64,000 bases of DNA from a virus, in the IMG/VR virus record IMGVR_UViG_2593339207_000001, one strand, 5' to 3'. Below are positions 1 through 64,000 of this stretch, piece by piece. Under the pieces are notes generated by a model. The model was not told the origin of the DNA. It saw only the letters and a program-made list of their open reading frames with translations, and made no database searches. Position 1 is the first letter of the stretch, and each line of letters opens with the position of its first letter. Position numbers and translations under genes: made by a program.

Positions 1-13
1 ATATGTTGCCTCC

Positions 14-367
14 ATGGATGCTGATGAGTTCAAAAATAGAACCAGAACTTTCGCGATCAGGGTGATCCGGTTGGTAGAAGCGTTGCCGAAAAACCAGACC
101 GCGAAAGTGATTGGAAACCAGTTGCTCCGCTGTGGCACCTCGGTTGGTGCGAACTATCGGGCCTCCTGCCGCGCCAAATCCCCTGCCGACTTCATCGCTA
201 AAATGGCCATCGTCGAGGAAGAATGCGATGAATCCATCTACTGGATGGAGCTGATCGCCGAAGCCGGTTTAATGAACGAGAAGCGCTTGACCGATCTGAA
301 AAACGAAGCAAACGAAATCCTTTCCATGGTCGTCGCCTCCATAAAAACCGCCCGCTCCCGCAAGTAA
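14..367 (+). CDS. Four helix bundle protein (23S rRNA IVP / TIGR02436-like)
   Basis: 117 aa with typical QLLRCGTSVGANYRAS...ADFIAKMAIVEEECDESIYWMEL pattern. Confidence 0.9.
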   Translation: MDADEFKNRTRTFAIRVIRLVEALPKNQTAKVIGNQLLRCGTSVGANYRASCRAKSPADFIAKMAIVEEECDESIYWMELIAEAGLMNEKRLTDLKNEANEILSMVVASIKTARSRK

Positions 368-390
368 TCCGCAGTCCGCAATCCGAAATC
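366..390 (+). repeat. Short degenerate tandem repeat after the four-helix-bundle gene
   Basis: aatccgc-agtccgc-aatccga-aatc directly at the stop codon. Confidence 0.6.
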
Positions 391-395
391 ATCAA

Positions 396-1175
396 TCAGC
401 TTGTCCCTTTGCGCTCCTGGGGGATGAAGCGGAATTCGCTGTTTTCGATGGCCCGCACATCCTCGTGGCGGATGGTGAGCATGGTCATGGGCGGCACCTC
501 CAGCTCGCGCCAGCCCTTCTCGTTGTTCACGGCAAAGTCGATAAAGGCGTCGTCCGAGGCGTAGAGCACCACCCGGTGCTGGCGGTGGATGCGCAGGCAG
601 AGTGGCTTGTTGCCCTTGAGTACGGTGATGGTGCTGGGGTCGAGCCGCGAGGCCAGCACGGCGCTCATCTGGCCGCGACAGAGGGCAAGCGCCTTCTTCA
701 GGCCCTCCTGGTCGATGGGGCCTTCGGGCGCGAAGCGGTCGGCCAGGCGGAAGATCAGCTCGCTGTCCACTTCGGCGTAGCGCGGCAGCCCGAGTCGGCG
801 GAACAGATAATCGGCGTTGTAGATGGTGCCGTTGTGCGTGCCGATGATGATCCCGGCCCGGATGGGATGGTTGTTGCGGTTGTTGAACTCGTTGCCCCGG
901 GTGCGCCAGCGGGTGTGGCCCATGAGGATGGTGGTCTCGTTGTCGACCTGCCCGAGCAGCTCCTGAAACGGCTTCTCGTAGACCAGCTCGTGCGCCCGCA
1001 TCGGCCGTTTGAAAATCCGGTGGCTGCCATCGGTCTTGAGCCAGGCCAGACCGGAGGCGTGCGGGCCGCGTTCCTCGCTGTGCAGCAGCATGCGGATGAA
1101 GAGCTCGCGCAGGTAATCCCGCTCGTCGGGCCGTCTGCGCTTGCGGCCGAAGATGATGCCTACTTGTCCGCACAT
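396..1175 (-). CDS. Class II glutamine amidotransferase (GATase_6-like)
   Basis: Start reassigned to MCGQVG (N-terminal nucleophile Cys); GHTRWRT, NNHP and HNGTI motifs. Confidence 0.9.
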   Translation of the reverse strand: MCGQVGIIFGRKRRRPDERDYLRELFIRMLLHSEERGPHASGLAWLKTDGSHRIFKRPMRAHELVYEKPFQELLGQVDNETTILMGHTRWRTRGNEFNNRNNHPIRAGIIIGTHNGTIYNADYLFRRLGLPRYAEVDSELIFRLADRFAPEGPIDQEGLKKALALCRGQMSAVLASRLDPSTITVLKGNKPLCLRIHRQHRVVLYASDDAFIDFAVNNEKGWRELEVPPMTMLTIRHEDVRAIENSEFRFIPQERKGTS

Positions 1176-1681
1176 GGAGCCGGGTCCTCCTTGTCGCCGA
1201 AGTTCTTGCCGAGCGGTCTCGTCCCTTCGAGAACGAAGGCTGCGTATTCCCGCCGGTGGTCCGCCAGCCACGCGGCCACCTCCGGGTAGCCCATCTCGGC
1301 GGTCAGCCGGGTCACCTCCGGGTGGTCGAGCATGTTGGTGCGCCCGGAGAGTCGCACCGTCTCCAGGGCTTCGAGGAAGCGTTCCGGCCAGGGATCGCTG
1401 GCCTTGTCGTCGGGCAGGAACTCGATCAGGCCGTGCCGGGCCAGACGGGTGAGAAACTCGGCGGCCGCAGCGGCGGCTTCCTCCGGCAATGGCTGGGTCG
1501 GACCGCCTTCGATGCCAAAGAGCACCTCGGTCATGTAGTCCCGGGGCGCTCGGCTGGCGGTGAACGGCGTCTGGCCGCGCATCAACTCGACCACCTCAAG
1601 GCAGTCGGCGGCTTGCAGGGTTTCCCCGCTGCCGGGGATCGGTTCGCCGTCCAGCGTGGTGGAGCGGATCAGAATCTTCAT
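1160..1681 (-). CDS. Hypothetical protein with C-terminal DUF5049-like domain
   Basis: C-terminal LETVRLSGRTNMLD...GYPEVAAWL motif; lies between amidoligase and GATase. Confidence 0.65.
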   Translation of the reverse strand: MKILIRSTTLDGEPIPGSGETLQAADCLEVVELMRGQTPFTASRAPRDYMTEVLFGIEGGPTQPLPEEAAAAAAEFLTRLARHGLIEFLPDDKASDPWPERFLEALETVRLSGRTNMLDHPEVTRLTAEMGYPEVAAWLADHRREYAAFVLEGTRPLGKNFGDKEDPAPCADK

Positions 1682-1692
1682 GGGGCACCTCC

Positions 1693-2649
1693 TTAAACAG
1701 TGAGGCCGGGAACTTGCCCGGCCTCGTTGGTGAGAGTGGTGGTTTCGTCCGGAAGGACCTCCTCCGGTTTGGGCCGTCCGTTCTTGAAGGCGGCGTCGCC
1801 GGGCATGTTGGCCATCAGATGCTTGCGGGCGGTCTTGAACTCGTCTCCGATCAGGCCAAGGTGGAGCAGGAAGACCCGGAAGTCGTACTTGGCGCTCTGG
1901 GGATCAAAATCCCGCTTGCGGCTAGAGGCTGCCCGGCCATTGAGCGCCTTGGCGGCGACGGCGAGGCAGAATTGCAGGTAAGCCTTGATCCGCCCCGCGT
2001 GGAGGGTCGCCTCGAACCAGCGGAACTCCACCGTGCCCCGGTACCAGACGTTGTGCAGGTTGACCCCGTGATAGCGGCTGTTGTCGTAGTGCTGGGGCTG
2101 CCGGTTGTGGTAGCCGTACCAGATGCGGTTGAGCTGGTCCTTGGTGCGGGGGCGATGCTGTTCGATGCGCTGGATCAGCTCGTCGCTGACAGGCCGGGTG
2201 TAGCGGTTGAGACGGTCACGGCTGATGCCGAGGGCGTGGAGGATCAGCGGCTCCTGCTTGTAAATGATCTTGGCCAGGTTACCCAGGTGTCTGCCGTCGA
2301 AGGGCGCGGCGTCGATATGGATGTGAATGCCGCACTGGCTGTTGATCTTGCCTCCGGCGCGGCGGATGGCCCGGACCGCCTCCTGCAGTTGCGGGATGTC
2401 GTCGTAGCCGAGCACCGGGCTGACCACCTCGGCCCGCAGATGAGCCGGGACGCTGGTCAGGGAGGCGTCCCCCACCACCTTCCAGACGCGGCCGCGCAGG
2501 TCCTCGATCTCCCAGGGGTCGTAGCTGCTGGGGATGCCGACATGGCGGACCGTGCCGCCCACCACCGAGTGGATGGCCCAAGCGATCTGCTCCCGGGTGC
2601 GTTTTACGGTCTCGATCTCGATCCCGTAGTGGATCTCTTTCAGGTTCAT
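1693..2649 (-). CDS. Putative amidoligase (COOH-NH2 ligase, Amidoligase_2)
   Basis: [39 protein letters not shown] motifs. Confidence 0.9.
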
Positions 2650-2717
2650 GCGTGCCTCCGTCGTTCATGGCGCTTCTAAGTCGTTGTCTGGCAAGGCTTT
2701 TCAGCCTCCGCTTACAC

Positions 2718-2753
2718 CATGAATGAATGCTTCTTTCCGGACACAAATCAAGT
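2718..2753 (-). promoter_or_regulatory. Class-2 promoter-like motif upstream of the amidoligase operon
   Basis: ACTTGATT-N5-CCGGAA-N3-AGCATTCATTCATG; same motif at 61339..61374. Confidence 0.6.
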
Positions 2754-2835
2754 AGAAGAACAGCCGAAGCCGACATTTAACACGTTTATTTTCAATGACT
2801 TGCGAACTAGGCCGGATTGGGCGGCGCACAGGCGG

Positions 2836-2875
2836 CAGAAACCCCGGAACGGGCTGGCCGTATCCGGGGTTTCTG
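2836..2875 (-). terminator. Strong hairpin at the end of the tail operon
   Basis: Perfect 13-bp inverted repeat CAGAAACCCCGGA/TCCGGGGTTTCTG; no clear U-tract. Confidence 0.55.
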
Positions 2876-2898
2876 GGTTGGCGGTGGCAGTGAGCCGG

Positions 2899-3156
2899 TC
2901 AGCCGGAGGCGGTATCAGCGGTGATCAGGCTGGCGTGCAGCTCGAGGTTGCGCGACTCGTCGGCCCGCATCCGCGCCAGCAGCGCCGTGAAGGCCTCCGC
3001 TTCGTCGGCCGGGAGCTTTGATGCCCGTTCCAGCCGCGCCAGGCGCTGGTGCAGGTTTTCGAGCAGGCCCAGGGCATGGTCGCGGATCAGCCCGTCGCGC
3101 TTCTCCTGCGGCGAGGGAATGAACTCGGTCAGGCCGCCTTTGCGTCGAACGATCAT
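2899..3156 (-). CDS. Hypothetical helical protein, last gene of the tail operon
   Basis: 85 aa ORF with GGAGG RBS directly after the DUF4815 gene. Confidence 0.7.
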   Translation of the reverse strand: MIVRRKGGLTEFIPSPQEKRDGLIRDHALGLLENLHQRLARLERASKLPADEAEAFTALLARMRADESRNLELHASLITADTASG

Positions 3157-3168
3157 GGCCGTGCCTCC

Positions 3169-6100
3169 TTAGCTCAGGGTCGCGCCCAGCGAATGGATGC
3201 GCGGGTAGATCAGCGGCGTGCCGGTCATCTCGGCTTTGTAGCGCACCTTGTTGCCGGTGTTGTCGGTGAAGGTGCGCACCAGGGTGTACTCGGTCCAGTT
3301 CTCGTCGATGGGCCGGGTGTCCTGGATGGTCATCGCCTCCCAGGTCAGGCCGCCGTCGTTGCTGGCGAACCATTGCAGGGTGGTGCCACTGGGGATCTGC
3401 ATCTGCACATAGGCTTTGGTCGATTCCACACCCTGGGTCAGCTCGTTCTCGCGGGTCAGGTAGGCCCCGGTGGTCTTGTTGAGGTAGCCCACCAGGTTGA
3501 CGTCGCGAAAGTTGATGGCCGGAGTGTCGTTGGCAAGCGAGCTGCTCAGGCGCACGCGGATCTGGACCCGGGTGGCGAGGTTGGGCAGCCGTTCCTCCTC
3601 GGCGGGAACCATGGCGTCCCAGGTCACGCCGCCGTCGGTGGAGTATTCCCAGTCGAGACCGGTACCCTGGGGGATGGCCGAGTATTCGTCGAGGTTGATG
3701 TCGGAGAACTGCACGCCGGTGATCGGCTGAAAGCGAATCATCCCCTCGGACTGGAAGTTGTAGCCGTAGATCTTCATCGCCAGGTCGGAGCCGTTGAGCG
3801 GCGTCCAGGTCTCGGCGTTGGAGCTCTCCAGCAGCACGCCTTCCATATAGGTCTGCCGGGTGATGATGCCCCAGCGGCCCATCTTGCCCAGGGTGGCGGT
3901 GCGCACCTTGTAATTGGTGCTGTTGGTCAGCAGCACCACGGAATAGCTGGTGTTGGCCTCGGCGTAGAACGGGTCGTCGAAGCGAATGCGGGTCTCGCCG
4001 CTCAGGCTGATCTCGTTCGGGGCCAGCACTTTCTCGGCGAACACCACGCCGTTGGGCAGACCGGTGGTGACGCCGCGAATCTGCACCGTGACCGGAATGC
4101 TCGGGTCCCTGGCGGTGAACTGCAGTCCGATGCTGGAAATCACCTGGTTTTGGGTGAAGCTGAAAGTCTGGGCCAGCGGATCGCGGGGCACGAAGATGGT
4201 CTGGGTGCGCCAGACCACCTGCACCACGGGCACGCGGATGATGCGGTTCTCGATGATGCGCTCGATGCGGGTGATGACCAGCGGATCGTTGATCTGCAGG
4301 CTGGCCCGGGCCGAGTAGACGCCGTCGGCCATCTCCACGATGCGGTTGCCGTTGCGGGCGTTGGTCGGGATGGTGAAGGAGGCGCTGACCCGACCGGCCT
4401 CGTCGCTGATCAGGTTGCTGGCCATCACCTGGCCGTCGCAGCGCAGTACGATGCCGGATTTGCTCGGGGTGAAGTTGATGCCGGTGACGGCGATGCCGGT
4501 CTGGCCGCGCCGCCCGAGGTTGGGCGTGATCTGCAGCATGGCCGGGGGCTTGTCGAACACGGCGTAGGGGTTGATGTTCCGCTCCTCGGACCAGTCGTTC
4601 TGTTCCACCAGCACGGTCTCGTTGCCCGGCAGCAGTGCCAGGCTGCCGAAGAAGCTCGCGTTGCTGCCCGCCTGATCGACCGAGAGCACCGTGGAGTGAG
4701 GAATGCGGTCCGGCGCGACGAAACGGGCGATCTCGTTGACTCGGGCGTCCCATTCGGCGTGGTAGATGTCTGACTGGGCGGTGTTCGAGAAGTCGTCCGA
4801 GTAGATGCCTTTCTTGGTCTGGGCGTCCCGGTTCTGCAGCTCGTTGTTCATCTGGTACTGGGCGTCGTTGTACTTCAGGTCCTCGACGTCTTGGATGATG
4901 TCGTGGATCTGGTCCATGGTGATGCGGGTCAGGCCGAAGTTGCGGATCTCCATGTCGGTGGAGTTGGGCGGGCAGTCGATGCTGCACAGCCCCAGGGCGT
5001 TTTCCGGCACGATGGGCAGCTTCGGAAAATCCGCCGGAGCCCCTTCCAGCCGTTTGATCTCGGTGGTGGTGGCGTAAACGATGTCGCGGCGGCCGAGGTA
5101 ATAGTCGTAGTCCAGGCTGCAGTTGGAGCCGTTCACCGGCTGATCGCCGAGGCTGCCGCGCCCGAAATTGATCACGTTGAGGTTACCCAGCTCGAGCTGC
5201 ACTGGCGACATGGTGAGCCCGGCGGTGTTGGTGGCCGGAGGCGAAACGGTGCCGATCTCCTCGACGCCGTCGTCGACGTAGGATAGCGCCTCGCTGCCCA
5301 GTTCCATCAGGCGCTTGTAGTCGGTGCGTGCGCCGTTGGTGGCGGCCCGGTAGACGCGATAGCCAGTCGCGCCGCTGACCGGCAGCCAGGAGAGCTTGTT
5401 CATCTCCCCGGCGGCGGTTGCCCGGGCGATGACCGCAGCGGCGTTGAAGGCCGTCTCGCCGGTGGCGTTGTAGGCAGTCACCAGATAGAAGTAGTTTCCG
5501 GCCGCCGGATGGTTGGCCTGCCCGAACCAGCCGCTGTCCACGTAGTCGGTGCCCTTGACCATCTGCTTGGTGTAGGTCCAGCGCACCGTGTAGGTGGTGC
5601 CGATGGCCGGTTCGTTGCCGGAGCCGAGCCAGTCGACATGGTTGCCCGACTGTTGCCAGTCCACGCCCTCCTGGAAGATGGTCGCCCCTTGGCTGACCTC
5701 GAGGATGTCCACCACGGGATTGGGGTCGAGCAGGTCTTCGCCGCCGCCCACCGAGCCGCGAGTGACGTTGCGGGTAATCTCGACGATGGCCTCCACCTGG
5801 GTCGTCTCCTTGAGCGGCGTGGAGTTGACCGGATAGCGGTGCTTGTTGATGTCGAAGGTCTTCTGCTCCCCGCGCACCGACTTGGTGGCGATGGATTTGG
5901 GCACCAGGGTCGAAGTGGGCAGATCGCGCTGATGCCGGAAGCCCTGGATGTAGGCGCGTCCGGCGTTGGTGATCGCCTCCACGCTGTCGTCGTCGACGCC
6001 GCCGATGAAGGTGTCGAAGCCCCGCACCAGATAGCTTCCGGCCTGGTCGAAGGTGCGCTCGGCCAGATTCTGAATCAGGGAATTGAGCCCTTCGGCGGCG

Positions 6101-6717
6101 GCGAAGGAGAGCTGGTCCTCGGTGATCGAGGAGACGGTGATCCGGCTGCCCGGCAGCGTGCCCAGCAGATCCCGCAGGTAGAGGTTGGACTTCTCCTGCA
6201 CCGTGGGCGTGACATCGCCGCTCTCCCGGTCGAACTTGTAGATCGGGATCACCCGGCGCTCGGCCACGTTGTTGGGCAGCGTCTGGCCGCTGGTGTCTGT
6301 CGCCTTGAGAGAAAGAACCCATTTTTCCCGTTCGGCGGTGGGCTCGCCGGTGGCCGGATTGATCAGGGCCGGGTCCTGGGTGTAGCCGTAGTTGTACTTC
6401 AGCAGCTCCACATAGACGTAATCGGCCCCGCTGGTGGTGGCCGGATCATAGGTCAGGGTCGCGCCGCTCACCTGTTCCAGATGGCCGTCGATGTAGACCA
6501 CGCCCGGGGCCATGGTCAGGACGTTGGCGGCCGCGCTGACCTCGAGGCCCATGATGATGGAGCCTTCCTTGAACAGGATGTCGGCGATCTTGCGCCGCTC
6601 CAGGTTGATGATGTCCTGCTGCTCGTTGAGTTCGGAATCCAGCAGGTCGCGATCCTGATGGTAGCGGATGCGCTTGTAGTTCTTGGTCGGGTCGAATGTC
6701 TCGCGTGAGATGCTCAT
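3169..6717 (-). CDS. DUF4815-type tail fibre / distal baseplate structural protein
   Basis: 1182 aa; N-terminal FDPTKNYKRIRY...ELNEQQ pattern; beta-rich body; position after baseplate genes. Confidence 0.75.
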   Translation of the reverse strand: MSISRETFDPTKNYKRIRYHQDRDLLDSELNEQQDIINLERRKIADILFKEGSIIMGLEVSAAANVLTMAPGVVYIDGHLEQVSGATLTYDPATTSGADYVYVELLKYNYGYTQDPALINPATGEPTAEREKWVLSLKATDTSGQTLPNNVAERRVIPIYKFDRESGDVTPTVQEKSNLYLRDLLGTLPGSRITVSSITEDQLSFAAAEGLNSLIQNLAERTFDQAGSYLVRGFDTFIGGVDDDSVEAITNAGRAYIQGFRHQRDLPTSTLVPKSIATKSVRGEQKTFDINKHRYPVNSTPLKETTQVEAIVEITRNVTRGSVGGGEDLLDPNPVVDILEVSQGATIFQEGVDWQQSGNHVDWLGSGNEPAIGTTYTVRWTYTKQMVKGTDYVDSGWFGQANHPAAGNYFYLVTAYNATGETAFNAAAVIARATAAGEMNKLSWLPVSGATGYRVYRAATNGARTDYKRLMELGSEALSYVDDGVEEIGTVSPPATNTAGLTMSPVQLELGNLNVINFGRGSLGDQPVNGSNCSLDYDYYLGRRDIVYATTTEIKRLEGAPADFPKLPIVPENALGLCSIDCPPNSTDMEIRNFGLTRITMDQIHDIIQDVEDLKYNDAQYQMNNELQNRDAQTKKGIYSDDFSNTAQSDIYHAEWDARVNEIARFVAPDRIPHSTVLSVDQAGSNASFFGSLALLPGNETVLVEQNDWSEERNINPYAVFDKPPAMLQITPNLGRRGQTGIAVTGINFTPSKSGIVLRCDGQVMASNLISDEAGRVSASFTIPTNARNGNRIVEMADGVYSARASLQINDPLVITRIERIIENRIIRVPVVQVVWRTQTIFVPRDPLAQTFSFTQNQVISSIGLQFTARDPSIPVTVQIRGVTTGLPNGVVFAEKVLAPNEISLSGETRIRFDDPFYAEANTSYSVVLLTNSTNYKVRTATLGKMGRWGIITRQTYMEGVLLESSNAETWTPLNGSDLAMKIYGYNFQSEGMIRFQPITGVQFSDINLDEYSAIPQGTGLDWEYSTDGGVTWDAMVPAEEERLPNLATRVQIRVRLSSSLANDTPAINFRDVNLVGYLNKTTGAYLTRENELTQGVESTKAYVQMQIPSGTTLQWFASNDGGLTWEAMTIQDTRPIDENWTEYTLVRTFTDNTGNKVRYKAEMTGTPLIYPRIHSLGATLS

Positions 6718-6732
6718 GTTTGAATCCTCCAG

Positions 6733-7266
6733 TTAGATCTTGATGATCCCGACCAGCTCCACGCGGGTGTCGGAAATCTTGTTGAAGTCGGGAATGTTCT
6801 TCACCTCGTACAGGTAGCCCGGGCGCAGCACCTCGCCGGTCGGATTGGTGTCCTGATGGAACACGCCGCCTATGGCGAGATCCCCGGTGACGCTTTGCAC
6901 GTACTGCACATTGCCGCCGAAGAAGCCGTATTCGCGGATGGTGATGCCGTTGGCCTCGGCCTCGTCGAAGCGGAAGAAGATGCCGATGGTGTTGGTCTCC
7001 TCGCCGGTTTCCAGGTAGCGCACGCCGTTCACCAGGAGCGCCCCTTCGGCGTCCTCCTTGAGGAAGGTCCGCTTGTAGTAGCGCTTGCGGGCGCGTTCGT
7101 TTCTGAGCCCGGTCTGGCCGAGATCCGGCGCGGGCGGATTCTGCGGGTCGGTGAAGCTGGCATCCCCGTCGCCGATGGCGCAGTGGGTGATGCCGTCCAC
7201 GGCCTGGCCGAGGAGGAGTTTGGCCGTCAGTATCCGGCCGGTTTTGACGATGAGTCCCAGTGCCAT
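6733..7266 (-). CDS. Tail collar / fibre-attachment protein
   Basis: GRILTAKLL...THCAIGDG...EANGITIREYGFFGG, similar to phage tail-collar proteins. Confidence 0.7.
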   Translation of the reverse strand: MALGLIVKTGRILTAKLLLGQAVDGITHCAIGDGDASFTDPQNPPAPDLGQTGLRNERARKRYYKRTFLKEDAEGALLVNGVRYLETGEETNTIGIFFRFDEAEANGITIREYGFFGGNVQYVQSVTGDLAIGGVFHQDTNPTGEVLRPGYLYEVKNIPDFNKISDTRVELVGIIKI

Positions 7267-7278
7267 TGCTGTTCTCCT

Positions 7279-7858
7279 TTAGGTCTGAATTTCGTGGTCT
7301 TGATCGATGAGCACCGCGAACAGGATCTGGCGCGTGTCGGCCAGCAGCCTGGCCGGGATCGCGATGCGCTGAACGGTGTCGGATCGGCTGATGCGTGTAC
7401 CGGATGTCCGGACGCTGGTATCGATGCTCCGCAGCCAGGGGCGCGTCACCCGCACCGCCGTGTCGGCATCGACGCCCAGTCGACCATGGACGACGAGCCA
7501 CAGGTCAGCGCTCCGGTTCAGGCGGTTGTTCACGCGAAGCGCGAGGTCGGATCGACGTTCGAGCCGATGGGCGACCCGCACCGCGCTGTCGGCCCGGACC
7601 ATCACCGTGCGCCTGGCCGGTGCCCCGGAAAACAGCTCGAAAAGCGCTCCGGGTTGCGCCGCGCCGATGGCGAGCAGATCCGGCCGCCGGATGCCTCGGC
7701 GGGTGGTAATGGATGCCAGTTGTCCCTTATGCACGGCCACGGCGAATCCTCCCGCTGAGTTTGAGCGCCTGGCCACGGTTCATGGGCACAAGCGTTTCCG
7801 GACGACGCTGGCCGGTGATCGTAGTGACGGTTTTGAGCTTTCCGTTTCGAGTTGCCAT
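7279..7858 (-). pseudogene. Tail-region gene apparently split by a frameshift near 7727-7760
   Basis: RBS-led 43-aa ORF (7858-7727) and out-of-frame ORF 7279..7776 share a G.L..[VI]TT..G.RRP[ED].L repeat. Confidence 0.5.
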
Positions 7859-7862
7859 GGCA

Positions 7863-8852
7863 TTACTCCTTCACCGCGCACCAGCCGCCGGTGGTCAGGT
7901 TGAACACGCGGTAGCTGTCCGTTCCGATTTGAATGGCGTCTTCCGAGGCGACATTGCCGCCGCCCACGGCGAAGATCTCGATGAGTTCGCCGCGCAGTTC
8001 CTGGTAGACGGCGGAGCCGGACATCGAGGCGAGCCAGGGAAAAAGGATGGTGGTGCCGTAGCGCATCTCCGGATCGGTTTCGCCCTGGAGACCGCCGTGA
8101 GCCGCGCCACAGCGGCCCTGCTGCCCGGACGCGGAGGTCCAGCCGTCGAACTTGTTCACGGCGTAAAATGTGCCCGGCGCGTTGTAGTAGCTGTTGATGA
8201 CCGGCTGCGGGTCCTCGCCGATCTTGGCCCCCGAGGCGTAATCCCGAACGAGGGTTTCGACGGTGATGGTGTTCGGCGTGGCGACGGTGTCGGTGGCGCT
8301 CACCCGCACGCGTTCGATGCCCGCGTCGTCTTTGATCACATAGTCCTGTCCGGGCGTGACCACGGTGGCGTCGTTGACCTGAAGCACCACGCCGCTTCCG
8401 GCGGTGACCGCCGCCTGCGTAAGCGCGACGGCCCCGGACCAGAACCGTTTCAGCAATCCGCTGTAATGGCCGTAGTAGGTGGAGACGAGCTTGGTGACCA
8501 CGAAGACGTGGTCCAGGTCGGCGAACAGCCAGAAGATGAAGTCGGCGCTGTCCTCCACCCGCAGGTATGTGTAACTGGTGTGCGAAGCCTCGTTGACGCC
8601 GGTGTGGGTGGCAGCAATCCAATACTGGAATGCAGCGACGTGAATCCGCCCGGAGGTGGTGCTGATACGGAACTGTAGATAGACGTCCTCGGCCCCGGAT
8701 TCCCCGTGAGACTTGAAGACGAAATACGGCTGTGGGTCGGCCGACTGGTCGTCGTGCAGGGTCCATCCGGTGGTGGTCACCAGAAAGGTCCGCAGTTGAT
8801 TGAGCAGGTCGAGCCGACCGTGGGCGAGTCCTTGAATGCTGTGGTATGCCAT
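7863..8852 (-). CDS. Hypothetical virion (tail fibre/baseplate) protein
   Basis: 329 aa, RBS, co-oriented within the tail operon. Confidence 0.7.
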   Translation of the reverse strand: MAYHSIQGLAHGRLDLLNQLRTFLVTTTGWTLHDDQSADPQPYFVFKSHGESGAEDVYLQFRISTTSGRIHVAAFQYWIAATHTGVNEASHTSYTYLRVEDSADFIFWLFADLDHVFVVTKLVSTYYGHYSGLLKRFWSGAVALTQAAVTAGSGVVLQVNDATVVTPGQDYVIKDDAGIERVRVSATDTVATPNTITVETLVRDYASGAKIGEDPQPVINSYYNAPGTFYAVNKFDGWTSASGQQGRCGAAHGGLQGETDPEMRYGTTILFPWLASMSGSAVYQELRGELIEIFAVGGGNVASEDAIQIGTDSYRVFNLTTGGWCAVKE

Positions 8853-8862
8853 GGCGGCCTCC

Positions 8863-9456
8863 TTAGAGAATCGGGTTTTCCGTGCCGGTCAGGCGCAGCT
8901 TAATGTCGAGTTTGTTTTGCACCGGGGTGCCCGGGAGCACGGTGCAGCGCCGCCAGAAGGACAGCGTCTGCTGAAATGCCTTGTCGCCGAGATTGAGCGG
9001 TGCGCCCTGGGTGGCGGTGTCGAGTCCGGCCTGGGTCAGGGCCAGGCGGTACCAGACCGATTCGTCGGTACCGGTTTCGTCGATGGGATCGAGCACCAGC
9101 CCGGTGTAGTCGTAACCGGAATAGACGGTCGTTCCGGCGTCGTGCGCGGCCGGAGCGGTGTTGGCCACGCCCCGTTGCACGGTGAGATTGACTGTGCCGC
9201 CGCCGCTTTCGACGAGCATCTGCTCGCCGTCGATGATGATGAGTTCGCCGTCGGCAAAGCGCGGTTCTGCCAAGGGGATGGCGGTCTGCGCCGCGTCGAT
9301 GGCCGAGGCGAGGCCCGTCTGCTCGTTGGCGACGTAGAGTTGCCGATCCCTGATGTCGCCGTCGGTGCCGTTGTAGCTCTCGGCCTCGGGACGGCTGAAA
9401 TCCCCCTCGGAAATCTGCTGGGTCAGCGCTTCGTCAAGATAGAGATGTATCGCCAT
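8863..9456 (-). CDS. Hypothetical virion structural protein
   Basis: 197 aa; IDGEQM...LTVQRGVANTAPAAHDAG motif of the kind seen in tail proteins. Confidence 0.7.
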   Translation of the reverse strand: MAIHLYLDEALTQQISEGDFSRPEAESYNGTDGDIRDRQLYVANEQTGLASAIDAAQTAIPLAEPRFADGELIIIDGEQMLVESGGGTVNLTVQRGVANTAPAAHDAGTTVYSGYDYTGLVLDPIDETGTDESVWYRLALTQAGLDTATQGAPLNLGDKAFQQTLSFWRRCTVLPGTPVQNKLDIKLRLTGTENPIL

Positions 9457-9466
9457 GGGTTCTCCT

Positions 9467-11044
9467 TCAGGTGGGCCACTGGGTGGCGCGATAGTTGTTG
9501 GCGGCGGCCTCGAACCCGGCCTGCGTCAGCGCGTGCAGGTCCTGCTGACGGAACAGCCAGCGGTAGGAAGGCCGCGACCAGCGGAATCCGGCCTGGTTGA
9601 GGCGCATGCGGCTGACGCGCATGGGGCGGGTGCGGTCCACGGAGAGACGCAGGCCGGTGGTGTTGAGCGGGCTTGCGCCCAGCTTCATGGTCTCGACCCG
9701 ATGGCGCTGGAGAGAGCCCGTGTCCACATAGACTTCAAGCGAAGCCCGTTCGCCGGTCAGATTCGCATTGCTCAGATACCGGGTGTTCAGGGTGTTCGCG
9801 TTGAGCCGGAACACAGGCCCTCTCCGCCGCCATCGGTCGATCCGGTCGACGGCCAGGGTGACGTCCGCGTCGCAGCCAGCGGTGGAGGCGAGCAGCAGAT
9901 TGCTGATGCCGCCCTGGTTGGCGGTGAGATCGAGACCTTCGTTGAGCCTGGCGCGGCCAAGCTGGAAGCAGAGGCGATGCCGGGATTCCAGAGGCAGGCG
10001 CAGGTCGTACTTGGCCTCCGCCCGCTCGACCGGTTCCGCCTGCGTGTCGAAAAAGAAGTCCTTCTGCCGAAAGCAGTAGCGCAGCTCGGTCTCGCCATGG
10101 GTCAGCGATTTGCGGTTGAGATGGCTCTCGCCCAGCCCAAAGCCGCTTTCCAGCACATCCCCTTCAAAATCGCGGCCGGTGTAGATGGGTGTGCAGAAGG
10201 AAACCCGGTCCTCGCCGACGCGGGTGTACGGCAGTCGCCAGTCGTTGAGGGCCTTGTGGTTCAGGCGCATCCGGTTCTGGCGGCCGTGAAAACGGGAGAC
10301 CTTCACGGCGGCCCGGTCGATCTCCGGGATCATCTCCGTGGTGCTGGTGAGCTGCAGCAGCTCCCAGGCCTTCTGCTTGTTAGTCAAATGACGGCAGGAA
10401 CCGAGCGAGGAGTGGCCAAGGACGAAGGTCTCGTCGAGAAACGCCAGCACGATCCGGCGCACGGCGTTGGCATGCCCGAAGTCGAGCATCGCGCCGCCTT
10501 CGATCCATTCGAGCAGAAACTGGAGCCAGAAACAGCGCGTGCCCGCCGGGTGGTGAAACACCAGGGCGTCGCGCAGCCCCTCGGTCTGGTTGAGACACAG
10601 CACGCGAAACACCCCGAGGCTGAACACCAGCCCGGGCAGCTTGGCTTTGCTGAGTCTGGAACGGGCATTGAGACGCAGAGCCGAGCGGAAGGTCTCCTGA
10701 AGTTCCCCCTGCCAGCCGAGTGTGTTAAAATCGCGTTCGATGGCCGGAATGGTGCCCTTGCGGCGATAGATTTCGACCGCCTCCCGCACGCGGCGTCGCT
10801 GGCAGTCCGGCGAACAGGTGCCGTCCACTTCGAGGCCGACGAGTCTCGCCAGCAGCGGCAGGAAGCGTTCGTCGCAGTGGTCGACGTCAAAAATGGTCGG
10901 GAAGTCGTCGATGGCCTGCTTGAGTTCGTCGAACGTTCCGGCGGGAAGGCTCAGAAAGGTGCGCAGGTCACCGGCCTCGTCGTTGTGCTCGTAAAGCGGC
11001 GGCAGCAGGCCGAGCAGATTGTCCTTGAACCAATCCGACATCAA
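9467..11044 (-). CDS. Baseplate wedge protein (P2 gpI-like) with repetitive C-terminal region
   Basis: N-terminal DVDHCDERFLPLLARLVG...IYRRKGTIPAI; follows baseplate J; repeated F.L[GN]...L[NG] motifs. Confidence 0.8.
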   Translation of the reverse strand: MMSDWFKDNLLGLLPPLYEHNDEAGDLRTFLSLPAGTFDELKQAIDDFPTIFDVDHCDERFLPLLARLVGLEVDGTCSPDCQRRRVREAVEIYRRKGTIPAIERDFNTLGWQGELQETFRSALRLNARSRLSKAKLPGLVFSLGVFRVLCLNQTEGLRDALVFHHPAGTRCFWLQFLLEWIEGGAMLDFGHANAVRRIVLAFLDETFVLGHSSLGSCRHLTNKQKAWELLQLTSTTEMIPEIDRAAVKVSRFHGRQNRMRLNHKALNDWRLPYTRVGEDRVSFCTPIYTGRDFEGDVLESGFGLGESHLNRKSLTHGETELRYCFRQKDFFFDTQAEPVERAEAKYDLRLPLESRHRLCFQLGRARLNEGLDLTANQGGISNLLLASTAGCDADVTLAVDRIDRWRRRGPVFRLNANTLNTRYLSNANLTGERASLEVYVDTGSLQRHRVETMKLGASPLNTTGLRLSVDRTRPMRVSRMRLNQAGFRWSRPSYRWLFRQQDLHALTQAGFEAAANNYRATQWPT

Positions 11045-12450
11045 CCGGCCCTCCGCAGATCGAGGTTGACGCTGCCGAGAACCGGGATTTCGCCGTGGCG
11101 CAGCTCGATGTCCTGCTGGGGCGCGTACAGATGCATGTGGCTGACGCCGCGCACGCCGTCGATCAGGGCGACCAGGTCGGAGAAGTGAATGGTCTGGCCG
11201 AAGGAGACCTGGTCGAAAGAAAAGAAATCGGAAAGTGCGGCTTCGATGCGGCTGCGCACGTTTTCCAGCGGTTCGCCGGGCCAGATGTAGACCTCGGCGT
11301 CGATGGAAACGGGGCGGTAGATCGGGTCGAACAGGTTAATCTCGACCGTGATGACCTTGCGGCGTTCGAGAAACTCGGCGAGGTCCCGCTTGAGCAGCGC
11401 CGAGGGCATTCCGCCGCCATTGGGGGCGATGGACAGTTGGACGTTGTAATAGCGGATGTTCTGACAGGCATTGGTGTCGAGCACCTTGGCCTTGGCGACG
11501 CCGGGGTAACCTTCGGCGAGCGCCTGGTAATCCTCCAGGGTGACGGCTTTCCAGAGACTGCGCAGCTCCGCCGGTGCCTGTCGGCGGGCGTGTTCGAGGG
11601 CTTCCCGCGAAGCGCCGCCGGTGGCAGGCACAGGATTGGTGACGGTCAGGGAAACCTGGCCTCCGTCAAGGTAGATCGGGCTCAGCAGTTGGGTGATCCG
11701 GTTCGGACCGAGGTTTCCCTGGTCCCCGATGGTCTGCAGATAGCTGACGGCAATGGCGCTTCCCTGAGCGGGTACAGCGCCGCTTTGCCCGTCGCCGAAA
11801 ATCAGGGTGGAGATGTCGAGGGCGTCCAGGTCGGCCATGAAATGGCGGCTGTCGGCCAGGCTGTCCTGGAAGTGATCGACCTCGCTCCAGGCGTCGTCCC
11901 CCACCGTAACGGTGATGGTGCCCTGGGCGATGACGTCGCCGGTCAGGCGGATGCGCTGGAATGGCAGCCCCGTCGAAGTGAAGGTCTCGGTGCGGCGCAC
12001 GCCTTGACGGGTCGGGATGTCTACCGAGAGTACGCCTCGCGGGATCAAGCCGTCCTCGACCGTCTCGAAATCCGCCTCGCCGTCACTCAGCAAGGCGCGG
12101 CAGGCTGTCCCCGCCGGAATGGTCAGATCCTTGCCAAGCGGGGCGGAGAGCCGGAAGCGCAGCGTGGTGGTGGAGGCCACCGGCGAATCCAGCCGGTAGC
12201 CGATGAGTTTGCAGAGGTTGATGACGTTCTGGCGCTGGCGGGCCGTGGGCAGAAAGGCCTCCGCCGCCTGGGCGTCCAGGTAATAGGCCAGCATGTCGCC
12301 CACGCCGCAGAACAGATCGAGCAGGACGACGCCGAGATCGGAGTGATTGAAATCGGTCCAGCGGTCGGTGAGCTGCGGGATCTTCGCCAGCAGCTCCTGA
12401 CGGATCGATTCGTAATCCTTGTTGATGTATCCGATGCTTGCGCGGCCCAT
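11041..12450 (-). CDS. Baseplate J/gp47 wedge protein
   Basis: KDYESIRQELL...WTDFNHSDLGVVLL; ATGGASRE; RSLWKAVTLEDY. Confidence 0.92.
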   Translation of the reverse strand: MGRASIGYINKDYESIRQELLAKIPQLTDRWTDFNHSDLGVVLLDLFCGVGDMLAYYLDAQAAEAFLPTARQRQNVINLCKLIGYRLDSPVASTTTLRFRLSAPLGKDLTIPAGTACRALLSDGEADFETVEDGLIPRGVLSVDIPTRQGVRRTETFTSTGLPFQRIRLTGDVIAQGTITVTVGDDAWSEVDHFQDSLADSRHFMADLDALDISTLIFGDGQSGAVPAQGSAIAVSYLQTIGDQGNLGPNRITQLLSPIYLDGGQVSLTVTNPVPATGGASREALEHARRQAPAELRSLWKAVTLEDYQALAEGYPGVAKAKVLDTNACQNIRYYNVQLSIAPNGGGMPSALLKRDLAEFLERRKVITVEINLFDPIYRPVSIDAEVYIWPGEPLENVRSRIEAALSDFFSFDQVSFGQTIHFSDLVALIDGVRGVSHMHLYAPQQDIELRHGEIPVLGSVNLDLRRAG

Positions 12451-12506
12451 GGTCTCTCCGGTTTTCGGTGGTTATGCGAGAGCGCCTGATGCTCTCGCCA
12501 CGCCGG

Positions 12507-12538
12507 TTACTTACCGGAAGGGGCCTGGATGTGTCGGA
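12507..12538 (-). promoter_or_regulatory. Class-1 promoter-like motif upstream of baseplate J
   Basis: TCCGACA-N13-TCCGGTAAGTAA on the minus strand. Confidence 0.8.
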
Positions 12539-12549
12539 GGCGGGACGCC

Positions 12550-13467
12550 TCAGAGCGGGCCGCGCAGTTGCCAGACGGGATTGGGCTGCCCGGATGTGTT
12601 GTTGAGGTAGTGGGATTCCTTTTTGCCCTCGAAATAGAACAGACCGATGCGGCCCGGCTCCAGGGTGGTGATCCGGTGAACGGTGCCAGCGGCGTTGTCT
12701 TCCGCCTGACTCTGGGTGTCGAAGCCCAGACCGCTCGCGGCCAGATAGAGGGCGTGCTCGGCCTGGGGCGCTTCCGTTTCTGGCGCTCCCTCGAATGTCA
12801 GGTAATGGCCGTGGTTGTCACCTGGATCGCTGACGATCCACTTGCCGTTGCGGTCCTGATAGGCTCCCTCGATGTAGGCGACTTCGTATTCCCCGGCTGG
12901 CCAGATCAAGAAGTCGTTCGGATCGGGGCTCATCTCGACCGCGTCGAACCAGAGCAGATTGAACAGCGAGCGCACGTCCGGCGACAGGCGCACGCTGCGC
13001 ACCGGCGGCGGTTCCGGCTCGGGCTCCGGCTGGGGATAGCTGGGCGCGGGATTGTTCGGGTCTTCTCTGTAGAAGGGATAGACCAGGTTGCCGTCCACCT
13101 GGCTCTGGATCACCCGGTAGGCGATATGCACCAGCAGCAGGTTGCCGTCGATGTTCAGCGGCCGGTCGTCGAAGCGCACCTCCGTGATGATCACCCGCTT
13201 TTCCCAGCGCTTGATGGCGTCGATTACGTAATGGCGCAGCAGGCCCTTGAGCACCTCGTCGTTCTGTTCGAACACCAGATCCTTCAGCCGGGAGCCGAAC
13301 TCCGGATTCATGAACCGTTCGCCGATTCGGGTGCCGAGGATCTGCAGGATGCTTTCACGGATATGCTCGTGCTCCCGCGAGGTGGCGGTCGAGACCTGTG
13401 TGCCGCCGGATAGCGACTGAAACCGGAACGGGTAACGCAACCCCTTGCCGAGGAAATCGTAGCTCAT
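12550..13467 (-). CDS. gp25/GPW baseplate protein with Pro-rich linker and extra C-terminal domain
   Basis: MSYDFLGKGLRYPF...ILGTRIGERFMNPEFGSRL...WEKRV, then PQPEPEPEPPP and about 165 further aa. Confidence 0.85.
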   Translation of the reverse strand: MSYDFLGKGLRYPFRFQSLSGGTQVSTATSREHEHIRESILQILGTRIGERFMNPEFGSRLKDLVFEQNDEVLKGLLRHYVIDAIKRWEKRVIITEVRFDDRPLNIDGNLLLVHIAYRVIQSQVDGNLVYPFYREDPNNPAPSYPQPEPEPEPPPVRSVRLSPDVRSLFNLLWFDAVEMSPDPNDFLIWPAGEYEVAYIEGAYQDRNGKWIVSDPGDNHGHYLTFEGAPETEAPQAEHALYLAASGLGFDTQSQAEDNAAGTVHRITTLEPGRIGLFYFEGKKESHYLNNTSGQPNPVWQLRGPL

Positions 13468-14369
13468 CAGGCACGCTCCTCGCAGTCGAGGCCGCACTGT
13501 CCAGAGCAGCCATTTTCCGAAGTGCCGTCGTCAATGGCTTCTCCCTGGAACCGGACCACCAGATCCAGACCATTTTTTAGACCCAGGTGGATGGTTCCGT
13601 CCGCCTCGATCAGCCCGCCGTGGCTGGACTGGCCGCACCGGAATCCCTTGGCTCCGCCGGAGAGCAGACGGACAGCGATGGTTTCGCCGATGCCCTCGAT
13701 ACGGCCGATGCCGATGATGTCGATAGGTCCGGCCGGGTTGATCAGGGTGATGAACCGCTCCCGGTGATCGACGTCGAGGCGGATGCCCTCGGGCAGAACC
13801 ACCGCGAAGCGTTCCGCGCCCATGGCGGTCGGCTCGATCCCTGCGGGCAGTCCGCTGATACCGGCTGCCTCCTGGGTCGAACGCAGTTAGGACTCGACCA
13901 GGGTGTAAAGGCGTCCCGGGGCGACCTCGATGGCCGTGCCGGGTCCGGGGGTGATGACCTGCTGTTCTCCTCCGTCGATAACGCAGATTCGCTGATCGTC
14001 AGTGGTCCGCAGGATCATGCCGTCGGGCAAGGTGAAGAGCCGGTTGCCGTCCGGCAGATCCCGGGGTTCGGTGCCCGCAGGCAGTTCGACGAAGGGATAA
14101 AAATCGGGCTCCGGCTCGATCTGAACCTGGCCCAGGTACTCCTGCGTCCTGGACTGCTGGGCCTCCAGATAGGCTTGGGCCTGGCCGCGCATCGCCTCCG
14201 AGGCGGCGTGACCGGCCTCCAGCAACGTGCGGATGCCGGAAAGCTCTTCACGGATGCCGGACAGGTGATCGCAGAGCGCTCGCAGCACATACTGTTGTTC
14301 GCCGGAATCGGTCTGCTCGATAGTGGCCTGCAATTCGGCGGGTTCTTCGGAAATCATGACAACCTCCAT
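13467..14369 (-). pseudogene. About 300-codon gene interrupted by an in-frame TAA at 13887-13889
   Basis: ORFs 13887..14369 and 13467..13823 are in the same frame; read-through gives LVES*LRSTQE; LPAG[TI]EP repeat on both sides of the stop. Confidence 0.65.
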
Positions 14370-15379
14370 TACATGCCGACATTGGCGGGTTGGGATTGAT
14401 AGCTCATGGCGTTGACCGCCGTCACTGTTCCGGTCGCGCCGTCGATTTCGAATACGGTCCAGACCGTGCCAGGGGCGTTGGGAACGGTGAAGGTCTGCTC
14501 ACGGCCATCGCTCAAGAACACCTTCACCGATGCTCCGGACTGCGCCAGGCCGGTGCTCGGATTGGCGTTGCGGTTGGTGTAGTCGTGGACCGCGTAGCGG
14601 TAGACGCCGGGGATGAGCCGATGGATGGTGATGGTCTCCGGCCCATAGGAGCTGGTGTCGTCCACGTCCAATTCCGCCGCCTCGTTTTCGATGGTGTGGG
14701 AATAGAACACATGGAACCTGCCGCCGGATGGCGTCGGTCCGGTGAGATGGGAATCGAGGTCCCGGGGATTCAGGCCCCACTGCAACACGATGCGGGCTAC
14801 CTGGCCGTCGAGCTCGGGCGAGAGAACGATCTGGATGTCGCCGGAGGTGTTGGGGTCGGCATTCACCCAGCCATGCCAGGCGATGTATCCCGGCGCGGTG
14901 ACCTCCACGTAATAGAACCCCTCGGGTACGGACAGCTCGAACCCGCCATAGGCGTTGGCGAAGGTCTGGTACGCAGCCGGGCCGGTTTCCGAGCGGCGGA
15001 ATTCGATCAGCGCGTTGCCGACGCCGCTGGTGTTGAGGGCGTTGACCACCATGCCGCTGAGGAAGACCGTGGCTCCACTGGCAAAGTCCGGGTGGTCGGC
15101 GAACCAGGACGGATCGCGGACCTCCACCAGAACATGGCGGAGACTGTCCCGGGCCGAGGATCGCCAGACCATGAGCACGGCGTTGCCGATGGTCCAGCCG
15201 CAGCGAATGACACCGTCCGGCCCGATCTCCGCGACTTCCGGGTTGCTGGAGGCAAAGACCGGGGCGTCCACGTCGCCGCGCAGGGAGAGCGGAACCCGTT
15301 GCTCGAACTCGCCAGCGGAGAGGCGGATGGAGCGAGGCTGTACCTCCCAGTGGCTGAAGGCTGCCGGGGCATCCGTCAT
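14369..15379 (-). CDS. Ig-like + carboxypeptidase-regulatory-like + YfaP/DUF2135-like protein
   Basis: SSNPEVAEI Ig motif; LQWGLNPRDLDSH...LDVDDTSSYGPETITI...GVYRYAVHDY. Confidence 0.75.
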   Translation of the reverse strand: MTDAPAAFSHWEVQPRSIRLSAGEFEQRVPLSLRGDVDAPVFASSNPEVAEIGPDGVIRCGWTIGNAVLMVWRSSARDSLRHVLVEVRDPSWFADHPDFASGATVFLSGMVVNALNTSGVGNALIEFRRSETGPAAYQTFANAYGGFELSVPEGFYYVEVTAPGYIAWHGWVNADPNTSGDIQIVLSPELDGQVARIVLQWGLNPRDLDSHLTGPTPSGGRFHVFYSHTIENEAAELDVDDTSSYGPETITIHRLIPGVYRYAVHDYTNRNANPSTGLAQSGASVKVFLSDGREQTFTVPNAPGTVWTVFEIDGATGTVTAVNAMSYQSQPANVGM

Positions 15380-15684
15380 GAAGGGACCTCCACCGGTGCG
15401 GAGACGCCGCCGCCATAGACCTCGACCTGAACGTGCCGCAGGCTGAGCCGCTCGGGCGAATCCCAGACCAGAATCATGGCCGCTCCGGGAACGAAGCCGC
15501 ATTCGACATTGCCGTCCTCATCGACACTGGCCACGTCGGGATTGGACGATTCGAACACCGGCGCTTCGGGCAGACCACGGATCGAGAGCGGAATGCGCTG
15601 AACGAATGGGGATCGCGAGACCCGGATCAGTTTCGGGAAAACATCCCAGTAGTGCGGTTCCGGCGGCTGTTCGAGATTGTTCAT
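15376..15684 (-). CDS. Stand-alone Ig-like (Big_2-like) protein, paralog of the N-terminus of the next gene
   Basis: APVFESSNPDVASVDEDG...LRHVQVEV vs APVFASSNPEVAEIGPDG...LRHVLVEV. Confidence 0.75.
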   Translation of the reverse strand: MNNLEQPPEPHYWDVFPKLIRVSRSPFVQRIPLSIRGLPEAPVFESSNPDVASVDEDGNVECGFVPGAAMILVWDSPERLSLRHVQVEVYGGGVSAPVEVPS

Positions 15685-15694
15685 CGCGTCCCCC

Positions 15695-15958
15695 TCAGTT
15701 GTCGATGGTGTCGGGACTGCCAGTGACGATGATGGCTCCGCAGGCGGTGATGTCGCCGATGCGGGCGTTGGGCAATCCTTCGGTGATGGTGTCGAAGCTG
15801 CCGGTCACGATGGGCGTCACACCATGCCCCGGGATGGGACAGACGTGCAGGTCCCCCATGCGGGCCACCGGCATGCCGTTGTCCAGCGTTCGGCTTGCCC
15901 CGGTGATGATGACGCCGCCGTGACTGCTGATGTCGCCGAGTCGCGCCTGGGAGCTCAT
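15695..15958 (-). CDS. PAAR-domain spike tip protein
   Basis: ARLGDISSHGG, VARMGDLHVCPIPGHG, ARIGDITACGA. Confidence 0.92.
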   Translation of the reverse strand: MSSQARLGDISSHGGVIITGASRTLDNGMPVARMGDLHVCPIPGHGVTPIVTGSFDTITEGLPNARIGDITACGAIIVTGSPDTIDN

Positions 15959-16329
15959 GGGTTCACCTTCAGCAACAGATGGATCAGAAAGCCGACGAGT
16001 CCGCCAATGGTGCTGCCGATGGTCAGCACCAGGCCGACGATCTTCCACATGGTCTCGGTCCCCATCTTGGAGCCGACCCGGGCGTGCAGCCGGTCGATCT
16101 CCTCGGCGTGCCGGTGCAGATCGGAATAGATCGAGCGGACCAGTACCTCGACGTTTTCCTTGTCCGATTTCTTCTCGATTTCACGCTCGATCTTCTCGAG
16201 TCGGTCCTGGATTTCCCGGCGGTGGCTTTCGAGAATGCTGCGGAATTCCTCCCGCCAATGATCGAAAGTCCGGGCCAGCAATTCCTCGCTGGCCGAGAGT
16301 CCGGAGGGCGTTGTTGTTCTTTCTCCCAT
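15955..16329 (-). CDS. Coiled-coil protein with C-terminal transmembrane helix (holin/XhlA-like candidate)
   Basis: Charged coiled coil followed by WKIVGLVLTIGSTIGGLVGFLIHLLL. Confidence 0.55.
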   Translation of the reverse strand: MGERTTTPSGLSASEELLARTFDHWREEFRSILESHRREIQDRLEKIEREIEKKSDKENVEVLVRSIYSDLHRHAEEIDRLHARVGSKMGTETMWKIVGLVLTIGSTIGGLVGFLIHLLLKVNP

Positions 16330-16341
16330 GCGATGCTTCCT

Positions 16342-17391
16342 TCAGGTGTTGATCAAGACGGTGTTCGTCGAGCGAATGATGATGTTTCCGGCCACCCCAT
16401 CCATGAACACGAGACTGCCGGACTTGTCGGTGGCGCTGATGCTCTCCTGGCCGGGCGCGGCGTTCATGCGCACGACCTGACCGGCCTTGTCGGTGAGCCG
16501 GATCTGTTCGGCGGCGGCGGTGGAATCGACGAGGATTTCCTGGGTGCCGTTGAGTCCCCAGATGTGAACCTTTTCCCGGCCCTTGGTGGTGTCGATGAGG
16601 ATCTTCTGCCAGCGGGAGCGGCCCTTGTCGCACGAGAGGATGTGGACCTTCTCCTTGTCCTGCCAGGCTTCGAGGATCACCTGCTGGCGGCAGAGGTCGG
16701 TGAGCTGGATGCGGGCGCGGGAGCCGACAATCTGCGAGGCGATGTCGAGCTGGTCACCTTTCTCGGCGTCCTTCGTGCCTCGCCGCAGGGCGTTGCCGCT
16801 CTGCATTTCCGGCTTCACCTTCCCTTCCATGGTGAGGATCTGACCGGCGCGGTCGATGATCCGTAGCAGTTCGTCGCCGTCGCGGTCATCGGCCAGGATG
16901 GTGTGGCCGGTTTCGGTCTTGAGCAGGACCTTCAGGCGCGGACAGTAATACGGCGGATGGCCGTGGTACTTCTTGTGTTCGAGATCGTCGTGCCGGTTGG
17001 CCTGATGCTCGACCTTGTCCTCACAGTCATGGCAGAAGGCATTCGCGCAGGTGCGCTTGGACTCCTCGGGTTGCTCGCCGGGATTGCTCTTGGCCAGCCA
17101 GACCCCGGTCCAGATCGGATACTGGACTACGCCGCCCTCGAACTCGGCCCAGACCGAGGCCCCTTCCTCGGGGACCAGGAACATGCCGGTGTCGTCGTTG
17201 CCGCCGTAGGGAAAACAGGGCGCGGCCCATTCGGACCAGTTCTCCCGCCCGCTGCCGAGCACGGCGGGGATTTCCAGACGGACCCGGCCGAGGCGTTCGG
17301 GGTCGTTGTTGTCGCGCACGAAGGCCCGGTACTTGCCGTACCAGCGGTTGCGGTAGCGCTCCTCGGATTGACGGTCGCGGGTTTCAAGCAT
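16342..17391 (-). CDS. Baseplate spike protein (gpV / gp5-VgrG-like)
   Basis: YGKYRAFVRDNNDPERLGRVRLEIP...GMFLVPEEGASVWAEFEGG...PIWTG; C-terminal beta repeats. Confidence 0.9.
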   Translation of the reverse strand: MLETRDRQSEERYRNRWYGKYRAFVRDNNDPERLGRVRLEIPAVLGSGRENWSEWAAPCFPYGGNDDTGMFLVPEEGASVWAEFEGGVVQYPIWTGVWLAKSNPGEQPEESKRTCANAFCHDCEDKVEHQANRHDDLEHKKYHGHPPYYCPRLKVLLKTETGHTILADDRDGDELLRIIDRAGQILTMEGKVKPEMQSGNALRRGTKDAEKGDQLDIASQIVGSRARIQLTDLCRQQVILEAWQDKEKVHILSCDKGRSRWQKILIDTTKGREKVHIWGLNGTQEILVDSTAAAEQIRLTDKAGQVVRMNAAPGQESISATDKSGSLVFMDGVAGNIIIRSTNTVLINT

Positions 17392-17812
17392 GCTCCGTCT
17401 CCCGCTTTCGACTGGCGTTCCAGGCCAGCCATCCGCCCAGGCGAACCGCCCAATACATGACCTGGCGTTTCCACAGAGGCACGCCCAGGGCCGCCATCAG
17501 TTCGAGAAAGACGCTGTCGGCAGCAAGCCGCGAGACCTTGCCGGTGTGGTAGAGGTAGTCGTGAACGACGGCCGCCGGGGAATATCGTCCCCAGGGCGGC
17601 ACCACGCGCCAGAACAGGCGCGGCACCGAGGCGAAGTCGGTCTCGAACCCGGCGGGCACTTCGATGATGCGGCCAGCGCCGGTGCGGACACGGAACGGCT
17701 GGGTCAGCCTCGCGGTCATTCCATTGGGCAGGATCTCCACCCGAAGCGGTCCGGAGAGACCCAGCGCGGTGCCGGAAAACAGGGTCTTGGTTTCGGCGCT
17801 CATGACCGCCAC
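17384..17812 (-). CDS. DUF1353 family protein
   Basis: VPAGFETDFASVPRLFW...AAVVHDYLY...YWAVRLGG. Confidence 0.9.
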   Translation of the reverse strand: MAVMSAETKTLFSGTALGLSGPLRVEILPNGMTARLTQPFRVRTGAGRIIEVPAGFETDFASVPRLFWRVVPPWGRYSPAAVVHDYLYHTGKVSRLAADSVFLELMAALGVPLWKRQVMYWAVRLGGWLAWNASRKRETEHA

Positions 17813-18174
17813 CTCGCCTTGCCCGACTGGCGCACGTCGAGATGGACCCAGGAGGCATAGACGCCGATGCCGCCCTCGCGGAAGAGAGGGATCTCCTCGG
17901 CGATGACCGCCAGTTCCTCGGGCGAAACGCCTGCGGGACAGCTCACGTCGGCCGCCATGCCCAGCGTGTGGAAACTCTGCTCCGCGCCGCCCACCGCCTG
18001 GTTGTGCCGGTTGCAGCGGAATCCGCTGGTGATGGACAGCGGTTTGCCTATGCGGTCGCGCAGCGTCCGCAGGGCGTCGACCAGGTCGGGATGGACCGCA
18101 GCCGAATGGCCGCAGCAGTTCTTGCCCTTGCAGGCGAATTCCGAACGGTTGAAATTCTTGCTGAGATCACCCAT
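17800..18174 (-). CDS. Peptidase M15A endolysin candidate
   Basis: LSKNFNRSEFACK...ITSGFRC...SFHTLGMAAD...WVHLDVR. Confidence 0.9.
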   Translation of the reverse strand: MGDLSKNFNRSEFACKGKNCCGHSAAVHPDLVDALRTLRDRIGKPLSITSGFRCNRHNQAVGGAEQSFHTLGMAADVSCPAGVSPEELAVIAEEIPLFREGGIGVYASWVHLDVRQSGKARWRS

Positions 18175-19450
18175 TGCCGCCTCCTTGTGTGACCGCGCCG
18201 GAATCCGCGTCGATGGTCACCATGGCTGGCGGCTCGTTTTGCGGCGTGGGCGGGGCCTCCTTGTCGTTGGGTTTGCCCTGGGACTCGGCGGACTTGTCGC
18301 CCGCGCCCTTGCCGAGGGCGTTCTTCTTGAGTTTGAGTTCGCAGAGATAGCCAGCGCCGCTGATGCTGTGGCGCACCGAGTGGCAGTAATAGATGCCGGA
18401 AAACTTCCGTCCCACGCCCTTGATCTCGACGTTCTTCTTGGCGCGTAGCTGGGGAATGCCGATGGTGGCCGCATCCGCCTCGACCTGGCGCAGCTCGGCC
18501 TCGCGGAATTTGCCTTCGGCGCTGTCCTGGGCGGGCTCCTGGCGCGGCTCTTCATGAAAGCCTTCGGAACGGTCGAAGCTCGGCACGATCTGCCCCGTCT
18601 CCTGTTCCTTGAAGCTGCCTTCGCCGGTGTTGCCGTCGACCAGATAAGTCTGCTTGCCCAAGGCCGTCCGCTCGGGGGTGGTGGCGTTGTTGGCCTTGTG
18701 CTCGACCACGTCCTTCTTGCGCGGGTCGACGCCGACCGTCTTGGTCTCGACACCCGCGCCCTTGGCTCCCTGGGATTGGGTGCTGGGGCGGAACGAGCGC
18801 AGCAGGCCCTTGGTGTCGGTAAAATATTCGAGGGTCAGAAGCGGCGTCTGGTCGAGCTCGCGGGGATGGAAATGGAGTTCGTCGTCCTGGATGTAGAAGA
18901 CATAGCCGCTCACGCCCTCGCCATCGCGGTCACGGGCCTTTTCCGCCAGCTCCTTGAGGAACTGGGCGTCCGAGATGTTGCTTTGGGTGACGCGGAGATG
19001 GGTTCCCTTGGTGGCCGTGACCACCGGGGTGAGGCCGTTGGCAGCGGCGATCTGTTCGGCGATTTCCGAATAGAGGATGCCGGGAGCGGGTTTCTGCCAG
19101 ACTTTCTGGTTCTCCTTGCCCGCGAGTTTGAAGCCCTTGTCGTAGGCCTTGATGCGTATGGTTGGATCGCCGTTTTCCGGGAAGTCGTAATCGATGTCCT
19201 TGATAACCGCCTTCTTGCGCGGAGAGAGGTTCCCCACGTAGCCGAAGCGGGCCACGATCTCGTTGCCTTCCTGGAACAGCGGATCGTCGACGAACTGCAG
19301 GTTGCGGTCGGTCACCGACAGCTCGAGAACATCCAGCTCCTCCTCGTTGTCGGTGAAGACGAACGAAGTGATCTCCTGGGTGATGTCCTTCGAGAGGTCT
19401 TGCCCCTCGATCTGAATCAGAAATGTCGGCTTGAAGGTATCCAGATCCAT
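18167..19450 (-). CDS. Baseplate hub / late control protein D-like
   Basis: gpD-like N-terminus, QSNISDAQFLKELA, GIPQLRAKKNVEIKGVGRKFSGIYY. Confidence 0.88.
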   Translation of the reverse strand: MDLDTFKPTFLIQIEGQDLSKDITQEITSFVFTDNEEELDVLELSVTDRNLQFVDDPLFQEGNEIVARFGYVGNLSPRKKAVIKDIDYDFPENGDPTIRIKAYDKGFKLAGKENQKVWQKPAPGILYSEIAEQIAAANGLTPVVTATKGTHLRVTQSNISDAQFLKELAEKARDRDGEGVSGYVFYIQDDELHFHPRELDQTPLLTLEYFTDTKGLLRSFRPSTQSQGAKGAGVETKTVGVDPRKKDVVEHKANNATTPERTALGKQTYLVDGNTGEGSFKEQETGQIVPSFDRSEGFHEEPRQEPAQDSAEGKFREAELRQVEADAATIGIPQLRAKKNVEIKGVGRKFSGIYYCHSVRHSISGAGYLCELKLKKNALGKGAGDKSAESQGKPNDKEAPPTPQNEPPAMVTIDADSGAVTQGGGNG

Positions 19451-19480
19451 GCGTTTCTCCGGCGGTTCGCAGTTCCCTGC

Positions 19481-19512
19481 TTACTTACCGGAAGGCATGG
19501 CGAGGTGTCGGA
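19481..19512 (-). promoter_or_regulatory. Class-1 promoter-like motif upstream of gpD
   Basis: TCCGACA-N13-TCCGGTAAGTAA. Confidence 0.8.
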
Positions 19513-19516
19513 CGCT

Positions 19517-19807
19517 TCAGTCGAGCAGGCGCATCTGGACGTGTTCGCGGGAGGGAATGCGCAGCGCCAGACCCGGCTCGAGCGCCAACGGGAAAAAGAT
19601 GTCGTTGTAGTCGCAGATGATCCACCAGAGCCGGGCATCACCCAGATAGCGGTGCGCGAGCAGATCCAAACGGTCGCCCTCGACGACGGTGTGCAGGCGG
19701 TCGTCATATCTCGGAGTAGTGTCGATGCGCTGGCGCATGCCGAGGGAAGTGCCGTCGCTGTCCCGGTAGAGAACGCAGCGGGCGTAGCGGGAATCACGGC
19801 CGATCAT
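19517..19807 (-). CDS. LysM / tail protein X-like baseplate protein
   Basis: HTVVEGDRLDLLAHRYLGDARLWWIICDYN. Confidence 0.85.
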   Translation of the reverse strand: MIGRDSRYARCVLYRDSDGTSLGMRQRIDTTPRYDDRLHTVVEGDRLDLLAHRYLGDARLWWIICDYNDIFFPLALEPGLALRIPSREHVQMRLLD

Positions 19808-20274
19808 GAGCGCACCTCCGACCAGTTGATGGACCGATCCACATATTCCTCGAGGACGATGTCCACCTCGGCCCGTTGCGGCAGCAGGTTGTCCCGGTCG
19901 AACAGGCCGAAGAAACGCGCCTTCACCTGCCGGACGATGCAGGTCACGCCCGGGTAGAGATCTCCGAAAATCAGCAGCACACGGTGCGGCGCGTTCTTGA
20001 GCATGGTTCCGGCGTGTTCCGGATATTGCAGCGAGCGGAGCCAGTCGACCTTCTGTTTCACCGGCCCCTTGAACAGCTCGACCTTGAAGGCGATCCGGCG
20101 CGGTTCCCCGGCGACGTATTGGTAGCGCGGGTGGCTCATGCCGGGGATCTTGATCGTCGCGTAGTCGGTCGACTTCTCGTCGCTGATGGAGTTGGGGTTG
20201 TACTGGAATTCGAGCCGCTCCCCCGTGTCGGCGTCCACCAGATATCCCTTGATGGGCTGTTGATCCCAGGCCAT
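19804..20274 (-). CDS. Tail tube initiator (CIS tube-like)
   Basis: LEFQYNPNSISDEKS...PRYQYVAGEPRRIAF. Confidence 0.8.
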   Translation of the reverse strand: MAWDQQPIKGYLVDADTGERLEFQYNPNSISDEKSTDYATIKIPGMSHPRYQYVAGEPRRIAFKVELFKGPVKQKVDWLRSLQYPEHAGTMLKNAPHRVLLIFGDLYPGVTCIVRQVKARFFGLFDRDNLLPQRAEVDIVLEEYVDRSINWSEVRS

Positions 20275-20277
20275 TGC

Positions 20278-20589
20278 TTACACCTCGGCGATCTCGATGA
20301 TCGGCTTGCCCAGTTGTCCGGCCCGGTCGAGTTCCAGCCGCATGCCGCTGGAAATGCCGTTGCCGGTGAACGCCCACACCTCGTCGCAACATTCCATGTA
20401 GGCCAGGCCGCAGGCGATGCCAGTCTCCCGCTGCTCGGGAACGCTGTCATCGGTAAAGGTCGGATACAACAGGTGCGGCGCGAACGGCGCGTGACCGCGT
20501 CTCATGACCCGACGGCAAAGCGCCTCGGCGACCCTGACGTTTCGGGTTATGTCGCCCGCGAACGGGCTGCAGACAAAGATGCGTTTCAT
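20278..20589 (-). CDS. DUF4406-like protein (nucleoside deoxyribosyltransferase-like fold)
   Basis: IFVCSPFAG...PFAPHLLY...CDEVWAF...SSGMRLE. Confidence 0.75.
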   Translation of the reverse strand: MKRIFVCSPFAGDITRNVRVAEALCRRVMRRGHAPFAPHLLYPTFTDDSVPEQRETGIACGLAYMECCDEVWAFTGNGISSGMRLELDRAGQLGKPIIEIAEV

Positions 20590-20597
20590 CGGTCCTC

Positions 20598-23500
20598 TCA
20601 CAGGGTTTCGTAGTTTCTGATCTTCCGCTCCCGCAGGTCCTTGTAGACGGCCTCGGCCACCTTCCGGCCATCGATGTTGGTGGTCACGCTCAGTTCCACC
20701 GGTCGGTCGGCCAAGCCATTGAGGCGCGAGAGCAGCGATTCCAGCAGTTCGCGCAGCCCCGGACCGGCTTCCTCTCCGCGCATGGGTGTCGCGGGAGCGG
20801 TGCGAGCCGGAGCGATCAACCGCTCGGAAGGCACCGTCTCGGCGAGTCCCGATTGCAGGGGCTTCGCTATCGGAGTCGGCGCGGTTGTCTTGGGCCGCTC
20901 GATCCCGGCCGGAGCCAGAGAAGCACTTCCGATTTCCGGTGCCGGTTCCACCGCATACGGCTGGATGTAGCTCTTACTTACCGGCTCGACGGCCGCCGCG
21001 ACGGTCTGCACGGTGCCGTTCATCGGTTGTGGGGGTGGCGCGGCCTTGGCCATGACTGGCTGGAGCATCAGCATGGCGCTCAGGGCCTTGGGCACCAGGC
21101 GTTCGTCCAGACGCGGAACGAGACTGAGCACGCTTTCGATGATGCGTTGCCCAATCGATTCGGCGGGCTGCGCGGTCTTGAGCGGTTGTTTCTGCTCGGC
21201 CACCTGCGGGACCGGGGTCTGGACTCCCAGCATGGCGCGAGCGGAGGAGAGCAAACCGTTGGCGATCCCAGTACTTCTATCCTTGATCGCCTGAATGCCC
21301 GCGCTCGCGCCGCTGGAAAGCCTTTGCCAGAGGGTTTGCCCCTCGGCACCGGCGTTGGTAAAGATTCGACCGACAGCGCCGGGCACGGCCGACAGCGTGG
21401 CAACGATCCGGTCGCGGAGATTGACGGCTCCCGTGGCCAGCGCGTCCCAGGTATTGGCTTGGGGCGGTTTGATCGCCAGCTCGGGCGTGTCGCCAAACAG
21501 GGATTGTTTGAGACCTCCGAAAATGGTACCAGCCTTGGCCGCGACGGTTTGAGCCCCGGAGGTCAACCCATCCCAGAGTTTTCCGGCCATGCGGAAGGGA
21601 GCTGAGGCGGCGTCCATGAGGTTGCCGCCCGCCGTTTTGATCTGCTGCCACGCTCCCGCAGCGGCCGAGAGAATTCCGCGAGCGGCGAAGCCGAACACTT
21701 TCGCGGGCAGCGTCTGGGTAAGGCTCATGCCGTCGGCGAGGGTCTTGAGCAGCGCGGAACCGGAGGCGGTCAGGCTGGCGAGTGGTCCCTCGCGGGCATC
21801 GGAGAACGGCAGCAGATTGCGCAGCTTGCCCAGGGCGTTCTTGAGCATGGTGACGGGATAGGTCACCGCCGACCAGATCCCTTCGCCCAGGGTGATCAGC
21901 AGCTTTTTGCCCGCCTCGAAGAAGGTGGTGTCCCCGGCGAAGAAAGAGCGCACGGTGGCAAACAGCTCCCGCAGTGTGCTGATGATCGGCAGATTCAGAA
22001 TCGCCTGGCCGATCTGTCCGGCGGCGTCGGCCACCAGGCGTCCGATGGAGGTAAAGATGCCGGAAATGAAATCCCAGACACCGACCATCACATCCCGCGC
22101 CCAGCGGAACGGGGTGGCAAGAAAATCGTAGACCGCACCGCCGATGGCCTTGAGCCCGTCCAGCAGGGAGATGTCACCGGTCAGCACCTGCCAGACCGCA
22201 TAGACGATCTTCCCGGCGGCCATGAAGGCCTCGCCGATCATGCGCACGGGCAACAGGAACTTGTAGATGAACTTGGTCGCTCCGATCAGGGACCCGACGA
22301 TGGCCTTGCCGACCCAGACCACGCTGCGCACCACCACCGCCAGGGCTCGGACGATGAGCGACAGGTTCCAGGCCACGATCTTCAGCGCGAATGCCAGCCC
22401 CTGCAGAAGCACACCGGCGACGGTGCCGATAACCGTGCCGAAGGTGCGCCAGGACGACCCATCGGTGGCGCTGGCGGCCACGCCGAAGATTTCCACCACT
22501 GAAAAGACCGCGCTGGCCAGCGCCGCGTAGGCACTCATCAGGGTGCGGACGGTCGGTTCGAGGATGGCGCGGATGCGGCCAAAGGCATGGGAGAACGCGC
22601 CCCACAATCCGGCCAGGGCCTCACGAACGCGGTAATAGGCTTTGAAGACGGTGACCACGAAGCCCAGCAGTCCGGCGGATTCGAGCTTCTGGGCCAGTTC
22701 GGCCGACATCTGCCCGACGCCGCCGCTGAGCGAACCCACCAGCTCTCTGATCCCCTGGAAGACCAGCGAGACCTTGTTCCAGGCCCCGGTGATGATCTCC
22801 TGAATGCCGCCGAAGTTGGTTTCCCAGGCGCGTTTGAGCAGATACACCGAGAGGATCACGCCCGCGATGATCGCGGTGACGGGCAGAAAATAGGTCGCGA
22901 CCGCCGAACCCACCCCGGCCAGCGCGGCGCTGATGGCCACGAACCCGGCCTTGATGGCGGGAAGCATGAGTCCCACCATGCCCACGGCGGCGGTGACGGC
23001 TCCGGCCACGACCAGAATGGTGCCGAGGGCCATGGACAGCCCCAGTACCACTCGGGTCACGCCCGGCATCGATTTGGCCATGCGTTGCAGGAATAGAATG
23101 AAGCGGGAGACGCCGTTGATCACCGGCGTGACCACCGGCAGCAGAGTGCGGCCCAGGATTTCGCTGAGGTTGGCCATCTGCTGGCGCAGAAGCAGGAACC
23201 GGGCTCCGATGTCCTGGTTCATGGCGTCGGCCATCTGTTCGGTGACCGCCGTGCCTGTCTTCATGGCCCGGCCTACCGACTGGATATTGCCTTCGAGGCT
23301 CTCCATGCCCGCCGACATCTGCAGCAGGAACTTGACCGCCTCGTCGGAGCCGAAGGCCTTCTTCAGCTTCACCTGGGCGGCGGCGTTGGAGAGGTCGGGG
23401 AACTGGCGCTTGATCTCTTGCAGGATAGGAACCACGCCCTTGAGGCGGCCGCTGGTGTCGGTGAAGGACAGCCCCAGCTCGTCCCCGGCCTCGGCCGCCT

Positions 23501-24233
23501 TCATGATGAACGCCTTGTACAGCGTGCCCGCCTCGGAGCCGGGCATGGTGGTCTGGAGCTGGCCGAGCACGGCGAGCTGTTCGTTCAGGGGAATGTTGCT
23601 CGCCGCCGCCACCGCGCCGATGTTCTTGATGGCGTCGGCCATCTGGGTGCCATTGGTCTTGAACGAGGCCACGGTCTGCGCCATGGCTCCGGAAAAGGCG
23701 GTCGCCCATTCCATGTCGTTCATGTCGGCCATGATGGGCTTGAAGATCCCGTAGGCCGTGGTGAAGGTGCCGACCATTTCCTGGGTGGTGGCCTTGGTCG
23801 CCTTGGCCGTCATGGCTGCCATGGAGGTGAAGACGCCCACCGCCTCGTCGCTTAGGTTGGACAGGGCCGATTTCACATCGTAGGTGGCGGTGATGAAGGC
23901 GGCCTTGTCGGCACCGGACCATTGGTTGGTGAAGGATTCTGCGGCGTCCTCGATGGCCCGGAGGTCCTGCACGCCAAGGGACGCCAGCTCGCCCAAGGCC
24001 TTCTGGGTCGCGGCGGTGGAGGCGACCAGTGCGGCGGGCACGGCCATCAGGGCCAATCCAGCCCCCAGCATCATGGTGCCTTGCTGGATGCGATCCAGAT
24101 TGCAGGTCATCCGCTCGCTGGCATCGGCCACGGTGGAGTCCAGATCCATCATGGAACCACGGACGCGCTGCGCGTTCTGCGAAAACGCATCCTTCATCGA
24201 TACCACTATGCCCAGTCCGAGATCGCCGTTCAT
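20598..24233 (-). CDS. Tape measure protein (TP901 family)
   Basis: 1211 aa, Ala/Gly-rich; GSEAGTLYKA and FGSDEAV motifs; follows the tail chaperones. Confidence 0.92.
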   Translation of the reverse strand: MNGDLGLGIVVSMKDAFSQNAQRVRGSMMDLDSTVADASERMTCNLDRIQQGTMMLGAGLALMAVPAALVASTAATQKALGELASLGVQDLRAIEDAAESFTNQWSGADKAAFITATYDVKSALSNLSDEAVGVFTSMAAMTAKATKATTQEMVGTFTTAYGIFKPIMADMNDMEWATAFSGAMAQTVASFKTNGTQMADAIKNIGAVAAASNIPLNEQLAVLGQLQTTMPGSEAGTLYKAFIMKAAEAGDELGLSFTDTSGRLKGVVPILQEIKRQFPDLSNAAAQVKLKKAFGSDEAVKFLLQMSAGMESLEGNIQSVGRAMKTGTAVTEQMADAMNQDIGARFLLLRQQMANLSEILGRTLLPVVTPVINGVSRFILFLQRMAKSMPGVTRVVLGLSMALGTILVVAGAVTAAVGMVGLMLPAIKAGFVAISAALAGVGSAVATYFLPVTAIIAGVILSVYLLKRAWETNFGGIQEIITGAWNKVSLVFQGIRELVGSLSGGVGQMSAELAQKLESAGLLGFVVTVFKAYYRVREALAGLWGAFSHAFGRIRAILEPTVRTLMSAYAALASAVFSVVEIFGVAASATDGSSWRTFGTVIGTVAGVLLQGLAFALKIVAWNLSLIVRALAVVVRSVVWVGKAIVGSLIGATKFIYKFLLPVRMIGEAFMAAGKIVYAVWQVLTGDISLLDGLKAIGGAVYDFLATPFRWARDVMVGVWDFISGIFTSIGRLVADAAGQIGQAILNLPIISTLRELFATVRSFFAGDTTFFEAGKKLLITLGEGIWSAVTYPVTMLKNALGKLRNLLPFSDAREGPLASLTASGSALLKTLADGMSLTQTLPAKVFGFAARGILSAAAGAWQQIKTAGGNLMDAASAPFRMAGKLWDGLTSGAQTVAAKAGTIFGGLKQSLFGDTPELAIKPPQANTWDALATGAVNLRDRIVATLSAVPGAVGRIFTNAGAEGQTLWQRLSSGASAGIQAIKDRSTGIANGLLSSARAMLGVQTPVPQVAEQKQPLKTAQPAESIGQRIIESVLSLVPRLDERLVPKALSAMLMLQPVMAKAAPPPQPMNGTVQTVAAAVEPVSKSYIQPYAVEPAPEIGSASLAPAGIERPKTTAPTPIAKPLQSGLAETVPSERLIAPARTAPATPMRGEEAGPGLRELLESLLSRLNGLADRPVELSVTTNIDGRKVAEAVYKDLRERKIRNYETL
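20974..21005 (-). promoter_or_regulatory. Degenerate class-1 motif inside the tape measure gene
   Basis: ACCGTCG-N13-GCCGGTAAGTAA with correct spacing. Confidence 0.4.
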
Positions 24234-24404
24234 CTATCGCCGTTCCGTTTGCTCACGTTCAAAATCAAGTTGCCGCTCGAGGGCCTCGACGAACTGACGC
24301 CGGACCCTGAGCGGTAGCGAGCGGGTTTCCAACCAGCCCCAGTGCAGTCCGCCGTAAGCGAGAAAGAATGCGTCGCTTACAAGCGAACTCCGGGGAACAA
24401 AAAA
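24234..24404 (-). CDS. -1 frame extension of the tail chaperone (GT-like)
   Basis: Open -1 frame FFVPRSSLVSDAFFLAYGGLHW...RR* ends directly before the TMP ATG. Confidence 0.75.
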   Translation of the reverse strand, partial: FFVPRSSLVSDAFFLAYGGLHWGWLETRSLPLRVRRQFVEALERQLDFEREQTERR

Positions 24405-25054
24405 GCCGGTTCGGCCTCCAGGCGGGTACGGATCTTGGTGCCGCAGCCATCGCATTCGGTCTCGACCGAGGTGTCGATTCCCGCGTCGACCCGCGACATC
24501 TCCTGCCGCAGCGCGTTGCGGTCGCGCATCGACATTTCCGCCAGGCTCTTCTTGGAGGGAGCCTTGCCGTCGATGTCGAGGACGCGGATGAGCATGGCCG
24601 AGGTGATGTTGGGCTCGCGCAGGCTGGCCAGACGCTTTTCCTTGTGGCCGTCGAGATATCCGAAGCGCACGGTTTTTTTCGAGCCGGGCAGCTTGAAAGC
24701 GAACTCGCGCTCCTCGCCGTAGGGGGTGACCTTGAGATCCTCGAGATTGATGGTCACAAAGTTGCTCATGCGGCAGGCGCTGTTCGGGCAGCTCAGCTCC
24801 AGTTCAACCTCGTCGCCGAGGGAAATCTGGCGCAGGCGGACCAGGGCGAACAACCGGTCACCCGAGAGCAGGTTCATCACCTCGGAAAGATCGGGGTCGG
24901 TCTTCTCGCCCAGCCGGACGAAACAGTTGCGGAGCACCTGGTTGATCGCCTCTCCGGAACGGATCAGGCGCTGGTTGGTAAGCAGTTCTTCCTCGGCCCC
25001 GGTCATTTCCCGAAGCTCGAGTTCAGTGCCGCTTGGCAGTTCAAAGCTGTACAT
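24377..25054 (-). CDS. Tail assembly chaperone (G-like)
   Basis: Between tube and tape measure genes; LLSGDRLFALVRLRQIS, two CxxC-like pairs. Confidence 0.8.
   Translation of the reverse strand: MYSFELPSGTELELREMTGAEEELLTNQRLIRSGEAINQVLRNCFVRLGEKTDPDLSEVMNLLSGDRLFALVRLRQISLGDEVELELSCPNSACRMSNFVTINLEDLKVTPYGEEREFAFKLPGSKKTVRFGYLDGHKEKRLASLREPNITSAMLIRVLDIDGKAPSKKSLAEMSMRDRNALRQEMSRVDAGIDTSVETECDGCGTKIRTRLEAEPAFLFPGVRL
24398..24404 (-). other. Programmed -1 ribosomal frameshift slippery site T TTT TTG
   Basis: GCT TTT TTG in the zero frame near the chaperone 3' end. Confidence 0.8.
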
Positions 25055-25069
25055 GGTCGATCCTCCGGT

Positions 25070-25531
25070 TTAGGTCCAGTATTGGAAGCAGATGGTGAGC
25101 TTCTCGATGGTGTTCTCGGTGTTGCCGCCCTCGAGCTCGTCGTATTCGAGCGCCTTCACCCAGGCCCCGTGCAGGGTCCAGCGGCGGGTCTCGTTGCCGG
25201 TGCGGTCGTAGCGGACAACGTCGATGTCGCGCATGTAGTCGGCCGGAAGACCGCCGGTGACGGCGTTCACGTCCACCTGTTTCTTGATCCATTCGCGTGC
25301 CGCCTCGTCGGAGCCGTCCTGCAGGGTGCCTTTCTCGAGGGTGATGTCCTCGAACTTGACCCGCCCCGCCACCTTTTGGTCGAACATCGAACCGGCCGGG
25401 GCAAAGGCCACTTCCTCGAATTCGGTTTTTGGCTCCTGTCCCTTGTGGAACAGGGCCACGTCGAAGCCATTTACCTCGATGGCGAATTGCCAGTTCTGGT
25501 AAAGGCTCTTGGGCATGTTTCCGCTTCTCAT
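25070..25531 (-). CDS. Tail tube protein (T4 gp19-like)
   Basis: KVAGRVKFEDITLEKG...RDIDVVRYD...WTLHGAWVKALEYDELEGG. Confidence 0.93.
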   Translation of the reverse strand: MRSGNMPKSLYQNWQFAIEVNGFDVALFHKGQEPKTEFEEVAFAPAGSMFDQKVAGRVKFEDITLEKGTLQDGSDEAAREWIKKQVDVNAVTGGLPADYMRDIDVVRYDRTGNETRRWTLHGAWVKALEYDELEGGNTENTIEKLTICFQYWT

Positions 25532-25546
25532 AGCCGTGTTCTCCCG

Positions 25547-27076
25547 TTAGATGATTTCTTTGAAGTCCGCAGAGGTAGCGGTCAGGATGAAGTTCAGCTC
25601 GATGAACTCCGCCGTCTTGGTCGGCTTGACGAACACGCGGGCCACCATTTCGTTGCGGTCGATGACCGCCGGGGTATTGGTCTCCTCGTCGCACTGGAAG
25701 GCGAAGTCGTAGAGGCCGCCCTTGTCCTTGATGTCCTGCAGGAAGGGGTTGATCAGGCGGCCGAGGGCACGCCAGGTCTGGGGATGGTTCGGCTCGAACA
25801 CCACGAAGCGGGAGGATTCCGAGATGGCTTCCTCCATGAACATCATCAGACGGCGGACGTTGATGCGGTCCACGGCCGAGGGCTGGCTTTGCAGCGTCTT
25901 CTGGCCCCAAATGTTGATGCCGGTGTCGGGGAACACGGCGATGACGTTGACCCCTTCCGGATAGAGCACATCGCGCTCGCCACGGCTGGTCTTGTAGGCC
26001 AGGGAGAGCGTGTTGAAGATGCGGCCACGGTCGATACCGGCGGGCGCGTTCCAGACGTTGGTCTTCTGGTCGCTGCGGGCGATGCATCCCGCCACCGCGC
26101 CGCAGGGCGGCACCAGCTTCTTGCGCGAGTTGACCGGATCGCTGATCTCCAGCCAGGGGTAGTAAAGCGCCGCGTAGGAGGAGTTGAAGGCCGCGTGGCT
26201 GTACAGCCCTTGTCCCTTGCGGAAGTCGACCGCTTCGAGCGGCTCCAGGTGCATGGGCGTGTCGGCGATGAACAGCAGATCCTTGCGCCCCTCGGCATAG
26301 GCGATTCCGGCGTTGATCACCGGCACTGTGGTGACGCCGGGGACCATCAGCAGGTTCAGGGCGTCGATCTCGTCAAAGCCATAGAGGCCGGTATGCTGCG
26401 AGGGATCGCCGATGAAGTCCGCATCGGCCAGATCGGTCAGACCATTGTCGCCGCCGCTGAGCGTGAACACGCCCAATGCCGGACGGTCGCTGGGCGTTCC
26501 CATTGCTGCGGCCAGATCCTGGACCAAGATGAAATCCGAGCGGTCGTTGATCGCCAGCTCCACATGGTTCGGCAGCGTCTCGTCCATGCTCAGATCCTTG
26601 AGCACCTCGACCACATCGCCTTTGTGCCGGACCACCAGGTTGAAATGGTTGGCCGGATCGAGAGAACCGTCCTCGATGGAGATGGAGAGTCGGTCGCCCC
26701 AGACGCCTTCGTTCACTGCTTCTATCCGCAGGGTGTCGGCGGGCGTGGCCTCCCGGTTCTGGAGGACGACGGATGCCTTGAGCGCCGTCAGTGTGTCCCG
26801 GTCGGTGGGGTCGGTGAGATGGGCGATGCGGGTGACGTAGAGGACCGAGCCGCCGTTGTCGAAAAACGCCCGTGCGGCGTAGGCCAGATAGCTTTCATTG
26901 ATGTAGGAGCCGAAACGGTTGATGAACTGTTCCCAGCTCGTCACCAGCACGGGCTTGTTGATCGGGCCTTTCTCGGCCACTCCGACCATGGCGGCCATTG
27001 ATGTCGAGATCTGCTTCACATAGAAACTGAAGTCCGTTTCCCGGGTGTAAATCCCGGGCGATAGATAGGTCGGCAT
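25547..27076 (-). CDS. Contractile tail sheath protein
   Basis: MPTYLSPGIYTRE...AALYYPWL...VWNAPAG...INVRRL...FVVFEPN...KTAEFI. Confidence 0.96.
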   Translation of the reverse strand: MPTYLSPGIYTRETDFSFYVKQISTSMAAMVGVAEKGPINKPVLVTSWEQFINRFGSYINESYLAYAARAFFDNGGSVLYVTRIAHLTDPTDRDTLTALKASVVLQNREATPADTLRIEAVNEGVWGDRLSISIEDGSLDPANHFNLVVRHKGDVVEVLKDLSMDETLPNHVELAINDRSDFILVQDLAAAMGTPSDRPALGVFTLSGGDNGLTDLADADFIGDPSQHTGLYGFDEIDALNLLMVPGVTTVPVINAGIAYAEGRKDLLFIADTPMHLEPLEAVDFRKGQGLYSHAAFNSSYAALYYPWLEISDPVNSRKKLVPPCGAVAGCIARSDQKTNVWNAPAGIDRGRIFNTLSLAYKTSRGERDVLYPEGVNVIAVFPDTGINIWGQKTLQSQPSAVDRINVRRLMMFMEEAISESSRFVVFEPNHPQTWRALGRLINPFLQDIKDKGGLYDFAFQCDEETNTPAVIDRNEMVARVFVKPTKTAEFIELNFILTATSADFKEII

Positions 27077-27078
27077 GG

Positions 27079-27336
27079 TTATTTCCTCCGCTTGCTGGTG
27101 GTCTTGGCCTCATCGTTTCCGGCGTCCTCGGTTGCCGTGGGCTTTTCCGGTTCCGGTTCCGCGCCGCCGGTCAGGTCGGTGATGCGCACCAGGCCGCGTT
27201 TTCCGGCGGTCTTGATCTCGGCGGAGAGGTCCTTGCGGGCGATGCTCTTGCGCTCTCGCGGCCCGAGGTGGAGAGTTCCCTGGCCGGAGAGGTTGAACGT
27301 CAGGGGTTGGAACTGCAGGTTTCTGATCTCGATCAC
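27079..27336 (-). CDS. Small hypothetical tail-associated protein
   Basis: 85 aa with RBS, upstream of sheath. Confidence 0.7.
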   Translation of the reverse strand: MIEIRNLQFQPLTFNLSGQGTLHLGPRERKSIARKDLSAEIKTAGKRGLVRITDLTGGAEPEPEKPTATEDAGNDEAKTTSKRRK

Positions 27337-27348
27337 GGTAGTTCTCCT

Positions 27349-27972
27349 TTACGGTTGAATGGTTCGTTGCTCTGTCACGTCGCCGTAACCAACCGGCAGG
27401 ACAGCCGGTTGGCACGACCGAAGGTCGCCCCGCAGGGGTGGAGCACAGGGATGTGCGACATGAAACTGGAAGGTCCGGTCCCGGATCAGCCGACCGTCGC
27501 GCAGGTCGCCGTCGTACACCGGGCAGGATTCGATGCGGATGCGTCCGGAGCTTTGCCGGAGGTTGGAGAGGTTCACTCGGGCCAGGCCGCCCAGAGGAAC
27601 CAGTTCGGTAAGGTTCAGGCTGCCCTGGTCGGCGATGGCGATCTCCGGGTAAAGCTGGAGGAACCGCGATACCGACTCGTGAAAACCGAGCAGTTCGGCC
27701 TCCCGATCCACGGTTACCACCAGGTCGAAATCGAGGTGATAGAGCCGGGGAAGCCGGCACTCCTCGAAACTCAGCTCCGCGACATTCTTCTCGAACAGGC
27801 GGCTCTGGCTGCGGCGGAAACGGTCTTCCGTCAGCTTCGGCCCCTGGAGGATGACGCTGGGGGTACGCTGGACCTCGAACAGGTCATCCGGGAACACCAG
27901 CACGGTGTCCGGGTGGATGGCCTGCTTGGCCAGGCGGATCAGGGTTTCTGTGACGGTCTGTATCGTGCTCAA
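27349..27972 (-). CDS. Tail terminator / sheath terminator-like protein
   Basis: Position before sheath; PSVILQGP, LYHLDFDLVVT; carries a 25-aa repeat-derived insert. Confidence 0.6.
   Translation of the reverse strand: MSTIQTVTETLIRLAKQAIHPDTVLVFPDDLFEVQRTPSVILQGPKLTEDRFRRSQSRLFEKNVAELSFEECRLPRLYHLDFDLVVTVDREAELLGFHESVSRFLQLYPEIAIADQGSLNLTELVPLGGLARVNLSNLRQSSGRIRIESCPVYDGDLRDGRLIRDRTFQFHVAHPCAPPLRGDLRSCQPAVLPVGYGDVTEQRTIQP
27387..27460 (+). repeat. Multi-hairpin palindromic element copy C (antisense, in frame in its host gene)
   Basis: CCAACCGGC-AGGACA-GCCGGTTGG, CGACC-GAA-GGTCG, CCCC-GCA-GGGG, GCACA-GGGA-TGTGC. Confidence 0.75.
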
Positions 27973-27996
27973 GGGACGCCTCCGTTTTCTGCCTGG

Positions 27997-28028
27997 TTAC
28001 TTACCGGAAGCGCTGGCGATGTGTCGGA
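27997..28028 (-). promoter_or_regulatory. Class-1 promoter-like motif upstream of the terminator/sheath genes
   Basis: TCCGACA-N13-TCCGGTAAGTAA. Confidence 0.8.
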
Positions 28029-28031
28029 GGC

Positions 28032-28517
28032 TCAAAGCGCGGAGCGGATCGCCTCGCGATAGTTCTGGAGGATCTGCTCGCGGTACTTCTCCATCACCGG
28101 ATGCAGAAATGGTCTGGCGGGGATGATGATGGTCGCGCCGCTCGGATGTTTGATGGTGGCCCCGTACTCCATGACGGCACCGATGTTCACCATGTCTTCC
28201 CCGTCCTTGTTGACGGTGCCGCGCAGCAGGCCGACGAACGCCTTGTCGGTCATGATCTTCTGGGTGATGGCGTTGACGAGAAAGCCAGTGTCGATGAGCG
28301 CCTTGCTTGAGCCTTTGCGCTCGATGGTGCTTTCGGCGAGTTTCACGAAGGCCTGTCCGCCCGGGGCCTGGGAGCGAATCCCCCGCTGAATCTCACGCAC
28401 CAGAAAAAGGGCGTTGCGGATCGTGGCCTGACGCAGGGCCGTGGCCAGGCGCGGCCCCATGCCGGTGGTCAGCTTGGCGCGGGCCTTGTCCCAGTCACCG
28501 GTTCGCCTAACGCCCAT
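28032..28517 (-). CDS. Virion morphogenesis / tail completion protein
   Basis: LAESTIERKGSSKALIDTG...IPARPFL. Confidence 0.85.
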   Translation of the reverse strand: MGVRRTGDWDKARAKLTTGMGPRLATALRQATIRNALFLVREIQRGIRSQAPGGQAFVKLAESTIERKGSSKALIDTGFLVNAITQKIMTDKAFVGLLRGTVNKDGEDMVNIGAVMEYGATIKHPSGATIIIPARPFLHPVMEKYREQILQNYREAIRSAL

Positions 28518-28866
28518 TGAGCTTCACCAGTTGCAGGTTCTTGTGAGTGACGGTGCCGAAGAAGTGTTCTTCTTCCACACTCTGTATGCGATAGGTTTCC
28601 CGGTCTGCGTCCAGGCGGTCTTCACCCCGGACGTCGGCATCCGGAAGGACGCAGGCGAGCGCATCGATCTTGCCGCTCAGCTCCTCCGGCGGGGTTTCGT
28701 TCAGTTCGAGGGGGATGACAGAAACTTCTGAGTATTCGGCATCATCGGTGCCGTAGAGCCGCTCGCCGGGAACCACGCGCAGGATGCGTGCAGTCTGGCC
28801 CGAGGAGAGGATCAGCCGGGCGACGTCGGCCACGGCTTCGGCGCGTTCCCGGTCATTCAACAACAT
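28507..28866 (-). CDS. Head closure / stopper-like protein
   Basis: Size and neck-module position; C-terminal DRL..DRETYRIQSV pattern. Confidence 0.6.
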   Translation of the reverse strand: MLLNDRERAEAVADVARLILSSGQTARILRVVPGERLYGTDDAEYSEVSVIPLELNETPPEELSGKIDALACVLPDADVRGEDRLDADRETYRIQSVEEEHFFGTVTHKNLQLVKLNGR

Positions 28867-29317
28867 CGAGATCGATCCCTTGTTCGTAGATGACCGGCGC
28901 AAGTCCGCTCGGAGTCAGGATGTAGGCTTCCTGGTCGAGCTGGGTGGCCGGACGCAACTCGGTGAGCCGCTGCCGGTAGTCGGCGAGCAGATCGGCCTCG
29001 AGCTTGGCCCAGTGGCCGGGCTGGCCGGTTTTGTCCACCCTCTTGTCGCCGCTGGAAAAGGAGAAGGCGTTGGCGGTGGCCGAACGCATGACCTGGCAGG
29101 CGTGGATCTGCGCCATGATCACCAGGAGCTCGCGGACCTCGCCGGTGGGATCGGGGGTGATCTCTCCGGCCGTGATCGTCAGCGATTGGTCGAGGTCGCG
29201 GCCGACCCGGAAAACGGCCTTCCGGACGCATCTCTCCAGAGTCTGGTCCTCGAAGAGAGATGCGCCCGGATCGGACAGGTCGAGCCGCAGGTCGGCGATC
29301 AGGTCACTCAGCAGCAC
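28853..29317 (-). CDS. Head-tail adaptor-like protein
   Basis: LIADLRLDLSD...LFEDQTL...FSFSSGDKRVDK. Confidence 0.65.
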   Translation of the reverse strand: MLLSDLIADLRLDLSDPGASLFEDQTLERCVRKAVFRVGRDLDQSLTITAGEITPDPTGEVRELLVIMAQIHACQVMRSATANAFSFSSGDKRVDKTGQPGHWAKLEADLLADYRQRLTELRPATQLDQEAYILTPSGLAPVIYEQGIDLDVVE

Positions 29318-29738
29318 CTTGCAGGCCCTCCAGACGGCTCTTGAGCGCGTCGATCACCGTGCGGCGTTTCTCGGTATCCATGTAGCCCTTGAGGGTCTCC
29401 GGATTGGCCTCCTCGTTGACCCTGGAGATGGCGTCGGTGGCGGAGAGCTTGCTCAGGTCCACCGGTTCCGCGTCCTGGTCGGGCTCTGGAGGGGCGAGCG
29501 GTTCCTGTTTCGGTTTGTGTTCGCCCTCATCCATGGTGCTCACTCCTTCGGGGCCAGCCTTCGGCTGTCCAAATCCGCTCCCGGCGGATTTGTCGGCCAT
29601 GGCCAGGCGTCCGTTTTTCAGGGCAGCCTGGATTTGTTTGGTAAAGTGTTCCACCTCGACGACCTGTCCGGGCTTGAGTTTCAGCCCGGCGTCGGGGATC
29701 ACCAGAACGCCGGGACGGATGTTCTTGATTCGATTCAT
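29304..29738 (-). CDS. Capsid-adjacent accessory protein with a 25-aa repeat-derived insert
   Basis: Directly after MCP; C-terminal helical LSKLSATDAI...RRTVIDAL. Confidence 0.7.
   Translation of the reverse strand: MNRIKNIRPGVLVIPDAGLKLKPGQVVEVEHFTKQIQAALKNGRLAMADKSAGSGFGQPKAGPEGVSTMDEGEHKPKQEPLAPPEPDQDAEPVDLSKLSATDAISRVNEEANPETLKGYMDTEKRRTVIDALKSRLEGLQGAAE
29519..29594 (-). repeat. Multi-hairpin palindromic element copy A (in frame)
   Basis: GACAAATCCGCCGGGAGCGGATTTGGACAGCCGAAGGCTGGCCCCGAAGGAGTGAGCACCATGGATGAGGGCGAAC; ACAAA direct repeats 75 bp apart. Confidence 0.85.
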
Positions 29739-29757
29739 CTCACGTCACCTCCTAAGA

Positions 29758-30621
29758 TTACGGAACCAGTTTGACCTTGGCCATGATGTCGGGGCGGGTA
29801 ATGCCCTGGCCGATCTCGGACCACACCAGCCAGCCGGTCTTGAAGCGGGTCTTCTGGTCGATGGATTCCGTCTTCAGGTTTTCACGCACCGGCATCTTCC
29901 CGACCTCTTCATCCGGGACGATGATGATCTCGTCCAGCGGCATGGAGGCGGTCAGCAGAATGCCGCCGGTGCCGTAGTTCTTGATGACACCCTTCTGGCG
30001 CAGCTCGAGCTTGGTCTGGGGATCGAGGTTCCAGCCGCGCATGTCGTTGAACCGACGGCCACGCATGACGATGTACTTCACCGACAGCTCCAGGTCCTCG
30101 ATGATCGAGATGGCCTCGTTCAGTGCCTCTTCGGTGAGCAAATCGCCGGTGACCTCGATGATATTGGACGCCGGGATGGCTGAGGACAGCACCGAGATGG
30201 TGCGGCGGTCCATCTCCTTGCGGATGGCGTCGGCGGCGCTGGTCTGGATGTCCATCAGCGTGCCGATGTTGCCGTTCTTGAGAACGGAAACGTCCACCAT
30301 CGGGTTGGAGTGAATGCGGTTGGTGGGGAACTCGACCTCATCATTGCCCACCTCCTGCTCCTGGGCGTCGCCGTCCTTGCTGATCCAGTGGGCCTTGACG
30401 GTCGGTTTCTTCTGGTAGACCGGACGTTCGCCCTTGGGCAGCGTGTGCTTGGTGAGCAGCAGCGAGGAGATCTCCTTGCGCTTGATCTCCTGTTCGATGG
30501 GCGCGGCGATGGCGGCGGCAAGCGCCCGCATGCCTTCGGGCGACTCGAGAGCCTCGCTCATGAGCCGCGCCATGGTTTCCATGTATTCCTGGGAATGGAT
30601 CTTCAACTGATTGGTTTTCAT
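29758..30621 (-). CDS. Major capsid protein (HK97-like fold, inferred)
   Basis: 287 aa after protease and decoration genes; EVEFPTNRIHSNPMV...AIRKEMD pattern. Confidence 0.85.
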   Translation of the reverse strand: MKTNQLKIHSQEYMETMARLMSEALESPEGMRALAAAIAAPIEQEIKRKEISSLLLTKHTLPKGERPVYQKKPTVKAHWISKDGDAQEQEVGNDEVEFPTNRIHSNPMVDVSVLKNGNIGTLMDIQTSAADAIRKEMDRRTISVLSSAIPASNIIEVTGDLLTEEALNEAISIIEDLELSVKYIVMRGRRFNDMRGWNLDPQTKLELRQKGVIKNYGTGGILLTASMPLDEIIIVPDEEVGKMPVRENLKTESIDQKTRFKTGWLVWSEIGQGITRPDIMAKVKLVP

Positions 30622-30639
30622 GTGCGTTGGCTCCTTGGG

Positions 30640-31002
30640 TTAGACGAGCAGGCGGAATTTGAGGACGCCGCTCTGTACGGAAATGGCGTGGGCGACCACG
30701 TGCTCTCCGGCCGCGACGCCGTTGGTCAGCCGACCGCTCGCCGAAACTTTCAGGTCGTCTCCGGCGACGACGGTCCCTTCGAAGGCGTCGGTCTCGTAAA
30801 CGCCGCCGTCGCAGTAGATGCCGGGCATTTCGCCACCGGCGTAATCCTTGATCAGGATGCCGAAGGAGCGCTTGGTGGGATCGGTGTTGACGGCGAACAG
30901 GTCGTCGCCGACCACGCGAACCACCTGGCCGAGCTGGCCGTCGCCCTGGATGTGGCCGTCGCCATAGGCGAGGCTGCGGTGACACGGATTGATGAATGAC
31001 AT
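30640..31002 (-). CDS. Capsid decoration / cement protein
   Basis: 120 aa between scaffold and MCP; GGVYETDAF...GDDLKVSASGRL. Confidence 0.7.
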   Translation of the reverse strand: MSFINPCHRSLAYGDGHIQGDGQLGQVVRVVGDDLFAVNTDPTKRSFGILIKDYAGGEMPGIYCDGGVYETDAFEGTVVAGDDLKVSASGRLTNGVAAGEHVVAHAISVQSGVLKFRLLV

Positions 31003-31014
31003 GGTGTTTCCTCC

Positions 31015-33426
31015 TTATGCGTTGATTTGCGAGTGTTCGGGAGAGTCCTCGCCGACACGGTTGCGGTAAGCGGCCATGAGCCCGTCGCGCAGACGGTCCT
31101 CGAGCGACACCTTGCGGTCGTCTACATCGTGGGGCCGAACACCGGCGTCGCTGCGCAGCGGGGTTTCCGTCGATGCCTTGGCGGCGGGCTTGCCGCCCTG
31201 GTCGCTGTCAGCGGGTTTCTCTTCCTTGTCCTTGTCCGCCTTGGCCGACTTGGGCAGGCGCTCATAAGCGGCTTCGGTGGCGGCGAAGGCTTCGTCGGAC
31301 AGTTCGGCCAGGCGTTTCAGCTCGGCTTCCCGGTCCTCATCGGACGCAAAGGAGAGCCCCTGCTTCTCCAGCCGGGTGAGCAGTTTCTTGGCGCGGGAAC
31401 GGCAAGCGGCCGCCTTTTGTTCGGCTTCCAGTTCCTGGACGCGCTTCTGCAGCTCGGCGACCTGGGCCTTGAGCTGCCGGTTTTCCTTTTCCAGGTCGGT
31501 AACGCGAGCGGGATCGCCTTCCTGCTGGGCCGGTTTCTTCTTGGCCGCGTCTGATTCGGTCTTGGCGGCCTGGTCATCGGTGGGTTTGGTTTTGTCTTCC
31601 ATCGTGGAATCTCCTTCGGGTTGGGATTGGTCGGGCTGGCTCTGAAGGGACGCCACCTGCAGAATCCTGGCGTTCTCGTCCGCGCCTTTGCGGTCGAGCA
31701 GTCCCAGTCCAGTGAAAGTGACGCCGTGCAGAATCTCGAAAACGGGTTGGCCGTTGAAATCACGGCCCTTGAATTTGCGCAGGTGGGTGCAGTAGTCGGC
31801 CTTGTTCTGGAAGCGCTTGTGGCAGACCGAGCATTCGCCCTCCTGGTAGTCGCATTCCATGGAGACCTGGGAGATGATCCCGCGCTTCATCAGCTTGTAG
31901 GCCAGCCGGGCGGCCGGGGTGTCGTGGACGTACAGCTCGCCGACGCATTCCACGCGGCCGCCGTTGTCGTCCTCCAGGTAGTCGGCGGCGACGATGCCGC
32001 CCACGATGTCGTTGAACTCCTGCGAATGCTGCAGATCGACCTTCTTGTTCACGGCCGTCATGTGCCGACCGGACAACTCCTCGGCGGTGAAGTGATCGCC
32101 GTTCTTGTTGGTCCCGGTGCGGCAGAGCACGAAGCTGAACTGGGGGTCGCCCGCCGAACCGACATCCATGGCCTCGGTCGCGAGGCGTTCGCCTTCGCCC
32201 AGCCGGATGTCCACGGGAATGCTGGTGTGGAAGTTCGCGGCGGCGGCCATCGGAACGGGTTTCTCCTCCCGCTCGGCGCTGGCCTTGGCCCCGGGAGCGC
32301 AGACGAACAGACGCTCCTTGGCGTTGGAAGCCTCGCCGTGCTTGGAGGTGATGGCGTAGTGGTGATCCTTGGACTTCATCCGGCTCTGCTTGCCGAAGGA
32401 GCCGATGATCCGCTTCATCTCCTGCTCGTTGGGATAGGCGTGATCGCGGTAGGAAATCAGCCAGTGCGGAATGTGTTTGGCGTTGCCGAGAAAGGTCTGG
32501 AAGAACTCGTTGGCGTTAGCCTTGGTGACGGTCTTGTGGTCGGTCTCGTAATACTTGACCTTGGTGTCGGCCTTGATTTCGAGCCCTTCCCAATAGGTCA
32601 TGAGCCCCTCCACGAAGTGGTAGGCCCGCTCGTAGTTGGTGGTCGAAAACTCGGTGGCGTAGGGCGGATCGAAGTAGGCCAGATCCGCCTTGGCTTTCGG
32701 CAGCAGGTCGTTGATGTCCTGCCGGTATGCCTTGTTCTCCTTGTCGTTGTCGAAAACCAGGGCGTTGATACGCTGCAGGTTCTTGCGCAAGCGATCCTTG
32801 AACTCGTCTGGGGTGTCCTGGCGGCGGCCATAATCGGTGGACGACGAGAAGTGGCCGAAACCGCCCTTGCCGCTCATGCAGGTCTTGCCGAGGCCGAACA
32901 GGGCGATGTCTTTCTTGAAGCCGGAGAGCTTGTCGCAGTTGGCGCGGATGGTGTCGATCAGCGCATGGACGCCCTTTGCGAAGAAGATGCCCTTGAAGTT
33001 GTCCTGAACGAAGCTGCCCGCCTTGGCGTTGTCGGCCAGGAGTGCCTCGATCTCGTCCTCGCTCAGGCGAACCGAGTTATTCTCGATGATCGCCTTGGCG
33101 GCGTGGTGGCAGTAGCGGAGCCGGTCATTGGCGATGACCTGCAGGCCCTTGGTCTTGTACATGTAGGCCACGACCGCAGACCCCGAAAAGGCGTCCAGCA
33201 CCGTGCCAGCGCCTTCCGGGGTATGCTTCCAGATCCAGTCGACGAGCTTCTGCTTACTGCCGATGTAGTTGGTGATGTACTTGGGGCGTTTCTCGGGAGG
33301 GAGCTCTTCAGGAGCGGACTGTTCGGCGGCCTCGGTCCCGAGCGCATCGGGATCGAGAGTCAGCGCCGCATCGGCCTCCAGTAGAAACGCCAGCCTTTCC
33401 AGGTCTGTGGCGAACAGTTCCATCAA
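31015..33426 (-). CDS. Fusion of D12/Dam-class DNA adenine methyltransferase, predicted prohead protease and scaffold
   Basis: NYIGSKQKL, VLDAFSGS, YFDPPY (MTase); DLQH and QVSMEC (protease-like); acidic coiled-coil tail. Confidence 0.85.
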   Translation of the reverse strand: MMELFATDLERLAFLLEADAALTLDPDALGTEAAEQSAPEELPPEKRPKYITNYIGSKQKLVDWIWKHTPEGAGTVLDAFSGSAVVAYMYKTKGLQVIANDRLRYCHHAAKAIIENNSVRLSEDEIEALLADNAKAGSFVQDNFKGIFFAKGVHALIDTIRANCDKLSGFKKDIALFGLGKTCMSGKGGFGHFSSSTDYGRRQDTPDEFKDRLRKNLQRINALVFDNDKENKAYRQDINDLLPKAKADLAYFDPPYATEFSTTNYERAYHFVEGLMTYWEGLEIKADTKVKYYETDHKTVTKANANEFFQTFLGNAKHIPHWLISYRDHAYPNEQEMKRIIGSFGKQSRMKSKDHHYAITSKHGEASNAKERLFVCAPGAKASAEREEKPVPMAAAANFHTSIPVDIRLGEGERLATEAMDVGSAGDPQFSFVLCRTGTNKNGDHFTAEELSGRHMTAVNKKVDLQHSQEFNDIVGGIVAADYLEDDNGGRVECVGELYVHDTPAARLAYKLMKRGIISQVSMECDYQEGECSVCHKRFQNKADYCTHLRKFKGRDFNGQPVFEILHGVTFTGLGLLDRKGADENARILQVASLQSQPDQSQPEGDSTMEDKTKPTDDQAAKTESDAAKKKPAQQEGDPARVTDLEKENRQLKAQVAELQKRVQELEAEQKAAACRSRAKKLLTRLEKQGLSFASDEDREAELKRLAELSDEAFAATEAAYERLPKSAKADKDKEEKPADSDQGGKPAAKASTETPLRSDAGVRPHDVDDRKVSLEDRLRDGLMAAYRNRVGEDSPEHSQINA

Positions 33427-33479
33427 CGTCTCCGGTCAGTTTGCTGTGCTCTCCGCGACCTGCGGGGAGCGTTCAGCGG

Positions 33480-33511
33480 TTACTTACCGGAAGCGTCGTT
33501 GATGTGTCGGA
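33480..33511 (-). promoter_or_regulatory. Class-1 promoter-like motif upstream of the MTase-protease/capsid operon
   Basis: TCCGACA-N13-TCCGGTAAGTAA. Confidence 0.8.
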
Positions 33512-33651
33512 GGGTGACGGAGAATTTCAGCGGGTGGGGTTCAGCTGGAAATTTCCTGGAAGTTGCCGAGATTTGGCTTGAAAATCGGATTGCTATTCGC
33601 TATCTTGTGTTATCATGTTTTATTACGGAATCCAGAAAAGCGGTGACTGAC

Positions 33652-33861
33652 ATGGAACCACAAGACAAATGGCTGACCATCGAGGAGCTTTCCGGCTATC
33701 TGAAAATGAGCCGCAGCAAGCTCTATCAGATGGCCCAAAAAGGTGAGTTGCCCGGTTCCAAGATCGGAACCCAGTGGCGGTTCGACCGGGATGAGGTTGA
33801 CGACTGGATGAAAAGCCTTCGACAGACGGCACCGCAAAAGGCATCGGTCAACAATGGATAG
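33652..33861 (+). CDS. HTH_17 / excisionase-family DNA-binding protein leading the R-M operon
   Basis: WLTIEELSGYLKMSRSKLYQMAQKGELPGSKIGTQWRF. Confidence 0.88.
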   Translation: MEPQDKWLTIEELSGYLKMSRSKLYQMAQKGELPGSKIGTQWRFDRDEVDDWMKSLRQTAPQKASVNNG

Positions 33862-33882
33862 CCACAACAAAAAGGGATTACC

Positions 33883-35622
33883 ATGCCGAGCCTGATACAG
33901 CCAACATTATTCGACCTGCTTGATGTTCCGGCTTTTCCGAGACCTGCGGCGGTCACGAACGCGATTGAAACACTGGCTTCAAACAGTGGCATCGAGGCGC
34001 GAGGAGCAGTCTTTACGCGCATCGAGGTCGTTGATTTTATTCTCGATCTGGTTGGCTACGTCGCCAATGAGCCACTGCACCACCGTCGCATTCTGGAGCC
34101 ATCTTTTGGCGAGGGCGATTTCCTTCTTCCGATTGTTGAACGACTCATTTCTGCATGGCGGGAAAATGGCGGGAATGTTTCTTCCGCTGGTGCTGAATTA
34201 GGAGAAGCCATTCGTGGCGTGGAGTTACATAGGGAAACCTTTATCTCAACACGCAAGGCCGTCATTAACCGGCTGAAAGCGGAAGGATTATCGTCATCTG
34301 TGGCCTCAGAGCTCGCCGACCAATGGCTGACTCAGGGGGATTTCCTTCTTGAGCGGCAAAACGCTCGCTTTGACTTTGTTGTCGGCAATCCACCGTATGT
34401 CCGTCAAGAACTGATTCCTGCACCACTGTTGACTGAATACCGCCATCGTTACCAGACGATGTACGACCGCGCCGACCTTTACATTCCTTTCATCGAACGT
34501 TCGCTGTCTCTTCTCGACGAAGGCGGGACTCTGGGTTTTATTTGTGCCGACCGATGGATGAAAAACCGCTACGGCGGCCCATTGCGGGAGTTCATCGCAA
34601 GAAATTTCCATCTCAAAGCCTATGTCGATATGGTGGATACCAACGCTTTTCATTCCGAAGTCAGCGCCTATCCCGCGATCACCGTCATTGAGAAGACGAA
34701 AGCAGGTGCAACCCGGATTGCCCACAGGCCCAAGATTGAAAAGAAGGCGTTATCTGCTGTTGCAGCAGAAATCAGGTCTGAAGCCCTGTCCAAAGACTCA
34801 TCTGTCCGAGAAATGGTTGGAGTGGTAAGCGGTTCAGAGCCTTGGCTTTTGGAATCGTCGGATCAAATGTCGCTGATCCGACGTATCGAAAGCCAATTTC
34901 CCGCGCTGGAACAAGCTGGTTGTAAGATCGGGATTGGTGTGGCCACTGGCGCTGATAAGGCGTTCATCGGGAATTTCGAATCTCTTGACGTCGAGTCCGA
35001 CCGAAAAATTCCACTTGTGGCGACCCGTGACATTCAATCCGGTGAGGTCGTCTGGCAAGGTCAAGGAGTTATCAATCCGTTCGCAGATGACGGTGGCCTT
35101 GTCGATTTGCGGGATTACCCCAAGCTGGCCAGCTACCTTGAAGAACGAAAGTCGGTGATAGCAAAGCGTCATTGTGCACAGAAAGCACCGTCAAATTGGT
35201 ACCGGACGATTGACCGGATATGGCCGGGGCTGACCAGCAAGCCGAAGTTGCTGATACCAGATATCAAGGGCGAGGCTCACATTGTTTTTGAGCCGGGCAA
35301 ACTTTATCCGCACCACAACCTTTACTATGTCGTCTCAGACACTTGGGATTTGCGTGCCTTGCAGGCGGTATTGCTATCCAGCATCGCCAAGCTATTTGTG
35401 GCGACCTATTCAACGAAAATGCGCGGAGGTTACCTGCGTTTTCAGGCGCAGTACCTGCGGCGCATCCGCATTCCCTTCTGGCAGCACGTATCCGAGAATC
35501 TCCGGCGGGAGTTGATCCATGCCGCGACCAACCGCGATCTTGACGCTTGTAACAGAGCGGTTTTCAAACTTTACAAACTGAACCAAGAAGAACGATCCGC
35601 TCTTGGCGGCAATGGAGAATAA
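33883..35622 (+). CDS. Type II N6-adenine DNA methyltransferase (PaeR7I/XhoI-like, Eco57I/TaqI-type domains)
   Basis: [38 protein letters not shown] motifs. Confidence 0.9.
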
Positions 35623-35624
35623 TA

Positions 35625-36365
35625 ATGGCAATTGACCTTGTAGATTATGAGCGGAAGGCTCGTGAAGCTGTGCAGGCGTTTTGGGAAAACCGGGAAGCAG
35701 CCAGGCAGAAGCAAATTGAATCAGGCAAGGCCGACCAGGGGGAGCGTGCTAGTGTGACCTCTGGCAAAAACATGGATGGGTTTATCGCCTTAATACTCGA
35801 CATCATCCATGCCAACGGGCTCACCCATGCCGACATCCACCAGAAACGCGCCGTCCTGACGCTGCCCGGTTTCTTTCGGCCAACCAAGCTCTGGGATCTG
35901 CTAGTCATCCACAAAGGCGAGCTGATTGCGGCCATTGAACTGAAAAGCCAGGTGGGACCTTCGTTCGGCAACAATTTCAACAACCGGACGGAAGAGGCCA
36001 TCGGCACAGCTCATGACTTGTGGACCGCCTATCGCGAAGGGGCGTTCGGCAAACAGCCTCGTCCGTTTGTTGGCTGGCTGATGTTGGTTGAGGATGCGCC
36101 TGAGTCCCGTTCTCCAGTCAAATACAACTCACCTCATTTCCCCGTGTTTAAGGAATTCAAGAGCGTATCTTATCTCCAGCGGTACGATTTGCTTTGCCAG
36201 AAGTTGACACAGGAACAACTCTACACATCCGCTTCGCTTATCGCCTCTCCGAGATCCGCCGCTGCTGGTGGTAATTTTTGCTCGTTGTCATCAATGACCA
36301 GTCTCAAGACCTTCGTCGCCTCTCTTGCCGGACACATCGCAGGCGAGTCGGCAAGACTTGAGTAG
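35625..36365 (+). CDS. Type II restriction endonuclease, PaeR7I/XhoI family
   Basis: [12 protein letters not shown]...[24 protein letters not shown]...RPFVGWL. Confidence 0.88.
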
Positions 36366-36368
36366 TTC

Positions 36369-37931
36369 TCAGGAACTCGCCTTCACCTGATGGAGAATCC
36401 ACTTCCTGAGCGTTTCCTCGGTCGCCAGCCGGATCAGCGCCTCGACGAGCTGCTGTTTGTTCTTGAGGATGCCGATGCCGTGCTTCTGTTTGGCCGCCGC
36501 GAGTTCCTTGCCCATCAGGCCGCTGTGGTCCACACCGGGCTCCAGCTTATCCAGCAGCTCGATGGTCTCCTGTTTGGTCATGTTGAGGGAGATGCCGTTC
36601 TCCTTCGCCATCTCCTTGAGCTGCTGGGCAGTCATGCCCCCCAGCCCCTCGGCGGGAGGGATCTTCGCCATCTGGGCGGCGAGCAGCTTGGCCTGTTTGA
36701 GTTCCGTCTGCTTCAGTCCGAGCAACTCGACCAGTTCTTCCTTGGTCCGCAGCAGACCGATCTTGTGTTCCTTGAGCTTGGCGCTGAGCGCCGCTCCGGC
36801 CAGGTCGCCGTGATCGATCCCCGGTTCAGCCAGATCGAGCAGCTTGATGAAATCGGCCTTGGTCCGGGCAATGGCCACGCCGTTCTGTTTCGCCAGGGTC
36901 TGGAGCTGTTTGACCGTCAGCGAGCCGAGGTCGGCGATGTCGCCGTTTTCAAAGGCGCTCTTGATCTTGGCGTTCTCCTTGGCCTGGGCGTCGGCCATGC
37001 CTTCCAGCACATGGGGCGGGAGAATGCAGGCGTCCCCCTGCGATGCCTGGGCGGCTGCCTGGGCGGCCATCTCGCTGCCGCAGACGGTCATCGGCCAGGC
37101 CACGATGTTGGTGCAGCGGCAGTGCGGATGCGCGGGTTGCTGAGGGAACTTGTCGATGGGAAAGGTCTTGCCGTCCAGGCCGCCGCAGACCGGGCACATG
37201 CGCTCGTCCTCCATGGCCAGCCATTCCAGCTTCTGGATGCCGACCCGCTCGTGGAACTTGAGCCTGCCCATGTTGTGGGCGCGGAGTACCTCGGTGCGGG
37301 CGATCATCTCCATGCGGTACTGCGCCTTGCTGAACACCCGGCTTCCGGCCTGGCGAAAGGAGTCCTTGTCGACGATCACCTTGCCCATGTCCCGGACGAT
37401 GTCGTCGGCTCCCTTGCCTGTGGCGACGCCGTTCAGGATGGTGCGCTTGATGCCGTCTGCGAGTTCGCGGTGGACGTCACCGGCGAGCGTGAGGTTGTAC
37501 TGCGCCATGAAGTCGAGGGCATTGGTGTCGACGATGGTGAACACCTTGGTGGCCAACTTGTCGATGCCCTCGGGCTTCAGGTCGGCGTAGAACGGCAGCG
37601 CCACGTCGGCGAGCTCTCCGATTCCCTGCTGGATGCCGAGCTTGAAGGAGTCCTTGGTCGTCTTGCGAAAGACCAGGGTCTGCTCCCGTTTGAGCCGCTT
37701 CATGGTGTCGTCGAGTTCGAGCTGGAGCTTTTCCAGCCCCTTGAGAGCGGCGAGCTTGTTGTCCGGCAGGGAGCCGAGGGAGCGGTACTGGAGGATGGCG
37801 CGGGCGACCTCGTCTTCGGCCTGTTTCAGCGCCTGGGTGAGCTGGGCCGTGACCTGGTCGTTGTAGCGGTTGCGAGCCGTCAGACTCTTCAGTGTGGCCG
37901 CCTGGATGCGCTGCTTGAGGTCCGACGGCAT
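36369..37931 (-). CDS. MuF / SPP1 gp7-like head morphogenesis protein with HeH/SAP-like repeats
   Basis: EMIARTEVLRAHN...EDERMCPVC...QPAHPHCRC, then two tandem double-helix-pair repeats. Confidence 0.88.
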   Translation of the reverse strand: MPSDLKQRIQAATLKSLTARNRYNDQVTAQLTQALKQAEDEVARAILQYRSLGSLPDNKLAALKGLEKLQLELDDTMKRLKREQTLVFRKTTKDSFKLGIQQGIGELADVALPFYADLKPEGIDKLATKVFTIVDTNALDFMAQYNLTLAGDVHRELADGIKRTILNGVATGKGADDIVRDMGKVIVDKDSFRQAGSRVFSKAQYRMEMIARTEVLRAHNMGRLKFHERVGIQKLEWLAMEDERMCPVCGGLDGKTFPIDKFPQQPAHPHCRCTNIVAWPMTVCGSEMAAQAAAQASQGDACILPPHVLEGMADAQAKENAKIKSAFENGDIADLGSLTVKQLQTLAKQNGVAIARTKADFIKLLDLAEPGIDHGDLAGAALSAKLKEHKIGLLRTKEELVELLGLKQTELKQAKLLAAQMAKIPPAEGLGGMTAQQLKEMAKENGISLNMTKQETIELLDKLEPGVDHSGLMGKELAAAKQKHGIGILKNKQQLVEALIRLATEETLRKWILHQVKASS

Positions 37932-39511
37932 CAGCGGGGCTCCCGGCGGTCGATGAAACGACAGGCCGGGGCGTCGAAAGTGCGCTCGCTGTTGTGGACC
38001 CGGCAGTGGTTGGTGTCAGCAATAAAGTGGCTGCACTCGTCGCACACGGCAGCATCGCCGGTGGACTCCAGGTCGCCCGACCAGACTAATGCCGCCTCCG
38101 CCGTGGGTTCATCGTCCTCGGCCGGAATCCCGAGCATCTTCCGGGCGCGAGGCACGCTGAGGATGCCGGAGACGACCATATCCACCACCGGCTTCACCTG
38201 TTTCTCGTCCATCAGGTCGATCTGTTTACGTTCGGTCTCGCGGTTGGCGGCCTCGATGTCCGGGTCCAGGTCCATCTTGAGCTGAAGGCTGGAGCGGCTG
38301 ATGAGTTTGCGGTCGTAGAGTTCGATGAGGAGCTTCTTGAAATCGACCGCGTCGCTGGGGTCGAGGTCGTTGAAGATAAACTGGATGCTTTTGTCGCCGT
38401 GGCCATTCAGCTCCATCCAGTCGTCGAACACCCAGTCGAGGAGCTTGCGTGCGGCCTGTTTGATCTCGCGGATCATGACCATCATCTTCTGCATGCTCAC
38501 CGAGGCGGTGGCGAAATTCGGGCCGTCGCCGGTCACCAGCGAGCGTGACAGGCCCAGGGCCACCACGATGTCTTCCTTCACCTCCTTGACCTTGTCCTCG
38601 ACGTTGAGGACCTGACCGTCGGTGCCGTGGGTTTCGACATTGACGTAGAACGGGACCACCAGACCGCTTTTCATATCCATCTTGTTGACCATGTCGCGGA
38701 CCTGTTCGAGCATCCGCTGGTCCGGCATCACCATCTTCTGGCCAAACGCGCCGCCCACCTTGAGCAGACGAAAGGGCGTTGCCCAGCGCTTGGCGATGGC
38801 CTGTTCGGCCCGGCGGTAGTCGCGCAGCAGTTCGATGGCCTGAAAGGCGGGAAGCACGAGGGAGTTACCCCGGGGCGAAAAGGCCGGAGCATCCCATTTA
38901 AGGTGGAGCACCTGTTCGACGGGCAGAGGAATGGATTCCCCGCCGCCGGGGGTGTCCTCGGGAAATTGCCGGGCCTCGATCAGCTCGCCCTGGGCGTATT
39001 TGACCTTGACCGAGACCGGGTTGACGCAGACCAGCTCCTCGATGTCCTGGCCGGACTTGGTGAAGCGCTTGAAGCCGATGGCATCACCTTTCACCAGGAG
39101 CTGAAGAACCATGTCCTTGATGAATTGCGTGATGTTCAACCGCCAGGCGGCCTCCAGTGCCTGCTCCTTGAGGGTCTCGTCATCGCTGGTGATTTTGATC
39201 TCGTCGCCCACGGCGAAGGTGCGCCAGGAGTTGACACAGTTCTTTACCAGCGGCTCCTCGACGTAGTATTCCCAGGCCTTACGGGCGCGTTCTTCCCAGG
39301 TGGTAGGAATCGCTTCGGCGGCGTTCACCTTGGCGAAGGCGGCCGAGTCGAGCGCTGCCGCTGCGGCCAGCGGCGCGATGACAAAGCCGGTGGTGTCCAG
39401 GCTTTGATGGAAACCATCCTTGGTTTCCACCCTTCGGGCAGCCTGCGGCTGTCCAAATCCGCTCCCAGCGGATTGGTCGGGTTGTTCGTCCTGATGGGCG
39501 GTGCTTTCCAC
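37931..39511 (-). CDS. Portal protein
   Basis: About 526 aa between terminase and MuF; GTG start with GAGGA RBS; VNPVSV, HLKWDAPAFSPRG. Confidence 0.8.
   Translation of the reverse strand: MESTAHQDEQPDQSAGSGFGQPQAARRVETKDGFHQSLDTTGFVIAPLAAAAALDSAAFAKVNAAEAIPTTWEERARKAWEYYVEEPLVKNCVNSWRTFAVGDEIKITSDDETLKEQALEAAWRLNITQFIKDMVLQLLVKGDAIGFKRFTKSGQDIEELVCVNPVSVKVKYAQGELIEARQFPEDTPGGGESIPLPVEQVLHLKWDAPAFSPRGNSLVLPAFQAIELLRDYRRAEQAIAKRWATPFRLLKVGGAFGQKMVMPDQRMLEQVRDMVNKMDMKSGLVVPFYVNVETHGTDGQVLNVEDKVKEVKEDIVVALGLSRSLVTGDGPNFATASVSMQKMMVMIREIKQAARKLLDWVFDDWMELNGHGDKSIQFIFNDLDPSDAVDFKKLLIELYDRKLISRSSLQLKMDLDPDIEAANRETERKQIDLMDEKQVKPVVDMVVSGILSVPRARKMLGIPAEDDEPTAEAALVWSGDLESTGDAAVCDECSHFIADTNHCRVHNSERTFDAPACRFIDRREPR
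39406..39478 (-). repeat. Multi-hairpin palindromic element copy B (in frame in the portal N-terminus)
   Basis: GACCAATCCGCTGGGAGCGGATTTGGACAGCCGCAGGCTGCCCGAAGGGTGGAAACCAAGGATGGTTTCCATC. Confidence 0.85.
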
Positions 39512-39585
39512 GTGATCCTCTCGGTAGTTTCGGCCATGACAGCCGCACATCCGGCCCGTGTGGGCCGAACCCGGCTCGATGCCGG

Positions 39586-39617
39586 TTACTTACCGGAGCG
39601 GGGTGGAAAGCGTCGGA
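39586..39617 (-). promoter_or_regulatory. Class-1 promoter-like motif upstream of portal
   Basis: TCCGACG-N13-TCCGGTAAGTAA. Confidence 0.8.
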
Positions 39618-39810
39618 GGATGAGTTTGGCGGGTGGTCAATATGCAAAACCTCTTCATTTGAGAAGAAGTAAAGATGTTTTGCATCAGACTGCATTGAGG
39701 CGGCCGAGGCCGAAACCAGAAATTTTCCTTGCCATTTAAAGCCTAAACTGGCAATAATTATTTCCGGCTGTTATGTTGACCGGAAAAATTGATAGCCGGA
39801 GGTTTTCGCG

Positions 39811-41121
39811 ATGATTGACATGCTTAAAGAAATAATCCTCGATTTTCAGGAGATTGACCTTCCGACGGGTGTGCCCAGGCGGGTTGCTGTTTCGCCAGTG
39901 CCGGGAAAAGCCACGGTTTGCATCGGTGTGCGCCGCAGCGGTAAATCGACTTTCATGTTCCAGCTTATGAAGAAGCTGCAGGACACTGGCGTTGCCCGTC
40001 AGAACATCCTCTATCTGAACTTTTTCGATGATCGTCTGCATAGTCTGCAACACGACAATCTGGGTGTGATTCTGGAAGCCTACTTTTCGCTCTATCCGGA
40101 AAAAAAGAATGCCGAGAAGGTTTATTGCTTTTTCGATGAGATCCAGGTCGTACCTGGCTGGGAGCCCTTCGTTGACCGCTTGATGCGCATGGAAAAGTGC
40201 GAGGTGTACATTACCGGGTCGTCGGCTCAGATGCTCTCACGAGAGATAGCGACCCAGATGCGCGGCCGGGCACTCTCCTGGGAAATGTTCCCGTTTTCAT
40301 TCCGGGAGTTTCTCGACTACAAGGGGATCGAGAGCGACGGTCCACTCTCGACCAAAAAACGTCTGACTGTCCAGAAGGCATTCGAGGAGTACTGGGAAAC
40401 CGGTGGCTTCCCCGAGGTTGCAGGCCTTAACCGTATGCTGCGAATCAAGACCCACCAAGAGTATTTCAACGCAATGCTGTTCCGGGACCTTGTTGAACGC
40501 CATGATATCTCTCACCCCAAGGCGGTCACGGATCTGGCGCATTGGCTGGTGGACAATACGGGTTCCCTCTATTCCATCAACAACCTGACCGGCTACCTGA
40601 AATCCCTGGGGCACAAAGCGCCGAAACCCGCCGTCTCCGATTATCTCGAATGGTTCGAGGATGCCTACGTTCTGTTCACGGTGCGCATCTTTGACGCCTC
40701 GCTGGCCCGGGCCAACACCAACCCCAAGAAGATTTACTGCGCCGATCACGCGCTGGTGACGTCGATCAGCTCCGGCATTCTGGTCAACTCGGGCCATCTT
40801 CTGGAGAACCTGGTGTTCACCGCGCTGCGTCGGGTCACGCCGGATATCTTTTACTACAAGACCAAGGCGGGCCGGGAGGTTGATTTCATCGCCGGACGAC
40901 AAGGCCCGTCCCGCATGCTTGTTCAGGTTTGTGAATCGATGGCCGACCAGCAAACCCGCAAGCGGGAAACCACCGCGCTTGCCGAAGCCATGACCGAACT
41001 GAAACTGTCGCATGGCATTATCGTGACGCGTAACGAGGAAGAGCAGATACAGGTAGATTCCGGAAAAATTGACGTGGTGCCCGCCTGGCGGTTTCTGCTG
41101 AACATGCCGGAAAGCGCCTGA
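39811..41121 (+). CDS. AAA_14 + DUF4143 ATP-binding protein (moron)
   Basis: GVRRSGKST, FFDEIQ, ITGSS, TGGFPE, NPKKIY...LENLV, EVDF motifs. Confidence 0.92.
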   Translation: MIDMLKEIILDFQEIDLPTGVPRRVAVSPVPGKATVCIGVRRSGKSTFMFQLMKKLQDTGVARQNILYLNFFDDRLHSLQHDNLGVILEAYFSLYPEKKNAEKVYCFFDEIQVVPGWEPFVDRLMRMEKCEVYITGSSAQMLSREIATQMRGRALSWEMFPFSFREFLDYKGIESDGPLSTKKRLTVQKAFEEYWETGGFPEVAGLNRMLRIKTHQEYFNAMLFRDLVERHDISHPKAVTDLAHWLVDNTGSLYSINNLTGYLKSLGHKAPKPAVSDYLEWFEDAYVLFTVRIFDASLARANTNPKKIYCADHALVTSISSGILVNSGHLLENLVFTALRRVTPDIFYYKTKAGREVDFIAGRQGPSRMLVQVCESMADQQTRKRETTALAEAMTELKLSHGIIVTRNEEEQIQVDSGKIDVVPAWRFLLNMPESA

Positions 41122-41205
41122 CATCCAAGCCACGGCCTTTCCCTGGCCCTCGGGCATCAGACCTATTGTTGCCACTTCCACAAAACTGGTAACGATTTGT
41201 CTGGT

Positions 41206-42729
41206 TCAGATAAAAATCGGGTTGGTGAGCACCGGCTTGAGTGAGACCACCTCTTCGCCGACCGGGTCGAGGTTGCCTTCCTCCCGGATCAGCATGGCGC
41301 AGCGCACCGCGTCGATGATGTGGTCGTTGCCCTTGGAATAGATGATCTTGCCGTCCCGCAGGGTGTAGGTGTGGGTGGTGAACTGGTCTTCCACTTCCAG
41401 GTCGTCCGAGGGGAAAATGAGCTGCTTGCGTTGCAGGGCTCCGTTGATGAGGCTGGTCATCAGCTCCTTGGTCCGCTTCTTGATTTCCTTACCGTCCCGC
41501 ACCGCCAGCCGGGTCATGCCGCCGAAGTCGTATCCCTTGAGCCTGCCTTCCAGCTCCAGCCCTTTGTACTTGTCCAGGGTGAGCAACTCCTGAACCACGG
41601 CCAGACCGTTGCCGCCGTTGTCCACGCCGATGCCCGCCGGGGTGTAGTAACGCTCCAGCAGCGCGATGATCTGGGCGATGTGCGGATAGGAAACGTGTTC
41701 AAGATGTACGCGCAAGATCATCTTCAACAGCGTCCGCTCGCCGATCTCCATCTCCTGGAATACGACGATCTCGGTGGGATCGTTGGTGTAGCCCAGGTCG
41801 CCGCCGACCCAGAACTGCCCGCTGCGGGGAGTGAGGTTGAGCAGCATCTCCAGCCGGTCGTGGGCCGCTTCCTCGGTGTCGCAGTCGCGCAGCTCGGAAT
41901 CGGTGATGACGATCTTCTGGTACTCCAGCAGATCCTGCCGACAGAGGTTGAACTGTTCGACATTGAAGGCCCCATAGGAGGGTTTTCCGTGTTCACCGGC
42001 CACCTCGTGTTGCCAGCCGGAGCTGTCGCGGCCGCCGTAGAACTCCAGCAGTTCGGCCTCGCGATCCTCGGTCCACAGGGGGTTGAGCCAGGACGGCCAG
42101 CGGAACACATGGAACTGATCAGACGAGGTGAGCCGGTAATAGGTGGTGTCGCGCAGGCCGTTGGGCGTGGAGTAGATGCGTAGCGTCCCCCCGGCCTTGA
42201 GGCACTGGCGCAGCGCCTTCCAGGCCCGTTCGGTCAGCCAGGCTCCTTCATCGACCCAGACACGGCCAACATGCAGGGACCGAAAGGCGTCACCATAGGC
42301 CCCGGCCGGGCGGAAATAGAGCACCGAACCGTTGGTGAACTCCAGCCGGAAATAGGGTTTGCGGTGGATCTTTGGCTTGCCGTACTTGGTCAGAGCGATG
42401 CTGTTCATCAGATCCGGGTTGGTGTCGAGCTGGAACTCGATCTCCTCGATGATGGTGTCGAGGTGCCCCTGGTGCGGAGCCGCGATGAGGCCCTGGCCAC
42501 CCCGGGTGGTGAAGGCGTAATGGAGCGCGTCGGTCGAGAGCACGATGGACTTGCCCACGTCCCGGCCGTCGAGGTGGATGATGTTCTTGGCCGGGCAGCG
42601 CAGGTCCTCCACCTGGTGCGGCCAGTAGTCGCGGCCTGAGCCATCCCGGTTGTAGAGGTAGGCTTGCCCCCACAACACGGGATCGCTCAGGGTCGCCGCA
42701 AGTTTGCGCTCCTTGTCGGTTACCGCCAT
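41206..42729 (-). CDS. Terminase large subunit
   Basis: GRDVGKS Walker A, VWVDE Walker B, YSTP coupling motif, GGDLG, GVDNGG, DHIIDA nuclease motifs. Confidence 0.9.
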   Translation of the reverse strand: MAVTDKERKLAATLSDPVLWGQAYLYNRDGSGRDYWPHQVEDLRCPAKNIIHLDGRDVGKSIVLSTDALHYAFTTRGGQGLIAAPHQGHLDTIIEEIEFQLDTNPDLMNSIALTKYGKPKIHRKPYFRLEFTNGSVLYFRPAGAYGDAFRSLHVGRVWVDEGAWLTERAWKALRQCLKAGGTLRIYSTPNGLRDTTYYRLTSSDQFHVFRWPSWLNPLWTEDREAELLEFYGGRDSSGWQHEVAGEHGKPSYGAFNVEQFNLCRQDLLEYQKIVITDSELRDCDTEEAAHDRLEMLLNLTPRSGQFWVGGDLGYTNDPTEIVVFQEMEIGERTLLKMILRVHLEHVSYPHIAQIIALLERYYTPAGIGVDNGGNGLAVVQELLTLDKYKGLELEGRLKGYDFGGMTRLAVRDGKEIKKRTKELMTSLINGALQRKQLIFPSDDLEVEDQFTTHTYTLRDGKIIYSKGNDHIIDAVRCAMLIREEGNLDPVGEEVVSLKPVLTNPIFI

Positions 42730-43007
42730 CAGTGCATTCCCGTCCTCAAGGCGCTGCCGAGGATGGTGCCCACCAGTTCCGTCAGGATCTGCTGCACGGC
42801 CAGGGTGTTCTTCCGGTCATGGACAGCCTCCTGAATGTCGATGATGGCCTGGTCCAACTCCGCCCAGGCCCGGTATTGCTGCTGGGCCGCTTCCAGACGG
42901 CCGAGGGCGTTCTCGATCCGTCCCGCCGCCAGTTCGGTGCCGATTTCAACCAGGGCCTCACCGGCCTGGCGGACGGCATCGCTGTTTTCCTGAAGGATCT
43001 CTTTCAT
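42729..43007 (-). CDS. Small helical hypothetical protein
   Basis: Translationally coupled to the lipoprotein gene and TerL. Confidence 0.7.
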   Translation of the reverse strand: MKEILQENSDAVRQAGEALVEIGTELAAGRIENALGRLEAAQQQYRAWAELDQAIIDIQEAVHDRKNTLAVQQILTELVGTILGSALRTGMH

Positions 43008-43276
43008 TGACCTGCCTCCTGATTCGAGCCGTTGGCCCACTGGTCAAGGGCGTCCACGGCGGTCTGCAGGCGCAGGCCGACACCGGTCAGGCGTTCGGCG
43101 TCCGGGTGGCCAACCTCGCGCAGCGCCTTGTTGGCCTCGGTCACGTACTCGGGCGTGTGGCGGTTGACGGTGGCCACCGCCGACTGGATCTGGGCCGGTG
43201 GCCGGTAGGTGGCGCAGCCGGTCATGATCCCGGCCAGGGCCAGCGGGATGGTCCATTCGAGGGTCTTCTTCAACAT
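43004..43276 (-). CDS. Small lipoprotein
   Basis: MLKK + hydrophobic stretch + lipobox IMTG-C. Confidence 0.75.
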   Translation of the reverse strand: MLKKTLEWTIPLALAGIMTGCATYRPPAQIQSAVATVNRHTPEYVTEANKALREVGHPDAERLTGVGLRLQTAVDALDQWANGSNQEAGQ

Positions 43277-43331
43277 GTTGATCTCCTTTGGGTTATGGGT
43301 TTGGGGTACATGCAGAAAGATCTCTGCAACC

Positions 43332-43367
43332 ACTTGATTTCCAACGAAATAGAAGCGTCATTGGATG
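43332..43367 (+). promoter_or_regulatory. Divergent class-2 motif copy upstream of the tyrosine recombinase operon
   Basis: ACTTGATT-N14-AGCGTCATTGGATG, same length as the other copies. Confidence 0.45.
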
Positions 43368-43416
43368 TGACGCGGGATGGTCCCGCATCCACGAAAACCG
43401 GAACCGGAGGCAGGCC

Positions 43417-43611
43417 ATGACCTACGACAGAAACCGCCAGCAGGCACTCAAGGCGTACCGAGAAAAGCAGGAGAACATCGCCCGGCTGATCGAGGGCATT
43501 CGCGGCAAGCTCGAAGCGGACGCGAAGCAGCCGGACATCACCTGGGCGAGCGTCGGCTCCCTCGGCCACGTCGAGGAACTGCTGCGGGAGCTGGACGAGT
43601 TCCTGTCCTGA
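43417..43611 (+). CDS. Small helical hypothetical protein
   Basis: GGAGG RBS; 64 aa, WASVGSLGHVEELL. Confidence 0.7.
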   Translation: MTYDRNRQQALKAYREKQENIARLIEGIRGKLEADAKQPDITWASVGSLGHVEELLRELDEFLS

Positions 43612-43644
43612 ACACACGGGGCCACCGACAAAGGAGACATCGAC

Positions 43645-44019
43645 ATGACCGAATGCACCGTGCATCAAGCCGCCGAGGCTTTCATCGGCTACCTGCGGGA
43701 ATCCGGAAAGAAAGAGCGGACCCTTTACACCTACCGGAAGGACCTCGACGCGGTTGAGGCCTTCTTCGGCGCGGATCGCCAGCTCGCCGAGATCCGGCTC
43801 CCCCAGGTCGGCAAGTTCTACAAGTCCGACCTGCTGCTCAAACTCCCCGATGGCAAGGAGCGAGCCGAACGCACCGTCGCCAAGACCGTCCGGGTGTTCC
43901 GCATGATGATGGTCTGGGCCAGGGAGTCGGGGCGCATCGAGGAGCTGCCGCTGCCCAAGAGCACACCCATGGGCCACAGCCGGGTGAAGGAGTCCAGCGA
44001 TGAGCAACCGAACGGCTGA
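43645..44019 (+). CDS. Stand-alone integrase N-terminal SAM-like (core-binding) domain
   Basis: AEAFIGYLRESGKKERTLYTYRKDL...AERTVAKTVRVFRMMMVW; no catalytic domain. Confidence 0.75.
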   Translation: MTECTVHQAAEAFIGYLRESGKKERTLYTYRKDLDAVEAFFGADRQLAEIRLPQVGKFYKSDLLLKLPDGKERAERTVAKTVRVFRMMMVWARESGRIEELPLPKSTPMGHSRVKESSDEQPNG

Positions 44020-44914
44020 CCTCGACCTGACGGGCGCGATAGAGGCGTTCTGTGCCCGCCTGTCGGCCGAAGGACGCTCCCCGGCGACCATAGCCGCATA
44101 CCGCCGGGACCTCGCCCTGGTGGCCCGCGTGGCCGGGGAGCTGGCCCCGGGTATCGTCTGCCGGGCGGTCACGGCCGGGCTCCTCGACAAGGTGTTCTCC
44201 GCCGGGGCGGTCACCGAGAGCGGGCGCGGCCCACGCTCGGCGGCCTCGCTCCATCGGATGAAGGCGGCGGTGCGGGCCTTTTTCTCCTGGGCCGTCGAGG
44301 CAGGCGTGGTCGATGACAATCCGGCTCGGTCCATCCGCATGCATCGGCTGCCGAGAAAGCTGCCGGTGTTCCTGACCGCCGCCGAAAAGAAACGCCTGCT
44401 CAAGGAGCTCAAGGGGCGGACCGACTTCTCCACGCTGCGCGACCGCGCCATGATCGAGGTGCTGCTGGGCACCGGGATCAGGCTTGGCGAGCTGGCCGCG
44501 CTCGACATGGATGACATCGACCTCGACGCCAAGCATCTGCGGGTGCGAGCCAAGGGGAATGTGCCGCAGGTCAAGTTCATCAAGACCGACCTCCGCACAT
44601 TGCTGCGCCGTTACCTGGCCGAGCGCCGTCGACACGGCCGCCCGGAAATGGAAGCCCTGTTCCTGTCGAACCGGGACGGCAGACTCTGCCAGCGGCAGAT
44701 AGCCAACCGGCTCGCCCACTGGCTGCGGAAGGCCGGGATCGAAAAGGAACTGACGCCGCACGGGCTGCGGCATACCTTCGCCACCCACCTCTACGGCGCG
44801 ACCAATGACCTGCTCGTAGTGCAGCGGGCCTTGGGGCACCGGGACGTGTCCACCACCCAGATCTACACCCACCTCGTGGACGGCCAGCTCGAGGAAGCCC
44901 TCGAACGCCTCTGA
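44000..44914 (+). CDS. XerC/D-like tyrosine recombinase
   Basis: SAM domain plus catalytic R (GIRLGE), K, HGLR, LGH, TQIY. Confidence 0.95.
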   Translation: MSNRTADLDLTGAIEAFCARLSAEGRSPATIAAYRRDLALVARVAGELAPGIVCRAVTAGLLDKVFSAGAVTESGRGPRSAASLHRMKAAVRAFFSWAVEAGVVDDNPARSIRMHRLPRKLPVFLTAAEKKRLLKELKGRTDFSTLRDRAMIEVLLGTGIRLGELAALDMDDIDLDAKHLRVRAKGNVPQVKFIKTDLRTLLRRYLAERRRHGRPEMEALFLSNRDGRLCQRQIANRLAHWLRKAGIEKELTPHGLRHTFATHLYGATNDLLVVQRALGHRDVSTTQIYTHLVDGQLEEALERL

Positions 44915-44933
44915 TCCTTCCGGACCCGACGAT

Positions 44934-44960
44934 GGGAGCGGCCTCTGCTGCTCCCGTTTT
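44934..44960 (+). terminator. Intrinsic terminator after the recombinase gene
   Basis: GGGAGCGG-CCTCTG-CTGCTCCC-GTTTT. Confidence 0.7.
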
Positions 44961-44970
44961 CGTTGGGCGA

Positions 44971-44999
44971 GACAGTGTCGAAGACAGTGAATGACAGTG
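44971..44999 (+). repeat. Three direct GACAGTG heptamers
   Basis: At 44971, 44983 and 44993. Confidence 0.7.
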
Positions 45000-45114
45000 C
45001 CCGCAGAAGAACACATCCGCCGATGATGAATGATCATGACGCCGGACCTGAATCTCCCGGGTGGGGCGGGAAATATCGATTGACCGGAATTTCTCCTTCG
45101 CTGTCTGTCGGCCG

Positions 45115-45363
45115 CACATCGCCATAACTGCTTGGCTTGTGCGCTCCGGGCGCGGAACACACATGGCAATATCTGCTTGGCATGTGCGAGGGCCGCTGCC
45201 GATGGAATGGCTATTTGCGGGGCTTGGCCGGTTCTGCCTGGGGTTCGACATGCCAATATCTACTTGGGTTATGTGAGAGAGCTCCGGCGTGAACGTGTCA
45301 ATATCTACTTGGGTTATGCGGTTCGGCTTATGCACACACATGCCAAGCGGATATCGAGAGCTG
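45115..45363. repeat. Array of ~27-bp imperfect dyad sites with ~45-bp period
   Basis: Consensus CACATGCCAA-TATCTRC-TTGGCATGTG; copies at 45115, 45160, 45247, 45292 and inverted at 45337. Confidence 0.8.
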
Positions 45364-45514
45364 CAGGAAGAAATAGAGGAGTGGAAATGATGATCGGCGG
45401 CCGAAGAATGCCGATTCCGAAAGTGCAAGGAACACGTCTTATCCGCAATTCCTGGTGTAGCTGTCTGCCGCAAGTCGCCGTGTGCCGGGGTCATCGGAAA
45501 AGCCCTCCATGGTG

Positions 45515-46015
45515 TTATCCGCAATTCTTTCCGCGTTTCTTGCGGCCGGAGGTTTTCGTTGCCGGGGCGTTGGCGGCCTCGGCCACCTTCTCGAGCAGCG
45601 CCGCCGCCCATTCCGCCGGAGAGGTCTGCGGGCCTTTCGGCTCCTCACCCTCGCGGGCGATCTTGGTGGTCTTGAGATCCTTCATGTGGCAGCGGATCAT
45701 CCGGTCGAGGCTCTCGGCCGCTTGGGTGTTCCCTTCGATCTGGGCGCGGACAAGCTTGACGGAGTAGACGCCCACCAGTTCGACTTGAAGGAAGTCACTG
45801 GACTTGTTGAACACGAAGTCCTGGTTGAGGCGGTCGATGATCGCGTCGAACATGACCTTCTCTTCCGGAGTCAGACAGCGGTCGGCGAAGATGCCGTGCG
45901 TAAGCCGATACTGGTTGCCTTCGGGTGCTCCGGCCCCGCGCTTGGGCGGTTCGGTCTTGCCCTCGTTGCGATGCCAGCGGTCCAGAATAGCTTTGTCGGG
46001 TTTGCTCAAAGGCAT
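45515..46015 (-). CDS. Terminase small subunit candidate
   Basis: GAPEGNQYRLTHGIF motif; helical; upstream of TerL. Confidence 0.65.
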   Translation of the reverse strand: MPLSKPDKAILDRWHRNEGKTEPPKRGAGAPEGNQYRLTHGIFADRCLTPEEKVMFDAIIDRLNQDFVFNKSSDFLQVELVGVYSVKLVRAQIEGNTQAAESLDRMIRCHMKDLKTTKIAREGEEPKGPQTSPAEWAAALLEKVAEAANAPATKTSGRKKRGKNCG

Positions 46016-46105
46016 ATCGATGTCCTGCCAAAACTGTTTTTTTATACCGGTTTGCGGGGCGGGAGGCCGATTTAGCCTCCAAACGCGCTCCCGCCGGTTC
46101 AGGGG

Positions 46106-46137
46106 TTACTTACCGGAAGCGGCGGCCAACTGTCGGT
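46106..46137 (-). promoter_or_regulatory. Class-1 promoter-like motif upstream of TerS, overlapping the upstream stop codon
   Basis: ACCGACA-N13-TCCGGTAAGTAA. Confidence 0.75.
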
Positions 46138-46384
46138 CCCGGTCCTGTTTTCGTTCGGCGGCGATGATCTGGTTGACCCGGCGGGTGGTCACTCCAGCGA
46201 GGTTGGAGATCTCCTGGCTGCTGATCCCCTGCAGATGAAGGGCAAGCACCAGGTCGCGGCGTTCCTGGTAAAACCGGCTCGGTGCTGAAACCCAGAGAAT
46301 CCCGGTGTAGTGCTTCTGGATCTGCTCGAACAGTTCCTCGGGCAGGACATCCTTGGCGTTGGCGTAGCGTTTCTTTTTCTTCAC
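46106..46384 (-). CDS. Mor/CD3324-like HTH transcriptional regulator
   Basis: YANAKDVLPEELFEQIQKHY...ISSQEISNLAGVTTRRVNQII. Confidence 0.75.
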   Translation of the reverse strand: MKKKKRYANAKDVLPEELFEQIQKHYTGILWVSAPSRFYQERRDLVLALHLQGISSQEISNLAGVTTRRVNQIIAAERKQDRDRQLAAASGK

Positions 46385-46387
46385 GGC

Positions 46388-47161
46388 TCAATCCTCCACT
46401 TTCTTCATCCACGGCTGTGGCACGTCCGGGTTGTAGAACCGCAGCGTGCTGGGACGCCCGGATTTCGGCCCATGGATAATTTCGATAGAACGCTCGGTGA
46501 CCTCGCCAATCTCCTGATCGCCATCGACGAAGCAGACCAGGCCGTAGTCCTCGCCGCAGGGAAACCGGAAGCGGCCCTGGTTCTGATAGAGGCGTGCCTC
46601 GGACCAGCCCTTGGCCATGGCCTCCTCACGGATGGCGTCGACCTTGGCGACTGCCTGGGAAGTCACCGGCTGCCTATGGCGTCCGGCTGCGTGTTGAGGG
46701 TAAATCCAGACCTTTCTGGGAACTTCGACGGGTTTCTTCTGGGGTTCGGGACGAAGCGCGGGTGGCCGGTAGTTCTTCGGGGAAAAGGACTGCAGTACAT
46801 CCTGGAGGCTTTCCTTGCCGAACTCCCGGATGGCCAGCTCCTGCAGGGCGTTGAATCGCTGCCGCAGCGTGTTCCAGGCAGCCTCGGGGAGCTTTCCGGC
46901 CTTGTGCGCGGCTTGGGCGGTGACCATGCGGGAACGTAGCCAGGCGAAGTATTCAGGCGACAGACGGCGGAACACTTTGCCGTCGCGCTCGAAGTCAGTC
47001 TCTTTGGTTCGAACCCAGGCGAGTTCTTTGATTTCAAGATCTGTGGCGACGAAGACCACATGGCAGGATTCTGGTGACGAAAGGATGTCTGGGCTTGTTC
47101 GATTTGCGGATTGGGCGGCATCCGTGCAGAGGTGACGGATCATGGTGGTCAACAGGCTCAT
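46388..47161 (-). CDS. Hypothetical protein
   Basis: 257 aa downstream of a class-1 motif; plausible composition. Confidence 0.7.
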   Translation of the reverse strand: MSLLTTMIRHLCTDAAQSANRTSPDILSSPESCHVVFVATDLEIKELAWVRTKETDFERDGKVFRRLSPEYFAWLRSRMVTAQAAHKAGKLPEAAWNTLRQRFNALQELAIREFGKESLQDVLQSFSPKNYRPPALRPEPQKKPVEVPRKVWIYPQHAAGRHRQPVTSQAVAKVDAIREEAMAKGWSEARLYQNQGRFRFPCGEDYGLVCFVDGDQEIGEVTERSIEIIHGPKSGRPSTLRFYNPDVPQPWMKKVED

Positions 47162-47199
47162 GGTAAATCTCCGGAAACGTTGGTAGTCATCGTTTCCCG

Positions 47200-47231
47200 T
47201 TACTTACCGGAGCCTGACCATGGGTGTCGGA
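47200..47231 (-). promoter_or_regulatory. Class-1 promoter-like motif
   Basis: TCCGACA-N13-TCCGGTAAGTAA. Confidence 0.8.
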
Positions 47232-47233
47232 TA

Positions 47234-47553
47234 GCCGAAAGCGCCGAAAGGGGTTTCGGCGCTCGACGACCTTTCGGCATCCCCTTTCGGCATCACTAAA
47301 CAATAGAAGTATCAGTTAGTTATATATATTTTTCCGAAAGAGTAGAAAGATATGAGAATATTACTCTCGCATGGGCCAAAATTTTCTATACCCTGTTCCG
47401 AGAGGAGTATTGAAAAAAATACAAAGGAGGGGGAGTAATCTCTGAAACCTTTCGGCACTTTCGGCGCTTGCATCACAAATCCAACAAAAACATATAGTTG
47501 CACTGCCGAAAGGTACCCTTGGGACTTTCGGCAATGCCGAAACCCCTTTCGGT
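47234..47553. repeat. Putative replication origin: about 12 GCCGAAAG/CTTTCGGC iterons around AT-rich tracts
   Basis: Copies at 47234, 47243, 47253, 47271, 47284, 47334, 47449, 47458, 47505, 47525, 47536, 47546; next to the primase gene. Confidence 0.7.
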
Positions 47554-47650
47554 ATCTCCGATTTCGTAACGATTTTTCCAGCCAAAGGCCGTTTTGTAAT
47601 CGTTTTTCAAGCCGGATAACTGTTTTGCCAAAGGACCGCGTGGATATAAA

Positions 47651-47689
47651 CAAGAAAAGCCCGCAGAAATGAATCCACGGGCCGGGCTT
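47651..47689 (-). terminator. Possible terminator after the primase gene
   Basis: AAGCCCG/CGGGCTT stem followed on the minus strand by TTCTTGTTT; large loop. Confidence 0.4.
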
Positions 47690-47713
47690 GGGTGATGATA
47701 TGGGTGATGCGAT

Positions 47714-50700
47714 CTATTTTGCTGATTGAATCGTATAGAGTTTGGTTCCGCGATGGTTCTGCCCTATTTCAATCTCGAACCCTGCCCCCCGGATGGTCTC
47801 CAGATCATTCACCAGCCGCTGTGCGAATTGCCGGGATGAGTCCATCTCGAAACGCAGACCGAAATCCCGAGCAACTCGCTTGAGGGCCACGAACAGGTCC
47901 CGGGAAAGAACCTCCCGCAAACTTCCATCGTCTTCAAAGCGGATCTGATACCGTTGGACGAACTCCTGAAGAGGGTCCGTCCGGCGGTCTCCGTAAACAT
48001 CCCGCGCATTGGTTTCGGTCGCGGTGCGCCACGCGTTGAACAAGGTCGCCAGCGCCGTCGCCGTATGATTTGAATCCCGGGCCGTATCCCGGCTGGTCCG
48101 GTTGAGCGACTCGATCTGCCGGGCGAATGCCGGTGCCAGCTCTCCCAACCCCTGTTCCATCTCTTCACGGCTCGATCCGGCCAGCATCATCAGGTACATC
48201 AAGCTGAGATATTCGTTGCAGCGGCGCTTGTCGTGGCTCCCCAGTGCCTCGTGCAAAAGCTTCATGGCATGGCGTCTCATGCCGTCTCGCATCATCGCCA
48301 GCACCACCCGGGTCCGCTTAATGATGGCCGAAATGATGAGGTCGCGATGCTGCTGGATGCCTGCGACGACCTCGGATTCGATGAAACAGTCATTGCCCTG
48401 GTTGGCGACATCGAAGTTGATCACAAAACTGCGTGATTGGATCTCCGAAAGCTCCCCGCACAGTGGTTCGATGCCGGTGGTGTTCAGCAAGCATTTGGTC
48501 CGCTCGGTGATGGTCTCGCTGTCGGTGCCGCTCTTGCGTTTCTCCTTGGCGATGCCGGTGATGCTGGTCAGCATGAAGGTGGTCAGATCCTCGGTCATCT
48601 GCTTGACCTCGATGTTGTCGAGGACGATGAGCGGGTTCTGCGAGCCATCGGTGTAGTTCGCCGCGTCGGTGGCCTTCTTGTGCTGGGGCTCGCCGTAAAG
48701 CAGCGTCGACGTGATCTTGCTGGCGGTGGTCTTGCCCGATCCGGCCGAGCCCTCGAAGCGGGTCATGGGCCGCGTCCCGGCGAAGTCGATCAGCAGGAAA
48801 CAGGAGAGCCAGGAAAGGATGAGAAAGCGATCTCCCTGCGGACAGGTCATGTTGCCCACCAGCAGATCGACCAGGAGCCGGTCCGCCTCTTCGAGGTCGG
48901 CGTCGGGCAGGAATTTCAGCGGCTTCATCTTCCGCGAGCCGTCCAGGATGATGCCGTCCTCGTTGCCGCCGTTCTTCATGATCTGAATTTCGTCCGGGGT
49001 GATCTTGGCGATCTCGTGCTCCGGATTGTTCAGGTTGAAATAGACGGTGTAGGAAGCCACATCCGTGTGCAGCCAGGAAAAATGATCGCGCACCTGGCCA
49101 CGGATCATCGCCAGGCTTGGCAACACCTCGAAAAATGTCCGTCCGCCGTTGGAGGTCGGCACCATGCCCGTGTGCTTATAGAGCATGGCCGCGTAATGGC
49201 GCTTGCGGCCCCGGTCCGGCGAATCCATCCAGTAGATGGCGTTGTCGAAATACATGAACGGCTCGCCCTGCAGGGTGTGAAAGAACTGGGCACCGTTGGC
49301 GGTAAACCAGTCGTAGGCGGCCTCGGCGGCCAGTGTGTAGTCGGGAGCGCCGTTCTCCAGTTCCGTGTCGATTAGCACCTCGTCGACCCGGGCGCGGCAT
49401 GATCCGGGCATCGCGCCGGACATCCGCTTGGCCTTCTTCTTTTCGTTACGGAACTCGACCTTGCGGTCCTTCTGGATGGCGCGGATCTGCTCTTTCAGGG
49501 TGGCCATCGAAACGCCACCGCCGATGCGCTCCTGCACCAGCTTCAGCAGGCGGGACTGTTCCAGCGGCGACTGCTCGGAAATCTCCCCCAGGATCGGTTC
49601 GAGCAGGCGGTTGCGTTCCTCCTCTTCAGCGCCCTCGGGCAGCGAGCGCACGCCGAACTCGATGGGCGTGCTGGCTTCGGCGAGCAGACGTTCGAAATCT
49701 TCACGGGTATGCCCGGCGGCAATGTAATCGTTGACGTCGATCTTGGCGGTGGCGAGAAGCGCCTCGGCCGACTTGATTTCCTCGGCGGGCCGTCCAGCCA
49801 GCAGCTTGGCCAGTTCCTTCGGCCCCACGCTCGCCGTCAGGCTGAACTGTTCGGTCAGCTCCTGCCGGGCCGAGATCTGTGTCTCCGACAAAGGCAGCGT
49901 CACCAGGCGGGTGTCGATCTTGTGTTCGGCCAGGGTACGAGCGGTTTGCAGCGCCCCTTTGAGACCGGCCTGGGAGAGTTCGTTGTCCTGGCAGATGTAG
50001 ACGGTTTCGACGCCGCGCAGTTTGGGGATCAGGCGCTCCCAATCGGCGGCCCGGATGCGGACGGTGACCGGCGATACGGTGGGCAGGCCCAGTTGCATCA
50101 GCGCCAGGCAATCGGTCACCCCCTCGGTGATGATCACCTTGCCGGGCCTGGCCAGCAGGCAGTCCTCGTTGAACAGCAGCGCGTTGTTGATGAAATCGGC
50201 GACGTAGGGCCGCTGGTGTTCGTCGTGAACCGGCAGTTTCTTGTATTTCCCTTGCTCCCAGCCCACGTCCGGGGTCCACGGCGTCTTGCGGCCGATCATG
50301 AACACCACCCGGCCACGGCTCCAGTAGGGAAAGACGATCCGGCGCTCGAAAAATGGCGTCAGGCCGTCCTGGCTGGTGGGACGGAAAGCGCCGGTCGCGG
50401 CGAGCTCCCGCTTGGAAAAGCCGTCTTCTCCCCCGGTCAGTTGGGCGACCGCGCCGGACGCGTTGTCCGCGTAGCCGATCAGGAGATCGTCGATGGTCTC
50501 CTCGCTCAGGGCGTATTTGGATTTCAGCCAGTCGAGGACCTCCGGCGACTCTTTGAGTCTGGCGTGGTAAAGCCTGGCCAGCGAGGTCAGCGCGTCCTTG
50601 ACCCGCAGTTCGAAGGCGCGGTCGGCCTCCGTCTGGGCCAGACGCTCCTGGCTGAGGCCATAGCGCGACAGCGGCGGCAAGCCCGCCTTCTTGGCGAGAT

Positions 50701-51016
50701 AGTCCCGGGCCTGACGGTGGCTGTCCGGCATCGGACCGGATTGCCCGGCGGTGACCGAGCCCGTCTGAATGAACTCAACGAGCTGCAGCACATCACCGCC
50801 GACTCCGCAGCCGAAGCAGTACCAGCCCTGCTTGTCGAGCATCACGTGCAGCGACAGACGCGACTGGCTCTGATGGTTGGGGCAGTCGCACATCAAGCGC
50901 TGGCCGGTCTCCTGGGTGATCCGTCCCGGCAGGAGTTCCCGGGCCACGTCACCGATGTCCATCTCGGTGACGTGCCGGTAATACTCCCTGACGTTATCCG
51001 TTCCGCCCATACTCAT
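47714..51016 (-). CDS. DNA primase (CHC2 zinc finger + Toprim) fused to a P-loop helicase domain
   Basis: CPNH...WYCFGC; TEGVTDC and CQDNE Toprim motifs; GSAGSGKTT. Confidence 0.9.
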   Translation of the reverse strand: MSMGGTDNVREYYRHVTEMDIGDVARELLPGRITQETGQRLMCDCPNHQSQSRLSLHVMLDKQGWYCFGCGVGGDVLQLVEFIQTGSVTAGQSGPMPDSHRQARDYLAKKAGLPPLSRYGLSQERLAQTEADRAFELRVKDALTSLARLYHARLKESPEVLDWLKSKYALSEETIDDLLIGYADNASGAVAQLTGGEDGFSKRELAATGAFRPTSQDGLTPFFERRIVFPYWSRGRVVFMIGRKTPWTPDVGWEQGKYKKLPVHDEHQRPYVADFINNALLFNEDCLLARPGKVIITEGVTDCLALMQLGLPTVSPVTVRIRAADWERLIPKLRGVETVYICQDNELSQAGLKGALQTARTLAEHKIDTRLVTLPLSETQISARQELTEQFSLTASVGPKELAKLLAGRPAEEIKSAEALLATAKIDVNDYIAAGHTREDFERLLAEASTPIEFGVRSLPEGAEEEERNRLLEPILGEISEQSPLEQSRLLKLVQERIGGGVSMATLKEQIRAIQKDRKVEFRNEKKKAKRMSGAMPGSCRARVDEVLIDTELENGAPDYTLAAEAAYDWFTANGAQFFHTLQGEPFMYFDNAIYWMDSPDRGRKRHYAAMLYKHTGMVPTSNGGRTFFEVLPSLAMIRGQVRDHFSWLHTDVASYTVYFNLNNPEHEIAKITPDEIQIMKNGGNEDGIILDGSRKMKPLKFLPDADLEEADRLLVDLLVGNMTCPQGDRFLILSWLSCFLLIDFAGTRPMTRFEGSAGSGKTTASKITSTLLYGEPQHKKATDAANYTDGSQNPLIVLDNIEVKQMTEDLTTFMLTSITGIAKEKRKSGTDSETITERTKCLLNTTGIEPLCGELSEIQSRSFVINFDVANQGNDCFIESEVVAGIQQHRDLIISAIIKRTRVVLAMMRDGMRRHAMKLLHEALGSHDKRRCNEYLSLMYLMMLAGSSREEMEQGLGELAPAFARQIESLNRTSRDTARDSNHTATALATLFNAWRTATETNARDVYGDRRTDPLQEFVQRYQIRFEDDGSLREVLSRDLFVALKRVARDFGLRFEMDSSRQFAQRLVNDLETIRGAGFEIEIGQNHRGTKLYTIQSAK

Positions 51017-53241
51017 TCGGCCTCCGCGACACGGGCGAAATCGGCCTCCGCGTGCTGGGCGGCGTCCAGAAACAGGGGCAGAAAGGTCCGACGGTCATCC
51101 ACCTGGCAACGCTTGGCGCAGTTTTGGATGCCCCAATGGTCGCCCAGGACAATGGCGGTGCGCCGGGCGCGGGTCACCCCGGTGTAGAGCAGATTACGGT
51201 GGTGCATGAAGGAATGCGCCTTGTGGACCACCACCACGGCGCAGGGGAATTCGGACCCCTGGGTTTTGTGGATGGTGAGCGCATAGGCGAGCTGCAGGTC
51301 CTGAAGGTCGGGCGAACCCTTTTCCATCTCCACGGGCATGCCGTCGAAGTCGATGACCAGGGTGCCGTTCGCGAGGACATCGACCACATAGCCGATGGCA
51401 CCGTTCATCACATTCAGGTCGTAATTGTTCCGGGTCTGGATGACCTTGTCGTGTTTGAGAAACGGAGCGCGGCGGCCCATAGCGACCGGCGGTACCTCGG
51501 CGTTCCAGAGCTTGCGCTGGATGAGCCGCTGCAGTTCCTCGTTCAGTTCCTTGGTGCCGAGCGGCCCCTTGTGGGTCGGCGTCAGCACCTGCACGTCCTT
51601 GATGATGTCGAACCCCAGGGCGTCGAGCCGCTCCTGAAACAACTCCAGCAGGAACGAGCGTGCCGCCATCGGATCTGTGAACTGATCCACCAGATACCAA
51701 TCCCGGCATCCAGATACCGACGCCTCGCTGGTCTTGCGCACTTCGCCCTTGAGAACGGCGGTGCAGTTCTCCTTGAGGACGCCCGCCTGGCGCACGACCT
51801 TGTCGAGGATGACCGTGGGGATGGCGCGTGTCTGGATCAGATCGCGCAGGATGTTCCCTGGTCCCACCGGCGGAAGCTGGTTGTGGTCCCCGACCAGCAG
51901 CACCGTGGTCCGCGACAGGTCGACCGCCTCGAACAAGTGCCAGGCCAGGGGCACGTCCACCATCGAAAACTCGTCGACCACCAAGACGTCGGCATCGATG
52001 GGATTCTCCTTGCTGCGCGAGAAACCCTTGCCGTCATAGCCGAGCAGGCGGTGAATGGTGGTGCCGCTACGGCCGCTGACTTCCTCCAGGCGCTTGGCGG
52101 CCTTGCCGGTCGGCGCGGCGAGCACGACCTCCAGGTCGCTCTCCTCGCAGATAGTGTTGATGACCGAAATGGTGTAGCTCTTGCCCGAACCGGCTCCACC
52201 CGAAATCAGGCTGATGCTGTGGTGGAGGGCCGAGTGCACCGCTTCGAGCTGCTTCTCGTTCAGCGTTGATGCGCAGCGCCGAATCAGGGCATCGAGTTTC
52301 TTGACGGACTGGAAATGCGGGTTGGGTGTTTCGGCTTGGCCGAACAACGAGGCCAGCTCCCGCTCCATGCGGACGATCTCGGGCAGAGCGACCACGAAAC
52401 GCCCGCCGTGGGAATCGCAGGCAAGCGCCTGTTCTTCGATGAGCGCGTCGAGGGCGCTCTCGATACGAACCCGGCTATCCAGGGCATCCATGACCAGCAG
52501 CAAATTGGCCTGGTCCACCAGATCCTCGTATTCGATCCAGCAGTGACCATTGTCCAGGGCTTCACGGACGCAGAAATTCAACCCAGCGCGGATGCGAGGG
52601 GTATGGTCCTTGGGGGTACCCAGCTTGCGGGCGATCTTGTCGACCTTCTTGAAGCCGAATCCCCGGATCTCCCGAATGAGGATGTACGGGTCTTCCTTCA
52701 GGATATCGAGGCAGTTGCCGCCGAGTCTTTCGACCAGGGTGGTGACCTGATGATGGGTCAGGCCGAATGCCGACAGCCAGGCCATGACGGTGTTAACGCT
52801 ACGGTTCTTCAACCATTCGTCACGCAACCGCCGGGCCGCTTCCAGGGGCAGTCGAGCCTTGAGCGCAATGCGCTCGGGGTCGTTCAGAAGGGTTTCTTCA
52901 AAGGCGTCGCCGAAACTCTCGACGATCAATCTGGCCTTGGCCGGACCAATGCCCTTGATCTCCGGATGGTTGGCCAGATAGTGGATCAGCCCCTCCGGAT
53001 CGAGTTCGAGGTCGTGCTCCATCCCGTCGACCTTGAACTGACGGCCGTATTTGGGATGGGTGGCCCACGACCCGAGCAGGACCACAGGCTGATTTTCCCG
53101 GGCGAACAAATTGCCCGCGAACTGGACTTCCTCACCGGTCGGGGTAAGCAGTCGCCCTGCGGAAAACTTGGGTCCGGCATAGTAAACGCGCTCTATTCTT
53201 CCCCGGAGTCGCGCCGGGTTACTCTCATTTCTTTTTGGCAT
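51013..53241 (-). CDS. RecD2-like SF1B helicase
   Basis: HhH IKGIG, GGAGSGKS, APTGKAA, VDEFSM, LAYALTIHKTQGSEF, YTGVTRA. Confidence 0.93.
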   Translation of the reverse strand: MPKRNESNPARLRGRIERVYYAGPKFSAGRLLTPTGEEVQFAGNLFARENQPVVLLGSWATHPKYGRQFKVDGMEHDLELDPEGLIHYLANHPEIKGIGPAKARLIVESFGDAFEETLLNDPERIALKARLPLEAARRLRDEWLKNRSVNTVMAWLSAFGLTHHQVTTLVERLGGNCLDILKEDPYILIREIRGFGFKKVDKIARKLGTPKDHTPRIRAGLNFCVREALDNGHCWIEYEDLVDQANLLLVMDALDSRVRIESALDALIEEQALACDSHGGRFVVALPEIVRMERELASLFGQAETPNPHFQSVKKLDALIRRCASTLNEKQLEAVHSALHHSISLISGGAGSGKSYTISVINTICEESDLEVVLAAPTGKAAKRLEEVSGRSGTTIHRLLGYDGKGFSRSKENPIDADVLVVDEFSMVDVPLAWHLFEAVDLSRTTVLLVGDHNQLPPVGPGNILRDLIQTRAIPTVILDKVVRQAGVLKENCTAVLKGEVRKTSEASVSGCRDWYLVDQFTDPMAARSFLLELFQERLDALGFDIIKDVQVLTPTHKGPLGTKELNEELQRLIQRKLWNAEVPPVAMGRRAPFLKHDKVIQTRNNYDLNVMNGAIGYVVDVLANGTLVIDFDGMPVEMEKGSPDLQDLQLAYALTIHKTQGSEFPCAVVVVHKAHSFMHHRNLLYTGVTRARRTAIVLGDHWGIQNCAKRCQVDDRRTFLPLFLDAAQHAEADFARVAEAE

Positions 53242-53675
53242 TTCGCGATCCTCCGGTGAAAACGTGTCAGGTACTCCTCGACAAAACGGCAGGCGGCCTG
53301 CCGGTCCGAGCAGAAGTAGACTGGGACACCGAAGTCGACGACGATGGAGGCGACCGTTCCGATCAGCGCGTGCGGGTGGGCATCGCTGCGGTAGCGGCCA
53401 TCGACCAGATCGCGAAAGTTGCACTCGACAACCACGCAGGCGGCTTCATAGGCGGAGAGCTTTTCCAGCTCGCGGTGGAACCGCTTTCGGCCCCGGATGA
53501 CGGTGGAGACGAAATCCGTCAGGGATTTGCGCTCCACCGCCACCCGTTCCTCGAGGCCAACCAGCGAGTAATCACCGACGGGCAGCGCCTTGCGAACCGC
53601 CGAAACCTTGTCGCAATCGAAGCTGTAGGGCTCCTGTTCGCGGGTGTCGACGACAACGGTGATCCGGTCCATCAT
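53193..53675 (-). CDS. ERCC4-domain nuclease
   Basis: VVDTREQ...LPVGDY...VERKS. Confidence 0.92.
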   Translation of the reverse strand: MMDRITVVVDTREQEPYSFDCDKVSAVRKALPVGDYSLVGLEERVAVERKSLTDFVSTVIRGRKRFHRELEKLSAYEAACVVVECNFRDLVDGRYRSDAHPHALIGTVASIVVDFGVPVYFCSDRQAACRFVEEYLTRFHRRIAKCQKEMRVTRRDSGEE

Positions 53676-54148
53676 CAGAACGGGATCATGTCGTCCATCG
53701 CCGCGCCGGGAGCCCCGGCATCGTCGGCCATGACAATGCGACGGTTGAAGTAGATGTTCTCGTTTTCACCGCGAGTGCGTTTGGTCACCTCCAGCTTGAT
53801 GTTGAGAAGCTGCTCGAGGTGGCCCGGCAGGTCGGAGAGCTTCTGAAGCTGCAGCCCGCAGGTGTAGAGGTCCTGCTTGAGCCACTTGATGTTCTCGTTG
53901 CTGGCCATGACGTTGTTGCGCCAGAGCAGACGGCCCTTGTGGGTCGGAGCGAGAATGCGCAGGGTCCACTTGAGCATGGGGTTGCCCGAAGTCTGGGCGC
54001 GGGTCAGTTCGACCCGGTCGACGTTGACCTGGTACTTGCCGTCGGGGACGGCCTCGAACTCGCGTTCCTCGACTTCGGCGGTTTCAAAGGCGTCGTCGAA
54101 CTGCGCCAGGTCGAGGTTGCTGCTGGATTGGTTTTCGTAGTGTTCCAT
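53675..54148 (-). CDS. DUF669 single-stranded DNA-binding-like protein
   Basis: VPDGKYQV...TSGNPMLKWTL; acidic DDMIPF tail. Confidence 0.85.
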   Translation of the reverse strand: MEHYENQSSSNLDLAQFDDAFETAEVEEREFEAVPDGKYQVNVDRVELTRAQTSGNPMLKWTLRILAPTHKGRLLWRNNVMASNENIKWLKQDLYTCGLQLQKLSDLPGHLEQLLNIKLEVTKRTRGENENIYFNRRIVMADDAGAPGAAMDDMIPF

Positions 54149-54160
54149 GGTCGGATCTCC

Positions 54161-54931
54161 TTACTGTTGAGGTTTCGCCGCCGCACTCGCGGTCGGCTCC
54201 GGCTTCGGCCGGGCGGCACTCGCCGCAGCTCCGGCTGCCGTGTTGTTGAAGGCTTTAACGAAGCTCGAAAAATCGAGGGGGATGACTTCGGGGAGTCGGC
54301 CGGTGCGGTCACCGGCGTCGTAGTTGGGACTGGGCTTGGTGCGCATCACGCGCTGCCAGACCGGCTTGCCGTCATCGCCGGTTTTCATGTCCAGATCGCA
54401 GAACAGGATCAGATCCACCAGGCCGGTGACCAGCTTCCGCGCCTTTTCCGGCAGCGTCGGCACGATGCGGGTGTGTTTGCCGGTCCGGGTCTCGATGTCC
54501 CGCTCCTGGGAGTGGGAAATCAGGATCAGCCCGTAGGGCAGGAAGGCCAGCTTGTTGATGACGCGCTGGAACTCGTTGTTGATCAGCGCGTAGCCCTTGC
54601 CGTAGCCCAGGTCAGATTCGTGCTCGATCTTGAATTTCTTGCAGACGTAGTCCGAGCACATCTTGTAGGCGTTATCCACCGTATCGACGACGATGGTCTT
54701 GAACTCGTGCTTGCCCTCGGCGATTTCGGCACAGGCCTGCAGAAGGTCGTCCCAGCAGGTGATCGGGGTCTGGAACACCTCCAGGGCATTCAGGCCCGGC
54801 TCGGTCGCCAGGAACAGTGCGTCATCGGCCTTGGAGCACCAGGTGCTCTTGCCGATCTTGCTCGGGCCGTACACCAGGGCGGTGAGATCCGAGAGCGTGT
54901 GTTTGGGTTTGCTTTTGGTCTTGGGAAGCAT
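54161..54931 (-). CDS. AAA_24 (Sak4-like) ATPase
   Basis: YGPSKIGKST, TIVVDTVD, LISHSQ. Confidence 0.9.
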   Translation of the reverse strand: MLPKTKSKPKHTLSDLTALVYGPSKIGKSTWCSKADDALFLATEPGLNALEVFQTPITCWDDLLQACAEIAEGKHEFKTIVVDTVDNAYKMCSDYVCKKFKIEHESDLGYGKGYALINNEFQRVINKLAFLPYGLILISHSQERDIETRTGKHTRIVPTLPEKARKLVTGLVDLILFCDLDMKTGDDGKPVWQRVMRTKPSPNYDAGDRTGRLPEVIPLDFSSFVKAFNNTAAGAAASAARPKPEPTASAAAKPQQ

Positions 54932-54957
54932 GGCTTCGTCTCCTTATGGTTGGGATT

Positions 54958-55974
54958 TCAGAACACCGGAGCGGCGTCTTCACCGGCTCCGTCCCGCAGC
55001 TCTTCGTGCGGGGCGATCCGTTGGAAATGGTTTTCGATGACGTTGGGGTTGCCGCCCGAGCGGCAGAGCTGGAAGTAGGCGCAGGGCCTTCCGTACTGGA
55101 AGCAGTAGCTGGTGTTGCGGTAGAAGATGTTGCGCCGACGGGCGTCGAGCATGGCCTTGGAGAGTTCCCACAGCTCCGCCCGCAGTTCCTCGAACTGGTC
55201 GCGGGAGATGTAGAGCACCTCGCGGTGGAACATGCCCGGCTCGAGGTACTTCTCCTGGAGCCGTTGCTGGAAGGTGTCGTCGTCCTCCGGCAACTTGCGC
55301 TTGGCGCTGCTCTTGCCGGTTTTCGACTTGGCGATCAGCTCCGCCCGGCGGGCCTCGAATTCGGCTTCGGTCTCACCCTTTCCCTGGCGCAACTTGGCCT
55401 TGACCAGGACGTTGTAGATGATGCCGCTGACCGTGATGCCGAGGGTCTGCTCCAGGTACCAGGCGTAGAGGATGATCTGGAAATCGGTCCACAGCCGCTC
55501 CAGGTAGCTGGCGTCGATCTGCGAGGCGGTTTTGTGTTCCAGCAGGAAATACTGGCCATCCTGACGGACGATGCCGTCCACCTTCCCGGCGAGAATAAAA
55601 CTGCGTGAGGTCGCCCCGGTCGCCGGGTTGACGATGGGACCTTCGAAGGTCTTTTCGAGCGCGACGACCTCGAACGCTTCGGCCGGGTAGTGTTCCGCAT
55701 AGGCGCTCATCATGGCCCGGGCGAGATGCCAGTCGGCCTGTTGATGATCGTCCTGCGCCCGGTTTGGATAGGTCCGGTCGATGTGGTCGAGGACCTTGGC
55801 CAGCTCCCGCTCGCTGTGCCAGCACTCCAGGCAGTCGTGGATGACCGAGCCGAAGGCCAGATTGGGGTCGCGCTCGAGCGGCACCAGCTCGTCGATATAG
55901 CGCCACTTGCAGGCCATGCGGCAGTTGCGGAACAGCCGCCACATGGAATAGGTGGTGGTCATCAGCTCGCTCAT
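54958..55974 (-). CDS. PD-(D/E)XK Cas4-like exonuclease
   Basis: CRMACKW, GSVIH, GKVDG, LLEHKT, CFQYGRPCAYFQLC. Confidence 0.9.
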   Translation of the reverse strand: MSELMTTTYSMWRLFRNCRMACKWRYIDELVPLERDPNLAFGSVIHDCLECWHSERELAKVLDHIDRTYPNRAQDDHQQADWHLARAMMSAYAEHYPAEAFEVVALEKTFEGPIVNPATGATSRSFILAGKVDGIVRQDGQYFLLEHKTASQIDASYLERLWTDFQIILYAWYLEQTLGITVSGIIYNVLVKAKLRQGKGETEAEFEARRAELIAKSKTGKSSAKRKLPEDDDTFQQRLQEKYLEPGMFHREVLYISRDQFEELRAELWELSKAMLDARRRNIFYRNTSYCFQYGRPCAYFQLCRSGGNPNVIENHFQRIAPHEELRDGAGEDAAPVF

Positions 55975-56306
55975 ACCGCCACCCCCGCTTCGGCGGCGGG
56001 CGCTACGCGATGCTTGGAGGCACAGGCGCAACCCGACGGTTGGGATCGTTCGATCAGGACCGAGCGTTCACCGTATTCCTTGGTGGCGAAGCCAGTGAAG
56101 ATGCGGGCAAGGTCACTGCCGACATCGGTGGAGGCGTCGATCACGCAGGTACGTCGGGCCTTGTCCAAATTGAACCGGCTCTCCATCCGCACACGGGAAC
56201 GGCCATGCAGGCTTTCGACGGCCAGCATCGCCAGCATGAAAGTGTCTTCCAGTTCCTGGGCCGGGACCGACTCGTCAAAACGGTACTTGTAAGTGTCGTG
56301 AGTCAT
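55971..56306 (-). CDS. Hypothetical protein, first gene of the replication operon
   Basis: MTHDTYKYRF with GAGGAG RBS after a class-1 motif. Confidence 0.75.
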   Translation of the reverse strand: MTHDTYKYRFDESVPAQELEDTFMLAMLAVESLHGRSRVRMESRFNLDKARRTCVIDASTDVGSDLARIFTGFATKEYGERSVLIERSQPSGCACASKHRVAPAAEAGVAV

Positions 56307-56376
56307 GGTTGAACTCCTCTTTTGTTCAGGTTCTGATTTCCGAGGCCCCGGATAGCCGCACCATGCGGCACGGTGC

Positions 56377-56408
56377 TTACTTACCGGAGGCGGAGCCGAT
56401 GCGTCGGA
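56377..56408 (-). promoter_or_regulatory. Class-1 promoter-like motif directly after the sigma gene
   Basis: TCCGACG-N13-TCCGGTAAGTAA. Confidence 0.8.
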
Positions 56409-56410
56409 GA

Positions 56411-56995
56411 TCACAGGTAGTCCTCGAGCCCGGCCTCGCGGAATGCGTCCCTCAGCTTGCTCAGCCGGTCGTAGAGGGTGGTTCTGGGAATGCCCATCTC
56501 CCGGGCGACTTCGGCCATGGTGCTGTCGTGCAGACGCAAGCACAGATCCCGGAGCTCTTCCGGCAGCGAGGCGATGGCCTGGCCGAGATCCATGCGGATC
56601 TCATGGGCGAGACGCTCTCTTGTTTCGCGGGTGCCGCTTCCCAGAGAGCCTTCGCTATCCAGGAAGTCGATCCGCTCGGCGGTGTCGCCTTCGCCGTTGT
56701 CGAGGGGTTCGTTGAGTGAGGTTTGGCAGAGCCGCCAGTCCCGGCATTGGGCGAACCGTGCCTCCAGGATGGTGGAGATGTGACGTTCGACGATCCGGGC
56801 CATGAAGGTGGTCTTCTTGGCCTTGGCGGGATTGAAATGCCGCATCCGCTGCAGCAGATCGATCATCAGTTCCTGTTCGAGGTCGGGTCTGTCGTCCTCG
56901 GTGAATCCGGCCTTGCCTACGAGTTGACGTGCTTTGTGCCGAATGAGGTCGGCGGCATACTTGTCGATGCCGTCGTAAGAATTCTGTGAAACCAT
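56411..56995 (-). CDS. Phage sigma-70 family (ECF-like) sigma factor
   Basis: DLEQEL...FNPAKAKKTTF region 2; region 4 HTH STMAEVAREMGIPRTTLY. Confidence 0.88.
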   Translation of the reverse strand: MVSQNSYDGIDKYAADLIRHKARQLVGKAGFTEDDRPDLEQELMIDLLQRMRHFNPAKAKKTTFMARIVERHISTILEARFAQCRDWRLCQTSLNEPLDNGEGDTAERIDFLDSEGSLGSGTRETRERLAHEIRMDLGQAIASLPEELRDLCLRLHDSTMAEVAREMGIPRTTLYDRLSKLRDAFREAGLEDYL

Positions 56996-57000
56996 CGGGG

Positions 57001-57128
57001 CCTCCTCGGAGCGAGGAGGAGGTCCGCGTGGGTGTCGGCACGGGCCAGATCACAGGACAAAGCTGTCGCGTGGGCGAAGGGGTCGCAGGTACGCCGCCAA
57101 TTGCCGTATTCGGCTCGGCGACACCCAC
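57001..57128 (-). promoter_or_regulatory. Structured 5' leader of the sigma gene with SD-sequestering hairpin
   Basis: CCTCCTCG-CTC-CGAGGAGG covers the SD; 10-bp long-range stem GTGGGTGTCG/CGACACCCAC. Confidence 0.6.
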
Positions 57129-57190
57129 AACAGCCTCCGCCATGCGTCCAGCTTGTTGTCCAGTGTCTAAGGGTTCAGGTCGTTACGTGT

Positions 57191-57517
57191 TCAGGCTGCC
57201 CGTTCCTCGATGCGCATCAGGAACGGGAGACCGTGCTTGATCTCGAGCAGGCAGACTTTTCCGCTGCCCATCTGCGCGAGGTGCTCCAGCAGCGCCACGA
57301 CCTCTTGCTTGAGAATGAAGTCATCCTGGTCGCGCTCGGGCCGGGGACCGCTTTGTCCGCCCAGCTTGATCTCGCGCTCGATGACCGTGTCAGGGGTGAG
57401 TTCCGGCTCGCCTTCGCGGACCGGAATGTTGGTGATGCGGCCGAAGTTGATGTCCTGCATCAACTCGATGAGTCGCCGCTTCGGTGGGGTGAGGTGTGCT
57501 TTGTTGACTTGTGCCAC
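57191..57517 (-). CDS. Hypothetical protein upstream of sigma
   Basis: 108 aa, GGAG RBS, GTG start. Confidence 0.7.
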   Translation of the reverse strand: MAQVNKAHLTPPKRRLIELMQDINFGRITNIPVREGEPELTPDTVIEREIKLGGQSGPRPERDQDDFILKQEVVALLEHLAQMGSGKVCLLEIKHGLPFLMRIEERAA

Positions 57518-57574
57518 TGCCAGTCTCCTTGTTCGGAAGTTCTGGCACGCCCGGTGGCCAACCCTGTGCTGACC

Positions 57575-57626
57575 AATAAAAAACGCCGGATCGCGCCTTC
57601 ATTGGGGAAGGCGCTACATCCGGCGT
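57575..57626 (-). terminator. Terminator-like hairpin after the QueC-like gene
   Basis: ACGCCGGAT/ATCCGGCGT outer stem, GCGCCTTC/GAAGGCGC inner stem, then TTTTTTATT on the minus strand. Confidence 0.7.
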
Positions 57627-57690
57627 CGCAATGGCTACATTTGGCGTAGCGGAAATTTTTTTTAGTTTTTTCTTCCTGGGTGGTCCCGGG

Positions 57691-59793
57691 TCACTCGTTG
57701 ACTATCGGGCGGACCTCCCAAACGATCTCCTCTTCGGTCCGGTAGACCGGTTCGTTGCCGCACTTGATGGACTCCTTCAGGTGGGCGGCCAGCGGCTTGT
57801 CATACTTCTCCAGATACGTGATGGCCCGGTTCACGGCGTTCCGGAAGGCGTCGCGGATGTTCTTCCGCTTGTCGTTGGATTTCCGGAGTTTGCCACCCAG
57901 ACCAACCGCCTCGTTGATTGCTGTGGTCACCTTTGCCATTTCTTCTTCAAGCCGCTGAATCTCGGCAGCGTTGTTTTCTGCTCGTGCGTCTTCAATTTCT
58001 CGAAGAAGATCGTGAGCCGCCTCCCGGTACTGCTCGATAGCCTTGCGGTCGGCGACGAAGCCGGTATCGCCCAACGGAACCCCCTGGGTGACCTGAAAAC
58101 CGTCTTCGGTTTCATCAGAGTTCAGAAACGTGTTGCAGGTATTGATGGCCAACCCGCAGACGATCTCGTAGACCGAGGTTTCCTTGTTGGGCCTCGCCAG
58201 AAGGAAGTTGATGTACTCGGCTCCTTTGTCGACACCCGTCACGAGCACCTCGGCATTGCCGTTAAAGCGTGCGGCCCAGACACCCCCGCGCTTCCTGAAG
58301 TAGTTGTCCGGCTGCTTCTGCTCGACCGGAATAGCTGGGACAGAGATCACCGATCCCGATTCATAGACCGTCCGAAGCAAACAGTCTCCCGGCAAGGTGC
58401 GCTGACGGATGGCCGTGATGTTGCGGGCGACCATGGTGTCCATCGCTTCGCAGACCTCCTTGGCGTGGCGTTTGTAAAGGTCATAGACCTTCTGGGCCAC
58501 GCTTCCGGGGTTCCCATTCAAGTAGCGGAAGACCCGACTTACCTCGCTGAATCGAGCGATAAACTGGGTGATGTCATCCTGATCACGGACCTGGTTGGCT
58601 CGCTCCAGGTACGCGGCAGCCATGATCTTGTCCTCGTCCTTGCTTCGACTTTGGGTGAAGATATCGGCCTTATAGTCTTCCACGGGGTCATGCTGATCCG
58701 CTTTTGCCGCAATCATGGCAAAACGCCTGTCGATGCACTGCGAACACGTTCCGCAATGCGTATGGTGATTGGTCATCTCCCAGGTATGGGTGCAGGTGGT
58801 CGATGCCGCGATCATGTCCTGGCATCCGGCCTTGGTGATCACCTCGATAACACCGGCCTTGGTTTTCCAGATGTAGGGATTCTCAATCGTGAACGGTTCG
58901 CCAGCCACCAGGCTGATGATTTCCTGAAAGCCTCGGATCACCCTGGGGTGGGTGGTGCGTGTTGCCCGGCCGCCGACTACCTGAGCGCAGACCGGCAGAT
59001 TCAAACTGATGACCCCGTTTTCGTAAAAACGGACGCTTTTCAGATTGAGCATTTTTGCGATGGTCGCCCCGATAGACACATAAAGGAAGGATCGGCTGCG
59101 CTGGGTGTACTCGTAGTTCAGGCCCTTGTTCTTGTTGACCCGGACGCCGATGTGTAGCGGGGCGTTTTCCCCAGCCTTGTCGGCAATCATCTTTTCCAGG
59201 CGGCGGTGGCGCTTGTTGAGTTTCGGGGTTGACTTGTGGGTCACCAGGACGACCCGGTGCTTTTCGTTCAACACCTCGTCGATAGCTCCGGCCAGCGAAT
59301 CCAGGCCGCCTGAAAACATCACCACCTGTTCCGGATAACCGAGAAGACGCCCGTCATCGTTGAAGTCCAGATAGCCCTGGAATGCCTGAGCCTCTTTCAG
59401 TTTGACGAACTCGAAGTGATAGTTGTCGTCAGACAAGAAACCAAGCGTGGAGCGCAGCGCCTGGTGGATATCGTCTCCGTTCCAAAAATCTGGCTTCCGC
59501 ACCGGGATGATGAAGTGCAGATCCCTGCGCCAGCCATGGCCAAAAGAATCGACGTCGTCGGCCCCTCGTGGGATGGCCTGATCGGCACTGTAAACGTAGG
59601 TGGCGATTTCGAGCAGGTCCTGGAAAGAATCAGGCACGTCCTTGCTCATCTTTTTGTGGATGTCTTCAATGCGTAGGGTGATCTTGTCCGGCCCATCCTT
59701 ACCCCAAAGGCGCAGGCGCAGATCACGGTCAGGATTTTCTTCAATCCCATCGGTCGGTGCGTTCCCACAGATGATATATCGTTTATCTTGCAT
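57691..59793 (-). CDS. QueC/QatC-like PP-loop enzyme with C-terminal predicted DNA-binding domain
   Basis: DLLEIATYVYSAD...WRRDL N-domain, SGGLDS, TQRSRSF, CTH...HCGTCSQC; about 190-aa extension. Confidence 0.85.
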   Translation of the reverse strand: MQDKRYIICGNAPTDGIEENPDRDLRLRLWGKDGPDKITLRIEDIHKKMSKDVPDSFQDLLEIATYVYSADQAIPRGADDVDSFGHGWRRDLHFIIPVRKPDFWNGDDIHQALRSTLGFLSDDNYHFEFVKLKEAQAFQGYLDFNDDGRLLGYPEQVVMFSGGLDSLAGAIDEVLNEKHRVVLVTHKSTPKLNKRHRRLEKMIADKAGENAPLHIGVRVNKNKGLNYEYTQRSRSFLYVSIGATIAKMLNLKSVRFYENGVISLNLPVCAQVVGGRATRTTHPRVIRGFQEIISLVAGEPFTIENPYIWKTKAGVIEVITKAGCQDMIAASTTCTHTWEMTNHHTHCGTCSQCIDRRFAMIAAKADQHDPVEDYKADIFTQSRSKDEDKIMAAAYLERANQVRDQDDITQFIARFSEVSRVFRYLNGNPGSVAQKVYDLYKRHAKEVCEAMDTMVARNITAIRQRTLPGDCLLRTVYESGSVISVPAIPVEQKQPDNYFRKRGGVWAARFNGNAEVLVTGVDKGAEYINFLLARPNKETSVYEIVCGLAINTCNTFLNSDETEDGFQVTQGVPLGDTGFVADRKAIEQYREAAHDLLREIEDARAENNAAEIQRLEEEMAKVTTAINEAVGLGGKLRKSNDKRKNIRDAFRNAVNRAITYLEKYDKPLAAHLKESIKCGNEPVYRTEEEIVWEVRPIVNE

Positions 59794-60571
59794 CGGCTCG
59801 CGCTCCTTCTTTTAGCTCGTCCTTCATCTTTTTCAGCGCGTAAGAGGCGAAGCCATTGGAAGACTCCCTGGAGATGTCACCACCTTCTTCGTACCTGTGC
59901 TTCGAAAACCAATCTGCTGAAAACTGCTCGACGATCAGGGACGCCTCTTTACAGTGCGTGTTCAGAGCCTTCTCGAATTGTTCCATTTCATTCATGGTGG
60001 CAAAGCGCTGGCCCTCGCCAAGATGGGTAGCCAGCGTTTTTGAAAGGAAGTAGTTCATGCTCTCGTTGGTCAGCTTGGCGAAGAAAGTCCGCGACAGCTC
60101 TCCGAACTCTCGCTTTTTACCGAGCGCCGCCAGTGCGGCCCGAACATCATCTGGCCCGGGGGCGAAGAGAGACGGCAGTTTTGGTGAGATGTGCTCTACC
60201 AGGGCTCCGACCAATGCACGCTGAGACATTTCACCGAGGTCGGATCGGCCACCGTTGGACTCCAATTTGTTATCCAGGGCCTCGGAGACTGCGGCGGCAA
60301 GATCGGGAAGGGATGTATCCTGCGGCAGGTTGACGCCGAGGGATTGGAGATGCTCGCCGAGGTTCTCCTTTTTTGCGGCAATGGCGAGCTGCGTCATCAA
60401 CCAGACCGCCTCGGTGAACCCCTCATCGTTGAGCACGAAGGTGAATGCTTTATCGGCTGCCCGGATTGTTGCGTTTGCGATTTGGGACACGTCGGCACCG
60501 GCCGTGATCAGGCCGACCACCTCTTTCCATGCCCTCGACCTCGGAAGGCTTCCAAGTCTGACGTGCCCCAT
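59783..60571 (-). CDS. QatB-like helical protein with N-terminal Gly
   Basis: 262 aa, all-helical composition, starts MG, overlaps the QueC-like start. Confidence 0.55.
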   Translation of the reverse strand: MGHVRLGSLPRSRAWKEVVGLITAGADVSQIANATIRAADKAFTFVLNDEGFTEAVWLMTQLAIAAKKENLGEHLQSLGVNLPQDTSLPDLAAAVSEALDNKLESNGGRSDLGEMSQRALVGALVEHISPKLPSLFAPGPDDVRAALAALGKKREFGELSRTFFAKLTNESMNYFLSKTLATHLGEGQRFATMNEMEQFEKALNTHCKEASLIVEQFSADWFSKHRYEEGGDISRESSNGFASYALKKMKDELKEGARADAR

Positions 60572-60604
60572 GTCGATCTCCTTATTTTTCGCGACCCAGC
60601 ATCG

Positions 60605-60838
60605 TTACTCGGGCCTCCTGATGACGACGATGCTTCGGGCCTTACGAGCTTCTTTCTTCAGATAGCCTTTCCGTACCAGTTGAGCGATCTGCTCGTGGGC
60701 GCTCGCGTGGCTGATACCAAGGACTTCCGACAATTCTTTCACCGTTGGCGGCAACCCCTTTTCATCGATGATTTGGCAAATGACCCTCAGCGTGTTTGCT
60801 TGTGGGTCGGTTATTTCCGATACCTTTCCCTTTCCCAA
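60605..60838 (-). CDS. LexA DNA-binding-domain-only repressor candidate
   Basis: GLPPTVKELSEVLGIS...LVRKGYL..EARKARSI; no peptidase domain. Confidence 0.85.
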   Translation of the reverse strand: MGKGKVSEITDPQANTLRVICQIIDEKGLPPTVKELSEVLGISHASAHEQIAQLVRKGYLKKEARKARSIVVIRRPE

Positions 60839-60903
60839 GGCGATTGCTCCGTGTCGTAGCCACTGAGCGGATTAAGCCCAATTTATGACCACAAAATATA
60901 CGA

Positions 60904-60919
60904 CCTGATGAACATCAGG
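60904..60919. promoter_or_regulatory. Palindromic operator candidate in the divergent control region
   Basis: CCTGATG-AA-CATCAGG. Confidence 0.5.
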
Positions 60920-60949
60920 CCAATAAAAAAACAGGACTTCTCGTCTGAT

Positions 60950-60981
60950 TCCGTCATCTTGCACGTCCCTCCGGTAGGTAA
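60950..60981 (+). promoter_or_regulatory. Class-1 motif on the plus strand facing the recombinase module
   Basis: TCCGTCA-N13-TCCGGTAGGTAA. Confidence 0.65.
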
Positions 60982-61045
60982 CGAACGCAAGTCCGGTTCA
61001 AGCCGGATGTAACCAGATAACCGACCAGAGGCGGAGCTGAGGCGG

Positions 61046-61375
61046 TTGTGGGTGCCATCGAACGCGCATCCCGACCGCCGCCGTTTTCTGGCATCCACGC
61101 CATCCAGCCCCCGGTCCAACCGGAGGTGTTCGATGTTGGATGTACAGGAAATGAATGATGGGCCAGGGACGGATGACCTTGGCAAAAACGGCAAACCCGG
61201 CCGCCTGTCGGGTGAGGCGAGGCTCCAGTCAGCCGCCTCCATTCTGGCCACGGCGATCCTGCGCCGAAAGGCAAAAAACGCATGTGTGGGCAATGAGTTA
61301 GATGCTTTCGAAGATTCTTCCCCTGTGCTCGGAGAAGGACTTGATTCATTGCCGGAACAGAGCATTCATTCATGA
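61046..61375 (+). CDS. Possible small hypothetical protein (start uncertain)
   Basis: C-terminal helical RLQSAASILATAILRRK; lies between the class-1 motif and DUF2924. Confidence 0.4.
   Translation: MWVPSNAHPDRRRFLASTPSSPRSNRRCSMLDVQEMNDGPGTDDLGKNGKPGRLSGEARLQSAASILATAILRRKAKNACVGNELDAFEDSSPVLGEGLDSLPEQSIHS
61339..61374 (+). promoter_or_regulatory. Class-2 promoter-like motif upstream of DUF2924
   Basis: ACTTGATT-N5-CCGGAA-N3-AGCATTCATTCATG. Confidence 0.6.
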
Positions 61376-61409
61376 CAACTCGTCCGGAAACCAAAATAAG
61401 GAGTTGAAA

Positions 61410-61934
61410 ATGAATGAGTTACACAACGCCGCCACCGGCGGCAAGAATCAGGACCGAACCCGAAACTCGGTCCTTCGGCAGATGGCCCTGCTGCAATCCA
61501 TGTCCCTGGAGCAGCTCCGGGAAAAATGGCTCGACCTCTACGGCGAAGAGCCGCCCCAGTACAAAAAGCAATTCCTCATCAAGCGGCTGGCCTATCGCAT
61601 CCAGGAGCTTTTCTACGGCGGGCTGTCCGAGCAGGCCAAGGTCCATCTCCAGCAGGCCGCCAAGGAGGACCCGGTAGCCACTGTCAATCGACGCATCCCA
61701 GAAGAGCGGAAATCGAACGAGGCGCTCCTGCCCGGGACCAGACTGGTGCGGGTCTGGAACGACCGGCGCTATGAGGTGATCGTCCTTGCCGATGGCTATG
61801 AGTTCGAAGGCCGCACCTTCCGGTCGCTCAGCGCGGTGGCCAGGGAGATCACCGGGACGCGCTGGAACGGCAAGGTCTTTTTCGGGCTGAAGAAGGTTTA
61901 CGGCAGAAAAGCCGAAGGAGGTTCGGATGCTTGA
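61410..61934 (+). CDS. DUF2924 family protein
   Basis: LREKWLDLYG...LAYRIQELFYGGL...PGTRLVRVW...SLSAVAREITGTRWNG. Confidence 0.92.
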   Translation: MNELHNAATGGKNQDRTRNSVLRQMALLQSMSLEQLREKWLDLYGEEPPQYKKQFLIKRLAYRIQELFYGGLSEQAKVHLQQAAKEDPVATVNRRIPEERKSNEALLPGTRLVRVWNDRRYEVIVLADGYEFEGRTFRSLSAVAREITGTRWNGKVFFGLKKVYGRKAEGGSDA

Positions 61935-63513
61935 TAACAGCAATGTAGCGCCGGGCAAAAACAAGACCCTGCGCTGCGCCATCTACACCCGCAAGAGTCA
62001 TGAGGAAGGGCTCGAACAGGAGTTCAACTCGTTGGATGCGCAACGGGAGTCGGCGGAACACTATATCGAATCCCAGAGGATGCGGGGCTGGACGGCTCTG
62101 CCGGATCGCTACGACGATGGTGGTTTCTCGGGTGGGAACATGGAGCGCCCGGGGCTGCGCCGCCTGCTGGAGGACATCGATGCCGGGAAGATTGACGTGA
62201 TCGTGGTCTACAAGGTCGACCGGCTGTCCCGCTCGCTGCTGGACTTCATGAAGATGATCGACCTCTTCAACGAGAAGGGTGTCAGCTTCGTCTCGGTCAC
62301 CCAGCACTTCAGCACCACCGACCCCACCGGCCGGATGTTTCTCGGCATCCTGATTACCTTCGCCCAGTACGAGCGGGAGGTCATCGCTGAACGTATCCGG
62401 GACAAGGTGGCGGCCGCCAAGCGCCGGGGGAAATACTGCGGCGGCGTGCCCATCATCGGATATGACGTCGACCGGGAGAACAAGAAGCTGCTGGTCAACC
62501 CCGATGAGGCCAGGACGGTGCAGTACATCTTCCGCCGCTTCATCCAGATCGGCTCGGCCAAGAAGCTGGGCCAGGAATTGAACGAACAGGGATACCGGAC
62601 CAAGGCCTGGACCACCAAGAAAGGCAAGGTGCGCGAGGGCTCCGAATGGAACACCGCCCACATCTACCGGCTGCTCAACAACCGGATCTATATCGGCGAG
62701 ATCGCCCACAAGGATCGCAGCTACCCCGGGGAGCACGATGGGATCATTGACCGGGCGACCTGGGACAAGGTGCAGGTCATCCTGGAGGACAACAAACCGG
62801 TCAAGATTTCCATGGCCAGAACCAAAATGGTCGCCCCGCTGAAGGGCGTCATCCGCTGCGGCCACTGCGGATGCTCGATGGGACCGACCTACGCCCGCAA
62901 GAACGGCCGCCACTACACCTATTACATCTGCCAGAAGGACAGCAAGCGGACCGTGAGCCGGTGTCCGCTCAAACGGATTCCCGCCGGGGACATCGAGCAG
63001 GCCGTGGTCGAGCAGTTGAGCGCGGTGTTCCGCACACCGACGCTGGTGGCCAAAACCTTCTTTGCGGCCCGGGACATCGAGCAGGTGGAGCGGGAGCGGC
63101 TGTTCAAGCAGAAAGCCCAACTCGAGATGGAGCTGTCGCAGGCGCGGGAGCAAGCCCTCGAACTGATGAGGCCCGGCAACGATCAGCCGGGCAAGGCCGA
63201 GATGCTGACAACCGTCAACCGCCAGGCGGTCGAGCTCTCGAAACAACTGACGCACGTGAACGAGCGATGCAGAGCCTACCAGGGGAACAGCATCACGGAA
63301 CAGGATGTTTCGGAGGCCTTCCAGAATGTCGAAGGCTTCTGGGAAGACCTTTTCCCGGTGGAGCGAAACCGGCTCATCCGCCTCCTGGTGGATAAGGTCG
63401 AGATCCGCGAGACCGGAATCGACATGGAGTTGCGCACCAACGGGCTGACAACGCTCATCGCCGAACTGGCTGGGCTGGCATGCGAAGTCACCGAACGGAG
63501 GGCAATTCGATGA
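61927..63513 (+). CDS. Large serine recombinase (resolvase + recombinase + zinc ribbon)
   Basis: CAIYTRKS, DGGFSGG...RPGL, VDRLSRS, CGHCG...YYIC...C. Confidence 0.96.
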   Translation: MLDNSNVAPGKNKTLRCAIYTRKSHEEGLEQEFNSLDAQRESAEHYIESQRMRGWTALPDRYDDGGFSGGNMERPGLRRLLEDIDAGKIDVIVVYKVDRLSRSLLDFMKMIDLFNEKGVSFVSVTQHFSTTDPTGRMFLGILITFAQYEREVIAERIRDKVAAAKRRGKYCGGVPIIGYDVDRENKKLLVNPDEARTVQYIFRRFIQIGSAKKLGQELNEQGYRTKAWTTKKGKVREGSEWNTAHIYRLLNNRIYIGEIAHKDRSYPGEHDGIIDRATWDKVQVILEDNKPVKISMARTKMVAPLKGVIRCGHCGCSMGPTYARKNGRHYTYYICQKDSKRTVSRCPLKRIPAGDIEQAVVEQLSAVFRTPTLVAKTFFAARDIEQVERERLFKQKAQLEMELSQAREQALELMRPGNDQPGKAEMLTTVNRQAVELSKQLTHVNERCRAYQGNSITEQDVSEAFQNVEGFWEDLFPVERNRLIRLLVDKVEIRETGIDMELRTNGLTTLIAELAGLACEVTERRAIR

Positions 63514-64000
63514 AAAAATCGTCTGGAACTATTTTTGACGCCCGACAGGGCGGCCCCGAAGGGGTTAGCCTCAGGGATGGGGCGAACAAAATGAAGCCGA
63601 CCATTACCGTAGCCGACAACGGCAACCTGCAGATCCACATCCCGATGCTGATCCGGCGCATGCGCGGCCGCAAGACGGTCATCGCTCCCCAGACCCTGGA
63701 TGGAGAAATCACCGGAGCGCAGGAACCGGTGCAGTCCGCCGTCCTCCAGGCGCTGGGCAGGGCCTTTTCCTGGGCCGACATCCTCGAATCCGGCCAGATC
63801 AAGTCCATCAGCGAGCTTGCCCGTACCCTCGACGTCGATGGCTCGTATGTGGCCCGCATTCTCAAGCTGACGACCCTGGCCCCCGACATCGTCGAAGCCC
63901 TGATCAACGGTGAGGAACCCAACGGGCTCTCGCTGGCCAAACTGACCCAGACCTTCCCGGAGGACTGGGCCGAGCAGCGCCGCCAGTTCGGCTTTGCCAC
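63510..64000 (+). CDS. Recombinase-associated HTH-like protein (3' end cut by the window edge)
   Basis: Open frame from ATG 63510 (or 63591): RAFSWADILESG...SISELARTLDVDGSYVARILKLTTLAPDIVEA. Confidence 0.85.
   Translation, partial: MKKSSGTIFDARQGGPEGVSLRDGANKMKPTITVADNGNLQIHIPMLIRRMRGRKTVIAPQTLDGEITGAQEPVQSAVLQALGRAFSWADILESGQIKSISELARTLDVDGSYVARILKLTTLAPDIVEALINGEEPNGLSLAKLTQTFPEDWAEQRRQFGFA
63512..63587 (+). repeat. Multi-hairpin palindromic element copy D (in frame)
   Basis: GAAAAAATCGTCTGGAACTATTTTTGACGCCCGACAGGGCGGCCCCGAAGGGGTTAGCCTCAGGGATGGGGCGAAC. Confidence 0.75.

What the first reader, a model, noticed from the sequence alone, without database searches (positions are those of the whole stretch)
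57691..60838. QatB/QatC-like pair without QatA/QatD, fused to a DNA-binding-type domain, in the prophage control region
Seen: the operon LexA-HTH -> 262-aa helical protein starting Met-Gly -> 700-aa QueC-like enzyme lies exactly where a repressor locus is expected, between the recombinase module and the sigma gene. The enzyme has the QatC-type N-domain, PP-loop and Zn-Cys motifs. Its ~190-aa C-terminal extension (FRKRGGVWAARF...GLGGKLRKSND...NAVNRAI...LAAHL) resembles the C-terminus of large ATPase transcriptional regulators. No QatA ATPase, TatD, TGT or QueDE gene is visible. Known: QueC-family defence enzymes (Qat, type IV CBASS) attach a deazaguanine to a partner's N-terminal Gly. Inference: protein deazaguanylation repurposed as a lysis-lysogeny or infection-sensing regulator, or a minimal two-gene defence. 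The MGHVRLG N-terminus differs from the typical QatB start, so the QatB call is tentative.
Basis: partly seen in the sequence, partly recalled or inferred. Interest (0 to 1): 0.85.

Follow-up and report, generated by a model that had tools for sequence, protein, structure and literature searches.

The report
Prophage QatB/QatC pair wired to early-operon control
A prophage carries a three-gene operon (small repressor, QatB-like protein, QatC-like enzyme); the enzyme is fused to a widespread, undescribed output domain that always travels with a pair of 17-bp palindromes at the head of the phage's early lytic genes, so a protein-tagging enzyme known from anti-phage defence may here feed into phage gene control.

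Summary
Three minus-strand genes lie between the serine-integrase module and the phage early operon: a 77-aa LexA-type wHTH, a 262-aa protein and a 700-aa QatC-like enzyme.

- **Partner protein:** it has the QatB fold (Z 14.7 to 9y01_A, next hit 6.2) and an invariant Met-Gly-His start. It shows no sequence similarity to QatB, and its N-terminal tail is about 10 aa instead of about 63.
- **Missing parts:** there is no QatA or QatD in or near the window.
- **Module X:** the enzyme's last ~200 aa ("X") are a C-terminal domain with no Pfam or PDB match. It occurs in over 11,000 protein clusters, behind REC, cNMP, CBS and STAND domains.
- **Cis element:** X-bearing genes in several phyla co-occur with tandem GCTAC-N7-GTAGC palindromes, mostly just after their stop codon. 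In the window these sit 41 nt after the stop, overlap a terminator and precede the first early gene (p108) and the sigma gene.
- **Sister phages:** near-identical phages swap this cassette for another. The early-operon palindrome changes with the second protein's C-terminal domain.

Best reading (0.45): QatB/QatC is the input of an X-type regulator of the early operon. Main rival (0.30): plain rexAB-like defence cargo. Modification and nucleic-acid binding are untested. The scan met this family before on other DNA (e1-1396650, e1-4201013, e1-5350521).

The parts
60895..60923 (-). Promoter-like site of the operon (TTGGCC-17-TATATT; TTGACC in relatives)
   Evidence: Consensus scan. Homologous promoters are seen in L096 and L097.
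60903..60920 (.). Operator palindrome ACCTGAT-N4-ATCAGG(T/C) lying between the -35 and -10 hexamers
   Evidence: It is the only close copy in the 64-kb window. It is conserved upstream of the HTH gene in nearly all cassettes, including those with a full-length LexA-like regulator.
60605..60838 (-). 77-aa LexA-N-type winged-helix regulator (no S24 peptidase domain)
   Evidence: Pfam LexA_DNA_bind E 5e-13; PHROG transcriptional repressor family E 1e-8. Sister phages carry a 223-aa HTH+Peptidase_S24 version, 62% identical in the HTH part.
59783..60571 (-). 262-aa QatB-like partner with invariant Met-Gly-His N-terminus and a short tail
   Evidence: AF2 model pLDDT 80.7. VIA Z 14.7, rmsd 3.6 A, 209 of 215 residues aligned to QatB 9y01_A; next hit Z 6.2. 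Foldseek TM 0.55/0.64. N-terminal conservation. No HMM or hhalign signal.
58600..59646 (-). QatC-homologous PP-loop domain of the 700-aa protein (aa ~50-398; PP-loop at 59296-59313, Zn-Cys cluster at 58723-58794)
   Evidence: NCBIfam QatC E 2.9e-61, 207.6 bits against a cut-off of 280; PADLOC QatC; PDB QatC 9vlk and 9zee; family invariants.
57694..58311 (-). C-terminal module X (aa 495-700): three short strands plus helices, a coiled hairpin, a basic GGK/R-rich motif and a terminal hairpin
   Evidence: The model is moderately confident in its folded parts. No Pfam, PHROG or PDB match. HMM search: 11,072 representative proteins at E<=1e-3, always at the C-terminus. N-terminal partners include REC, AAA_16+TPR, cyclase, cNMP and CBS.
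57613..57650 (.). Tandem 17-bp palindromes GCTAC-N7-GTAGC (site 1 perfect, site 2 with one mismatch), in 21-nt register, starting 41 nt after the stop codon
   Evidence: These are the only two copies in the window. They are conserved with X-bearing genes across phyla and absent from phages without X.
57575..57627 (-). Intrinsic terminator whose 5' arm is formed by site 2 of the palindrome pair
   Evidence: RNA fold -54.6 kcal/mol, z -4.1; T-run visible in the sequence.
57191..57517 (-). p108, first gene of the early operon (unknown function)
   Evidence: ORF with a GGAG site. It is conserved in sister phages. A 40%-identical homologue (E 2e-25) follows a REC-X gene and the same palindromes in L139.
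56411..56995 (-). Phage sigma factor, second early gene
   Evidence: Sigma70_r2/r4 (weak Pfam matches, just below the curated cut-offs) and PHROG sigma factor E 3.5e-25.
61302..63513 (+). DUF2924 protein and large serine recombinase, transcribed divergently from the operon
   Evidence: Pfam and PHROG. The divergent pairing with the HTH gene is kept in nearly all related elements.

Best explanation
The three genes are the immunity-type operon of a temperate phage.

1. The small wHTH represses its own promoter at the palindrome inside it.
2. The QatC-like PP-loop enzyme binds the QatB-like partner. By analogy with Qat and type IV CBASS, it uses ATP to attach a 7-deazaguanine carboxylate, supplied by the host queuosine pathway, to the partner's N-terminal glycine.
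3. The enzyme's C-terminal module X is a nucleic-acid-binding output domain. It recognises the tandem GCTAC-N7-GTAGC element just after its own gene. That element overlaps a terminator at the head of the early operon (p108, sigma factor, recombination and replication genes).
4. The QatB/QatC state would thus decide whether transcription enters the lytic genes. The enzyme pair plays the part that a REC domain or other sensor plays in sister X proteins.

Shown: the homologies, the fold match, the anatomy of the operon and its leader, and the co-occurrence and co-variation of X with the element. Inferred: the modification, the binding (DNA or nascent RNA), and the direction of control.
For: **QatC and QatB homology**
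- QatC homology with an intact catalytic and zinc motif set.
- QatB fold at Z 14.7, far above all other hits. Gly2 is invariant. The two genes overlap by 11 nt.

**Module X as an output domain**
- X is the C-terminal domain of more than 11,000 protein clusters. Recognisable N-terminal partners are signal-input domains: REC with a histidine kinase next door, cNMP-binding, CBS, and STAND AAA_16-TPR.

**Link between X and the palindromes**
- Tandem GCTAC-N7-GTAGC pairs follow QatC-X genes in Verrucomicrobiota (L060), a low-GC bacterium (L074) and Myxococcales (L077). A single perfect site lies upstream of the p108 homologue in the Planctomycetota locus L055. In the Burkholderiales-type phages the pair lies 3 kb from the cassette, in front of the first early gene (a 103-108-aa product too diverged for tblastn).
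- The same or symmetrically altered pairs follow 5 of 7 unrelated X genes tested. L139 and L143 have GCTAC/GTAGC, each followed by a p108-sized gene (the L139 one a confirmed homologue), and by a sigma gene in L143. L137 has GCTAG/CTAGC, L140 TGGAC/GTCCA, L141 CATAC/GTATG.

**Comparison with sister phages**
- Their backbones are near-identical to the window's, and their p108 is 96-99% identical. The palindrome type follows the C-terminal domain of the second cargo protein.
- X goes with GCTAC sites: 13 type A loci and 2 type B' loci (L133 and L105, whose site 1 has the symmetric variant arms ACGAC/GTCGT). The non-X domain goes with TGAAC-N7/8-GTTCA: 12 loci on this backbone and 12 on a 70% backbone.
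- The HTH operator is the same in both types. Type C (L111) has a MarR regulator and a different promoter instead.

**Leader structure**
- Site 2 forms the 5' arm of the terminator.
Against: - No DNA- or RNA-binding family or fold was recognised in X. There were only weak OmpR-type rows (probability at most 0.2) and a generic helical match.
- In the window-type phages, X and the element are adjacent, so part of the co-occurrence could be linkage.
- L025 has a 49%-identical X beside an unchanged element.
- The two STAND-X genes tested lack the element.
- Canonical QatBC alone gives phage defence (PMC13279940), so defence needs no regulatory role.
- The partner's tail is far shorter than in QatB, and whether Gly2 reaches the active site could not be modelled.
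- In vitro chemistry is unresolved even for canonical QatC (PMC13279940, PMC13639016).
Confidence: 0.45

Rival explanations
1. Plain defence cargo. This would be a minimal, self-regulated QatBC-type anti-phage system carried in the prophage's lysogeny module, like rexAB behind cI in lambda. X would be an effector or sensing domain. The palindromes and terminator would merely insulate the lytic operon or belong to the phage backbone.
For: - QatB+QatC alone protect against lambda-vir in two systems (PMC13279940).
- Only about a third of QatC-cluster genes sit beside qatA or qatD (PMC13329287).
- The cassette is exchangeable between near-identical phages.
- Its GC3 is lower than that of the flanking phage genes: 0.63-0.72 against 0.77-0.86.
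- Distant members sit next to AbiEii (L077) or on a Leptospira plasmid beside an IS element.
- A remnant keeping only the cassette survives at a tRNA gene in Burkholderia multivorans.
- The prophage carries other defence cargo: an XhoI-type R-M pair and a PDC-S01 candidate.
Against: - It does not explain why the cis element at the early operon changes with the cargo's C-terminal domain while p108 and sigma stay the same.
- It does not explain why REC-X and other X proteins sit in the same place before the same element and a p108 homologue.
- The Burkholderia remnant is 99.8% identical to the prophage copy, so it is too recent to show selection.
Confidence: 0.3
2. The tandem palindromes are not bound by X. 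They would be RNA hairpins or sites for another factor (host or phage), or a boundary used in cassette exchange. X would have an unrelated role such as oligomerisation or partner binding.
For: - Five-base arms with compensatory changes fit hairpins as well as operators.
- The leader folds strongly.
- No binding fold was found in X.
Against: - Among near-identical phages, the slot is the only stretch found to differ (checked over about 16 kb in the one type A/type B pair aligned). A factor that tells the two element types apart therefore has to be encoded there.
- The arm sequence is invariant across phyla while the spacer varies.
- The 20-22-nt register matches two helical turns.
- In L002-type phages the element is 3 kb from the cassette, so it is not a cassette scar.
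- No second copy lies at the other end of the block.
Confidence: 0.12
3. The small wHTH is the prophage's master repressor, and the QatB/QatC-X genes are passengers with no role in either defence or control.
For: - Sister phages have a full LexA/CI-like HTH+S24 protein at this position.
- No other HTH_3 or S24 gene lies in the prophage.
Against: - There is only one operator per locus, at the regulator's own promoter and none at the early operon.
- Both passenger proteins are strongly conserved, with catalytic motifs intact, across phyla.
Confidence: 0.08

Closest known systems
QatB-QatC core of the qatABCD anti-phage system (Gao et al. 2020; structures 9y01, 9vlk, 9zee; PMC13279940, PMC13376578, PMC13639016)
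   Same: - A PP-loop QueC-family enzyme with the QatC-specific motif set.
- A helical partner of about 260-290 aa with the QatB fold, encoded immediately upstream with overlapping genes.
- Partner Gly2 conserved behind the initiator Met.
- The pair can stand without QatA and QatD.
   Different: - No qatA or qatD.
- The enzyme scores below the NCBIfam QatC cut-off and carries about 300 extra residues, including module X.
- The partner has no sequence similarity to QatB, starts MGH instead of MGTS, and has a tail of about 10 aa instead of 30-90 aa. That long tail is the part reported to hold QatD.
- The operon has its own wHTH and operator.
- It is fixed beside the early operon of a phage family.
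Cap9-CD-NTase of type IV CBASS (Wassarman et al. 2025, as cited in PMC13279940)
   Same: A QueC-family enzyme is proposed to conjugate a 7-deazaguanine to a partner's N-terminal glycine, as a switch that activates the partner.
   Different: Cap9 is a minimal ~185-aa QueC core with canonical QueC motifs. Its partner is a nucleotidyltransferase. No nucleotidyltransferase (CD-NTase), TGT or other CBASS gene was seen among the flanking genes annotated (46-64 kb of the window).
Lambda immunity region (cI-rexA-rexB with OR/OL operators; textbook knowledge)
   Same: - A repressor-type gene is followed by two co-transcribed genes in the lysogeny module.
- 17-bp palindromic sites lie in tandem at the early operon.
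- The region is swapped as a block between otherwise near-identical phages.
   Different: - The first gene's operator is only at its own promoter.
- The tandem sites appear to belong to the third protein's C-terminal domain.
- The sites lie downstream of that gene and overlap a terminator.
One-component and response-regulator transcription factors with OmpR/PhoB-type or LuxR-type output domains (MalT-like STAND regulators)
   Same: Module X occupies the output position behind REC, cNMP, CBS and AAA_16-TPR input domains. Its first half has a strand-strand-strand-helix pattern reminiscent of trans_reg_C.
   Different: There is no Pfam or fold match to any known output domain. The second half, with its basic motif, has no counterpart.

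Membership tests
QatC (NCBIfam NF041925 / PADLOC QatC) | PP-loop SGGxDS and the zinc motif C...CGxCxxRR | tested here: met
   SGGLDS at 161-166 and C334/C347/C350/C353 followed by RR at 356-357. All are invariant in 20 homologues. Motif list taken from PMC13329287.
QatC (NCBIfam NF041925 / PADLOC QatC) | QatC-specific motifs: D(x)4R...WxR, RxRxxxF/Y, ExG, HP, P(x)4TK | tested here: met
   DQAIPR...WRR (with a 4-residue insertion), RSRSFLY, ENG, HP and PYIWKTK are seen in the alignment to 9vlk and are conserved in the family.
QatC (NCBIfam NF041925 / PADLOC QatC) | Score above the curated equivalog cut-off | tested here: not met
   207.6 bits against a cut-off of 280. It is a distinct long subfamily of about 570-710 aa.
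QatB | QatB helical fold | tested here: met
   Z 14.7, rmsd 3.6 A, 209 of 215 residues aligned to 9y01_A; next hit Z 6.2. This rests on a predicted model, not a solved structure.
QatB | Sequence similarity to QatB | tested here: not met
   No NCBIfam, PADLOC, Pfam or PDB sequence hit. hhalign against two annotated QatB sequences gave probability 0.65%.
QatB | N-terminal MGTS motif on a 30-90-aa disordered tail | tested here: not met
   Gly2 is kept, but the motif is MGH. The helical core starts at about residue 8-13 and aligns with QatB residue 64. QatB features taken from PMC13279940.
QatB | Complex with QatC and N-terminal modification | not testable with these tools
No biochemical data are available.
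qatABCD system | KAP NTPase QatA and TatD nuclease QatD in the operon | tested here: not met
   The neighbours are phage genes. The genome has no real KAP NTPase hit, and its TatD genes are about 0.5 and 1.1 Mb away.
LexA/CI-type cleavable repressor | DNA-binding domain plus S24 autopeptidase domain | tested here: not met
   The window's protein has only the 77-aa DNA-binding domain. Sister phages and an acidobacterial-type relative have both domains.
OmpR/PhoB-type winged helix (trans_reg_C), considered for module X | Pfam match or fold match to the effector domain | tested here: inconclusive
   No Pfam hit. Foldseek gave rows to CosR, KdpE, NsrR and PhoB at probability 0.1-0.2 over 58-88 columns only. 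A distant homologue has a sub-threshold HTH_17/MerR hit at the same place.

The most novel reading that the evidence does not exclude
Qat-type N-terminal nucleobase conjugation serves here as the signal-input of a new and widespread class of phage early-operon regulators. The class is defined by module X and its tandem 17-bp palindromes. Its input domains are interchangeable: the QatC enzyme with its QatB partner, a REC domain with a histidine kinase, a Cys-rich domain with a 388-aa partner, and others. This prophage would then decide between lysogeny and lytic growth through a protein-nucleobase tag, perhaps on sensing another phage.
Probability: 0.35. Interest if true: 0.9.

Novelty: new variant of a known kind. 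Interest (0 to 1): 0.78.

Why it matters
**For Qat research.** What QatBC does after the partner is tagged is an open question, even for the canonical system. This natural variant offers a direct handle. It has no ATPase and no nuclease. It has an output domain and a defined 38-bp candidate target next to a terminator and a sigma-factor gene. Binding, termination and reporter assays could therefore read out the effect of the modification.

**For phage biology.** The work exposes an unnamed domain found in over 11,000 protein clusters. It also exposes a modular switch architecture in phages found in genomes and MAGs of Desulfobacterota and Burkholderiales and in MAGs assigned to several other phyla. 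In this architecture, different sensor domains sit in front of the same output domain and cis element.

**For annotation.** Genome pipelines call the enzyme a queuosine-pathway synthase. Given the remodelled QatC-type active site (canonical QatC cannot replace QueC, PMC13329287), that name is probably misleading.

Tried and rejected
- **Sequence-level QatB homology** failed at every level.
- **Fold searches with the C-terminal model** gave only generic helical hits. AlphaFold DB returned only uncharacterised relatives. The protein-atlas search returned unnamed clusters. PHROGs has no family for X, the partner, p108 or the alternative cargo.
- **The HTH operator at the early promoter.** I looked for further copies there and found none. 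There is only a 2-mismatch site at 57206-57221, within chance expectation.
- **The palindromes as inversion sites** for the serine recombinase. I rejected this because no second copy lies at the other end of the block.
- **The solitary Burkholderia cassette** first looked like proof of autonomous function. It is a very recent prophage remnant at a tRNA gene, so it proves little.
- **Metatranscriptome contigs** cover the whole prophage evenly and cannot show lysogen-specific expression. They show only that cassette depth is about half that of the flanks and that a type B junction coexists in the sample.
- **Phage and plasmid collections** hold no long-form member at full length. A two-gene relative on a Leptospira plasmid is annotated as hypothetical.
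- **The supplementary file held as text of PMC13329287** does not mention LexA, DUF2924 or resolvase neighbours.
Full report
**1. The observation**

Three minus-strand ORFs lie at the stated coordinates: 60605-60838 (77 aa), 59783-60571 (262 aa) and 57691-59793 (700 aa).

- *The 77-aa protein* is a LexA-type winged helix without a peptidase domain. Its TTG start is an ATG in close relatives.
- *The 262-aa gene* has a GGAG site and starts Met-Gly-His. The 700-aa gene overlaps its end by 11 nt.
- *The 700-aa protein* matches QatC: NCBIfam E 2.9e-61, PADLOC E 6e-54, and solved QatC 9vlk E 2e-30 over residues 57-384.
- *Motifs.* The published QatC motif set (PMC13329287) is present and invariant across 20 homologues. 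It comprises the PP-loop, D(x)4R...WxR, RxRxxxF/Y, ExG, HP, P(x)4TK and the zinc cluster.
- *Cut-off.* The score of 207.6 bits is below the curated equivalog cut-off of 280, so this is a separate subfamily.

The flanks are phage genes. On one side are a sigma factor, an exonuclease, a Sak4-like protein, an SSB-like protein, a RecD-like helicase and a primase. On the other are DUF2924 and a large serine recombinase. By the drop in third-position GC, the prophage ends about 0-1 kb past the window's end.

The genome has no real KAP NTPase. Its two TatD genes are about 0.5 and 1.1 Mb from the window. A canonical QueC and a QueD exist, so the host can plausibly supply the deazaguanine precursor.

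**2. The partner is QatB-like by fold**

The 262-aa family has 329 detected members of nearly constant length, all unnamed. M1, G2, H3, L6 and W15 are invariant; G7 is in at least 90%.

- An AlphaFold2 model (pLDDT 80.7) aligns to QatB of the solved QatBC complex with Z 14.7 and rmsd 3.6 A over 209 of 215 residues. The next hit has Z 6.2. Foldseek gives TM 0.55/0.64, against 0.12-0.27 for the other rows.
- Sequence methods find nothing.
- The model's residue 8 aligns with QatB residue 64. The long disordered tail of canonical QatB (30-90 aa, PMC13279940) is therefore reduced to about ten residues.
- That tail is reported to hold QatD (PMC13639016). Its loss fits the absence of QatD here; this link is my inference.

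**3. Module X**

The last ~200 residues are strongly conserved in the family. They have no Pfam, PHROG or PDB counterpart.

- A profile search of 1.84 billion representatives found 11,072 proteins at E<=1e-3. The module sits at the C-terminus of proteins of about 90-1400 aa.
- Most of the 85 scanned have no recognised N-terminal domain. Those that do carry REC, AAA_16+TPR, cyclase, cNMP-binding or CBS domains. One REC-X gene follows a histidine-kinase gene.
- X therefore behaves as an output domain of signalling proteins.

**4. A cis element that travels with X**

Forty-one nucleotides after the stop codon lie two 17-bp palindromes, GCTAC-N7-GTAGC, 21 nt apart. They are the only copies in the window. 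Site 2 forms the 5' arm of a strong intrinsic terminator. The first early gene, p108, follows, and then the sigma factor gene.

The same tandem pair is found in these places:
- Right after QatC-X genes in a verrucomicrobial, a low-GC and a myxobacterial genome. There X is only 23-35% identical, and the arms are invariant while the spacers vary.
- As a single perfect site upstream of the p108 homologue in a planctomycete locus.
- In the Burkholderiales-type phages, 3 kb from the cassette, on the far side of the recombinase genes and in front of the first early gene.
- After a REC-X gene, followed by a 40%-identical p108 homologue (E 2e-25).
- After a 494-aa X protein, followed by a p108-sized gene (117 aa), a sigma gene and a DUF669 gene.

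Three further unrelated X genes have tandem pairs of the same geometry with symmetrically changed arms: GCTAG/CTAGC, TGGAC/GTCCA and CATAC/GTATG. Two STAND-X genes have none, although one contig ends 190 nt after the stop.

**5. The slot is polymorphic, and the element follows the C-terminal domain**

IMG/VR holds many phages whose sigma, p108, recombinase and Sak4 genes are 94-100% identical to the window's.

| Type | Loci | Content of the slot | Element before p108 |
|---|---|---|---|
| A | 13 | 77-aa HTH, QatB-like, QatC-X | GCTAC-N7-GTAGC pair |
| B | 10 | full LexA-like protein (HTH+S24, 223 aa), then 388-aa and 378-aa unknowns | TGAAC-N7/8-GTTCA |
| B' | 2 | as B, but the second protein ends in X | same conserved leader as type A; site 1 has the symmetric variant arms ACGAC/GTCGT |
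| C | 1 | MarR regulator, permease, then the 389-aa and 378-aa pair | TGAAC-N7/8-GTTCA |

One further locus on this backbone (L115) lacks the slot in the stretch held but has the TGAAC site.

- The B' element is 86-91% identical in nucleotides to the window's, although X itself is only 29% identical in protein.
- The TGAAC-type single palindrome lies about 90 nt before p108. It also occurs in twelve phages of a 70%-identical backbone. Five of those twelve, checked directly, carry a ~207-226-aa LexA-like gene followed by two cargo genes on the other side of the recombinase; four of these have the 388/~376-aa pair.
- The HTH operator (ACCTGAT-N4-ATCAGGT, inside a TTGACC-17-TATATT promoter) is the same in types A, B and B' and occurs once per locus.
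- In the type A/type B pair aligned, the slot was the only stretch that differed, so whatever tells the two element types apart is encoded there. The comparison of B with B' points to the C-terminal domain of the second protein.

**6. Reading**

I take the QatC-X protein to be a regulator acting on the element at the head of the early operon, with the QatB/QatC pair as its input.

- I cannot tell whether X binds DNA or the nascent hairpins. For DNA speak the 17-bp sites two helical turns apart, as in lambda operators. For RNA speaks the fact that site 2 competes with the terminator.
- I also cannot tell whether the outcome is repression or read-through.
- The wHTH is best read as the operon's autoregulator. 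In sister phages it carries an S24 domain and could add an SOS input.
- The defence reading remains serious, because QatBC alone defends (PMC13279940) and the cassette looks like foreign cargo by GC3. The two readings can be combined: an infection sensor that triggers the prophage's own early genes.

**7. Limits**

- No biochemistry is available.
- X has no recognised nucleic-acid-binding fold.
- Part of the co-occurrence is between adjacent sequences.
- One relative (L025) has a much-diverged X beside an unchanged element.
- Complex modelling was unavailable.
- The RNA data were uninformative.

**8. Earlier scan notes**

After my own analysis I found that the scan had met this family on other DNA.
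- e1-1396650 describes a near-identical operon and read it as a minimal Qat-like defence.
- e1-4201013 describes a distant two-gene relative as swappable cargo.
- e1-5350521 noted a conserved repeat after the stop codon, in front of a sigma gene.

My results agree with these notes. They add the QatB fold match with its short tail, the size and architectures of the X family, the generality of the palindrome pair beyond Qat, and the co-variation in sister phages.

Noticed in passing
window 54000-64000 and loci L004, L006, L007, L009, L010, L011, L016, L019, L057: At least this 10-kb end of the prophage is 92-97% identical in nucleotides across isolates and MAGs assigned to very different groups. 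These include Desulfosarcina, Desulfobulbus, Oleidesulfovibrio, a Hydrogenedentales 1.16-Mb contig, a Verrucomicrobiota 253-kb contig and a Gammaproteobacteria MAG. That is an unusually wide apparent host range for one temperate phage, unless some MAG labels are wrong.
   Followed up: partly
window 33883-36365 (+): A low-GC insert (GC 0.53) within the prophage (between the methyltransferase-protease fusion gene at 31015-33426 and minus-strand genes I did not annotate) encodes a type II methyltransferase (Eco57I/TaqI_C type) and an XhoI-family restriction enzyme. This is a complete R-M pair carried as phage cargo.
   Followed up: partly
window 39811-41121 (+): An AAA_14/DUF4143 ATPase matches the PADLOC candidate defence family PDC-S01 (E 9e-112). 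This is another likely defence gene on the opposite strand to most of the prophage's genes.
   Followed up: no
L096:3055-5996, L133:3055-6196, L123:575-3510: The alternative cargo of sister phages is a full LexA-like (HTH+S24) repressor followed by a 388-aa and a ~378-421-aa protein, with no known family in Pfam, PADLOC or PHROGs. It is conserved across two phage backbones, and its own palindrome, TGAAC-N7/8-GTTCA, lies before p108.
   Followed up: partly
L139:1-1990: A histidine kinase and a REC-X response regulator sit directly before the same GCTAC-N7-GTAGC pair and a p108 homologue. This suggests a two-component system wired to the same kind of operon.
   Followed up: partly
window 57191-57517 (-): p108 is a conserved 108-aa protein of unknown function with an INFGRI motif. 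It is always the first gene after the element, and it has no Pfam or PHROG family.
   Followed up: partly
L001:6757-10414: In a Burkholderia multivorans chromosome, only the 3.66-kb cassette plus a fragment of an SNase gene remains next to a complete tRNA gene. It is 99.8% identical to the copy at the end of a prophage in another strain, so it is a recent prophage remnant.
   Followed up: yes
window 60836-60830 and L096 about 3100: The small wHTH and its full-length LexA-like counterparts also begin Met-Gly-Lys. This is probably coincidence, since the type B phages have no QatC.
   Followed up: no
L025:11477-12115, L020: The core of module X is replaced by a 42-49% identical version in otherwise 90-98% identical phages. 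This points to recombination or diversification within X.
   Followed up: partly
window 57206-57221: A 2-mismatch copy of the HTH operator lies at the end of p108, about 210 nt before the sigma gene. Its count is within chance expectation.
   Followed up: partly
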